From Nemertoderma westbladi (Eukaryota > Animalia > Xenacoelomorpha): a DNA stretch of 64,000 nt. Position 1 is the first letter of the stretch. Each line of letters begins with the position of its first letter. Where the stretch lies: positions 62,001 to 126,000 of the forward strand of contig JAUCBJ010008464.1 of assembly GCA_032718475.1 (NCBI GenBank), given 5' to 3'. Under the pieces are notes generated by a model that saw nothing but the letters and a program-made list of their open reading frames with translations, did no database searches and had not been told where the DNA came from. Both the position numbers and the translations under genes were made by a program. Below, in pieces: positions 1 through 64,000 of this stretch.

Positions 1-302
1 TTGGTTCCCACAAGCTTGATACTAGAATAAAATCGCCTGCGCTTTGCAGGACATTGCTTTCGCCGTGAGGATCAGCCAGTGCATAATCTTGTACTTTGGC
101 AGCCTCATGGAGTGAATAAGCATGGTCGACAGCCCATGACTTTCTTGAGACGCATCTTAAAGGACACTGGCCTTGAAGATGAGGATGATCTAGCAAATGT
201 CATGGGTGATAGGGAGTTGTGGCGGTGCAATTTTGTCGATAAGCCGGCACAGCATTCTTAAGAATGCAGCTGCAATGCAGCATGCCGATCCTAGTAGTAG
301 TA
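1..302 (+). mobile_element. 3' end of an RTE-type non-LTR retrotransposon with (TAG)n tail
   Basis: Translates as NRLRFAGHCFRREDQPVHNLVLWQP..., the typical RTE C-terminal motif; near-identical inverted copy at 45238-45830; ends CTAGTAGTAGTA. Confidence 0.85.
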
Positions 303-746
303 TGCAATAATTATTGATTGTACCAAATAATAGCAAATAGTTCGGACACTGTTTTTCGAGAGCAAACCGTATTTTTTATCTTTTGTAAAACAAAGCAAAT
401 TCCTTACAATTTGTCATTTTTAGTTTATTTAATTGGAAATTTACATTTTTTACATACATACAGTACTGTACATGGCAAAATACCACAATGACAATTCTAC
501 TGACAGAAAGCTGGAATTGAAAAACAAAGTATGTTTTCAGTATCGTAGCGTCTTGGACCACGGGATTGTGTTCCTGGTGGGGACTACTGTATATCTCATT
601 GATCTGTTTCCTCTTCCACATTGGAGTTAAGTTTAAATATGAAGCGAGTTTGAAAGCTGTCGTTCGCGGCGAATACATGCTAAAATCGAGTTATATTGGT
701 GTTGTAAGGGTCTAAGCCACGATTCTAAGTAAAACAAATTCCTTTT

Positions 747-790
747 TATCATATGGCCATTTCGTGTATTAACACCCGTCTTCAGTGATA
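747..790 (-). ncRNA. Minimal type I hammerhead ribozyme of the Penelope-like element
   Basis: Minus strand TATCA-CTGAAGA-cgggtgttaatacac-GAAAT-GGCC-ATA-TGATA: helix I TATCA/TGATA, conserved core, palindromic helix III ATGGCCAT; helix II imperfect. Confidence 0.7.
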
Positions 791-2660
791 TAAATATATA
801 TTAAAATGTTTACATAATTTACATATTAAAATAAGTACGTACGCGGTTAAATTTAATTGAATAATACTGTAAAAGATTAATTTATACGAGGCTATCGTAC
901 AGTACATGCCTGGTTATTTTCGGATGAACAATCGATAAAATGCGAAGTGTGAATAAAATATGAGCAGTGGTAAAAATAGAGATTAGGCTGACATGGAGGA
1001 TAAGTTAAATTAAAATAGGTAAGGAAAATAAAGTTAAATATATAATAATGTGATACTTTTCGGATGAACATTCGATAAAATGCGAAGATACAATTAATTA
1101 AGTTAAAATAATTAAAAATAAATAAAAAGATTTACGGCAATTCAGGTATGGACGGCTAGGAAGGTACAATTAAAAAAATGAAATAAAGTGAAATGAAATA
1201 AAATAATTTAAAACATGAGCAGACAATCGATAAAATTCATAAAATGAGATAAAGTTGATAGATGACACCACAATGCTGGAATAAATTACTGCAGGTCTAG
1301 CAGCTGTTGAAACAAGCCGCAAACAATAATAAAATATATAATATAATATAACACCACCATTGAAGTTACGCTATTGTTATACAAAGTGAATCGAGTTACA
1401 AAAAGCAGAATGATTAGTATAATGGTGGAATAACTTTGTTGAGGGGAGGGCGGTGTAAATTAATAAGGATGGCTTCGGTGTGAATACGCCGGTGGTGATT
1501 ACGAAATTGATGTACGCACGTAACAGTATATTTCCGACAATGGGCGAAGTTGCTGGTCACCACGTTCGGTTTGTTGGGTTTAGGAGGGGCATTTAGGGAC
1601 TTCCGATATTCTTGGATATTCTCCCGGTGCTTGTTGAGTCGTTTGTGGAGGTGCTGCTCAGTTTGGCCGAGGTAGAACTGGTGTTCCTTTCAAGTTAATA
1701 TGTACAAAACGTTATGTGACTTACAGTTGAACCGGCCTCGAATACGGTCTCCCCATCATGGTGTGTGTGAGAGGTCGTTAATCACTGGGCATGTTAGACA
1801 CCGAGATTGACCACATGGGTGGTTGCCAAATGCTAGGGTTGGTTCTCGTTTTCGTATAAGTAATTTACCCAAACTACAGTAGGTTCGTTACGTGGTACAG
1901 TTTTTATCGAAAGCCCGTGGGCGTGAAGGCGTTTGTTATGCCTACTGGTAACCGCGTTGATTGTGGGAAGAAATTGTGGCGTGGTTGGTAAATACACTAT
2001 TTGTTCGCTAGGTGGCGCAGGTAGTATTTTAGGCTGTTTAATTTGGGGGAGGGCAGGTGATGGGTCCCAAGCGTACATAGTTAGAAGGAAGTTAAGGGGA
2101 TAGCCACGCAATTTACATTTGTCCAAGTATTGGTGCCTATAGACCCTAAAAACTGAATGCGAGTCAGTCAAACGCCGAATTCGAAGTACTTCAGATTTCA
2201 CAATAGCCAGGAGGGCAGGTTTATGGTGGAAGCTGGCGTATGCTATCGGGAGTTTGTTAGACATAGGTTTTCGGTATAGGTGAGTGGAAAGGTCACGCCC
2301 TTTGGCTTGGATAGTAATGTCTAAATAATTGATTGATTTTCTTGATGAATTAAATGTAAATTGTATCGCATTGCAGCCATACAGGTGGCTACATGATGTA
2401 TTGAAAGCGGTTGCTACATTGTTCAATTCTGCTTCCGTCATCCAGAAGTTAAATATGCCAAGGCTGTCGTCTACTAATGTCCGGAAGTAATATGGCGTGT
2501 ACAGTGAGGTGTTAATAGCCCGTTTAATGACGCGGTAGGAGGTTAATACTGCATAGTCACCGCTGTGACTCCCGCCCATGGGCGCGCCTGCTACCTGTAA
2601 GTAAAATCCCTCCTTATATTTGAAGTAGTTATTTAATGAATACATATTATTCTAGAAAGT
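747..2660 (-). mobile_element. Penelope-like element (Neptune-like), 5'-truncated and degenerate: RT C-terminal half, Cys-rich linker, GIY-YIG endonuclease, 3' region with hammerhead
   Basis: ORF 1833-2645 has GAPMGG, LVDD, YLDI, LYRKP and RGYP motifs of PLE RT; shifted frame ~1414-1830 reads PCGQSRCLTCP...CKSHNVLYILT*KEHQFYLGQT...RLNKH...E...PLN (GIY-YIG). Confidence 0.88.
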
Positions 2661-2903
2661 TAAATATTAATCCAGAATACAGAATCAGAATACTGAACTG
2701 TGTACCGACTGTTGTAGAAACCACTGTAACCCCGTATGCCTGGCCCAGGATGTTAATTAATAATAATAAGTTAAGTGTTGTGTGGGGTGAGTGACGCGGT
2801 GAATTAAATATAATATAATCAATGTAAATAGGACAATATGATAATGGTCTCCTTATCGAAAAATATCAAATACTTAATCACAGTTGATATATATTTCTTA
2901 TTA

Positions 2904-3527
2904 TTAATTAACTAAGTAGATATTATCACACAATGAGCAAATGGCAATAACGGCAGCGGAATTATTGAGGAACATCTCATCCTGATGGAATTGGAGAGAG
3001 CCGGTGCAGCCTGTCTCCGAATGCACTGTGTACACAGTTGCTAGACTACGGTTCACTAACTCCAAGGTAACTAGAGTCTCCCCGAAGCGTAGTCCGCAGT
3101 TATTGCACAGAATAGTTGAAGTCGTCTGGGTCAACGGAAACACCCTACAGACGGGACACCGTACGACGCCATCGCTGTTATCGGCGGATAATAAAGATGA
3201 GTTTATTATACGCTCCTCTTCCTCCAAGAACTCCTCTATTATATTGTTTTCTTCCGGAGTTAGTTGATAATCCTCGTCTAAACTCGGGGACCACTCTGTG
3301 GGGGAGAAGAGCTGACAGCGTAGATTCCGCACTTCGACGTCGACAATCCGCCGGATTCGGTCCGGACTCGGCGGGGTGTAACCGCCCCGGAAGTCTTCCA
3401 CTCGGGCGCGTCGGGCTGCGTGGATTCGCCTCGCGCAAACTCGTCGCAACTCGCTCCGCCATTTGTGAACCCCACCACCGCGACGGTTGCTATATAAAGT
3501 TTTATGTTTATCGTCTAAGTTTTCCAT
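2904..3527 (-). CDS. RPAIN: RPA-interacting protein (RIP/RPAIN family), single exon
   Basis: 207 aa with N-terminal H-x-x-LY...W...R..C..R...R motif, acidic middle (EEFLEEEE) and C-terminal Zn fingers CPVC, CNNCG, H...C, CSLCD; recognised from family pattern only. Confidence 0.8.
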   Translation of the reverse strand: MENLDDKHKTLYSNRRGGGVHKWRSELRRVCARRIHAARRARVEDFRGGYTPPSPDRIRRIVDVEVRNLRCQLFSPTEWSPSLDEDYQLTPEENNIIEEFLEEEERIINSSLLSADNSDGVVRCPVCRVFPLTQTTSTILCNNCGLRFGETLVTLELVNRSLATVYTVHSETGCTGSLQFHQDEMFLNNSAAVIAICSLCDNIYLVN

Positions 3528-3630
3528 AATCGAATAATGCGTAGGCCTTCTTGGTTTTGTTTGCTTACGGCATGATGCAGCAGTGGGAGTGGGACCAGTA
3601 ACAGTAACTAAACGGTAACAGTAGGCCTAC

Positions 3631-3978
3631 TGTCACAACTGTATTATAATTTATGCACCACCTAGCGGCCAGTATCGGAATAACAATTACAATACATTAT
3701 CTTTCATTTACTGGTAGATGGCTCATTCAATTACATGTATAAAAGTAGCCAGAAGTCTTTATAACAGTTGGTACCGGTAGAGAATATTAAGATTATTATT
3801 AATTATCTTTAGAACACATAACTAACTTCAATTATAAAATACTGATAACTGATTACCAATGATACTGAAAACCTTTTTAATTTTATATATTATCTCTATT
3901 ATAATACGACGCTCCCTCACCCAGACTCTATCCGTACCCGCCGCAGTCACTTCAGCTGTCTCCTGGAGTGGTCTGACA
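3631..3978 (+). repeat. Putative Gypsy 5' LTR (~348 bp)
   Basis: TGTCA...TGACA termini, TATAAAA near 3738, ends directly before the PBS; left boundary inferred because no second LTR is available. Confidence 0.65.
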
Positions 3979-3996
3979 TGGAGGTCCCACCGAGAT
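3979..3996 (+). promoter_or_regulatory. Primer-binding site complementary to the tRNA-Gln 3' end
   Basis: TGGAGGTCCCACCGAGAT is the reverse complement of ATCTCGGTGGGACCTCCA; follows the LTR-terminal CA. Confidence 0.85.
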
Positions 3997-4113
3997 GAAC
4001 TCATAGATCGACACTGAGATCGAGAGAAAATCAATCTGATAACGACACTGGCCACACATCCAGTTGATCCGACTGAGAACAAGCTACAGTATACGATAAA
4101 ATACTTTCTCACA

Positions 4114-5910
4114 ATGGCTTACGGAGGATTAGAAGAAGATCTGTTACTAGGAGACACAGATACCCCAACTGTATCGTTTAGAGAACAACCTATTTCTGGT
4201 GAGCGTCTAGGTCGTAGACTATTTTCTGATCCAGGTACAGTACATGCGAATTCTATAGTAAATAGAATTAATGATAACAATAATACTCACATATTTGTAC
4301 AACAAAGTAAATATAGTGGTGATAAAACTCTCCCAGGGGATACTGATGTACCACCCGTGGACGTATGGTTAGGAAGTTTTGAGCGGGCCGCAATAGCAAA
4401 CAATTGGTCGTTAGGTAAATGTACAACAGTTTTACCAGGATATTTAGAGGGAAAAGCGGGCAGATGGTACGACCAAAATATCGGGCGTTTGGAGTTACTT
4501 CCCTTCCAGGAACTTAAACAACAATTGTTGTTACGTTTTAGCCATGGTGAGAGTCAAACTTATTATTATACAATTTTTTCAGCTATGAAACAGGAAACGG
4601 ATGAGAGTGTAGACGATTTTTATGAAAGACTTATGCAAGTGGCAAAGCGTGCATTAAGTACTAGTAATAGTAGAGATATGCGAATTCGAGTGAGGGATAG
4701 ATTTTTACATGGTTTACAGAAGGTAATTTTATCTAGAGTGAGTGAGAAAGTCAAAGCAACGGATGACTTAGATTCTGTGGCTGCTATAGCGCGGCACATA
4801 GAGCAAAGTGTGAGGCTTGAAAACCCAAACTTGTCCTTGCCACTGACTCGAGCAGATTTGGACCAGGTATTCAATCCCAATACAGTAGTAAGCAGTTATA
4901 GAGAACCTAATAGAGATCAAGCTAATAAGGATAGTAATTCCCAGTCTTTAACTCACCGACTTGCAAATTTAGAAACGGCTGTTGACAAACTTGTAACTGC
5001 ACTAGACCGGCAAACAGTAGGTCCCTTAGCACAAAATAATAAGGCAACTATCGTTTTTGACATTTGTTTTAAAGCTGGCCATAAAACTATCGATTGCTTT
5101 CGGCATCCAAACCGGCAAAATCAACATTTATCTTATTATCCACCACCGCCAAGATTTAACCGTTTTAATGGCCACAGTAGTAATCCAAGTGGGGTAAACA
5201 GGGGACAAAGTAATTTTCAACAGAGTAGAACTTGGCGACAACAAAATTACAACGGCCATCCGCAGCAACACCAGCTATATAATAGTTATTCTCCTGTTGA
5301 TTCATCACGCAATGAGTATTATCAATCTGAATCTAGACCTTATTATAACAGAAATACCGATAGAAATATATCACACCAAAATAATGGTAATAATAGGAAT
5401 TATACAGTACACCCCAGTGATAATACAATAAGAAACACAGCTCCAATACATAATCAAAATACATCACCAGTTGGTAATCCTACATTTTTCCCAAGCAACA
5501 GGCATCCCCCACCGTCATCTTTCAATAATAAGAGTGTAATAGTGAATTTTACTGAAACACCCCCTCATGATATGTTCCTTGACGTAATTTTAGAGGGCCG
5601 TTATATTGAGTCAGGTGTCGTAGATACAGGCGCCCAAACTACTATGATTAGCGAACGATTGCTAAATAAAGTACAACCGGGTACAGTAATTGAACCAATT
5701 GGAATATATCTACGGGATTTTGCGGGAACGACCATCCCTATTTTAGGTGCGGTTTGGTTAAACATTGAAGCGGGAGGGCGTACAGCATTGGTTCGTGCTT
5801 TAGTTGCCAAAGAGTTAGAGTGTAATTCTGGAATTATTTTGGGCTTGAGAACATTAGGTGCATTACGTGTATTAACTGCAGTGAGAGAAAAGTATTTCAG
5901 GAAGCAGTAA
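4114..5910 (+). CDS. gag: Gypsy Gag-protease
   Basis: Capsid motifs (YLEGKAGRWY, QETDESVDDF), degenerate Zn knuckle (FDICFKAGHKTIDC), aspartic protease VVDTGA. Confidence 0.85.
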   Translation: MAYGGLEEDLLLGDTDTPTVSFREQPISGERLGRRLFSDPGTVHANSIVNRINDNNNTHIFVQQSKYSGDKTLPGDTDVPPVDVWLGSFERAAIANNWSLGKCTTVLPGYLEGKAGRWYDQNIGRLELLPFQELKQQLLLRFSHGESQTYYYTIFSAMKQETDESVDDFYERLMQVAKRALSTSNSRDMRIRVRDRFLHGLQKVILSRVSEKVKATDDLDSVAAIARHIEQSVRLENPNLSLPLTRADLDQVFNPNTVVSSYREPNRDQANKDSNSQSLTHRLANLETAVDKLVTALDRQTVGPLAQNNKATIVFDICFKAGHKTIDCFRHPNRQNQHLSYYPPPPRFNRFNGHSSNPSGVNRGQSNFQQSRTWRQQNYNGHPQQHQLYNSYSPVDSSRNEYYQSESRPYYNRNTDRNISHQNNGNNRNYTVHPSDNTIRNTAPIHNQNTSPVGNPTFFPSNRHPPPSSFNNKSVIVNFTETPPHDMFLDVILEGRYIESGVVDTGAQTTMISERLLNKVQPGTVIEPIGIYLRDFAGTTIPILGAVWLNIEAGGRTALVRALVAKELECNSGIILGLRTLGALRVLTAVREKYFRKQ

Positions 5911-8900
5911 TTCAATTAGAAGAGACAGAACCTATTATTGCCCAGGAAATTAATTCACCACCTTTACTTAGTAATACAAACCCCTTTTCACCCAATTATG
6001 TTAATTCTCCATCAACAAACGCTAAAGTAGTTGCACAAGAAAATAGTGAGCCTAATACAAGCACGAGCAGTGAACATAAAAATAATACTACCAAGCATTT
6101 ACACGTCTTCCGTGTTGTCGCCGATCGAAATATTTTAATTCCACCAAACCACGAAGCTATAGTACATGGTCGACCAGTTGGTGTGGCATTAGGATGTAGG
6201 CCTAAGTCTAAGTCTAATGTAGTGGTAGGCTTATTTGAACCGAATGCAACTGGCTTAGGTAAGAATGGCTTAATAGGAGCTCGTACACTAAATACAGTAG
6301 ACCTGGGTCTTATTTTGTGTCGCATTATGAATCCCAGTCGAATAGGTGATCTTGAGCCACATACTGAAATAATAAATACTGCTACACCGAATGTAAATAA
6401 ATTAGACTCACCAACTGACCCTGATGCGGACATAATATCTAAATTCCCTACTTTAGAAGACGACACACACACTAGAGCTTTACATGACATCCTACTTAAG
6501 CACTACAATGTAATATCTAATAACGATTACGATGTAGGATATTGTGACTTAATTTCGAATGAAATTGATGCTGATGGGCCTCCCATTCGTCAGAGACCGT
6601 ACCGTATACCATACAAACACCGTGATTTCGTTGATTAAACCATTAAGACGATGAGAAAACGTGATTGAAGAAAGCTCTAGCCCATGGGCGAGTCCAGTAG
6701 TAATTGCACAAAAACCCGATGGAGGATTGCGATTTTGTGTTGACTACAGACGGCTAAACGCTCAAACTCGTATTCCTTTACACCCTTTGCCTAGAATAGA
6801 TGAAGTGATTGATCAATTAGGTGGTAATGCATATTTTACCACTCTTGACTTAACGTGCGGTTATTGGCATGTTCCAATAGCAGACAGAGATCGTGATAAA
6901 ACTAATTTCATCACAAACAGCGCCCAATGGAATTTCCGTCGCATGCCTTTTGGTTTGGCAGGAGCACCCAGTACATTTCAACGACTAATGTCAAAAGTTA
7001 TAGGTAGATTAAGTAATAAAATTTGCCTCGTTTACTTAGATGACGTCATTATTTATTCGGAAACATTTAAACAACATTTACATGACATTGATAGTGTACT
7101 AGAGTGTATCGAAGCTGCAGGTTTAAAGCTAAAGCTACGAAAATGTACATTTGCTGCAGAAAAGGTTACATATTTAGGTCATGAAATAACTGCGCAGGGA
7201 ATAAAACCAGCTGTTAGGAATCTGCGAGCAGTAAGTGAGTTTCCACGGCCAACCGCAATAACTCAGGTTCGTCAATTTTTAGGACTTGCTTCATTTTACC
7301 GTAAGTTCATAAAGGATTTTGCGAAAATAGCTTCGCCGTTAGCACAGCTGTTACAGAAAAATGCAGTATTCAGTTGGACAGCTGATAAGGAACAAGCATT
7401 TCAGACATTAAAAACGAAATTAACGAATCCACCTGTACTTGGTTTTCCTATTCTACCATCTACTGACTCAGAACCTTACTGTATTTCGACTTATCGGTTG
7501 ATGACAGACGCCTCTATAGTTGGCTTAGGCGCCGTTCTAGAACAATTTCAAGGTGGTAAATATGTAGTTATAGGCTACGCAAGTAGATCTGTAAAACCAG
7601 CCGAGAAGAATTACAATATTACTGAATTGGAGGGTCTTGGAGTTGTCTGGGGTGTACATTACTTCAGACACTACTTGATTGGTACGAAATTCAAAATTAT
7701 CACTGATCATTCTGCTTTGAAGCACATATTAGCAGTAAAAGAACCAACCGGACGGATAGCGCGATGGTGCTTAGCCTTGCAGCAGTACGATTTTGAAGTT
7801 GAACACCGGCCTGGAAAGCATCATTTTGCCCCCGATGCTTTGAGCAGAAATCCAGTATCAGCTTTTCAACCAGATAGCGACATCGATAACATACAAGTTG
7901 GTCCGGATATAAATATCATAAATAACAGGGAAATTATAAAACCTGACTCTAACCCCATTACTGTAAATGTTATACGTGCTGGGCATGAAACTGAAAGGCG
8001 ACCAAAGGAAAACAATAATTGTAAGAGTGCATGGCTATTAGCCATCGCAACCGATCCCACATTGGAAGCAATCCAGCGCGTGAAACTCAACGAGCAAGGT
8101 CCAGCATTGTCTGATATTAATTTCGTAGCTTTGAAGCGCTTAGCTACTTTAGTCTCTATTGACCAGTTAGGTTTTATGTACTATATTGGGCGTCGAGGTG
8201 AGCAAAATCTACAAGTAGTACCTAAACAGTTTCAGCAAGAAATAATTCGCACTTTTCACGATCAACCGTGTGGTGGACATTATGCGTTTAATAAAACTTA
8301 TTATAAGGTTAGAAACAAATATTGGTGGATTACGATGCGAAAAGATATATTTAAGCACTGTCAAACTTGCTTACCGTGTCAGTTGGCCAAAAGACCGCGA
8401 TTAAAAATTGTGTCTCCACTGCACCCATTACCAATAGTAGGAAACCCTTTTGATAGGTGTGAACTAGATCTACTTTGACCCTTTCATTCTTCTGCTTCCG
8501 GTAACCGTTTTATTTTACTGTTTACGGATAGTTTAACTAAGTGGCCGGAGGGCGTGGCAACCGCTAACAAAAGTGCAAATACAGTAGCTAAGGCATTTAT
8601 AGACTTGGTGGTCAGTCGCCACGGTGCACCACGCGTATTACTTACCGACCAGGATTCGAATTTTTTATCTCGAATGTTCCAAAGTGTCACGCAAATGCTT
8701 GGAGTTGACCAAAAATCCGCAGTGATTTATCATCCACAAACCTTAGGGTTGGTAGAGCGATTAAATCAAACTCTAGTAACCATGCTGTCTATCTATACCG
8801 ATTCTGACCAATTACACTGGGATGAGTGTCTCCCAGCTGTACTTTTTGCGTATCGCACTTCTATACATTCAACTGTCAATCAAACTCCATTTTTCCTTAC

Positions 8901-9434
8901 CTACGGTCGTGAAGCAACATTACCTTCAGACGCTGTTTTACTTAAAGCGACCGACAATGCTAGTTTAGATGACTACAGTATACTAGACGACTAGCGAAAA
9001 CAGTTTTGATCAGTAGGAAAAATGCAGAGTCATTACAAAAACAAGCTCAATCTAGATTCATTCGGAATTATAATAACAGTCACAACATAGTTGTACCGCA
9101 ATATAAAGTAGGAAACTACGTATTCATAGAAGAAAGGGAATGTCCCGTTGGCTTGTCACGAAAGCTCAGAGCAAAATATCTTGGGCCTTACAGGGTACAG
9201 GCAATTGAAGGTGAAAATTTACGGTTAACTAGGCCAGGTCGTAAAAGTGTAAGCACCCTTATTCACCCCAACATGGTAAAACCTGCGCGTTTACGCTACA
9301 GTCTGTCTGATACCAGCCCCGCTATTGAATCAGATGACAACCCAAACATTATAACAAACTATCTAAGCCCACAAGGAAATTCTACAGTTTCTAGTGTGGA
9401 ATTATCTCTAGTAGACGAAAGTGAATTATCATGA
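5911..9434 (+). pseudogene. pol: Gypsy pol (RT, RNase H, integrase), interrupted
   Basis: SPWASP, VDYRRLN, YLDD, TDAS, TDH, HHCC zinc finger, TDQDSNF, GLVER; stops at 6638, 8478, 8994. Confidence 0.92.
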
Positions 9435-9836
9435 AAATTGAAATGTAACATTTAATAATCATGAGAAACATTGTTATCATTAATCATGTAACCTCGTGTA
9501 ATCATATAATCATTAATCATGTAACTTTAATTTTAATCGTGTATTATGTTATTTTATGACTTATAAATGAAGCCAATTGTAAGAAGTTATAAAGGACTCA
9601 TAACTGTGTAATGTTTTAACGTTATACTGTAGAAATATCGGTATTGAAATAGTGAATTAGACCTACAGTAGCCTAGTTGTTATCCACATGTCATTATTTT
9701 ACATTTATATTCTAGTTGCTCTGAATACCCATTTATCATAAAATAGTGTCACATATTTTCTATTTTAGTTATCCATTAAGTATACTGTGCTACAGTGCAT
9801 GATTAATATTATAATACTATTGATATAATGTCATTA

Positions 9837-10190
9837 TCCCTGCAAACCACCAACGTTAATCTAACGTTGGGTTTATGTTAGACATTCGTTAAAAAATGAC
9901 AGTTAGAATTTAACCATAAACCTACGTTAAAATACGTTAGAATTCTGTCAATTTTTAACGTTAATTTTTTACAGTAATTATACGTCAAAAATTTACAAAT
10001 ATCGGACAATACCATATTTTTTAACGTTACTTTAACGTTAATTTTTAACGTTAATTTTTTACAGTAATTATACGTTAAAAATCAACAGAGATCTGACATT
10101 TCCAAATTTTTTAACGTTGATTTAACGTTAATTTTTAACGTTCATTATTAACGTTAATTTAGCATTAAAATACATCAGATTTTAACGATG
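9837..10190. repeat. AACGTT-rich subterminal repeat block, probable end of a non-autonomous DNA transposon
   Basis: Starts CCCTGCAAAC; many TTAACGTTAA palindromes and a ~90-bp duplication; partner end not found. Confidence 0.4.
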
Positions 10191-10508
10191 ATTAGTGAAT
10201 CACTTAACTGATTCATCAATGGATAACATATCTATGTCTAGCTGACCATCCGCTGACTTTGTTCATTTCTTATTTTGTTAAATTTTTATGATACTTGTGT
10301 AATTTTTTAAATATTATTTTTAAATATTTGCCTTACTAGTCAGCATCTGTGTACCAGTACCAAGCGTACAGTATAAAAGTACAGTAAGTAAGCGTACGGT
10401 AGAAAAAGGGTGGAAAGAAGGATCTAGACGATGCTAGTGGGGCTGCAGCCGATAGCGAAGATGAATGAATATTATATATCGATAAAAACTTGGCCCTAAT
10501 TACGTTAC

Positions 10509-11180
10509 GGATAACTTTATGAAACTGGATGTACGTTTCGGTTAACTTTATGAAACTGGATGTACGTTTCGGTTAACTTTATGAAACTGGATGTACGTTT
10601 CGGTTAACTTTATGAAAGTGGATGTACGTTTCGGTTAACTTTATGAAACTGGATGTACGTTTCGGTTAACTTTATGAAAGTGGATGTACGTTTCGGTTAA
10701 CTTTATGAAACTGGATGTACGTTTCGGTTAACTTTATGAAAGTGGATGTACGTTTCGGTTAACTTTATGAAAGTGGATGTACGTTTCGGTTAACTTTATG
10801 AAAGTGGATGTACGTTTCGGTTAACTTTATGAAACTGGATGTACGTTTCGGTTAACTTTATGAAAGTGGATGTACGTTTCGGTTAACTTTATGAAACTGG
10901 ATGTACGTTTCGGTTAACTTTATGAAACTGGATGTACGTTTCGGTTAACTTTATGAAAGTGGATGTACGTTTCGGTTAACTTTATGAAACTGGATGTACG
11001 TTTCGGTTAACTTTATGAAACTGGATGTACGTTTCGGTTAACTTTATGAAACTGGATGTACGTTTCGGTTAACTTTATGAAAGTGGATGTACGTTTCGGT
11101 TAACTTTATGAAACTGGATGTACGTTTCGGTTAACTTTATGAAACTGGATGTACGTTTCGGTTAACTTTATGAAACGGAT
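10509..11180. repeat. 31-bp minisatellite, ~21.6 copies
   Basis: Unit GGTTAACTTTATGAAA(C/G)TGGATGTACGTTTC head-to-tail without spacers. Confidence 0.97.
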
Positions 11181-11688
11181 GAGTCCGGTAGCAACCTACG
11201 GGTCTCTGAACTATAGATCTAAGCCTCCCATTGATAAATAAAAATTCCACAAATTTCTAATTCCGAATTCCAAAAATTCCACATTTCTAAAGCCTACTTT
11301 ATAGTGTTATAGAAATTAAATTCAGAATTTCATACAAGAAAAAATCATACATAATTATTGATTTTTTCATTGATCAATTACACGAGATTATGAATTTAAG
11401 CTTATGGTTTTAACACTTGAATTTGTTCAAAATTACATTTCACTGTATGTAACTGGCAATTTGAAAATCTATCGTAATGTGATAATAACGTGTATTATTA
11501 ATATTATATCTAATACATAATTAAAATATATACATAATTATTATATGTAATATTGATTAATCATAAGTAATGTGTTAATTGTGAGTTAATACAATATAAT
11601 TTTGTCAATATTAAGTGGCAAAGTTGTCTTCGGCCGTTAGGCCAGGGAAAACATTACGCACAAAGTCTGACGACTTGTTTCCAGATAA

Positions 11689-12202
11689 GGGGGCGTTCAT
11701 AAAGTATGTCACGCACTAGGGGAGGGGGGGGGGGGTAGAGCTTTCGTGACATTTTGTGACAGGTGGGAGGGGGGTGTCGACCTTTGTGACGGTCACGGCG
11801 ATGCTCTACGGTATGCTTTAATGTTAGATTGACTTTGACTAACACATTTGTAGATGAGTGGGAAACTTTAAGGAAAAAACAATAAACTCAATAACATTGA
11901 ATTTAATCCCTAACATTAACAGGGCACCCCTGTCTAGTCTGCCTTGTACATGTACAGTATTGTAGTTTGAAGCTGCTAAAGTATGTATAGGCTTTTAGTA
12001 AGAACTACTTCAGTCAAAATGTTTCACTTTCTATTGTGCTTTCTAACTGTTATTAAATTACTGAAATAAAATATTTTTCGTCTAGGGGGGGGGGGGGGGT
12101 TATAAATTTACGAAAATAGGTTTTTTGTGACAGAAGGGGGGGGGGGGGGGGGGGGGGTCAAAAAAATGGAAAATTTGCGTGACATACTTTATGAACGCCA
12201 CC
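11689..12202. mobile_element. PIF/Harbinger (Tourist-like) MITE
   Basis: 26-bp TIRs GGGGGCGTTCATAAAGTATGTCACGC (1 mismatch), TAA on both sides, internal poly-G runs. Confidence 0.85.
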
Positions 12203-12229
12203 TAATTCCACCATATTTTTATTCACCAG

Positions 12230-12400
12230 AGGATACTCCAGTACCCATTAAAGGACGCCCTTGAGAAATGCGCCCTAGCTCGTCCCTTTAAAGCGTTCGT
12301 CCTGAAACGAAAACTCTCCCGACCCCTTTGCGGGGATCGAACCCATGACCTCTGGAGAGATGTTAATTAAAGGCAACGGATTAACACTACACAAACTACA
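12230..12400 (-). mobile_element. tRNA-derived SINE remnant
   Basis: Minus strand has B box GGTTCGATCC in an AGAGGTCATGGGTTCGATCCCC context and a downstream AATGGGTAC SINE-core-like motif. Confidence 0.5.
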
Positions 12401-14229
12401 AGGGCGGGAAGAACATAAAAAATGTTAGATTTTTGCTTTATCAAATGTGGCGTCGAATGCTGGACATTGACATTGACATATAGATTATCTATCATTACTA
12501 ATATCAATATTAATCATAACAACACATTTTGATGCTAACAAATACAATAGTATTTGGAATTTCTCTGAATGCTATTTTTAATGCAACCACGGCGACAATA
12601 AACCGAGAGGATCATAGATTCGAGCTGAGTTTCAGCAGAGTAAGTGCAATACAAAAGACCGCAACTACTTAAATTTATGCAAAAAAACCGTAAGTCAACA
12701 AGACTTGCGGTTTTTTGTCATCAGAATTTAATGAGGATTTCACATCTGGAAATGGCTTGGCGAGATCTGTTGTATGCATTTTCAATAATTACCAGAAGTA
12801 GCTCCGATGAGAGAAAGCTTGTAATTTAACTGATGTTATTAATTCCATTAGTCATCTGAGGTCAACCCACCCTACCCTAACTGTTTAATATGAGAATGCC
12901 TTCTTAGGTTGTTTCGAGTTATCACTGTCTACGGTCTGACCGTCAAGATGTAAATTTAGACAGAGCCAGATAAGATAATAGCAATTGTCTGGAATATGTG
13001 ATTATTTGACGTTAATTAATTGTAAAGATAATTTAAAGATAAATTGTTATAAAGATACTTATTGTACTTATATTACGTAAATTTAATGTTTGAATAAAGT
13101 GATTCGTTATTGTGTTTTAAGAGTAATTTACCGACCATGTCTTTGAATAAAGTTTTAGTGTTATTTAAAACAATTAGAAATAAAGAGAATAAGAGAACAG
13201 TATGTGTCAAACTGTGCAATGAGTATCCAGTACAGTAGAGGCGAAAACTCCGTTGTCTTAATTATTGCAATTTTTATGTTATCAAGTTTGATTTAATTTA
13301 ATCATTTCATTATTTTGCTGTAATTTTCTTACAGATATTTGATTGACATTATTTTTGAGTTCTCGGATTTTCAGATGTAGTTATTTCAAAAGCTTATATG
13401 TGAAGGTAGTAGACTGTCTGTGAAATAGGCAAATTCAACGAATTTGTAATTTCATATTTAAGTTAAAGGTCGACACAGATTTTTGCCTCAGGATATTTTC
13501 CTACAGTATGTCACTTTCTTAATAATAATTGTAAGTAAATAAGTTTAAATGGTAACTGGAAGTCAAACAATTATTTTCAATTTTTTTCAAAAAACAAATA
13601 TTTATTTATTTACAACAATTTTATTGACTTTACTTTAATTGACATGTTTTTGATAATCATATGTGATGTTAAACATAGTTTACAACTGTGGTTGATATAT
13701 AAACCATTCAGCAGCTTTACTTAACTACGGTAATTACTACTAAAAAACGTGGGAATAAAAAAACTAAAATAATGGATGAACCAGTGATGTGGGTATAGAA
13801 CAACAATAAGGAAGGATTCTATTTATTCATGTACTTCAAAATTATATTTATGTATATATTTTTATTCTTAAATTGTTACCTTTTCTTCCGAATATAACCC
13901 AAAATCCTGAGAAAATATGTAAAATAATATTTATTTCCTTAGGGAAAAAAAGTAACCCATATGTTTGCAGTAACCCGTATATTTATTTTTCAAAATGATG
14001 ATTTTAATGCACTTTCATGCCACGAAATCATGACATTTTCATTTTTGCTAGGTCGCAATGAATAAAATGAAAGGAGTTGGTGATACGCAATCCCGGAATC
14101 CCCTTGTAGGACGCCACGTAGTTGGCGAATTGTATTCGAGAAACGCACGCCATCGAACACCCGGGAGTAATTATCTAAGAGTTATTTGATGATGTCGTAT
14201 GTCTTTCCTTTGATACCGTTAAAAGTATA

Positions 14230-16771
14230 TTAATCACGTTACACTGAGTAACGGTATCGGTAACTAACTACTAGGCTTACAGTTGATACTGAATTCCTAG
14301 ACTTGCTTTAACTGTCATTATAGTAGTAGGCATTCAACTGTAAAATAAATTATGGCTGACACAAAGCAAACACTGTCAGATAGTCTCCTAGAAAGAACAG
14401 TCTGCGACTCAGATAGGAGTGCAGAACATCTGAGACCGAAGTCCAAGTCCCCTCCTACTGTAAGAAAGGTCATCCCTACAGTAGTAGTATCAGACCCTAG
14501 GCTAGTAAAGCATCATAGGTCTATTATAGGCACTAGATCTCAAGTTAAGCGAGACCAAGAGACGGCTGTTAAACAGCAGCTCAGCACCCGAGCCGAGAAC
14601 TTATTTCTCAGCGGCACGATAACTCTAGTAGTTCAGACACTGAAGAGTTGACGCCCGAGATCGGAGCAAGGATGGCGGAAGCGGTTTATCCAGATCCACT
14701 TCTAATTCTTTCTGGAGCCGTACTCACCAGAGTATTGATCGCTGTGGAGGAACATCAAGCCGATTGGATGAGAAATAAGAGATCGACCAGGGACAGCTAT
14801 GCAGGATATACGACGGAGGAACTAAGGTCAATTGTAGAGACGCAATGGAACTTCCCCGGACCCGGACTCCCGTTTAACTTATTGGAAGCTTCCTGGGAGG
14901 ACTTATACTGAATGGGAATAGTAAAGGACACTAGAGATCCAGCTGTATGGAAGAGGTCGGCAGCAGGATATGTCCAGGGATTCTTCAGCTTTTTGGAGCG
15001 ATTAGAGGAACACCTATTTCAACAACGCCAAGGACCTCAAGAGTAGGGAGAGCTGCTTTATCAAGTGTGAGAACGAATTTTACGGATCAGACTAATCCTT
15101 CCAGCCTTTGAGGAAGCCTCGAAGAGAAGCCAAGATACGTCGTTGCAAGTGGCTGTAAAGACTTGGTTCCAATGAGTGAGTCTTAAAGTCCAGGGAACGA
15201 CACAATGGAAAGTTCAGCTAACTGAGCGCATGACCCACGGAGAATCAACAGATGCTACCTTTTCTCAGGTGGAAGGCGAAGCTACATCCGAGAAACCTCA
15301 GAAGAAGGATGCTATTGACATCTATCTGTTGGACTATCAACGATTTATAGGTGATAAAGAGCTAAGGAGACGGCTAGCTGGACTTCACCCTAATAGTGAG
15401 GGAGCCAAATTTGTGTTTGACTCGTTAGATGCGGAAATATTAGGCTAAATTGGATGAAAGCATCCTCATCACTATGGAACAGGAAGAACAAATAAAGAAA
15501 CGACAAATAGAAGACCGAAAGTTGGCAGCAGCGGCAGAAGCTGAAAGAAAGGCGGCGGAAGCTGAAATGTCAGCGGCAGCAGCAGCGGCAGCAGCTGAAA
15601 GAAAAGCGGCAGTGGCAGAAGCAGAAAGGAAGGCATCTGAAGCGACTACCCAACTAGAGCTGGAGAACCTTCAGGCGAAACAAGATTACTTAAATAAACA
15701 AAGAACAGCTACTCAGATGCAACTGCTAAGTCGATCCACTCCCAGAAGACAGGGATTTACCTCCTCAGATGAAGGTGATACAACGGATCCTGAGGGTAAA
15801 GGTATTCAATCTCATTCAAGCGGACGTAGAAGAGCACCACACCGGCAGAAGTTGCCTAATTTGCCTCCAGCGGTGAGAAGGCAACTAGCTAGTGTAGACT
15901 TAAGTAATCCTGAGCCTACAGACCAAATTATTAGAGTAAAAAGACTCCCTACTATAGTAGATGAGCCCGAAATAATTAGGCCTGTCATTGAAGCCACTCC
16001 TGTGATAGAGACCCCTGCACTTCCAGAACCTAACTCTAAATTCCCTTTGCACAGTACTAAACTACCTGTGCCCAGTAGACAAGCACCTGAACCACATCCA
16101 TTCCTGGACGCTGAGCAAGACATAAATGACTTGTCTCCCGTCATCCCTACGCGTCACCCAGCTACCATGTTGGCGGCTCCCGCTTCAGCGGTTGAGTGGG
16201 TGGACGAGGGACGGCGGGGGATGAATCAGTTGCTCGGGCAGCTGGAGGACCATAAGAACAGGTCTTTCCAGCAGGTCCGAGAATTGGAAGGGACTGTTCA
16301 GCAGTTAAAGGGAACAGTGAGAGAGAGTAGGTTAGAGTTGCAAGAAGTACAACAAAGTATCGCTTTAGAGTGCGATAAATTAGTAAATATACAAATGGGT
16401 ATACCACCACCCCCTGTAACAATGTGTCAACCTGTTAGGTCTGAAGTATTTCATGCGCAAGGTGTGGAGCCTACACGCATCTATACTGCTAGTGAAGTAG
16501 AAACTCCTATAGTCAACCCTATTAAGGTTGACAATGATATTCCATATAGACCTGATAATAATCCAAGAAATTTATATACTGATAACTCAATATTAAATAA
16601 TACGATGGCCCAAGAAAGTTTTACGTGTCAAATGGCTAGAACTGAGGCCCGTCAAGCGGTAAAGGTGGGAGAGATTGTCAAGTTTAATGGAGATGAGATG
16701 AAATGGTTACCTTTTAATGAATATTATAAAGATAACATACAGAACTCTGTACTATCTAACGGAGAGAAACT
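14230..16771 (+). pseudogene. gag: BEL/Pao piece A: end of 5' leader and N-terminal gag, many stops, truncated at both ends
   Basis: Fragments 14352-16771 align with the gag of copies B and D; stops at ...SNGEKL where it abuts an inverted LTR. Confidence 0.88.
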
Positions 16772-16774
16772 CTG

Positions 16775-17096
16775 CGGAGGTTTCTGTACAAAAAGCAGGA
16801 GAATCGCTCTGATTGGTTGACCAAACAAAGAAACACCAGAGAACAAGGAAAAAAGCTACACGTGTACAGATCAGCTGTTAGCTGTCGTCATAGTAACTAC
16901 ACTGTTTCAAGAGGATTTTGCGTATTGCGACATAGAATTGCTAATTATGTCCGCTAAAGTACACATACAGAAGAAATGGCTTTTTATGTCCACTAAAACA
17001 CCAGTACAGTAAGGATACGGCCTTTTATGCCTGTTAAACCAACTACAGAGTACTTTACGGGGAAAATAACCGGCTAATTCCGCAAAAGCTTTTACA
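16775..17096 (-). repeat. Truncated 3' LTR of copy B
   Basis: Matches 27356-27676 with about 5 differences; begins TGTAAAAGC on the minus strand after GGGAGCGG. Confidence 0.9.
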
Positions 17097-17174
17097 CCGC
17101 TCCCAGAAAATGGGATTTTAGTCTATAAAATATAAAAAATCACAGTTTCTAAAATAGAAAAATACTTTAAACAG

Positions 17175-18534
17175 TTAGTCTTTCTTACACGGACGGCGTT
17201 TATGCAGTTTTTTGTGGCTAGCAAGAGTCCTTTTCCCTTTGGGGCGAGCCACTTTACTAGGAGAGCCATAACTCCTGGGTAAAGGGTGCAATACAATTGC
17301 ATCTGAAGGTTTAGGGTTACGGTCGATGTCTCGTCCATTTCGATATGCTTCTCCTCGAGCTGATTTTCCTCCGCTTATCATTGGATGCGTTCGTCCAAAA
17401 CTCTTGCAGAGAATAGGGTCGTCCAAGTTCGATATCTTCTTAGAGATTCTGAATTTCCTGATCGAATTGAGATAAAGTTAATTCGTTTACCGCTTGGACT
17501 TGCTACCGTAATTTACGTTTCTCTAAACAATTGTAGGTTCATTTTCCGCTCTTTTGACGAATAGTGTCCAACGCGTTTCGTACAACTCTCTCCTCCGCCT
17601 CGGTGACAGGTTGTATCGGGTTAAACGGGGACGATGATACGGTTGAATGACGATATTAGATGTCCGCATCCCAATCCGACTAGGTAAGATGGGCGAATAT
17701 TTAGGGAGCCCACAATCGGAGTGCCACCGACTAACTGTTCGGGTAGCACTAGATCTTTGAACAGTGAGTACAGTTCGGGAGGATCCATGATACTATTAGG
17801 ATCAAGAGTCTGGGTTCTCACTAGGGAGTGAGGAGGTCTGATCGAGTATTCCGGAACTCGGATCATAGGTTTATTTAAGGATCGTTTGAATCGAGCGAGC
17901 GTAGGTGATACATCGAACAAGTTTCGCTCGAAACTCCCGTAAATATAGCGAGTAAAACCGTGTTTAAAGCAACGTCTCTACGGATGTTTATGTCTTTCCG
18001 TTTGTTGGTTGGGTCTTGGGCATTCATCGTAATAATACCAAAGACACACGTCTTGTAGGGGAAACGCGGGTGATATTTATTCGGTTTTACAACGTTTCTC
18101 TCAAGGATTCCAAATATACGTTGGAGTTACCGCGTTTATCTGGTTCTTTAACGTCTTCTCTTTCGAGTCGATTTCGAATAGAATTTTCGCATTCTATTTT
18201 CAGTTTATCGTTCCGACTCCGCTGGGTGGGATATTTAAATAGTACCATTTCCCTTTTCGGTGTCGAAATCATCCGTATCGTGTAAATCGATAGGATGGCC
18301 GGTAGTTAAGAAGTCCATATACGTACCATTATGATGCGTATAGCGAACGGTGAACTTTCTATAATCCAATTCACGCGTAAGTTGCTCCTGGGACATTGGC
18401 GGTTCGATATAACGAACATCGTCCTCCGTAGTAGTTGGACCAACGTCACCGCGTATCAAGCTATCGACAAACGCTTGTAAAGGTAGAGTATATCGCTCCC
18501 TGATACCAAGATCATCTTCTATCAACTCAGACAT
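17175..18534 (-). pseudogene. Accessory ORF3 of copy B (frameshifted, internally deleted)
   Basis: Fragments MSELIEDDLG..., FDVSPTLARFKRS..., ...HKKLHKRRPCKKD match ORF3 of copy C. Confidence 0.75.
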
Positions 18535-20165
18535 ATCTGCTATATGAGTTTATCAATATTATAATGAGTTTACATTTAGGCTAGCGGGCGTCGCTGCCTA
18601 CCCCTCTCTGCCCCCGGACAGCGCAAGATCCTCAGCACTGGTGTACTTTCGCCGATGTGCCTATCGCCAACGTCATAGCTGCACAACGACCACAACAACC
18701 AGCGCGAGTCACTCCACCGTCCGTCCCAAAGGCTTAGATTTACTTCAGGTTCTTACTGGAGAGTTAGGGCTACTTTCACAATTGCGACTCGCTACTGTAA
18801 ACACACTTTAGTAGTAACATTCACCTATAAACGCACAAATTCCACACAACTGTCACAAATCGCACACATTCGGGCCATTTGTCCGTTAGTCAGTGCCTTC
18901 CAGAATGCCACGTTATTATTGGGTATCCTGGGATACTAGCAGTGCGCTATTTATTCCCTATGCTATTCAATGGGCAAGCTTTATTGTTCTTTTAACTCAC
19001 TTCTAATTCTAGCGTGGTTGTCGCCATGGTGACATTATGGAAAGCTAGCGGTAGAATTAGGGTAATTCTCATGCATACAGATCTGGGATGCTATTTAATA
19101 GTAATTCTTTAATGGTCAATATCCTCTCTATACATGATTTTATGAATTTTATCGGCTATTGACTACATATTGGAGATTCTCGCAGACTAATACACTTAAT
19201 AGAGTGAATCTCCGCTCCCATGATCTATTAATTAAAGGAATTTTGGGAATATTATAAATTGTATAAAAATGACAATTTATTAAATTCATTAAAACATGAA
19301 TTCAAATTTATTCCCGTAAATTTTATTATTTAATATTAAATGGACACAATTTTATTCCAGAACATGTCTGGGGACTAGGATCCTTGATTCTAGGAAATTG
19401 GTCTTTTTAAGAATATAGGTAAGTGCTACGATATCTTAATAGACTAGAATTTTAAAGGATCTAAAATTTGACAGATTTTGTAAATATTAATAATTAATAT
19501 TTAGGATGGGCACCAGTTTATTCCAGAACTTGTCTGGGGACGTTAACCACTGATTCTAGAATTTTGTCTTTCAAGTATATCGGTGGGTGCCGCGATATCT
19601 TAATCGACTAGAATTACAGCTGGTCAAAGGGTTTAACAGATTTATTTTGCGTTATACGCTACTGTTAAAGGGACATCACGCTACTATATGTATTATTTAA
19701 TATACGTTATGAGAGCAATATCGCACGAAGCAATGTCAGTGAGAAGAGGCAAGTCGTTTCCAAGGTCTACCCAGAGCTTGGTTTAGCCGAGACACGAGGA
19801 TCTGAATTTTGCATTCCTAATACTCTACTTTACGGTACTTGAATATAGTAGGAGCTTTATTGTACTTTAATAAGTACGGATATTTCATCTTACTGTAGTT
19901 ACGTATTTGTAATCTAACACGGACAGTAAGGAAAGAGAAAAAGAATTATTTCTCGCCGTCGCTGTAAATATATAATATATAAGTAATTAAGTAATAAACA
20001 CTAATATATATTGCACTAGTCTACTAAATAATCGCTAAAATAACATTCTACTAAATAAAATTAAAGAAAACGATTATAATAAAATTACATAATAATACAT
20101 ACATAAATATAAAATAATAAAAACAAATATAAAATAATATAGTCACACACCCACTCCAGACGATG

Positions 20166-23100
20166 TTACGTTGGGGAGTCCCTAGATGTTTGTTGGATTA
20201 GGGAGGTGGTCGTGGGAAGAGTATCTTGCCTTCCATAGTTTCCGGACAGTTCTCGGTCTCTTTCCAGTAAACATAAACGACCAACTGGGCGATTGAGCTG
20301 CTGTGTCTCGAAGACAATTCCAGGTTTCCTCTTCGTCCTGGAATAGTGACGATAGAAACATCGCTTCAAATACACGACGGCCTTACAAAGCCGATTCCAT
20401 GATCTATAGTGGTCCATCGCTCCCGGCAGGAGAGGTGAGAGTCCCGGCGAGACGTCTGGTGTTCAAGATCTCCAGTCTCTCTCTCTGATCTCCACAACAG
20501 ATCGGTTCGCGGTGGGGGAGTTTAGATCCACAGCGTCGTCCCTGGCAATGTGTAATACAGACAGATCTATCACGGGTTTAAATAACCTTGATTTACTCGT
20601 CCGGGTTTTAGGTTTGACTTTCTCCGCTCCCTTGGCTTGTCTAATCTCAGCCGTGGTAAGATGGGGAGGCCATTCATCTTCTTTACTTAGGAAGTCGGGT
20701 CCACCTAACCAGTCTGGAGTATCTGTCAGTTCTTGAGGAGTTGCTTTTCTGGAAGCGATGTCGGCTAGATTAATTGTCTTGGGGCAATGTCTCCATTGAT
20801 CTACATTGGAGTTAATATCGTCATTATCTGAGGAGTATGGTGTTCCCTCAGTTGGATCGTCTACCTCACTGCTCTCCACTTCCCATTCTCTTACTTGATA
20901 TACCTGTTCTTTCGGTAATCTTTCCATGAGAGTTCTACGGGAAGGGCCAGTAAAGTACCAACCCACTCTAGTTCTTCCCGCATAAGCTTGTAGTGGTTGC
21001 GGTTGAGCAGGCCGTTTCTCCAATGTCTCGAGCGCTTCATGCGCGTTTTGACCGATGAGTATTTGCACTCCAGGGTAATCGGTGTTGAATCTAGGTATTT
21101 CAAGCTGCTGGGTGAAATCGTCCTCATCCCAGTTATAAGGTTCCACTTGGCTGGTAGCGAAGTTCTTTATCGCCACCATTTTTACTGACCTTATACTATG
21201 TTCTCCTAGTTCATCCTGGGGGGTAGACAACGCACCTACATAATAATCCGCTATTACTGTAGATTTCCAAACCTGCATAATTCCTGACATATTTAGCTTA
21301 GTTCGGAACTTGGGTTGTCCAGCAAAGATGTCTTCGGCTAGTTCTTTTTCGATGAATGTTCCTGTGCTACCGGAGTCAAGGAGGGCGTTCACTATATAAC
21401 TCCTTTTAGGTCCGTGGACCCTTAACTGTACTACAGGAAATTCTCGGATTCCTACATTGGAAGTTGGCGCTTTCCAAGATGGTTGTCTGTCAGAAGTAGT
21501 TAGGGTGAGGTCGCTGTCTGTGTCTTTTTCATACGTAAGTGCTCGATACACTGCGGTATTTATCATGTAACAGGATTCATCTTCGTCGGAGAATTCATCC
21601 GTATAGAATCCTTCCATCTCAGAACTTTGGTCAGTGTCGTTCACATCACTGAATTGGACATGTAGTTCGGAATCACTTACCTGACTCTGGCTGTTTCGCT
21701 CGAATTCAGTGTGCAACAAGATATGATGTTTCGCACCGCACTTTGCACACCTTGTGTCGGAGTAACAGGTTCGCCGTTGGTGTCCTTGTCTGAGGCAATT
21801 ATAAAACAACCGCTTATCCCACATGACTTCCCGTCTCTCCGTTAATGATTTCTTTAGGAATTCATCACACATATTCAAACGGTGGGTCCCGTCACATAGC
21901 ACACATTTCGGTTTGATGTTACTTACCTTATTTTGAGTAACGTTGTGCACACTCGTTCTTTCTTCGGGCTTTCTTACCTGAATTATCTTAGGAGACGTAG
22001 GAGGGGTTTTTCTTACCTGTTCTCTCCTGTCATTGGTTCGAGACCTGAATTTACTTACGTCTTTGGGCGTTTTGTTGACATAATAAGATCTTTCAGTGTC
22101 TTTCCCGCTGTCCTCTCCTTGAGAAGCCTGGCTTTCGCCGTCGTCGGTATAACACACTGGTGTTACCTTTCTCCTAGAAACGGATTTCTCACTTACCTTG
22201 TTTTCCGGTGTCTTCTCTCTGGACTGCTTTAGGAGCTGTAATTTCACTTCTCCATCTAAGAATGACATGAGATCAGCCATGGTAGGGTCTCGTCGTTGCT
22301 GTTCCATCATATATAACACTTTCTTATCCCAGCGTGTACCTACTCCACCCTTCGGTAAAGTAGAGGCCACAGCTCCAATAACCATAGAACTCTGATATTC
22401 ATGAGACTTACCTAGCCAATCTAATTATCTACAGATCTCCTGAATCTCATCGGAAAACTCTATAATCCCGCTGCTAATGAATTTTCGGGGCACTACCAAT
22501 TTTGCATACAAATACCTAGCTATGTTATTCCTATTACCATACCTGATGTTTAGGGTATCCCAAACTTGTCTTAATCCATCGGGATGTCCAATAAACTTTA
22601 ACGCCATTAACTTGGGAGATCCTTCCAAGCACTCGATGAGGAATCTAAGCTTCTCTCCGTTTGATAGCACAGAGTTCTGTATGTTATCTTTGTAATATTC
22701 ATTAAAAGGTAACCATTTCATCTCATCTCCATTGAACTTGACGATCTCTCCCACCTTTACCGCTTGACGGGCTTCGGTTCTAGCCATTTGACGCGTAAAA
22801 CTTTCTTGGGCCATCGTGTTATTTAATATCGAGTTATCGGTATATAAATTTCTCCGATTATTATCAAGTCTATATGGGATATCATTGTCAACAGGTTTAT
22901 AATTACCCTTAATAGGGTTTACTATAGGAGTTTCCACTTCGCTAGCAGTATAGATGCGTGTAGGCTCCACACCTTGCGCATGAAATACTTCAGACCTAAC
23001 AGGTTGACACATTGTTACAGGGGGTGGTGGTATACCCTTTTGTGTATTTACTAATTTATCGCGTTCTAACGCGATACTTTGCTGCACTTCTTGCAACTCT

Positions 23101-25181
23101 AACCTACTCTCTCTAATTGTTCCCTTTAACTGCTGCACAGTCCCCTCCATCTCCTGGACTTGCTGAGAGGAGCGGGAACGGTGTTCCCTCAGCTGCCCGA
23201 GCAGGAGACCCATCTCCCGTCGTCCCTCATCTACCCACTCGACCGCAGAAGCGGGAGGCGCCAACGTTGTAGCGGGCGGACGAGGGACAACGGGCGACAA
23301 ATCATTAATATTTCGCTCGGAGTCCAGGACATGAACATTTTCAAGGGTGGTTCTGTGGGGCACAGGTAGCTTAGTGCTGTGCAGAGGGAATTTAGAGGTA
23401 GGTTCAGGGAGTATAGGTGTCTCTATCACCGAAGGGGTGGCTTCGAGAACAGGCCTAATTATTTCAGACTCATCTACTATAGTAGGGAGTCTTTCTATGT
23501 TAATTATTTGGTCTGTGGGTTCTGTACTACCTAAGTTTGTGTTAGTTAGTTGCCTTCTGACAGCTGGGGGCAAATCAGGCAATTTCTGACGGTGGGACAT
23601 TCTTCGACGTCTGCTTAGACGAGATCTATTTCCTCCTCCTTCAGGATCGGTGGTATCGCCTTCCTCAGATGATGTATATCCCTGTCTTTTGGGAGTTGAT
23701 CGACTCATCATCTGCATTTGACTAGCTGTTAACTGTTTATTTATGCAGTCTTGATTCTCCTGAATGTTTTCCAATTCTAGTTGGGTGGTTTCTTCCGATG
23801 CTCTCCGTTCTGCTTCTGCCACTGCCTCTGCCGCTGCCACTGCCGCCTTTCTTTCCGCTTCGGCCGCTGCCACTGCCGCCTTTCTTTCCGCTTCGGCTGC
23901 TGCCGCTGCCGCTTTTCTTTCCGCTTCTGCCTCTGCCGCTGCCGCTGCCGCTGCCGCTTTTCTTTCCGCTTCTGCCGCTGCCACTGCTGCTGCCACTGCC
24001 GCTGTCTTTCTGTCTTCTATACGTTTTTTCTTTACTTGTTCTTCTTGGACCCTAGTGATGCGGAGGCGTTCATCAAATTTAGCTTGGTTCGCAGCTCTCA
24101 TATCCGCATCGATTGCGTCCAACACAAGCTTGGCTCCTTCACTATTAGGGCTAAGTCCATCCAGCCATCTCCTCAACTCTTCGTCACCTACAAAGCGTTG
24201 ATAGTCTGACAGATAGATGTCAATAGCATCCCTCTTATGCGGTTTCTCTGCTGTCGCTTCACTTTCCACTTGGGAAAAGGTGGCGTCTGTTGATTCTCCA
24301 AGGGTTGAGCGCTCATCTAACTGAGATTTCCACGGGGCAGTTCTTTGAACTTGGAGACTCACCCGCTGTAACCAAGTCTTTATGGCAACTTGCAACGACG
24401 TGTCTTGTCTTCTTTTCGAAGCCTCCTCAAAGGCCGATAGGATTAGTCTGATTCTTAGAATTCTTTCTCGAACTTGAAAAAGCAGCTCTACCTGCTCTTG
24501 AGGTCCTTGTGGTTGTCTAAACAATTGTTCCTCTAATCGCTCCATGGAGCTGAAGCATCCCTGTACGTATCCGGCTGCTGACCTCTTCCACACAGCTGGA
24601 TCGCTGGTTTCCTTTGTCACTCCCATCCTGTGTATGTCTTCCCAGGCAGCTTCAGATAAGTCAAACGGGAGTCCGGGTCCGGGGAAGTTCCATTGCGACT
24701 CGACAATAGACTTCAGTTCTTCCCTTGTATATCCCGCATAACTATCCTTGGTCGATCGCTTACTTCTCGCCCAATCAATCTGGTGTTCCTCCACCGCAAT
24801 CAATACCCTAGTGAGTACGGCTGCAGGAAGGATGAGAAGGGGATCCGAATAAACCACATCTGCCATCTTTGCTCCGCACTCAGGTGTCAGCTCTACAGTA
24901 TCCGCACTACTGGAGCTGCCGGGCCACTGAGAAATAAGTTCTCGGCTCGCGGGTTGTTGCTGCTCCGCCGCCTCTTGGTCCCGCTTGACCTGAGCTCGAG
25001 TGCCTATGATAGACCTACGATGTTGGACTAGCCTAGGGTCTGATATTACTACTGGGGGAATGATCTTTCTTACAGTAGGAGGTGAGTTGAACTTCGGTCT
25101 CACATGTTCCACACTCCTGTCTGGGTCACAGATGGTCGTATCTAGGAGACTGTCTGACAGGTTTTGCTTTATGTCAGACAT
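20166..25181 (-). pseudogene. gag: BEL/Pao Gag-protease with fused pol remnants; one frame of 1672 codons with 2 premature stops
   Basis: ORFs 22425-25181, 20463-22385 and 20166-20417 are in the same frame; KFNGDEMKWLPF gag motif, three BEL-type Cys/His knuckles, ALLDSGS protease, WRHC...NLADIASR. Confidence 0.9.
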
Positions 25182-26693
25182 GTTTGTTTGTACAGTTGAA
25201 TGCCTACTGCTATATTACAGTTAAAGCAAGTCTAGTAATTCAGTAATTCAGTATCGCTGTTAGCTTAGTAATTGATTACCGATACTGCTACTCATTGTAG
25301 CGTGATATATATATAATATATTAGAATACCGGTATGCTTATAGTATATATATAAGTATTATTACAGACTAGGTTTATCACAGAATACCGGTATAGAATTT
25401 CAGCACAAATATATATAAATATATAATAGGCCTATCGTGAATACCGGTATACAGCTTACACTTATAATGTATATATATAAGTATAATTACAGACTAGAAT
25501 TAATCACAGAATACCAGTATATAATTTAGCCTAAATTTATAGAAATAAATATAATAAGCCTATCGCGAATACCGGTATGTCAATTATTTTAAATAATTGA
25601 ATTTCTGAATTTTTAGGGGTTACTTGGTTACTTTACTTACTTTATTAACGTTATTTGAGCAGTAGTCCAACTGATATTGAGACCTAATTGTTGTATGGCA
25701 GGCCTACTATTTATAAATCGTTTGAGTTGATTTATAATATATATACCCGTTTAATGGGTTTTTGTCAATATTTGAAATAAATGTTATTATTTCTGGGGGG
25801 AGTCACTACACAGAAGCTGTGCGCTCTCAGTGAAGTGCTACTTGTTGGACACTAAAACAAATAATTCTAATTTACCTAAGTTACTTAATACTACAAATTA
25901 CGTACAATTTGGTGTGAGATTACAATCTCTAAATAAACACAAAAAATTACAAGTACGAAATTTTAGGGTAATTTTACAAGAAGTCTACAAACCAGCCTAA
26001 CAAAGGGTTAGAATATCTGGTTATTACAACGGACAGGGTACTACGGTATTTGAAAATAATAAGTAGTAGTAAATATACTGCGTTGTCCAGATAGGAAAAA
26101 TACCACCGTCTGACGACTTATAGCCGTATCGCTATAAGTACTACGTTATGTATCACGGAGTGTTCCTACCTAGAAGTTAATTACCGCGGTCTACCAGAAC
26201 CAACGTGCCTATTAACCACTTTAGAACACAAATATACTGCCTACACACTAATTACCTTCAGAAAGCACTGTACACTAAACCCTAAATTAGGTACAAGTAC
26301 TTATACAACAAATAATCAGTAGTTAAAAATACTTGAACAGCTAAAAGAACCACGGTATCTGCTGGAGTGACCGGGGCACAAAATCACCAGTCTTTACCTA
26401 TGCCAAGCAGCCCTGATGTAGTACCGGGGTTAGTTTAACTATAACGGTATATATAACAAGCACAATTACTGTAGGAATAAACTTGGGGATATGAATGTTG
26501 CGAATAATCGCATAAACTCTTAATAATAAATATTACGCTACGCGTACAGACTACTCAAACAAAATGCAGACCAAATACTGACAGACTACTATCAAACCTA
26601 AACAAATTACGGTATATGCAGACTCCGAAATCCATGCAGACTCCGGTACTTCAGCTTTATTGCCTACCGCAATACAGAAGCTATATCTGTTAT

Positions 26694-27676
26694 TGTTCGC
26701 GCTTTTAGACCTTTAGCAGTTTAACCTGCCAAATTGGGATGTCTTCTAGATAATAAATCGACTTTAGCCTATGACGAGTATTTGATACACTACATTAGCC
26801 GAAGCCAGTCTATGCGCGACCATTCACCCGCTGGATATACCCGGGAGACTGGATTCGGAAGCTTAACCTTATTGCGGTGTAGGCCTACTGTATTATTCGA
26901 CTGATCGTAATATATAATCTCTGACAAATATTATTCACTTTCGGGAAATATTAACAGTTCCTTTAGGAACAACAACCAATACATGTAGTGCCTATGAAAT
27001 AGCATTAGATTCACTTCAAAAACCACTTTAATGTAAGTCGCAATCGTTATATGTAACTGGTCTCTCTTACCTTCAGTATATCAAGAAGATTGAGGGTTTT
27101 GTAATTATTTATCGGTATTCCAAATATAATAATATTCCATCAACTGATATAATGAATAACCGACAGTAAATAGCAGTAAAAATGCGGTGTTTGTAGTTGA
27201 CAATATGATTAGGTGAGTGAGATAACAGATATACGTTCTATAATTAAGCCTACTAATGTTGGGCTAAAGACTGAAAACACAGAGATTCCAAAGCCAGTCT
27301 TCTGGGCTCAGGACAAAATGTACACATTGACCCATAATGCATTGCGCGATTTCTCGGAGGTTTCTGTACAAAAAGCAGGAGAATCGCTCTGATTGGTTGA
27401 CCGAACAAAGAAACAACAGAGAACAAGGAAAAAAGCTACACGTGTACAGATCAGCTGTTAGCTGTCGTCATAGTAACTACACTGTTTCAAGAGGATTTCG
27501 CGTATTGTGACATAGAATTGCTAATTATGTCCGCTAAAGTACACATACAGAAGAAATGGCTTTTTATGTCCACTAAAACACCAGTACAGTAAGGATACGG
27601 CCTTTTATGCCTGTTAAACCAACTACAGAGTACTTTATGGGGAAAATAACCGGCTAATTCCGCAAAAGCTTTTACA
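26694..27676 (-). repeat. 5' LTR of copy B (983 bp)
   Basis: TGTAAAAGC...GCGCGAACA termini, same as copy D; CCAATCAGAGC box. Confidence 0.9.
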
Positions 27677-28330
27677 AAGGGAACGGTGGAGTGCTTGCAA
27701 TGTGGTGGATTTCGGCTAAACAAATTCACTAGTAACTCCCGTGAGTTTTTGGAACGATCCTGGTAGAAGACCGAGGTGTTAAAGATCTGGATCTCATCAA
27801 GGACGATCTTCCAGAAACCAAAACACTTGGCTTAAAATGGGACACGGAGAGAGATATCGTGTTTTTCCAGTTAAAACAGCGAGATAATCCAGTTAGAACT
27901 AAACGGATTTGTCTAAGTATCCTGAGCACTTATTTCGATCCATTGGGATTTATTAGCCCAGTTATATTAGTTGCTCGGAGCTTAGTGCAACAAATGTGGC
28001 TCGAAAACCACTCGTGGGATGATCCACTTAAGGGAGAATTGCTAAAGAAGTGGATGAAATGGGAAGATTCTCTACCATCCATTGAGAACTTTATTATTTC
28101 CCGTTCATATTTTGGTAACGTTCTCCCCACATATTCCTATCAACTCCATGTGTTTGGAGACGCCAGCGATATGGGAATAGGTATAGTAGCCTACCTGAGG
28201 GTTGAAACTCCGGATGGAATTAAAGTTGCCTTGGTCACCTCTAAGGCCTTGATAAACAACAAATTACGAGTTCCTCGAGCGGAGTTAAAGGCGGCTCTAT
28301 ACGCTACAGCCATCGGTCGGAATGTAACAG

Positions 28331-28739
28331 TAACAATGTGTTGGCAAGCTGTATTTTTCGAGGTGTTTGTTATTATACATTATATTATAAGAAGGGATCT
28401 AGGGGTCTTAACCTCGAATGATAAGTTTATTTTACCGAAAATAACTTATCTTTTATTGGCGCAATTGTAGGACTAATCCCATCACATGCGTACTTTTTAA
28501 CCGGGTAGTGTACAAATTTAGGAATCGCGTAATTTTTTTTTTTTTTTTTTTTTTTTCTTGAAATTAATATCTCATATCTCTCCAAACCACGTATGCGTTT
28601 CGACCTTACTGGGTCTCATCAGCGTGGTGTCGGATTCGAACCTGGGACCTCGAGGCGGAAGCCGAGACTACTTATTTTCGGTAAAATAAACTTATCATTC
28701 GAGGTTAAGACCCCTAGATCCCTTCTTATAATAAAATGT
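28331..28739 (-). mobile_element. 409-bp retro-insertion with tRNA B box, hammerhead ribozyme, poly(A) and internal inverted repeats
   Basis: 12-bp TSD GGAATGTAACAG (28319-28330 and 28740-28751); poly-T 28533-28556; ~60-bp inverted repeat at ~28383-28445 and ~28672-28733. Confidence 0.8.
28586..28628 (-). ncRNA. Minimal type I hammerhead ribozyme
   Basis: ACCACG-CTGATGA-GACC cagtaa GGTC-GAAAC-GC-ATA-CGTGGT: perfect helices I and II with conserved core. Confidence 0.82.
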
Positions 28740-31578
28740 GGAATGTAACAGAACAGATCGACTATCCACTGGAGAAAACTGTCTATTGGACTGATGCTTT
28801 ACTCGTTCTGGAGTATATAACAAATGAAGTCTGTCAGTTCAGCGTTTTCGTTACCAACAGAGTAGCCATTATACTTAGTCGCTCTAATGTAGATCAATGG
28901 AGACATTGCCCTGGGACGATTAATCCAGCCGACATCGCTTCCAGAGGAACAACTCCTCAAGAACTGATAGATACTCCGGACTGGTTAGGTGGACCCGACT
29001 TCCTAAGTAAAGAAGAGCATGAATGGCCTCCTCATCTCACCACGGCAGAGATTAGACAAGCCAAGGGAGTGGAGAAAGTCAAACCTAAAACCCAGACGAG
29101 TAAATCAAAGTTATTTAAACCCGTGATAGATCTGTCTGTACTACAGATCTCTGGGGATGACGCTGTGGATCTTAACTCCCCCACCACGAACAAATCTGTT
29201 ATAGAAATCAGGGAAAGAGACTGGAAATCTGGAACACCAGATGTCTCGCAAGGACTCTCCCCTCTCCTGCAGAGAGCAATAAATCATTATAGCTCCTGGA
29301 ATCGGCTTTGCAAGGCCGTTGTGTATCTTAAAAGATGTTTCCATCATCACTATTCCAGGCCAAAGATCGCTAGTGATACCGCTACAATAATATCCGAAAA
29401 GGTCCATGCTATTAAAGACCTTCCCGCTTATAAAGTGTCTGATAGGTTTCTGAATGAGAAGATCAGTTACCAAGAGCATGAATATATCAATAAGCAGATA
29501 CTGAGACTCCTGCAATGCTATGAAGATTCCGATAAGTATTTCCTGTTGTTGAGAAATCCACAGATGCATTTGAGGGATCGTTTCTCTAGCACAATGATAG
29601 ATGGGTTAATACGTGTCGGAGGGAGATTAACTAATGCTCCATTGTCCTTTGACACTAAGTTTCCCATACTCATTAGAAATCTTGAAATACAAATCAAGAT
29701 GATTGTAGATGTTCACAGTAGACTTTACCATGCTGGTAGAGAACTGGCTATTATTTCCATAAACCCCGCAGAGCTCTGAACCAAGTTCTTAGGAACTGTA
29801 TACCCTGTAGGAAAGCATTCAGTAGGCCTTTAACACAGCGAGAGGCAGAATTACTTAGGGAACGAGTAAGCTTCTATGAACCACCCTTTACCAATACTGG
29901 GGTGGATTTATTTGGCCCTATTGAAGTATATCGTGCTAGGACTATAGTCAAGCGATGGTGTGTCATCTTTGTCTGTATGACTTGTAGAGCGATCCATCTA
30001 GATATGGTGAACGATCTATCTACCAACAGCTTCATACTGAGTTTACGCCGACAGATCGCTCGTTTTGGGACTAGCAACACTATGAGATCCGACAAAGGAA
30101 CGAACTTCATTGGCCAATAATGAGATCAAAGCTTACTTGAAAGATTGGAACCAAAGACAGGTGGACGATCAGCTAAGGATAACGGCATCTAGCTGGACCT
30201 TCAATGCCGCCGACGCCCCTTGGTGGGGAGGAAGTTGGGAGAGATTAATACGGAGTGTGAAGACCGCATTTCACTTTATAGTGCCGTGCCGCGCGTATCT
30301 CACTGACGAACTTTTGCGGACGTTAATGGAAGAAATGCCGCCTATCTTAACGAGAGACCGCTTATGCCAGTCTCATCGAGTCCCGACTCCCTAGAAGCGC
30401 TGACACCCACGCATTTCCTACTAAAGAAACCTGTAGCCATGCTCCCGTAATCGGAAATCACGGACGGAGACGAATACTACCGACAAACTTGGCAACTTAT
30501 GCAGTTGTTATCCCGTCGTTTCTCTGACCATTTCGAAAAACATTATCTTCCTACACTACAACTTCGAACAAAGTGGTTTGCGCAGCAAGAAAACGTCAGC
30601 GCCGGAGACATGGTCCTTATTGTGGAATCAGATCTTCCACGTAAGAGGTGGCAGACAGGTCATATCATCGCGACTCATATATCCGATGATGGTTTAGTGC
30701 GATCGGTAAAACTCGTCGTCATGCGACGTAACTTTAAGAAACCTGGAATTGTATTCGAAACACAACAACTTAATCGCCCAGTTGGTCGTTTATGTTTACT
30801 GGAAAGAGACCGACAGTTATCCGGAAACTATGGAAGGCAAGATACTCTTCCCACGACCACCTCCCTAATCCAACAAACATCTAGGGACTCCTCAACGTAA
30901 CAGCGTTTGGAGTGGGTGTGTGACTACATTATTTTATATATTTTTATCATTTTTATATTTATGTATGTATTATTATGTAATTTTATTATTATAATCGTTT
31001 TCTTTAATTTTATTTAGTAGAATAATATTTTAACGATTATTCAGTAGATTAGTGCAATATATATTCGTGTTTATTACTTAATTACTTAGCATTATATATT
31101 TCGTTTAATGGCGAGAAATAATTCATTTTCTGTTTCCTTACTGTCCGTATCATACTATAAATATGTGACTACAGTAAGATGAAATGTCCATACTTCTTAA
31201 AAGTACAATACCGTCCCTACTTTACTCAAGTATTATTGGTAAGTAGAGTATTAGGAATGCAATGTTCAGATCCTCGTGTCTCGGCTAAACCAAGCTCTGG
31301 GTAGACCTTGGAAACGACTTGCCTCTTCTCACTGACATTGCTTCTTGCAATATTGCTCACATACCGTATATTAAATAATACATATAGTAGAATGATGTCC
31401 ATTTAACAGTAGCGTAAAACGCAAAATAAATCTGTTAAACCCTTTGACCATCTGAAATTCTAGTCGATTAAGATATCGCGGCACCCACCGATATACTTGA
31501 AAGACAAAATTCTAGAATCAGTGGTTAACGTCCCCAAACATGTTCTGGAATAAATCGGTGCCCATCTTAAATATTAAA

Positions 31579-33252
31579 TCTATATATATAAATATCCTCT
31601 GTCTGTCTGTGAGTCTGTGAGTCTGTGAGTCTATGAGTCTGTGAGTCTGTCCAAGCTATACGCTCCGACACACGAGCACCAATCTGAGCGAATGATACAT
31701 CGATCGAAAGCTCTCGTCCCGAGCACGTAAACTATCGCTATCTCGAGGCTTATTTTACGCGTTTGCTTGCGTGAATGCGTATTTTGTATTCGCTACAACA
31801 TGTTGTGTGATAAAATCTCAAAGTGATTCGAATATTCCTTTTGGCAGTACAGGCCTGGCAAAGCTGAGAGTTAGTTAGCAAGGCAGCTAGCTACTTGCAG
31901 ACCAATCATAGGTGGCCTGCAGCAGGCTGGGTTGGTTAAGTAGTAATCTCAATAAATAGGACCCAGCAGGAGAGTGGAGTGGATCTACTGTGATTGGTTC
32001 TTGACTTACATTGGTAAGAACAAGCAGTAAATCTTAGATTAGCTTTTTTTCAGTTCACATATTGTTTATAATCATAAACACAAAATGATTCAATTATTCA
32101 TTTTTGCAATGTACCGGATGGGTGCTAGCGAGGTAGGCCTAGCAGGTCGTCAGTCCGTCATCCTACAAGTTGGATCTTGACTCTATCATGTGCGTGCACC
32201 TATATAATGCAGACCATCCTCAGCCCGTGAACATGAATTGTAAAGGCTATCTCGAGGCTGATTTTTTACACATTTACTTGATACTTGCATGAATGCGTCT
32301 TTGAGGAAAATTGCATTATTCTGCAGTTGTTTTGTTATCGGAGAAATTACTGATCAGCAAGCAGGAAATTATAACAGCAGTTATTGCATCATCGTAACCA
32401 CTCTGCTGACACTTTGCAGAATAAATTCTACCTGACCATAGCTGCGTGTTGGGAGGACGCCGACCAGTTTGCAGTTCTTCAGTCTGCCACTAGGAGGCGA
32501 AATGTCTGAAAGTGAAAATCTTATCCTATCTTGTTATTAATAATGATTTTTAGCTGAGACTTAGGTCCTTTACACAATATGTTTATAATGTTTTTTTTGC
32601 TGATACCAAGCAGAGTATACTACACCGTAGGGTGTGTATTTGGGCTTGGGGAGACGATGACTAATCTTCAGTTCCCCAGTCTGCCGCTATTAGGGGATGA
32701 AATGTCTGAATGAGGAAACCTACAATTTTGTTGTTTATGAATACTTTTTTGCTGATACTTGGCATTTGGCAGAGGACTACTACACCATAGTCGTCATGTT
32801 TGGGGAGGACGCTAACCAGTGCATAATTATGCAGTCTGCCACTAGGGGGCGAAATGTCTGAAATTAAAACCTTCCATTTTAATACGATAGAGTTGCTGCA
32901 GTGACCTACTGCACTATAGGTTATGTTTGCGAGGACGCTAACCACTACTCTGCAGTTATACAGTTTTCCACTAAGGGGAAAATATTACACACAGTTTAAA
33001 CCTTTTCACATTTTATTATTTGTAATCCATTGGAGGTGTTACTTGGAAGGTATCTACTACAACATAAAGCCTTATGTTTATTATTGTATGTACTGTAGCT
33101 GCAACTAAAACGGGATCAGTCTGTTAGTCTTATGTAAAGTTTTGTTAAGTTAATTAATTAATTTATTTATGTTTGATATTGTCCATTGATTGATTGATTG
33201 TATAGAAGCTTGTGAACTAGAAAGCCGTGGCCGAAGGCCACGGGCTTTCTAG
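31579..33252 (+). mobile_element. Non-autonomous Helitron inserted in the 3' region of piece C
   Basis: A|TC start, GTCT-type microsatellite near the 5' end, GC hairpin CCGTGGCC-GAA-GGCCACGG, CTAG|T end; absent from the matching position of copies B and D. Confidence 0.85.
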
Positions 33253-34297
33253 TATTTAATAAATATTTATAAAATCTGTTAAAACAAGTGTTATAATAGA
33301 GTAAATGCTGATAAATTAACTCTAGAGAGTTTGTAAATCAAAAATCTGTTAAATTTTAGATCCTTTAAATTTCTAGTCAATTAAGATATCGTAGCATTTA
33401 CCGATACTCTTAAAAAGACAAAATTTCGAGAATTAAGGATCCTAGTCCCCAGACATGTTCTGGAATAAAATTGTGTCTATTTTAATGTCAAATAATAAAA
33501 TTTACGGAAATAAATTTTAAATTCATATCCTCTCATGAATTTTATAAATTGTCATTTTATTTATAACAATTTATAACATTCCCAAAATTCAATTAATTAA
33601 TAGATCATGGGAGCGGAGATTCACCATATTAAGTATATTAGTGTGCGAGAATCTCCAATGTATAGTCAATAACTGATAAAATTCATAAAATCATGTATAA
33701 AGGGGAAAATTGAAAATTAAAGAATTACTATTAAATAGCATCCCAGATCTGTATGCATGAAAATTACCCTAATTCTACTGCTAGCTTTCCATAATGTCAC
33801 CATAGCAACAACCACGCTAGAATTAGAAGCGAGTTAAAAGAACAATAGAAAGCTTGCCCCATTGAATAGCATGCGGAATAAATAGCACCCTGCTAGTATC
33901 CAGGGATACATAATAATAACGTGGCATTCTGGAAGGCACTTGACTAACAGACAAATGGCCCGAATGTGTACAATTTGTGACAGGAGTGTGGAATTTGTGT
34001 ATTTATAGGTGAATGTTACTACTAAAGTGTGTTTACAGTAGCGAGTCGCAGTTGTGAAAGTTACCCTGCCTCTGTAGCAAGAACCTCCAGTAGTTCTAAG
34101 CCCTTGGGACGGACAGTGGAGTGACTCGTGCTGGTTATTGTTGTCGTTGTGTAGCTACTATGTTGGCAAAAGGCACAACGATGACAGTATATCAACGCTG
34201 AGGATCTTGCGCTGTCCGGGGGCATTGAGGTGGAGGCAGCGACGACCGCTGGCCTAAATATCATTAATTATAATATCGATAAACTCATATAGCAGCT

Positions 34298-36480
34298 ATG
34301 ACTGAGTTAATAGAAGATGATCTTGGTATCATGGAGCGATATACCCTACCATTGCATTTAATAAGCGGCGACGCTAGTCAACCTACTACGGAGGACGATG
34401 GCCGTTATATCGAACCGCCAATGTCAAAGGAACAGCTCACGCGTGAATTGGACTATAGAAAATTCACCGCTCGCTATACGCATCGTAATGGTACGTATAT
34501 GGACTTCTTAACTACTGGTCTTCCTATCGATTTACATGACACGGACGATGTAGATACCGAAAGGGAGATGATCCTATTTAATTATCATACCCAGCAGAGT
34601 CGGAATGATAAACTGAAAATCGAACACGAAAATTCTTTTCGAAATCGACTCGAAAGAGAAGACGTTGAAGAGCCAGATAAACGCAATGACTTCAACGAAT
34701 ATTTGGAATTCTTAAGAGAAACATATCTCAATGTGGCCAGTCAACAAAATCTAGAAACTTGATATCTTCAAGGTATACATCATAACCCTATGATAGAATT
34801 CAAACGACTCTATTTCACTATGATGTATCTTACTGCCGATCGACCGCTACCTGTTGTACCGGATAGCTTCGAACAGATGGAGGAATATTGTAAAACTGGA
34901 GAAAGATCACCAGCGTTTCCCCTACAAGACGTGCGTCTTTAGTATTATTGCGATGAATGCCCTAGACCCAACCAACAAACGGAAAGACATAAACATACGC
35001 GGAGACGTTGCGCTAAACACAGTTTTACTCACTATACTTACAGGAGTTTCGAGCGAAACTTGTTCGATGTATCACCCACGCTCGCTCGACTCAAACGATC
35101 CTTAAACAAACCTATGATCAGAGTTCCGGAATACTCAGTCAGACCTCCTCATTCCCTAGTGAGACCTCAGACTCTTGATCCTAATAGTATGACGGATCCT
35201 CCTGAACTGTACTCATTGTTCAAAGATCTAGTGTTACCAGAACAATTAGACGGTGGCACTCCGGTTGTGGGCTCCCTAGATATTCGCCCATCCTACCTAG
35301 CCGGATTGGGACACGGACATCTAATATCGCCGTTCAACCCATATAATCATCCCGGTTTAACCCCGATACAACCCATCACCGAGGTGGAGGAGAGCGTTGT
35401 ACGAAACGCGTTAGACGCTATTCGGCAAAAGATCGGAAAAGGAACCTACGATTGTTTAGACAAACGTAAATTGCAACAACAAGTCCAAGTGGCAAAAGAA
35501 TTAGCTTTACCTCAGTTCGATCGGGAAATGCAGAATCTCGAAGAAGATATCGAACTCGGACGAACCTACTCTCTGTTTTTGGACGAACGCTTCCAATGAC
35601 AAGCGGAGGAAAATCAGCTCGAGGAGAAGCACATCGAAATGGACGAGAGAGAAGAAGCAGCTTTAGCCCAGCCAGAAGCTCAAATCCGTATGACGGATCT
35701 CTATTCCAAAACCATTATTCATCCTTCGATGGTTCCCATCGAAGTTCACAAACACTTCGCCACTGTACAACCCCAACCGGTTGATATCAACTTAAGATCT
35801 AGAGATCTTATCGCTGACGCTCCTATGTTACAACGTCCGCCAATCGAGGCTGCTCGTGTCGACGGTATACTCATTGAACCTCCTGACAATCGAGCGGATC
35901 TTGTCCGTGATATGGTACACGAGGTCAACCTACGCGCTAGACCTTTACTGAACTCATTTTATGGGATCAAAGACCACCCCCATTATGTCAATTTAACTCA
36001 ATATTATATGGTGAAACCGGAAGACCCTACACACAGTTTAAAGTTTCTACCATTGATAAATCCCACGGTGACTTGTTCATAAACTCGCATCCAGAGCTAC
36101 AAGAAGTTCATAGACGACCATATGAATATAAAGCCAGAGAACGCGAGTTGGAGAGAACCATCAAACCAAGGAAATTTCTCACTACTCACAGTCCACCTAC
36201 CGCTCTCATGCAAACGCCTCGTCAGGGACCAGTAAGAGCTGCTGTCCTGAAACGCGCTCTAAAGGTTGTTCGACCTCGTTCCACTGAGGTTGATATCGAT
36301 CAACCGGGTACCTCGACCGGCGGATACACTGACCGTAATCCTAAACCTTCCAATGCAATTGTATTGCACACCTCACCCAGGAGTTATAGCCCTCCTAGTA
36401 AAGTGGCTCGACCCAAAGAGAAAAGGACTCTTACTAGCCTCAAAAAACTTCGTAAACGCCGTTCACGTAAGAAGGACTAA
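34298..36480 (+). pseudogene. Accessory ORF3 of piece C (~730 codons, frameshifted), unknown function
   Basis: Consecutive overlapping ORF fragments from MTELIEDDLG to ...KKLRKRRSRKKD, ending ~80 bp before the 3' LTR. Confidence 0.78.
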
Positions 36481-36558
36481 TAGTTTAGAGTATTTTTGTA
36501 TTTTAGAAACTGTGATTTTTTATATTTTATAGACTTAAATCCCATTTTCTGGGAGCGG

Positions 36559-37657
36559 TGTAAAAGCTTTTGCGGACATAACAAGTCATTTTTCCGCAAT
36601 GCGCAGAATACTCTAAAATAGCCCTAAATTTATCCAACTACGCGACGGGAAGGAATTAAAGCCAGTATGACGAAATCTGTCAGCTGATTTCTTGTGGACG
36701 TGGAATTTCTTTGTTCTGCCTTATTCAGCCAATCAGAGCAATTTTCCCTTTATGTCTGACAGAGGCCTATGGAAACTCGCGCAATGCATTACGGTCTTTG
36801 TTTACTATTTTTCTGAGCATCAGAACCTGCTCGGAATCTTCTGTGCTTCTGTGTAGAATTTTCAGACTTTGGCCTAGGAAACATCAGATGGCCTTGATTA
36901 TAATAACGTAAATCTATTATCCTACTTAATCACCGCATCACATTTCATCATTATCAACTACATTTCATAACTGCATAAGTAACACATACTGACAGTTCAC
37001 CGCATTATTTTACTTCTGTTATTAATTGTTGTTATATTAATGGATATTGGTGTTATATTTGGAGAATACCGATAAATAATCATAAACCCCTCAATCTTCT
37101 TAATTACTGAGTTAAGAGGAACAGGTTTTTCCGGTAGCAACTGCGACTTAAATTATAGTGGTTTTTGTGTGAATTAAATGCTATTTCATAATCCCTACGT
37201 GTGTCAGTTGCTATCCTCCTTATATATGATCAAATTTAGTGAAGGTCGGAAGATCAGTGCTAAGTAGTGTGAAGTAGTGTGAAGTCGTGTGAATTAGTGT
37301 GAAGGTTAATAAAGCATCTCCTAAAGAATGCGCTATTTACAAAACTCTGAGGCCATCTAGTTGTGATTAGTATAAGTCATAAGTCATTTTATACTTAAAG
37401 CGCCACGCCTTAAAGGAACTGTTAATATTTCCCCGAAAGTAAATATATTTGTCAGAGATTATATAGTAACGATCAATCGAATAATACAGTAGGTCTACAC
37501 TGCAATAACTCTCAAGGAATCCGAATCCAGTCTCCCAAATCGTGGGTGATAGGTCGCGCACGGACTGGCTTCGGCTGATGTAACTTCAGTACACTAGATA
37601 ATTGATATAGGCTAAAGTCGATTTATAAACAAGAGGACAACTAAAATTGGCAGGTTA
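36559..37657 (+). repeat. 3' LTR of piece C, lacking the last ~25 bp
   Basis: GGGAGCGG|TGTAAAAGC start; homologous to B and D LTRs up to GGCAGGTTA. Confidence 0.88.
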
Positions 37658-37658
37658 G

Positions 37659-38719
37659 GGGAGACTGGATTCGGGTGCTTTGAAGTTATTGCGTTGCAGA
37701 CCTACTGTATTATTCGATTGATCGTTACTATATAATCTCTGACAATATTATTCACCTTCGGGGAAATATTAACAGTTCCTTTAGGACGTGGCGCTTTAAG
37801 TATATAAACAGAGTTATGACTTATATTAAACACAACAAGATGGCTACTGATTTTCGTAAATAGCACATTCTTTAGGAGATGATTTATTATCTGTCACACT
37901 GCTGCATACGATTTCACACTGCTGCACACTGATCTGCCGACCGTCACTGAATTTGACCATATATAAGGAGGATAGCAACTGACACATGTAGGGATTATGA
38001 AATAGCATTTAATTCACACTAAAACCACTATAATGTAAGTCGCAATTGCTACCGGTAACCGGTCCCTCTTACCTTCAGTAATCAAGAAAATTGGGGTTTT
38101 ATGATTATTTATCGGTATTCTCCAAATATAACAACATATCCATCAACATATAACAATTAATAACAGACAGTAAACAGAAGTAAAATAATGCGGTGATAGT
38201 CAGCCAGTATCGGTAATACCGGTACGCAGGTGCCAAGTTCAGTAGTTGAGTTGAGTGTGGCCCAGTTGTTATGGTTTGTTGCACAGTTGCACAGTGCAGT
38301 CAGCCAGTTGACAAGATAATAGATTTACGTTCCTATAATCAAAGCTGTCTAATGTTGGCCAAAGTCTGAAACTTCTACAGAAGCACAGAAAAATTCCAAA
38401 GCCGATGTTCTGAGGCTCAGGAAATGGTAAACACTAACACTGAATTGCGTGGGTTTCTGTAGGCTCCTTTCAACGCAAAGTGAAAATCGCTCTGATTGGC
38501 CGAACAGAACAAAGAGAAGTTCCATGTGTACAGTCTTTAGAGTATTAAGCGCATTGCGGTAAAGTAAGGCACGGTATACTGCGGGGAAAATGGCTTGTTA
38601 TGTCCGCTAAAGCACCCCACGGTACATTGCGGAGAAAAATGGCTTGTTATGTCCGCTAAAACAACTAAACAGTTCATTGCGGAGAAAAATGACTTGTTAT
38701 ATCCGCAAAAGCTTTTACA
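37659..38719 (-). repeat. BEL/Pao LTR E, inverted and 3'-truncated
   Basis: Ends GCAAAAGCTTTTACA on plus; homologous to the C LTR; three ~47-57-bp U3 repeats at 38580-38710; not preceded by the PPT. Confidence 0.85.
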
Positions 38720-39119
38720 GAGTGTATTGGATTTGGCACGAGTTGGGAGGTTAAAGTTCGAGAGCAAAACTCAATCAATACACCATATCCTGGAATTCGG
38801 ATTATAGTGTCGCACCAGTATCTCAGTAACATGGTTCGGATTTTTATATGTTCGCTGTGAAATGTTTCTAAACGGTAAGAAAAATTTAGAAATTTTCAAT
38901 TTTGTTTATTAAACCGATTTACTACGAACACACCGTAATGATGACGAATGTAGGCAACCGAACCGGGAAGGCCCATTACGCCTTATTCGCCTTATACAGA
39001 AATATATACAAATATAGAAACACCAATATATACATATAGTGTATAAATATAGTTTAAATATATAGTATATATTGTAAATATAGTGTATAAATCTATAGTA
39101 TATAGTGTATCAAAATATC

Positions 39120-40345
39120 GATATAATATTATCAGGCGACTACAACATAGACCTAAATAAACACGTTTTAACCTAGCTACAAATTACTTACAAATTTATG
39201 AATCAAATGGGACTAATACAATTAATTGATATGCCAACCCGAATTACACCTTTTTCAAAAATATGATTGACCTCATATTTAGTAATATATCTAATAAAAT
39301 ATTAACCCCTGGAGTTTTCCACAGTAATTTTGGATTTACCGATCACCTAGTTACCTTTTTGATAGTGTACGAAATTATTCATATTTTTTTAGACCAATTG
39401 ATAAAAAGCATATATATGATTATTCCAAATTTAATCAAGACCAGTTTACATCAGACATTCAAAAGAAACGCAACTGGACATATCAGAATAATAAAATACC
39501 AATGGAAAAAGTATTTCAAAAATTTTATACTGAATTTGAGGCTATAGCTAATAAACATTTACCGAAAAAAAGAAATGAAAAAAAGAGAGATTCCAAAAAA
39601 ACCATGGATGACTCCCGCAATAGTTAAATCAACAATTACAAAAAATCCTCATTAATGTTAAAACCAACCACGCAAAAAGAACAATATTATAAAAGGTACA
39701 GAAATAATTTAACGAAACTAATGAAAAAAGCAGAAAAAAAATATTTTGAGCTGGAATTTAAAAACATAAAAATAATATGAAAAAAACATTGCAATCAATT
39801 ATTAATCAAGCAATAAACAAAACCTAAAATCGAGGCACACCAATAAAATTAAACCCAGAAGACCATGTCTGGTAAAAAAGAAGAAACAAATGAAAAAAAT
39901 ATAAGTAATATATTCAATGAACATTTTGTAAATATAGGACCCCAACTTTCCGAAAAGTGATAGAAATCCAACGCGATATATCAATTACAAAAAACCCAAT
40001 AGCTTTAACCTTTTAGAAACAACGGCCGTAGAAGTGATTTCAATATAATATATAAAAACAAGTGCTACAAGTGCTACTCTCCCAGTAAGTAATATTAGTT
40101 AGGATTGCTGCGTATGATATAGATAGCTCCACACCTAACAAAATTAATTAATATTATCCATAAATAACATTTTTTTCCCGATGCGATACATTAAAAAACA
40201 CCAGAGTATCTGCATGCCTTATTTCTATTGACTTGAGGAAGACCTTTGATACCCTAAACCACCAAATTCTTTTAAATAAATTACAATGCTAAGGTATCAG
40301 AATTCATTATTCTTACATTATATAAATAAATGATCTGCCGAATTG
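39120..40345 (+). mobile_element. Highly degenerate CR1/L2-like LINE ORF2 fragments
   Basis: GDYNIDL, PTRIT, IDLIFSN, TDH (APE endonuclease); KPWMT; FVNIGP; DLRKTFDTLNHQILLNKL (RT). Confidence 0.75.
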
Positions 40346-40781
40346 TGGGGCGAGCCACGAAAGTAAGCGAGCTTAGCACACGGACGTTACTGAATCAGCC
40401 AAATCTCGATATAATCTATCCAAACTTGGTACACATGTAGTCTATGGCAAAAGTTTAGAAATTTTCCAAGTTGAATTTGCGTGTGGCCTTCGAGAAGCTA
40501 AGATAATAGCAGTTAATTAAGTTGATTAGGGTAAAACAGCATTTTCAACCTGCGTCTTAAAGGATATTAATTATTTTCTCGTATAAGATTTAAATAATTA
40601 TACTTAACAATTATACAACTGTATTCCCCATACCCTATTCAATTATAGTTTTTAATTAGTTCAAGTGATTTGCTTTAAGAAATGTGTTTTTACTTGATCT
40701 AAACGTAATTAAACTATCGAAATGCATCCCGTCACTCTATACCAGACATACTTGCTATTGCTTACTAGGCCTGCCGCAAAC

Positions 40782-41043
40782 TAGAGATGCAAGATGCAAA
40801 AAAGGACATCCTCGATGTTCTATTTTTGCATCTTGCATCTCGAATTATAGAATACATGGTAGAATATGGGAGGCCGTACACTAGAGATGCAAGATGCATG
40901 ATAAAGTCTTTGAAATATACATTAAAATAAATAAATAACATAAAAGCTATATCAATATATAAAATAAAATACGATGCATCTTGCATCTCTAGTGTACGTC
41001 GGAAACGATTTTTGCATCTGGTATCTTGCATCTTGCATCTCTA
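40782..41043. mobile_element. hAT-like MITE or nested palindrome
   Basis: Multiple TAGAGATGCAAGATGCA and TGCATCTTGCATCTCTA inverted units; no clear TSD. Confidence 0.55.
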
Positions 41044-42217
41044 ATGCTTAGTTGGACCATTAGTTGCTATTGCCTACCAGTCCAATCATCTCACCACTAC
41101 TTGGCAACTTGTAATTACATATTTAGGGAATAGAGGCAGGAACTGCTAGTGTAAGGTGCCACTACTGTAATAAGCCAACTTGCTTTATCGTGCAAAATGA
41201 TTGCCTGAGTATTTAATCGTGATTCTTTAGAATCATTAGCTAAATAATAATTTCGTTCAGTTGTTGACATGATAAATAAATATTTCAGTATCAATACTAT
41301 CGGCATAATGTAAGTTGTAATAATATTTACAAATTGGGTTGCCTCCACACCTAAAAATATATTACTTTTAAAACATCATTAATCCTCTGTGCTCCTTTTA
41401 AAAACATCAAAAAATACGTAATGATTTAAAAATAAAAAAAACAAGCATTTATGTCACACGTTTATTTGACCAAACTTCACAAAAATACACTCATATAACA
41501 CTCGCTCAACTACATTAAATAATTTTTTTATTCCTTTTTTTTTATTCTTAATAAATACACAACAATCGTGAAAATTATGTGGTGCAAAAATATGGAATAA
41601 TCAAAACACTAAAATCAAAAATTGAAAATCAAAAAGTACTCTATCTAGAAAATTAATAATAATTCAACTCAATTCAAATTATTCAACGAATTATAATAAT
41701 AAATAATTACCACCGCAAACTAAGATATCGAAAATAACAAGTTTAATAAATTGTTTCACTTTAACACCCTTTAAAATAGGACTATTATTCGATAAAAAAA
41801 AGTAAGCGGAAAACACCGCTTTTTTTCACTCATTTTCAATTTAGCGAAATTCAACTATTCTGTCCGAGTGGTTAAGTTTTACAAGAGTTGGCATGTTTTC
41901 AGCACGAGCGAAGCGAGTGTTAAAATGCCAAAGAGTGGAAAAGCGGAAAATACCGCTTTTTTTCAACGGTGATCGTGTCAACCGAAATGCAGTCCATTTT
42001 CAGGACTTAAAATCTGGAAATGTGTTGTCCTCGCGTGGGACCCAGTTCAAGAAGCGAACTGGAAAGCTGTGGACACCAAGGAATCCAGTGGTCACAAGCG
42101 CCATATATACCATATTCTGTTTCGTAAGAAATACAGGAGCTCTGTACATTAATGTACATGATTTTACTCCTCTTTTATTCACTCTTTAAAGTAAAATTGT
42201 AAAATGGGAACGTGACA

Positions 42218-43331
42218 GGATAGATCTTTTTACGGAACACAAGCGAACACAGTAGAACAAACTCGAACACACTCCAAAAACTGCCGAACACAATCGAACA
42301 CAGTCGAAAATAGAAAGAGCACAAAAAAATAACACCGGGTACCAACTTTTAGATAAAATTAGCCACGCGTTGCTTTTCTATAAGAAAATTCCCGAAATTA
42401 TTGATTAAAATTGTCGCGAAATTAAATATTCCTTTCTTATCAGATCAGGCCTAGTCTAAGCCGACAACTAATAATTTAACATAGTAGTATCTGCCTAAGT
42501 TAAGTGTGGTTAGCACCGGGACAGAGAACCCTACCGGTACCTGCCCGGGTAGGTACCTAACCGGGACCCAGCTCTTTAAATTCCAGTGCAGCAGTAGGCA
42601 GGTAGGTACCGGTACCTATGTTGTACCGTGTACTTCATGTACAAGTACAGTACGTACGGTATTGGGCCTAACATCCTAATTCATACCCTCAGCAATCAGT
42701 CCCAGGCCAAGCTATTCCGCAGTACGCAGGCAAACAGGTCTATTACTGTCGCTAATCCGCTATTACTATATATGTGACAGGTACGGTTCCCGGTAGGTTT
42801 CCGGTACCGGTACCTACTGTATGTTGTACCGTGTACTTCATGTACAGTACGTACGGTATTGGGCCTAACATCCTAATTCATACCTTCAGCAATCAGTCCC
42901 AGACCAAGCTATTCCGCAGTACGCAGGCAAACAGGTCTATTTCTGTCGCTAACCCGCTATTACTATATACTGTATGTGACAGGTACGTTTCCCGGTAGGT
43001 TTCCCTACATAGTTTGTTATACAGTACAGCAGTACACAACAAATAATAGGCTTACCTACATAGTTTGTTTACACTACAGCAGTACACAACAAATAATAGG
43101 CCTACCTGATAAGAAAGGAATATTTAATTTCGCGATAATGTTATTCAACAATTTCGGGAATTTTCTTATAGAAAAGCAACGCGTGGCTAATTTTATCTAA
43201 AACTTGGTACCCGGTGTTATTTTTTTGTGCTCTTTCTATTTTCGACTGTGTTCGATTGTGTTCGGCAGTTTTTGGAGTGTGTTCTGGTGTGTTCTTGTGT
43301 GTTCGCTTGTGTTCTGTAAAAAGAACTATCC
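42218..43331. mobile_element. Foldback or long-TIR non-autonomous DNA transposon
   Basis: ~225-bp inverted arms (42218-42443 and 43106-43331) around two ~195-bp and two ~48-bp direct repeats. Confidence 0.8.
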
Positions 43332-43917
43332 GAGGTCACATCAGGTGGAGGAGCTTAGCTAATGGCTGCAGGCGCCTAAATTATTGAATTTGAAAACTTG
43401 ACATTTTTTCCAAATATATATACACAATATAGGAAAAATAAACAAAGAATAACACAACATCAACAAATGTGTACCACATTTACACCTATAATATATTTTT
43501 TTATTTACTTGGCTCCAGCCATATATTATAGTAGTTTGATTATTCGATGCACACAGATCCTTTGTAATTTTCCCACATTTAATATGTAATAACTATAAAA
43601 TATCAATAATGGATGAAGATATTAATTGTATATTGCAATATTTTTTGTGTACACCTTTTGATTTTATTAAAAAAACATACCTAAAAACTACAACTACAAC
43701 TAATTTATTTCTGAGTATGTTAAGTTCAATAAGTTTGATATCATGACGTCAATAAATGTATATTAAACATAATTCTGGGTTATCTGGCAGTTTCATGCCT
43801 CAGCGATGGTTTAGAGAAGGGATTAGATTTACCATCAATCTGCAATTAATAATTAGATTTACAGAAATTAGATGTTTGAAATTAATTAATAATAATTCAG
43901 TGGGGTCGCTTAAAGAT

Positions 43918-44430
43918 CTACTACTACTATTAGTAAGTCGAGCGAACTCGGACAGTGGAAATGAAATCCTTCCAGGCTTCCCGATTCTCCATAGTTGTCG
44001 CAATTTCGCCTCTCCCAAGTTCAGCATCCCCTTCAAGTTGATCTATATATGTTATGGCAGGTCGTCCACGACTACGCTTTCCATGAGTGGGTTGCCAGAA
44101 AAGTAGATCTGGTATGACCTCGTCTTTACTTCGCCAGCAGTGCCTACTGAATCTTAATCTGCGTTCACGGAGGGTGGTTGATACAGGTGGTATTGTACCA
44201 TAAAGCTCGGCGTTTGTCATGTGTTGTCTCCATCCTGATGTTTATGGCAGCCCTTTGTAGTCTTGTGTAGTAACCATCAATTCGTTGTTCAAGTGATTTA
44301 GTCAGTGTCCAGGTCTCACCCCCATATACAAATACACTTTCCACTGTGGCTCGAAAGAACTTAGTCTTCAGCTGCCTGGAGAGACTGATTTCCAGATGGT
44401 ATCCATTTTTGATAGAGCTATCCATGCTCT
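43918..44430 (-). mobile_element. 3' fragment of a second RTE LINE family with (TAG)n tail
   Basis: FFRATVESVFVYGGETW, RRLRFSRHCWR, LFWQPTHG...GRP; tail TAGTAGTAG. Confidence 0.85.
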
Positions 44431-45237
44431 TGTTTTCCTTTTTTGCTATTCTCTATCCATTATTATCGTCTGTTGTCAAGTTTCCATCAAAATTTCATGG
44501 CTCAAAAACAGCAAAATCTTTAATTATTGCCGGACAAAATCATGAAAATCTCACTATATGATAAGTAAGTAAAATTTTTTTTTAGAATAATCAGACCTGT
44601 GTACAAAAATATTTGACTACTTCCCTAGTAACAGGGTGAATTTTTCATATAAATGAAACTCGCCATATAGAAAAATTACGATTATATGACTTGGTTAGTT
44701 TAACAATAGAAGTCAAGTACAGGTTTCCATAGCAACAAGGTGACCTTTTCCTAGCAATCAATGTATATTTAATGTAATTATGTTTGAAACTTGTGATAAA
44801 TAACATGTCTAACAATATAACATGGTTTGGTTAGTAATGATATGGAGTTGATACAGGTTTCCATAGCAACAAGGTAAAATGTTCATACGCAACTGCGGAT
44901 TTAGGGAACATTAGGATTCAAACCGAGAGAATTGAGATAAACAACACGTATAAAAATAAATTATTGCTAGTTAGTAGTTATACTTGAGCTGATACACGAT
45001 TGGTTGAAATGGAAATTTAGTGTAATAAGGATTCATAATGGAGATAAACAACATATGTAGCAATATTGAGATAATTAATATATTCGTTGTACATAAGAAT
45101 GATGAAGGAACTTTCGGTTAGGGTCCAGACACCGAATGATATACGTTTCTTAGGTTTGCATCCACTGAATAATAGGCTATTGATGAGAAGACAATTTTTT
45201 ATTAATAAAGTTTTAGATAGATAGATAGATAGATAGA

Positions 45238-45830
45238 TACTACTAGGATCGGCATGCTGCATTGCAGCTGCATTTTTAAGAATGCTATGCCGGCTTGTCG
45301 ACAAAATTGCGCCGCCGCAACTCCCTATCACCCATGACATTTGCTAGATCATCCGCATCTTCAAGGCCAGTGTCCTTTAAGATGCGTCTCAAGAAAGTCA
45401 TGGGCTGTCCACCACGCTTATTCACTCCATGAGGCTGCCAAAGTACAAGATTATGCACTGGTTGGTCCTCACGGCGAAAGCAATGTCCTGCAAAGCGGAG
45501 GCGATTTTGTTCTAGTGTCAAGCTTGGGGGAACCAAAGAGACACCTCCAATGTTATATAGTGTCTGGTTGGAGATGTGTGCATTGTACTTGACACAATGA
45601 ACCCGGCGTAGCATTCTTGTGAATGTGCCATCCAGAGATTTGGTGTTCTCAGCAGTTAGAGCCCAGCATGGACTCCCATTGAGGAGTACTGGAACTACTG
45701 CTGCTCTAAATAATCGGACCTTAAGTTTCCGATTATTTCTCGGTGACTTCCAAATCCTGGAAAGCCTATTCAAGGCTGCCCATGCCTTTCCCTTACGTAT
45801 TCGAAGGTCCTCATCTGACTTCCGGTGAGT
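45238..45830 (-). mobile_element. 3' fragment of RTE LINE (same family as 1-302), within a GATA microsatellite
   Basis: ORF 45285-45773 with LFRAAVVPVLLNGSPCW and RLRFAGHCFR. Confidence 0.88.
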
Positions 45831-46595
45831 GATCCACCTAGGTGATCCTAAGAGAGGTGATTCATCTATCTATCGATCTATCTATAGATATATAGATAGA
45901 TGGATAGATATATAGATATATATGGATACATTATGTAAAAACAATAACAAATACACCAATCAATGTATATAGGTTTTGTCCAACATAACATATAGGATTA
46001 GGCCTACCCCTAAAGCTTTGCAGCTTATTTCCAAGAGGGTCCTTAATGTTACTTAAGATACAAATACAATATTAAAATACAATACAAAAAGTTTTATTTG
46101 GAGTGATAGAAATTTACCTGTAAACAAGGTTAAGGAAATATTTAAGAAAGAAAAAACTCCCGGATATAAACTTCTAATGAGATCCTTAGAGTTAGAACCC
46201 ACGGATCCAAGTAAACTGAAGGATCGTATTTTAGATAAAACCATTAAGTGATACGAAATTTGAAACCTACAGTACAATAATAAACCCGTCATTAAAACGA
46301 TTTATATTTTATTTTTATATTATACTTATGTATAGGGTTGCGGAATGTCTACTTCCCCAAAGTAGAATACTGTACTGTAGGTATGGGCGGATTAGTGTAA
46401 AATCAAGTTGATATAGGATATTCAGTGGGAAGATATAGCGTAGTTTATAGACAATTCCAGAACTTTTTGATATTTTTTTAAGTATGTAATAATAATTATT
46501 TTATTAAATTAAGTCTTCTTCTATCTGTTTCTGTGATTACATTGCTCAAATTCAATATGAAATCAAATTGAACATAAAATTGCATTCTGCATATT

Positions 46596-47450
46596 TTTTA
46601 TGTGACATATTATAATAATCGCAAATAAGCAATAAAATATAACCAGATATAACTGCTATGCAGCAGTGAAGTAATAATGATCTCGTGATTACTACTCTCA
46701 GATACATTTGAATTTCCCGCCACCTAGTAAAACCCTTAGTAGGACTACAGTTAATTGGCTTATACATATAACATATATAACAACTCCTCTTTTTCGAATT
46801 TCATACTTTGAAATTTGATTTATAGAAATCTCTGTTAATGTTACTGTAGTTATGTTTGTAAAATAACCATCACCAGTTTCACTTAAATGTCTGCATGATA
46901 TATAAATTAAGAACTTCCAAGTTAGACCGTATTATTATCTTTGAGTTTTGAAATTCAATAGTAAGTGAGGCGTTGTGGTTGTGATTTAATTCGATCACTC
47001 CGACGCTGGCTTGGAGAGTCTGGGATACTACGCTTTTCGTCTTGTGTCAACAAATCTTCTTGAATTGGGCGAATAAACTTTCGATTTCGCCACAAAATAC
47101 GCCCTGATGGAAATCGAAGATGGTATCGGCGATAATTATTAGTTTCGACTCTGGGTTTTGAACTAGAACGGTGATTCTGAGAGTGGTCTGGTAAGTTCAT
47201 TCGAAAGCTTCTTCAACATTATTGGTTGAATTCCATTGGATTGGGTCCTGGTGCTCCAGTAGGTTTAGATTTTGCAATCGCTTCCATAACAATAGAAGGT
47301 GTGAACTTGATTGACTGTTACTAGTTTTTCTTTGTATGTTGGGGGATATTGGACAGTTAGGATTGACTCTCAGATACATTTGAATTTCCTGCCACCTAGT
47401 AACAGCCTTAGTAGGCCTAAAGTAGGATATTGGCTTATACATATATAACA
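46596..47450 (-). mobile_element. Small internally deleted Gypsy-type LTR element
   Basis: Direct repeats starting TGTTATATATG (47450 and 46782 on minus), PPT AAAAAGAGGAG before the 3' copy, integrase-tail motif PSGRILWRNR. Confidence 0.65.
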
Positions 47451-48123
47451 CATATGTTAACGTGAATGGCTATCGTTGCCATTTATTTCCTTGAATATAA
47501 TTCTACACTTTCTTCACAGATTCTTCATTTAGAGGTAAATCCAACACTGATCACTGTGGCACAACCATAATGACCTTGATATTGACATGATTCATACCTT
47601 TGCAATGCAAAGGTTTTCATACATACGAGTTTTTCTAATGTTGATTATGAAGATTTTAAGAGGTTGGATTAAGGAACCACTTTTCAGCGGGATGCATTCT
47701 AGAATTTCAAATTCAATATCAAGTCGTCTAATTTCACTAAGGTTGCAAGTCCCATGTGAGTTTGCTAGAGAACCAGAGGAACGCATGAAATAGACATATA
47801 GAAGGCAACTGAATTTAGACAGTTCTTATTGTAAACAGATCCAGTTGTACTAAGTGGAGTGTTGCCGAGTGCATTCTTTGAAAATGTTCTTATATTTACA
47901 TGTTGCAATTCGTCTTTTCTCGGTAGAGGGAATTTGTGTGACGGGATTGAGTTCAATGTGTGAATGAGGATTAGCGGGAGATTTGAACTATGTTTTACAT
48001 GTGTAAGCTTGACAGTATTAGTGGTACAGTATGGTACAGTAGTCAGACAGTAAAGGGATACCAGTACGGTATTACCTAGTGCAATATGCTTTACAATATG
48101 CTTGTTGTTATATCGCATTAACA

Positions 48124-48133
48124 TGGTAGCAGA
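48124..48133 (+). promoter_or_regulatory. PBS complementary to initiator tRNA-Met
   Basis: TGGTAGCAGA directly after CA. Confidence 0.75.
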
Positions 48134-48397
48134 AGCCAAACCACAGGGTGTTGATAATGGTACCAGTGTCTGGGCTATAACATACCTGAATTAATGTCGG
48201 AGATAACGTTTAATTTAAAGTACTGGTACAGAAATTAAACTTCAAGACATATTGTCAGTATCCTGTTATATCAGTATATTGTTAGATTGTTATCCAGCGG
48301 GAAATAAACGTATGGTACCGGTACTGTATACCAAACAATCTAAATACCAATATACCGATACGTATAAGACTGTAAGATATAGATAATAACTAATGCA

Positions 48398-49597
48398 ATG
48401 GATCAATCTACGATTGGGCCTAATACAAGTAATAATAGAGTTAATGTTAAAAATCCACCACCACTTAGAGAAGACCTATCTTATGAAAATTGGGTCCGAG
48501 AATTAGAAATATGGCAAGACGCGACGGACATTCCGAAAACTCGGCAGGGACCCACCGTTTTCCTGAGTTTAACTGGCGTCGCCAGTGAGGCGATTCTAGA
48601 GATCTCCCGGGATGAATTAAAAGGTAAAGATGGAGTAAATCGTATCATAGAGAAACTCGATTCCTTGTATTTAAAAGATAAGGCCATACGGGCATTCCAC
48701 TCTTATGATAAATTCTGTAGTTTTAGACGACCCACAGACTCCAATATCACAGATTTTATAATAACTTTTGAGCGAAACGTAAATAAATGTAAGGCGCTTA
48801 ATATGATTCTTCCAGATGGGGTTTTAGCCTATCAACTATTGAAATGCGCAAATTTAGATGATACCAAAAACCAATTAGCGTTAGCAACGGTCGGCGAGCT
48901 AACCTATGATAATATGAAAAAGCAAATACTGAAATTATTCGTTGATGTTTCGCCTCAGTATGTAAATAGTAGTAGCAGAGATACGGATATTAAAATAAAA
49001 TCTGAACCGATATTTGCTGCTTCGGTCGAACAGGATACCGGAACTTGGGATTCAGAGGATATTGAATGGGATTATGAAACTGATTGTTACTATGGAAATT
49101 CATATTACAGGGGGGGTTATCCACGAAGCAGCGGAAGGTTTAGTCGCAGGCCAAGAATAGCCAGATACATAGTCACTAACAATAGGAGACCTCAACGAGG
49201 AACTGTCACTTCCTATCGGGTAAACGCGCCGAAAGCTGCAGGAACTTTGCGATTAAATCCTCCAGATCAGTACGGCAGACCTACACAATGTGGTTGCTGC
49301 ATGTCGATTTATCATTATGAATCCGATTGTAAAGAATCACCAAAAAGTACCGAATATAAGTCCGCTCTCTTTAACACTGTGAACATTGAAAATGAAGACA
49401 AGCTTCAAATTGACAATATAACACTTTTCACCGACGCCGATCTTGTCACTAAAAATCATCTTCTGTCAGAAACTCTCAACTGTGCTATTATTGACACGGG
49501 CTGTACAACGACTGTCGCTGGAGAGACATGGCTGAGATGCTACATTGAGTCTTTAAACTGTGTCGATAAACGAGATATAGTTTATGAGGACAGCAAT
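48398..49597 (+). pseudogene. gag: Copia gag and protease N-terminus (5' part of split polyprotein)
   Basis: YENW..E..IW, CGCCMSIYHYESDC knuckle, IIDTGCTTTVAG protease. Confidence 0.88.
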
Positions 49598-50843
49598 TGT
49601 AAAAGCTTCTGTGGGATCTAACTGGCCCCTTTTGCTTCGCAATCCAGTTTCCCCCCAGGGGCTGGAATACTCTAAAAAGGTTCTCTAACTGTATATATAT
49701 TCCCCTCGCCCGCAAGGTACCGTTACAGGTGTTTTAACGGACATAAAAGTCATTCTGCTATATACGTGTTTTGGCGGACATGGTAAGGCAAAAAACCTGT
49801 AATGCACCAACTACCTTTCACAGCTTAGCCGTGATGATTCATATTACGACATCTAACAGCTGGTTGCTGACATGGAAACAGCCATTGGATGCATGGTTCT
49901 TTGTTCGGCTTGAGCCAATCAGAGCGATTTTTCCTGTCGACGTGTAGCTTTTCGGTCGATCATAAGGAGAGTGTTCAGTCTTACTGCTTTTACTTGATAC
50001 TTTGTTGTTATTGCTGTCTAAGCCAGAAACACCGGCTTTTTGGGAAGAACTCTAGTAAAACTGCTTAAATTATCGAAAGTATAAACTGTTACCTTAACAA
50101 ATCAATAACTCACTAATTAACATGCTCACTTAATTTAATTGCATTAATCATATTGTTTGTACTGTTATTTTACCGTCAGTTATTAATTGTACCTATTTGT
50201 TGATGGAAATATTGCTCTTTGGATAATACGGATAAATCACCCAAATTCCCAATTTTCTTGATACACTACAGGTTAGAGAGACCGGCTATACATAACAATT
50301 GCGATTTATATTAATGTGGTGTGTATTGAATCCAATGTTATTTAGCAGACCCTACGTGAGTCAATTGCTGCTCTCTTTATGTGTGATCAAATATACTGAC
50401 GGTCGGCAGAATAGTGTGTATGATTGTGATTGGTAACAAAGTATTTCCTAAAGAATACGTTTTATACTTCAATCATAAGCAGTATCGTTGCGTTTTAGTA
50501 TAAGTCTTAGTTCTGTTTAGATAGATAGAGCGCCACGTCCTAAAGGAACTGTTAATATTTCCCGAAAGCCAATAATATCTGTCAGAAATTAATTATTAAC
50601 GATCTATCGAATAATACAGTAAGTTTACACTGCAACCTTACACTGCAATAATAAAATTTAAGCATCCGAATTCAGCCTCCCGGGTGTAGATCCATCGGGT
50701 GAATGATCGCGCATGGGCTGACTTCGGCTAATGTTTTGTGTATTAGCATAAAATATTGTCGTATGCTAAAGGTGTTTTTATTAACTAAAAGACATATAAA
50801 TTTTGGCAGGTTAAACTGCTAAAGGTCTTCAAAAGCGCGAACA
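49598..50843 (+). repeat. 5' LTR of copy D (1246 bp)
   Basis: Direct repeat of 60426-61668. Confidence 0.96.
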
Positions 50844-50856
50844 GTAACAGTTTATA
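50844..50856 (+). promoter_or_regulatory. Non-tRNA primer-binding site, complementary to LTR positions 50080-50092
   Basis: GTAACAGTTTATA is the exact reverse complement of TATAAACTGTTAC; functional role inferred. Confidence 0.7.
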
Positions 50857-53022
50857 ATCTTATTGCAGTAGGCAATAAGGTTGCAAAATACCGTAGTGAC
50901 TGGTAAAACTGAACCGGTACTTTGTAGGTCAGTAGGCCTAACTGTCATCACCGGTACCGGTACTGCTGTACAAGTACATTTAGTATTATTCGATTTGATT
51001 ATTGTATACTGGTAGGTCTTAGTACTTAATCAGGGACTGCAGCCCTGAATTTTTATTGAGATTTTACCTATTTCTGTCGGTTTTATTTCCTAGTAGGCTA
51101 ATATTGAGCAGAAGGCGTGTGACCCTGCTCAGATTGTTCAGATAATTGTAGGCTGAGCTGCTGTCTGACTGTTGTTGAGTTTGGAGAGATTACGGCGTAT
51201 GTAGAGTTTGTCTGATAAAGTGCCGTTAGTAAGTTGGGGCAGCCATATGCGGTAAGGTCAATCCCCTCTTAAAGAATAAGTCGTACTACCGTGTTAGAAC
51301 GCATACTAACTAACAGTTTCAGAGTCTGCATATACTGTAGTTTATCTAGGCTTGATCGTAGTCTGCCAGTGTTTTAGCCTGAGTTTGTTTGTGTGGTCTG
51401 TTCAGGTACCGTAATAGTTATTACTCAAATATTTGTAGGCTGGATTGTTGTCTAGCTATTTTTAGGTCTGAAGGGATTGCTGCGTGTGTAGAGTTGGTCT
51501 GATCAAGTGCCGTTAGTAAGTTGGGGCAGCCATAAGCGGTAAGGTCAATCCCCTCTTAAAGAGTAAGTCGTACTACCGTGTTAGAACGCATACTAACTAA
51601 CAGTTTCAGAATCTGCACATACTGTAGTTTGTTTAGGCTTAATAGTAGTCTGCCAGCGTTTGGTTTGTATTTGTTTGAGTATTCTGTACGGGTAGCGTAA
51701 TATTTATTATTCAGAGTTTATGCGATTATTCGCAACATTCATGTCCCCAAGTTTATTCCTACAGTAATTGTGCTTGTTATACATACCGTTATAGTTAAAC
51801 TAACCCCGGTACTACATTAGGGCTGCTTGGCGTAGGTAAAGACTGACGACTTTGTGCTTCGGTCACTCCAGCAGATGCCGTGGTTCTTTTAACTGTTCAA
51901 GTATATTTAACTACTGATTATTTGTTATACCGGTACTTGTACCTAATTTAGGGTTTAGTGTACAGTGCTTTCCGAAGTAATTAGTGTAGGCAGTATATTT
52001 GTGTTGTAAAGTGGTTGATAGGCACATTCGTTAGCTCTATTAGCTTCTGGGTAGGAACAATCCGTGATACATAACGTAGTACCTATAGCGATACGGTTAT
52101 AGGTCGTCAGGCGGTGGTATTTTCCTATCTGGACAGTACAATATATTTACTACTTATTATTTCAAATACCGTAGTACCCTGTCCGTTGTAATAACCAGAA
52201 TTCTAACCCTTTGTTAGGCTGGTTTGTAGACTTCCTGTAAAATTACCCTAAAAATTTCGTACGTAATATTTTGTTGTGTTTAATTAGAGAATTAATCTCA
52301 CCAGTATAGTAAGTAATTTGTAGTATTAAGTAACTTAGGTAAATTATAATTATCAGTTTTAGTGTCAAATAAATAGCACTTCACTGAGAGGCGTTCAGCT
52401 TCTGTGTAGTGACTCCCCCAGAAATAATAACATTTATTTCAAATATTGACAAAAACCCATATAACGGGTATATAAATATTATAAATCAACTCAAACGATT
52501 TATAAATAGTAGGCCTGCCATACAACAACTAGGTCTCAATATCAGTTGGACTGCTGCTTAAATAACGGTAATAAAGTAAGTTAAAGTAACCAAGTAACCC
52601 TAAAATATTCAGAAATTCAATTATTCTAAAATAATTGACATACCGGTATTTACCATAGGCTTATTATATTTATTTCTATAAATTTGAGCTGAAATCATAC
52701 CGGTATTCTGTAATTAATTCTAGTAATAATTATACTTATATATACTATAAGTGTCAGCTGTATACCGGTATTCACGATAGGCCTATTATATATTTATATA
52801 TATTTGTGCTAAAATTATATACCGGTACTCTGTGACAAATCTAGTCTGTAATAATACTTATATATATATTATAAGCATACCGGTATTCTAATATATTATA
52901 TATATATCACGCTACACTGAGTAGCAGTATCGGTAATTAATTATTAGGCTAACAGTGATACTGAATTACTAGACTTGCTTTAACTGTAATATAGCAGTAG
53001 GCGTTCGACTGTACAATCAAAC

Positions 53023-56000
53023 ATGGCTGACACAAGGCAAACTCTGTCAGATAGTCTCCTAGAAACAACAGCCTGTTTCTCAGATCAAAGTGTAGAGAAT
53101 CCCAGACCGAGGTCTGAAACCCCTCATACTGTAAGAAGGGCAACCCCTGCAGTGGTTGTGACAGAACCTAGGTTGGTAGAAAAGATTTCGCAATTTGCGA
53201 AGTTAGTGAAGCGCCGTTGGTCTGCCATAGGCACTCGGGCCCAAGTCAAGCGGGATCAAGAAGAAGCTATAAAACAGCAGCAACCTCCTAGCCAAGAACC
53301 TAGTTCTCAGCGGCCCGATAGCTCCAGTAGTTCGGATACTGTTGAGCGGACGCCCGAACGCGGAGCGAAGATGGCGGATACGGTTTATGATGGGCGGCCA
53401 GCCTGTGGGGAATCAACCGACGCCACTTCTTCTCAAGTGGAAAGTGAGGTGGAAGGCGAAGTGGAAAGTGAGGTGGAAGGCGAAGTGGAAAGTGAGGTGG
53501 AAAGCGAAGTGGAAAGCGAGGTGGAAAGCGAAGTGGAAAGCGAATTAACATCAGCAGAGAAGCCGCGAACTAGAGACGCTATCGACATTTATTTGTCCGA
53601 CTATCAGCGATTCCTAGGAGACGAAGAGTTGAGGAGACGGCTGTCTGGACTTTCCCCTAATAGTGAAGGAACCAAGCTTGTGTTGGACTCAATCGATGCC
53701 GAAATGTCAGCTGCAAACCAAGCTGAATGTGATGAAAAACTCCGCCTCATTAGAGTCCGAGAAGAACAAATAAAGAAAAGAAGGATAGAGGAACAAAAGG
53801 CGGCGGCTATGGCGGAGGCTATAGCAGATGCAGAAGCAGAAAGAAAGGCAGCGGCGGCAGAAGTAGAAGCAGAAAGAATAGCAGCAAAGGCAGCGGCGGC
53901 AGATGCAGAAGCAGAAAGAAAAGCAGCAAAGGCGGCGGCTGCGGCAGATGCAGAAGCAGAAAGAAAGGTGGCAAAGGCAGTGGCAGAAGCAGAAAGGAGA
54001 GCATCTGAGCAGACTACCCAACTGGAGTTGGAGAATCTGCAAGAGACACAAGACAGTATAAATAAACAGTTTACTGCTAATCAAATGCAGATGATGAGAA
54101 AATCTACTCCCAAGCGCCAGGGGTACACATCCTCGGAGGAAGGCGATACTACCGACCCTGAAGGCGGAGGAAATAGATCTCATCTAAGTAGGCGTAGAAA
54201 AACATATTACCGTCGCAAATTGCCTGATTTGCCCCCAGCTGTTAAAAGACAGCTAACTAGCACAGATTTAGGTAGTGCAGAACCCATAGAACAATTTATC
54301 CAGGTCAAAAGACTCCCTACTATAGTCGATGAACCTGAAATAATTAGGCCTGTAGTTCCCAAAGTCACTTCTGTGCTAGAGACCCCTACACTTCCAGAGC
54401 TTAACTCTAAATTCCCTTTACATAGCACTACACTGCCTGTACCCGGTGGAACAGTCCATGCAAATACCCCTGTCCAGATAGCAGAGAGAGAAATCAATAA
54501 TTTGTCTCCCGTCGTCCCGCGTCAGCCCGCTACTATGTTGGTGACTCCCGCTTCGGCGGTTGAGTGGGTGGAAGAGGGACGGCGGGGGATGAATCTCCTG
54601 CTAGGACAGATGCAGGAGACTGTCCACCAACTTAAGGGAACAGTGAGGGAAGGTAGAGCAGAGTTGCAAGAAGTGCAACAAAGTATCGCGCTAGAACGCG
54701 ACAAATTAGTCAATATACAAAAAGGCATACCAATGCCCCCTGTAACATTGTGTCAACCTGTTAGGTCTGAAGTACTACATGCGCAAGGTGTGGAGCCTAC
54801 ACGCATCTATACTGCTAGTGAAGTTGAAACTCCTATAGCAAACCCTATTAAGGGTGATTATAGACCTGTTATTAATGATATTCCCTATAGACCTGATAAT
54901 GATCCGAGAAATTTATATACCGATAATTCGATATTAAATAACACGATGGTCCAAGAAAGCTTTACGCGTCAGATGGCTAGAACAGAAGCCCGCCAAGCGG
55001 TCAAAGTGGGAGAGATCGTCAAATTCAATGGAGACGAGATGAAATGGTTACCTTTCAACGAATATTACAAAGATAGCATACAGAACTCTGTACTATCTAA
55101 CGGAGAGAAACTTAGATTCCTCATCAAGTGCTTGGAAGGACCTCCCAAGTTAATGGCGTTAAAGTTTATTGGACATCCAGATGGATTAAGACAAGTTTGG
55201 GATACACTAAACATCAGGTATGGTAACAAGGATAACATAGCTAAGTATTTGTATGCAAAATTAGTAGCCCCCCGACACTTCCTTAGTAGTGGGATTATAG
55301 AGTTTTCCGATGAAATTCAAGAGATCTGTAGACAACTGGACTGGTTAGGTAAGTCGCACGAATATCAGAGTTCCATGGTTATTGGAGCCGTAGTCTCTAC
55401 TTTACCAAAGGGTGGAGTATGTACACGCTGGGACAAGAAAGTGTTGTACATGAATGAACAACAACGACGAAGTCCTACCATGGCTGATCTCATGTCTTTC
55501 TTAGATAGTGAAGTAAAATTACAACTCATAAGGCAGTCCAGAGAGAAAACATCGGAAAATAAGGTAAGTGAGAAACCCGTTTCTAGGAGAAGGATAATAC
55601 CAGTGTGTTATACTGACGACAGCGAAAGTCAAGCTTCTCAAGAAGAGGACAGCGGGAAAGACACAGCAAAATCTTACTATGACAACAAGACCTATAAAGA
55701 CGTAAGTAAATACAAGTCTCGAACCAGTGACAGGAGAGAACAGGTAACAACAACTCCTCCTACGTCTCCTAAGAGAATTCACGGAAGAAAGCCCGAAGAA
55801 AGAACGAGAGTGCAGAACGTTAACCAAGTTAAGGTGAGTAACATCAAACCAAAATGTGCGCTGTGCGACGGGCCCCACCGTTTGAGTGCGTGTGCTGAAT
55901 TTCTAAAGAAATCCCCTGTAGACAGACGTACAGTCCTGTGGAATAAGCGGTTATGCTATAATTGCCTCAGATCAGGACACCAACGGCGAACCTGTTACTC

Positions 56001-57285
56001 CGACGTAAAGTGTGCAAAGTGTGGCGCGAAACATCACATCTTGTTACACAGTGAGTTCGAACGAGACAACCCGAGTCAGGCAAGTGAGCCCGAACTACAT
56101 GTCCAATTCAGTGATGTGAACGACACTGACCAAGGTTCTGAGTGGGAAGGATTCTATACAGACGAATTCTCCGATGCCAACGAATCCTGTTATCTAATAA
56201 ATACCACAGTGTATCGAGCACTTACGGATGAAAAGGACACTGACGAGTTTACTCCAACTCCTTTTGACAAACAACCATCTTGGAAAGTTCCGACTTCCAA
56301 CATAGGAATAAGAGAATTTCCTGTAGTGCAAGTTCGAGTTCATGGTCTTAACAAGAGTTACATAGTGAACGCCCTACTTGACTCCGGCAGCACAGGAACT
56401 TTCATCGATCAAGAACTAGCCGAAGATATCTTTGCTGGACAACCCAAGTTCCGGATTAAATTGAATATGTCAGGAATTATACAGGTTTGGAAATCTACCC
56501 TAACGGCAGATTACTATGTAGGTGAGTTGTCCACCCCCCAGGATAAATTAGGAGCACAAAGTATAAGGTCAGTAAAAATGGTGGCTATAAAGAACTTCGC
56601 TACTACCCAAGCAGACCTTTATAACTGGGACGAGGACGAGTGCATCCAACATCTTGAGATACCTCGATTCCAAACCGATTATCCTGGAGTGCAAATCCTC
56701 ATCGGCCAAAACGCGCATGAGGCGCTCGAGACATTGGAGAAACGGCCTGCTCAACTGCAGCCATTACAAACTTATGCGGTAAGAACTAGAGTAGGTTGGT
56801 ACTTTACTGGCCCTTCCCGCAGAACTCTTGAAGAAAGATTGCCACAAGACCGGCTACTTCAAGTAAAGGATTGGGAAGAGGGGAGCAGTGAAGTGGACGA
56901 ACCCACTGAGGTAACACCATACTCCTCAGATAATGACGATATTAACTCCAATGTAGATCAATGGAGACATTGCCTTGGGACGATTAATCCAGCCGACATC
57001 GCTTCCAGAGGAGCAACTCCTCAAGAACTGATAGATACTCCAGGCTGGTTAGGTGGATCCGACTCCTTAAGTAAAGAAGAAGAAGAATGGCCTCCTCATC
57101 TTACCACGGCAGAGAGTAGACAGGCCAAGGGAGCGGAGAAACTAACACAACAACTCAATCGCCCAGCTGGTCGTTTATGTTTACTGGAAAGAGACCGAAA
57201 ACTGTCCGGAAACTATGGAAGGCAAGATACTCTTCCTACGACCACTTCCCTAATCCGACAAATATCTAGGGACTCTATAACGTAA
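53023..57285 (+). CDS. gag: Intact 1420-aa BEL/Pao Gag-protease with fused short pol remnants; no RT, RNase H core or integrase
   Basis: Uninterrupted ORF; gag motif, CALC/CYNC/CAKC knuckles, ALLDSGS, then WRHC..NPADIASRG and the native pol C-terminus. Confidence 0.92.
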   Translation: MADTRQTLSDSLLETTACFSDQSVENPRPRSETPHTVRRATPAVVVTEPRLVEKISQFAKLVKRRWSAIGTRAQVKRDQEEAIKQQQPPSQEPSSQRPDSSSSSDTVERTPERGAKMADTVYDGRPACGESTDATSSQVESEVEGEVESEVEGEVESEVESEVESEVESEVESELTSAEKPRTRDAIDIYLSDYQRFLGDEELRRRLSGLSPNSEGTKLVLDSIDAEMSAANQAECDEKLRLIRVREEQIKKRRIEEQKAAAMAEAIADAEAERKAAAAEVEAERIAAKAAAADAEAERKAAKAAAAADAEAERKVAKAVAEAERRASEQTTQLELENLQETQDSINKQFTANQMQMMRKSTPKRQGYTSSEEGDTTDPEGGGNRSHLSRRRKTYYRRKLPDLPPAVKRQLTSTDLGSAEPIEQFIQVKRLPTIVDEPEIIRPVVPKVTSVLETPTLPELNSKFPLHSTTLPVPGGTVHANTPVQIAEREINNLSPVVPRQPATMLVTPASAVEWVEEGRRGMNLLLGQMQETVHQLKGTVREGRAELQEVQQSIALERDKLVNIQKGIPMPPVTLCQPVRSEVLHAQGVEPTRIYTASEVETPIANPIKGDYRPVINDIPYRPDNDPRNLYTDNSILNNTMVQESFTRQMARTEARQAVKVGEIVKFNGDEMKWLPFNEYYKDSIQNSVLSNGEKLRFLIKCLEGPPKLMALKFIGHPDGLRQVWDTLNIRYGNKDNIAKYLYAKLVAPRHFLSSGIIEFSDEIQEICRQLDWLGKSHEYQSSMVIGAVVSTLPKGGVCTRWDKKVLYMNEQQRRSPTMADLMSFLDSEVKLQLIRQSREKTSENKVSEKPVSRRRIIPVCYTDDSESQASQEEDSGKDTAKSYYDNKTYKDVSKYKSRTSDRREQVTTTPPTSPKRIHGRKPEERTRVQNVNQVKVSNIKPKCALCDGPHRLSACAEFLKKSPVDRRTVLWNKRLCYNCLRSGHQRRTCYSDVKCAKCGAKHHILLHSEFERDNPSQASEPELHVQFSDVNDTDQGSEWEGFYTDEFSDANESCYLINTTVYRALTDEKDTDEFTPTPFDKQPSWKVPTSNIGIREFPVVQVRVHGLNKSYIVNALLDSGSTGTFIDQELAEDIFAGQPKFRIKLNMSGIIQVWKSTLTADYYVGELSTPQDKLGAQSIRSVKMVAIKNFATTQADLYNWDEDECIQHLEIPRFQTDYPGVQILIGQNAHEALETLEKRPAQLQPLQTYAVRTRVGWYFTGPSRRTLEERLPQDRLLQVKDWEEGSSEVDEPTEVTPYSSDNDDINSNVDQWRHCLGTINPADIASRGATPQELIDTPGWLGGSDSLSKEEEEWPPHLTTAESRQAKGAEKLTQQLNRPAGRLCLLERDRKLSGNYGRQDTLPTTTSLIRQISRDSIT

Positions 57286-58909
57286 TAACATATGGAGTGG
57301 GCGTGTGGCTATATCATTTTATATTTGTTTTTATTTTATATTTATGTATGTATTATTATGTAATTTTATTATAATCGTTTTCTTTAATTTTATTTAGTAA
57401 AATGTTATTTTAGAAAATTTAGTAAATTAGTGCAATATATTAGTGTTTATTACGTACATAATTACTTATAATATATATTTAGTGCGACAGCGAGAAATAA
57501 TTATTTTCTCTTCCCTTACTGTCCGTATCATATTATAAATACGTGACTACAGTAAGATGAAATGTCCGTACTTCTTAAAGTACAATAAAGCCACTACTAT
57601 ATTCAAGTATTATTGGTAGGCAGAGTATTAGGAATGCAAAGTTCAGATCCTCGTGTCTCGGCTAAACCAAGCTCTGGGTAGACCTTGGAAACGACTTGCC
57701 TCTTCACACTGACATTGCTTTGTGCGATATTGCTCTTCTACCTTATATTAAATAATACATATAGTAGCGTGATGTCCCTCTAACAGTAGCGTAAATCGCA
57801 AATAAATCTGTTAAACTTTTTGACCATCTGTAATTCTAGTCGATTAAGATATCGTGGCACCCACCGATATACTTGAAAGACAAATTCTAGAATCAGTGGT
57901 TAATGTCCCCAGACAAGTTCTGGAATAAATCGGTGCCCATCCAAAATATTAATTTAATATTTATTAAAATCTGTAAAATTCCGATCCTTTAAAATTTCTA
58001 GTCAATTAAGATATCGCAGCACTTACCGATACTCTTAAAAAGACAAATTTCATAGAATTCAGGATCCTATGTCCCCAGACCTGCTCTGGAATCAAATTGT
58101 GCCAATTTAACATCAAATAATAAAATTCGAGGGAATAATTTTAAATTCATATTCAAATGAATTTCATAAATTGTCATTTTGTGAAATTTGTAACATTCCC
58201 AAAATTTCAGTAATTAATAGATCATGGGAGCGGAGATTCATATTGAGTGTACTAGAGTGCGAGAATCTCCAATATATAGTCAATAGCCGATAAAATTTAT
58301 AAAATCATGCATAAAGAGGATATTGACAATTAAAGAATTACTATTAAATAACATCCCAGATCTGTATACATGAGAATTGCCCTAATTCTACCGCTAGTTT
58401 TCCATAATGTCACCATGGCAACACCCACGCTAGAATTAGAAGCAAGTTAAATGAACAATAAAAAGCTTGCCCCATTGCGTAGCATAAGAGTATACATAGC
58501 GCACTATTAGTATCCAAGGATACATAGTAATAACGTGACATTCTGGAAGACACTGACTAACGGACAAATGGCATGCATGTGTGCAGTAAGTAATGATTGT
58601 ATGGAATTTGTGCGTTTATAGGTGAATGTTACTACTAAAGTGTGTTTACAGTAGCTAATCGCAATTGTAAAATAGCCCTAACTCTACCGAGATAACCTCA
58701 AGTGGATTCAAGCCTTTGGGACGGACAGTGGTGGGACTTGTGCCGGTTATCGTTGTCGTGCCGTTGCTACATGTTGGCGTAAACACTGCGACAACGGTAC
58801 ATCGGCGCTGAGAAACCCACTGTCCGGGGGCAAAAGGCCTAGTAGGCAGCGACGCCCGCTTGCCTAAAATATTAACTCATATTGATATTAATAAACTCAG
58901 ATAGCAGAT

Positions 58910-60347
58910 ATGACGGAATTGATAGAAGATGACCTTGGTATTAGAGAGCGATATACTCTACCTTTACAAGCGTTTGTGGATAGCTTGATACGCGGTGAAG
59001 CCGATCCGACTATTACGGAGGACGATGGTCGTTATATCGAACCGCTGATGTCCCAGGAACAACTTACGCGTGAATTGGACTATCGAAAATTAACCGCTCG
59101 CTATACGCATCGTAATGGTACGTATATGGACTTCTTAACTACCGGCCATCCTATCGATTTACATGATACGGACGATGTAGACACCGAAAGGGAAATGGTT
59201 CTATTTAAATATCATACCCAGCGGCGTCGTAACGATAAACCGAGAATAGATCACGAAAATTCTATTCGTAACAGACTGGGAAGACGAACCAATATGTCTA
59301 GAATCTGAGGAGATTCAGCCTATCGCGCTCGGAACAGCGACAACGATTATGGTATCAAGGTCCACAGTGTCTCACTGCGTACGATTATCGCCATGCCAAC
59401 TATGTTTCTCGGCAACATTGTCGGTTATGCGCATCGAGAGACCATGTTACGCCCATGGACACAAACGTCCGCTGTTCCTATTTCCACGAACAACCGGCGA
59501 TGGAAATTTATTGCGCATATTGCAGATTTAATAATTTGCACATTTTTGCCGTTTGCCCTCAATTTATGACTCAATGTCACCATTGTCAACTAAAGGGACA
59601 TGCCAGTTTCGATTGCCCTTTTAATCACGATTTGGAAAGCGTAGATGAAATGATCACACTACGTTACATCAGAGCTTGGGAAGCGAACACTGATTTATAT
59701 TGTGATTCACGCCATCGCTATTATCCTGGACGCGCCTACGAAGGAGTTTATGCGTTCCATCCATATTTGTTTGCCTCCGTCGAGCAGAAATCGCGCCTAT
59801 CAAGTTATGAACTATTGAAGCGCGTTGGAGAATGTATTTCAACCAAATATGTACGCAAATTCCTCAGGAGCATTAATCCGAGTGACATCAATTCGTATAA
59901 CTTAATAAACTTTATCCGTCAAGATCCGGCCTATGGAGACTTATTTGTCAACTCACACCCTGAGTTACAGGAAGTATATCGACGGCCTTACGAGTACAGA
60001 ACCCGCGAACGCGAGTTGGAAAGAACCATTAAACCAAGGAAGTTTCTAACTGCCTATGGTCCACCCACGGCCCTCGTTCAGACCACTCGTAAAGGACCCG
60101 TAAGAGCGGCTGTCTTGAAACGAGCTCTCAAAGCCGTTAGACCCTCTCCCCGGACGTTGATGTCAATCAACCCGGTGCTTCGACCGGCGGGTATACCGAT
60201 CGCAATCCCATACCTTCTGATGCAATCATATTGCACTCTTCACCCAGGAGTTATAGCCCTCCTCGTAAAGTGGCTCGCCCCAAAGAGAAAAGGACTCTTG
60301 CTAGCTTTAAAAAACTGCGTAAACGCCGTCCGCGCAAGAAAGACTAA
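58910..60347 (+). pseudogene. Accessory ORF3 of copy D with CCHC zinc-knuckle middle module (frameshifted)
   Basis: Shared N- and C-terminal parts with C and B; CAYCRFNNLHIFAVC and CHHCQLKGHASFDC motifs; 1-nt deletion near 60143. Confidence 0.78.
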
Positions 60348-60425
60348 CTGTTTAGAGTATTTTTATATTTTAGAAACTGTGATTTTGTATATTTTATAGA
60401 CTTAAATCCCATTTTCTGGGAGCGG

Positions 60426-61668
60426 TGTAAAAGCTTCTGTGGGATCTAACTGGCCCCTTTTGCTTCGCAATCCAGTTTCCCCCCAGGCGCTGGAATACTC
60501 TAAAAAGGTTCTCTAACTGTATATATATTCCCCTCGTGTTTTAACGGTTATCGGTGTTTTAACGGACATAAAAGTCATTCTGCTATATACGTGTTTTGGC
60601 GGACATGGTAAGGCAAAAAACCTGTAATGCACCAACTACCTTTCACAGCTTAGCCGTGATGATTCATATTACGACATCTAACAGCTGGTTGCTGACATGG
60701 AAACAGCCATTGGATGCATGGTTCTTTGTTCGGCTTGAGCCAATCAGAGCGATTTTTCCTGTCGACGTGTAGCTTTTCGGTCGATCATAAGGAGAGTGTT
60801 CAGTCTTACTGCTTTTACTTGATACTTTGTTGTTATTGCTGTCTAAGCCAGAAACACCGGCTTTTTGGGAAGAACTCTAGTAAAACTGCTTAAATTATCG
60901 AAAGTATAAACTGTTACCTTAACAAATCAATAACTCACTAATTAACATGCTCACTTAATTTAATTGCATTAATCATATTGTTTGTACTGTTATTTTACCG
61001 TCAGTTATTAATTGTACCTATTTGTTGATGGAAATATTGCTCTTTGGATAATACGGATAAATCACCCAAATTCCCAATTTTCTTGATACACTACAGGTTA
61101 GAGAGACCGGCTATACATAACAATTGCGATTTATATTAATGTGGTGTGTATTGAATCCAATGTTATTTAGCAGACCCTACGTGAGTCAATTGCTGCTCTC
61201 TTTATGTGTGATCAAATATACTGACGGTCGGCAGAATAGTGTGTATGATTGTGATTGGTAACAAAGTATTTCCTAAAGAATACGTTTTATACTTCAATCA
61301 TAAGCAGTATCGTTGCGTTTTAGTATAAGTCTTAGTTCTGTTTAGATAGATAGAGCGCCACGTCCTAAAGGAACTGTTAATATTTCCCGAAAGCCAATAA
61401 TATCTGTCAGAAATTAATTATTAACGATCTATCGAATAATACAGTAAGTTTACACTGCAACCTTACACTGCAATAATAAAATTTAAGCATCCGAATTCAG
61501 CCTCCCGGGTGTAGATCCATCGGGTGAATGATCGCGCATGGGCTGACTTCGGCTAATGTTTTGTGTATTAGCATAAAATATTGTCGTATGCTAAAGGTGT
61601 TTTTATTAACTAAAAGACATATAAATTTTGGCAGGTTAAACTGCTAAAGGTCTTCAAAAGCGCGAACA
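60426..61668 (+). repeat. 3' LTR of copy D (1243 bp)
   Basis: Preceded by GGGAGCGG; ends GCGCGAACA then TSD. Confidence 0.96.
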
Positions 61669-61673
61669 GCAAT

Positions 61674-64000
61674 GTATGGTTTAGATTTGGAGACGGTGAA
61701 CGCTATTTATCTAAAGTTAGAGCCAAAATTCCAATTCATGTTGGAAGTCAACGTGTATATCTTCATGTAAATCTCGTACAATGTGATATACCTCTTCTTT
61801 TGTCTAGATCTGCGATTAAAAAAGCCAACAGAAAAATAGATTTCAATGAAGATACAATAGAACTCCTTGGAGAAAAATTAGACCTAATCATTTCTTCAAC
61901 TGGGCATTATTGTTTAGCCTTGTACCGTTCCAAGGAGTTGATGGTAGAAAATGCTAAACAGATTCTATTTACTTCACCACTGAAAGGAAAAGACAAAAAT
62001 GAGTTAGAAAAAGATATAAATAAACTTCATAAACAGTTCGCACATCCTCCAGCTAGTCGATTAAAAGAACTAATTACGGATGCTGGCTATAGTTCTATAC
62101 TTATAAACTCGATCATAGATGATGTTACAAAACAGTGCGATATATGTAAGCGCTTCAAATCAGCTCCTTTGAAACCTGTAGTTGGGTTCCCATTAGCTAA
62201 TACATTCAATGAAACAGTTGGAATGGATCTGAAAGAAATTAGACCTGGTTTTCATATTCTTCACTTTGTTGATCACGCCACAAGGTTCTCTCAAGCTGCC
62301 TTGATTAATAATAAACGCAAAGAGACGATCGTTGAAAAGATATTTGATTATTGGATTCGGCTGTTTGGTGCACCAATGAAATTCCTCTCGGACAACGGGG
62401 GCGAATTCAACAATGGAGAATTGCTTGAATTATGTGAAAAATTTAACATTCGGGTTCTCACCACCGCAGCAGAAAGCCCTTGGTCGAATGGGCTTGTTGA
62501 AAGACACAACAGAATATTAGCGAATTGCATCGAAAAAATTGTATTCCAATCCCCTGTTAATTTAAACTTGGCTGTACAATGGGCAATATCCGCCAAAAAT
62601 TCTTTGATCAATGTTTACGGTTTCACTCCTAATGTTTTGGTGTTTGGGAAAAATCCAAATTTCCCATCAAACTTTGTGAATAAATTACCAGCTGACGGTT
62701 CCGCATGTAGTAGTAGTATAGTTAGGGATAACCTAAATGCTCTCCACTTGGCCAGAGAGTCTTTCATACGCCAAGAAAGTTGTGAAAAACTCCGGCGGTC
62801 ACTCAGCAGAAAAACGAGAGCTTATTCCGATTACATATTTACAAATGGTGAAGAGGTATACTACAAACGCAATAATTCAACAGCATGGAAAGGGCCAGCA
62901 AAAGTGCTTGGAGTGGACAATAAAATGGTATTGGTTAAACATGGCGGCCAATATTTAAGAGTGCATCCATGTCGTCTACAACTGGTTAATGTGAATGTTA
63001 AAAATGACGAAATAACATCATCGAATTATAATGTGAATAACAAAGTAATCGAAACTTCAGATGATGATTCTGATATGAATGAGAACAATCTGTCGAATAT
63101 ACCTGGCTACTCACCAGATGCTGCTGCTAATAGTTTTGAAGGAACATCCACTCCGAGTATTGGAAAAGACGAAACACAAGAAAACACAAAGACAAAGTTA
63201 CCATGCACTAAAGAGAATATAGAATATCTGGAAAATAATTCAGATCAATGGAAGTCAGCTAAGATTCTAGGACGAGGCGGTAAAGCTACTGGTAAATTTT
63301 GGCATTTTATAAATATGGAAAATGCAGCGGGTGAGCAATATTGTAAGAGTTTTAGAGATGACATTAAAGAGTGGAGAATTAACACTGTTTCAGATGGAAC
63401 CAAGAACAATACGGTAGATGCAGAGGAAGCTTCAGAGGAAACTGTAACAGATACATTTATTTCAAGTGATGTGGATGATAATATGAAACGTTTTGATCGT
63501 GCAAAGGAAGAAGAATTAAAGAAGTGGATAGACATGAAGACATATGTCGAGGTAGAAGATGCTGGTCAATACGCAATATCCACCAAATGGGTTCTAACTG
63601 AGAAATTGAAGAACGATGGAGTACAGTTGAAGGCTCGTCTCTGTGCTCGAGGGTTTGAGGACGATGGCTGTGGCAGAACTGAATCACCAACATGCTATAA
63701 AGACTCACTTAGAGTATGTTTAATATTGATTTCAACATTTGGATTGAGGCTTAATGTCATTGATATAAAGAGTGCATATCTGCAAGGAATTCCCATGGAG
63801 AGGGATGTATATATTCTCCCACCAAAAGAATCGCATACTGCATTTCTATGGAGACTAAATCATTCGGTTTATGGTCTCAATGAATCGGGACGAAAGTGGT
63901 ATCTGAGAGTCGTTGAGGAGTTTACTAAACTGAATGTAAAGAAATCACAATTCGATCCAGCTATATTTTATTCTCATCGTAACAATAAACTCAATGGAAT
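61674..64000 (+). pseudogene. pol: Copia pol continuation (PR C-terminus, integrase, RT)
   Basis: VWFRFGDG, KLHKQFAH..CDIC, SDNGGEF, SPWSNGLVER, KARLCARGF, YGLNESGRKWY; motifs checked fall in one frame. Confidence 0.92.

Follow-up and report, generated by a model that had tools for sequence, protein, structure and literature searches.

The Belpaoviridae, in the ICTV profile (PMC8742986), carry an 18-nt primer-binding site (PBS) for a host tRNA-Arg or tRNA-Gly, are primed by that host tRNA and measure 4.2-10 kb; the same profile calls BEL/Pao replication poorly understood. Self-priming is described for the Tf1/sushi elements and predicted for Tcn1 and for the Copia lineage TAR in the portions of PMC6317226 and PMC4600332 that were available. 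According to the accessible parts of the respective papers, Tf1 requires a three-duplex 'pretzel', made of the primer:PBS duplex and two duplexes of PBS-adjacent sequence with the LTR downstream of the primer (PMC10085805), and its RNase H cut falls between bases 11 and 12 (PMC7175516). The PAS/anti-PAS interaction of HIV-1, as the available part of PMC1865047 presents it, involves an 8-nt motif that lies 5′ of the PBS in the PBS-enclosing stem and pairs with an arm of the tRNA.

An earlier note on the DNA studied here had proposed that a BEL/Pao element primes on its own LTR, and its author had been aware of no description of this for that superfamily. A full-text literature search, in which subscription papers and repeat-database reports were thinly covered, found no such case. 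PBS, tRNA and priming are not mentioned in PMC3118150 and PMC554778, and the available portions of PMC3601003, PMC5443660, PMC5006619 and PMC6934838 contain no such mention for BEL.

The locus lies in a window of 64,000 nt, the whole stretch of DNA that was analysed. The BEL/Pao family found in it likely primes minus-strand DNA with a cut piece of its own RNA, not with a host tRNA; we put the probability of this reading at roughly 0.78. If it is true, a self-made primer extends tRNA-independent priming to BEL/Pao, which would be the third LTR superfamily with self-priming, after Gypsy and Copia (in the latter as a prediction).

Element A and its family in the window

Element A (49598-61668, + strand) is a young BEL/Pao copy without reverse transcriptase (RT) and integrase, 12.1 kb long with LTRs of 1.25 kb. 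Its parts are as follows.

49593-49597, + strand: left target-site duplication (TSD), GCAAT; the element sits within a Copia pol
49598-50843, + strand: 5′ LTR, TG...CA, 1246 bp
52990-57285, + strand: open frame of 1431 codons with Gag (DUF1759, CCHC motifs), a protease motif and an RNase H tail; RT absent
59302-60399, + strand: extra frame of 365 codons, 3′ of the pol remnant, without a Pfam match
60418-60425, + strand: polypurine tract (PPT), identical in copies A, B and C
60426-61668, + strand: 3′ LTR, with a second copy of the primer segment at 60905-60917
61669-61673, + strand: right TSD, GCAAT, repeating the left flank

The GCAAT repeats bound the element and so set the LTR end where the earlier note had placed it. 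The two LTRs are unlike at 13 of 1246 columns, 12 of these within one 19-nt patch. After the protease motif, the 1431-codon frame makes an in-frame jump, near 56950, to the RNase H tail. Since element A is young and TSD-bounded, it was presumably reverse-transcribed together with its present PBS, as a non-autonomous copy served by an RT given in trans.

Further members of the family lie in the same window, and their LTRs are listed below with the positions that correspond to the primer site and to the helices P2 and P3 of element A.

26694-27676, − strand: 5′ LTR of copy B; primer site 27233-27222; P3 27252-27244 and 26868-26859; P2 26878-26870
26666-26693, − strand: PBS and leader of copy B; PBS 26693-26682; 7-bp extension 26679-26673; leader strand of P2
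36559-37657, + strand: 3′ LTR of copy C, lacking its end; variant of the site 36909-36920; P3 36892-36897 with 37512-37517
37659-38719, − strand: LTR E, lacking its end; variant of the site 38327-38316; P3 38345-38339 with 37683-37677

Copy C (27745-37657) retains broken RNase H (Peptidase_A17) and integrase pieces at 27745-30897, which are collinear with full BEL polyproteins. The Pfam domains are DUF1759 gag in A and B and Peptidase_A17 in C, and every named relative of the RNase H piece carries PF05380. The element order PR-RT-RH-IN with BEL-type Gag and RNase H, together with TG...CA LTR ends, a TSD and a PPT, places the family in BEL/Pao, the RT itself being absent: no frame of the window holds a BEL-type RT motif, and RT is missing from all copies. 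Protein searches returned no close relatives, the best match being 48% identical.

Copy B resembles A in having Gag and a protease motif, an in-frame jump to an RNase H tail and almost no integrase left; the same in-frame deletion from protease to RNase H is seen in A (56950) and B (about 20800, − strand), and the Gag-protease part is open in A. Both copies are 82-92% identical to C across shared non-LTR stretches. Identity among the four LTRs (A, B, C and E) is 62-79%, and between A and B it is 67.5% in the LTRs and 83-87% in most of the internal region. Judged from their sequences, A and B are an amplified non-autonomous subfamily with fast LTR turnover. About 3 kb of extra sequence lies between pol and the PPT (57300-60400 in A, 17076-20300 on the − strand in B, 33341-36558 in C); it holds decayed frames common to A, B and C, with no Pfam match.

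The LTRs of C and E are joined tail to tail at 37657/37659, each short of its end. The 3′ LTR of copy B breaks off at 16775, where a gag fragment in inverted orientation, D (14226-16771), adjoins it; no 5′ LTR was found for D upstream of 14226. The family is very abundant in the sequencing runs of organism A, with 9977 contigs of run X1 matching the LTR of B; among the 40 listed of 214 rows of differences between these contigs and that LTR, none falls in the PBS or the primer site. Several contigs of runs X3-X5 start matching B at 27221.

The window contains other features of note. A single-frame ORF resembling an RPA-interacting protein (PF14768; 2904-3626, − strand) adjoins a Gypsy element and is possibly a retrocopy. 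A tandem array of more than 20 copies of a 31-nt unit occupies about 10500-11200. Two elements with long terminal inverted repeats lie at 28358-28761 and 42218-43331, the first of which interrupts the RNase H of copy C, and 45238-45536 is an inverted copy related to window positions 1-299.

The primer-binding site and its neighbouring helices

Five helices, P1 to P5, are considered in element A. Their strands are given here in order of position.

50062-50071, + strand: 5′ strand of P3, anti-PAS-like, 5′ of the primer helix
50080-50092, + strand: 5′ strand of P1, the predicted 3′ end of the self-primer; predicted cut at 50092/50093
50631-50651, + strand: LTR strand of P2; 50642-50651 is kept in B and 50631-50640 is an A-specific extension
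50655-50664, + strand: 3′ strand of P3, a PAS-like template segment
50666-50727, + strand: P5, a hairpin adjoining P3 and present in A, B and C; two of its changes are matched
50707-50712, + strand: 5′ strand of P4, able to pair with 50835-50840 at the LTR end; invariant; it competes with or crosses P5
50844-50856, + strand: PBS (3′ strand of P1), with no spacer after the LTR and no TGG
50860-50885, + strand: leader strand of P2 (50860-50869 and 50876-50885)

The central claim of the earlier note was that the PBS of element A is complementary to its own LTR, and this was confirmed in each particular. The sequence GTAACAGTTTATA (50844-50856) is the exact reverse complement of TATAAACTGTTAC (50080-50092, and 60905-60917 in the 3′ LTR), and the pairing starts at the first base past the terminal CA of the LTR. 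As that note had also stated, no PBS of the TGG type is present: the first TGG lies 58 nt past the LTR end in A and 60 nt past it in B. With no TGG within 57 nt in either copy, a CCA-ending tRNA cannot pair there. The contrast drawn with the Gypsy and Copia elements of the window likewise stands, in that CA-TGG starts occur 5′ of the coding regions of the Gypsy (3979) and the Copia (48124) element, whose LTR ends are not fixed. Finally, the PBS and its site did change together in copy B, which has a 12-nt match at the homologous place with five matched changes.

The length of these matches is unusual. A 13-nt match in the LTR of A was reached by 1 of 5000 dinucleotide shuffles and a 12-nt match in copy B by 3 of 5000, and every other perfect inverted repeat within the LTR and leader is shorter than P1, in A as in B. 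In copy B, P1 is followed, past a 2x2 loop, by 7 further pairs. Between A and B, whose LTRs are 67.5% identical, P1 retains 12 pairs, 5 of the aligned columns showing double changes that amount to about three events, and the cognate core duplexes have energies of −13.9 and −12.7 kcal/mol, as against −5.7 and −6.5 kcal/mol for the crossed ones. The two PBSs have 7 of 12 columns and a 6-nt core in common, and each matches its own LTR exactly; the variants of the site in C and E alter the 6-nt core itself. Only two copies of the PBS, those of A and B, exist in the window, both in the RT-less subfamily, and the PBS predicted from C and E was not found after any LTR end there. For C/E-type copies the predicted PBS is ATAATAGATTTA. 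The Tf1-type complementarity of at least 11 nt between the PBS and the element's own 5′ LTR is thus present over 13 and 12 nt. The base that follows the predicted cut is C in all four LTRs and faces the terminal A of the LTR, so the P1 helix stops there.

Several other features near the site were noted. The TATAAA at 50080 was rejected as a TATA box because B, C and E do not keep it. A primer formed across a splice junction was likewise rejected for A and B, whose contiguous matches of 13 and 12 nt exceed the best spliced matches of 6 and 7 nt. The stretch 3′ of the predicted cut (50093-50130 and homologous places) is of uneven length, the four LTRs differing there by as much as about 100 nt. 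An acceptor-like TTTCAG is situated about 40-50 nt 5′ of the primer site in B (27271, − strand), C and E and is absent in A; there is no conserved donor upstream of it, and it could be the end of an intron or a site of trans-splicing. A possible donor-like AG/GTAAGA (the slash marking the donor position) is found in the LTRs of B (27070) and E (38072), and a weaker one in A (50272), which could serve a spliced message.

P2 and P3 surfaced when all inverted repeats were listed, and they occupy homologous places in A and B. In P2, the leader just 3′ of the PBS (50860-50869) pairs with LTR positions 50642-50651, over 10+10 bp in A and 9 bp in B. The second 10 bp in A come from the extension 50631-50640:50876-50885, and one double change, T-A to C-G in B, is seen. 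With the primer-bound bases blocked, the probability of P2 is 0.97 in A and 0.86 in B. A leader that pairs, past the PBS, with LTR sequence lying 3′ of the primer is the Tf1-type arrangement, a likeness that is weak alone.

P3 lies wholly inside the LTR and so can be read in four copies. Its 5′ strand is situated 8 nt 5′ of the primer helix and its 3′ strand 3 nt from the P2 strand. The pairs are GCTTAAA:TTTAAGC in A, GCTTAA:TTAAGC in B (where a 1-nt register shift is required), CCTTGA:TCAAGG in C and GCTTTGA:TCAAAGC in E. Among 96 testable long-range helices in A, P3 is the only one that C and E both retain while showing double changes (three), and under six non-physical pairing rules the same was seen in 0 of 307. 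In a scan tolerant of register shifts, P3 was the sole 6-bp helix present in all four LTRs, the complement-only null giving three AT-rich clusters. The cognate pair also had the best duplex energy of its row in 4 of 4 LTRs.

Matched changes are observed in P1, P2, P3 and P5. Covariation, which the earlier note had claimed for the PBS and its site, holds over the copies in the window for P1 in A and B and for P3 in all four LTRs. P2 and P5, with one and two double changes, are within the nulls when taken alone, since 5 of 462 null helices carry one or two, and the duplex energies of P2 and P3 in A are unexceptional, being matched by 39 and 48 of 100 shuffles. Taken as an adjacent pair, in a junction geometry that was defined after A had been inspected, P2 and P3 sum to 20 bp in A (18 bp being reached by 0 of 2000 shuffles) and to 15 bp in B (21 of 2000). 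P4 is an invariant helix of 6 bp that forms in B (0.98) and in A competes with the covarying P5. As a sure duplex of a pretzel it was rejected: it appeared in a fold of A from which the 5′ strand of P5 had been left out, and P5 prevails once that strand is included.

P1, P2 and P3 are predicted to meet at a three-way junction with linkers of 8, 3 and 3 nt. In unconstrained three-strand folds of the cognate sets all three helices form, in A at −47.8 and in B at −46.7 kcal/mol, and the best of 30 mixed sets reached −39.7 kcal/mol. In single-strand folds of A, P1 is kept with starts at 50080 (about 0.98) and 50070 (0.69) and lost with a start at or upstream of 50050, whereas in B it is kept at all seven starts; in a two-strand fold of A it does not form. 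The modelled single- and two-strand folds of A do not support the junction either. As P1 crosses P2 and P3 in uncut RNA, such folds cannot show all three helices.

BEL elements from other hosts

With six aligned BEL polyproteins as the query, 79 loci were retrieved on metagenome contigs and 11 in genome bins. The LTR end was fixed by a direct repeat in 17 of these 90 loci, which gave 15 elements once two duplicates had been removed. The 15 were chosen by shared patterns and form one clade of the RNase H tree (96/97), so they are not a sample of BEL/Pao as a whole. Searches with a 24-nt pattern of the LTR end gave 0 matches in metagenome contigs, and viral contigs provided no usable BEL relative, the lone match being one of 41 residues (L001, left out).

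At the first base past the LTR, TGG was found in none of the 15, although L016 has it after one base. It is apparent that in 11 of the 15 (L004, L013, L018, L025, L030, L049, L064, L080, L081, L082 and L089) the PBS, situated 0-3 nt past the LTR, is matched over 10-15 nt by sequence that spans a predicted GT-AG splice junction in the element's own LTR; LTR introns are accordingly a prediction for these elements. No unrelated LTR among 16 scored equally well, L064 and L018 being equalled only by their own clade. Of the others, L084 is marginal (9 nt), L076 is weak, and L069 has a contiguous 10-nt match that is equalled by 1 of 16 LTRs. As far as sequence can tell, the data support the view that BEL elements of other hosts share both the lack of a tRNA-type PBS and the complementarity to their own LTR.

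A helix resembling P3 was sought in 12 relatives of the spliced type: it is clear in L081 and L082, suggestive in L013, L018, L030, L064 and L084, ambiguous in L089 and absent in L004, L025, L049 and L080. Helices resembling P2 and P4 were not detectable by duplex energy in the same 12. In the RNase H tree, copy C falls outside the 15 on a long branch, in a wider group (96/89) that stands apart from the named insect and nematode sequences. The family, with its long branch, is not nested in the spliced clade in the trees, and the integrase tree is unresolved. Eleven contigs in bacterial genome bins (L081-L091) have BEL/Pao pol matches, several of them with both LTRs; these contigs are probably animal host DNA inside bacterial bins.

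Proposed priming mechanism, alternatives and known systems

The observation is real and well beyond chance, and it is best read as tRNA-independent priming in BEL/Pao. The events may be pictured as follows. In the genomic RNA, P1 would form between 50080-50092 and the PBS, P2 between LTR positions 50642-50651 and the leader directly after the PBS, and P3 between 50062-50071 and LTR positions 50655-50664, so that the LTR segment would grip the template at two points, as a tRNA does at a retroviral PBS and PAS. By analogy with Tf1, the RNase H of an RT from an autonomous relative would cut after 50092, the RT would extend the primer from the terminal CA of the LTR, and the segment cut off would be regained from the 3′ LTR copy. 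A covarying helix takes up the bases 8-18 nt 5′ of the primer helix, so the transcript's very 5′ terminus is probably not the primer. P3 points to a transcription start upstream of 50062 and a primer of at least 31 nt; unlike Tf1, whose primer consists of the transcript's first 11 nt, the element would thus probably use a primer with at least 18 nt of RNA 5′ of the primer helix. The covarying junction allows predictions at single-base resolution: an RNA 3′ end at 50092, a 5′ end at 50093 and a start upstream of 50062.

Within self-priming, the primer could instead come from the 3′-LTR copy (60887-60917), with the RNA's own 3′ end cut or ending at the site and folding back onto the PBS, or from a separate LTR-derived RNA acting in trans. 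We consider this variant unlikely overall, and assign to it about a third of the self-priming reading. The primer segment is present in both LTRs, P3 suggests that the transcript's opening bases alone do not make up the primer, and no poly(A) signal or TATA box that would mark the borders of U3, R and U5 is common to the four LTRs. Set against this, Tf1, the sole tested case in the available portion of PMC7175516, uses the 5′ copy, and the 5′ copy in element A, 550-750 nt from its partners, could fold while the RNA is being made.

It is improbable that the helices serve packaging or regulation and keep the PBS covered, the real primer being a host RNA, for example the 5′ half of a tRNA cleaved in its anticodon loop. 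The motif CTGTTA in the site has what we take to be a resemblance to the anticodon loop of tRNA-Asn, which would speak for such a primer. So would two precedents in the accessible parts of the literature, namely priming by half tRNAs in Copia lineages (PMC6317226) and the hiding of the PAS of HIV by intramolecular pairing (PMC1865047). Elements primed by half tRNAs (Osser, Bianca, copia type) have a PBS that pairs with the 5′ half of a tRNA. However, the PBSs of A and B differ (7 of 12 columns in common) and C and E change the core, so no one fixed host RNA fits, and the PBSs of 11 relatives match an exon-exon junction of the LTR, which a host primer leaves unexplained. Rfam finds no tRNA-like stretch in element A either. 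A captured tRNA in that element was rejected on the same search, which gave just two weak miRNA matches (E values of 1.2 and 4). No tRNA genes are present in the window.

A match without a role in priming is very improbable, whether it arose through template switching or repair in a non-autonomous subfamily or by chance in AT-rich DNA. Both PBS-bearing copies lack RT and the complementarity is AT-rich in the two copies compared, but the null rates are 1 and 3 in 5000, and in both copies the match is in exact register with the LTR end. Copy C, of a lineage with RNase H and integrase, shares the covariation of P3; self-complementary PBSs occur in relatives with matches across the RT, RNase H and integrase region; and element A, young and TSD-bounded, was presumably reverse-transcribed with this PBS.

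Priming by the element's own RNA, if true, explains why annotation that depends on a PBS misses such elements, and hosts may then be unable to control them by way of tRNA supply or tRNA fragments. A wider proposal, to which we give even odds, is that a broad BEL/Pao branch dropped tRNA priming and rebuilt the retroviral initiation complex from its own LTR RNA, with a primer of at least 31 nt held on the PBS and on a PAS-like site in a stem like that of U5 and leader; most of the sampled relatives would splice an LTR intron, and the present family would be intron-free.

Among known systems, the Belpaoviridae (Semotivirus: BEL, Pao, Tas, Sinbad, Suzu) share with this family TG...CA LTRs, a 5-bp TSD, DUF1759 gag, Peptidase_A17, a PPT and the order protease-RT-RNase H-integrase. 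Unlike the elements of the ICTV description (PMC8742986), A and B lack a PBS for tRNA-Arg or tRNA-Gly, and A, at 12.1 kb, exceeds the range of 4.2-10 kb.

The closest parallels in PBS design are Tf1/Tf2 (S. pombe), Tj1, Tosmo1-3 and the Tf1/sushi and Tcn1 groups, which, in the available portions of their descriptions, likewise have no tRNA PBS and carry one that complements their own 5′ LTR. All of these also share the second duplex, in which the leader that follows the PBS pairs with LTR sequence lying 3′ of the primer (available parts of PMC10085805, PMC7175516 and PMC4600332). So far as the Tf1 pretzel is covered there, P1 and P2 match two of its duplexes, the duplex 5′ of the PBS would have no more than a candidate in the invariant P4, and P3 is without a counterpart. 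The proteins here are of BEL/Pao type, not those of a Ty3/gypsy chromovirus, so the element is not a member of Tf1/sushi; moreover, its covarying helix arises from bases 5′ of the primer helix, which an 11-nt 5′-terminal primer cannot form. The mechanism of Tf1 is known by experiment and the likeness seen here from sequence alone. In the plant Ty1/copia lineage TAR (Houba, Osr-1), self-priming is predicted from complementarity between PBS and LTR, as here; TAR belongs to another superfamily and kingdom, and the available part of its description (PMC6317226) includes no junction.

Element A, which has no tRNA-like stretch and whose primer would be plain LTR sequence, would take a different route to the same independence as Cer7. 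That BEL/Pao element of C. elegans has reportedly been proposed to carry its own tRNA-like primer.

The HIV-1 initiation complex, as given in the available part of PMC1865047, resembles the proposed junction in that the primer pairs at the PBS and also, via an upstream segment, with a template motif of 8-10 nt that lies within the U5-leader stem around the PBS. The primer there is tRNA-Lys3, whereas here it would be LTR RNA, and the likeness is one of architecture only. The two-point grip nevertheless suggests that RT recognises a shape common to tRNA-primed and self-primed complexes, and such a shared shape bears on the order of origin, that is, on whether self-priming or tRNA priming came first.
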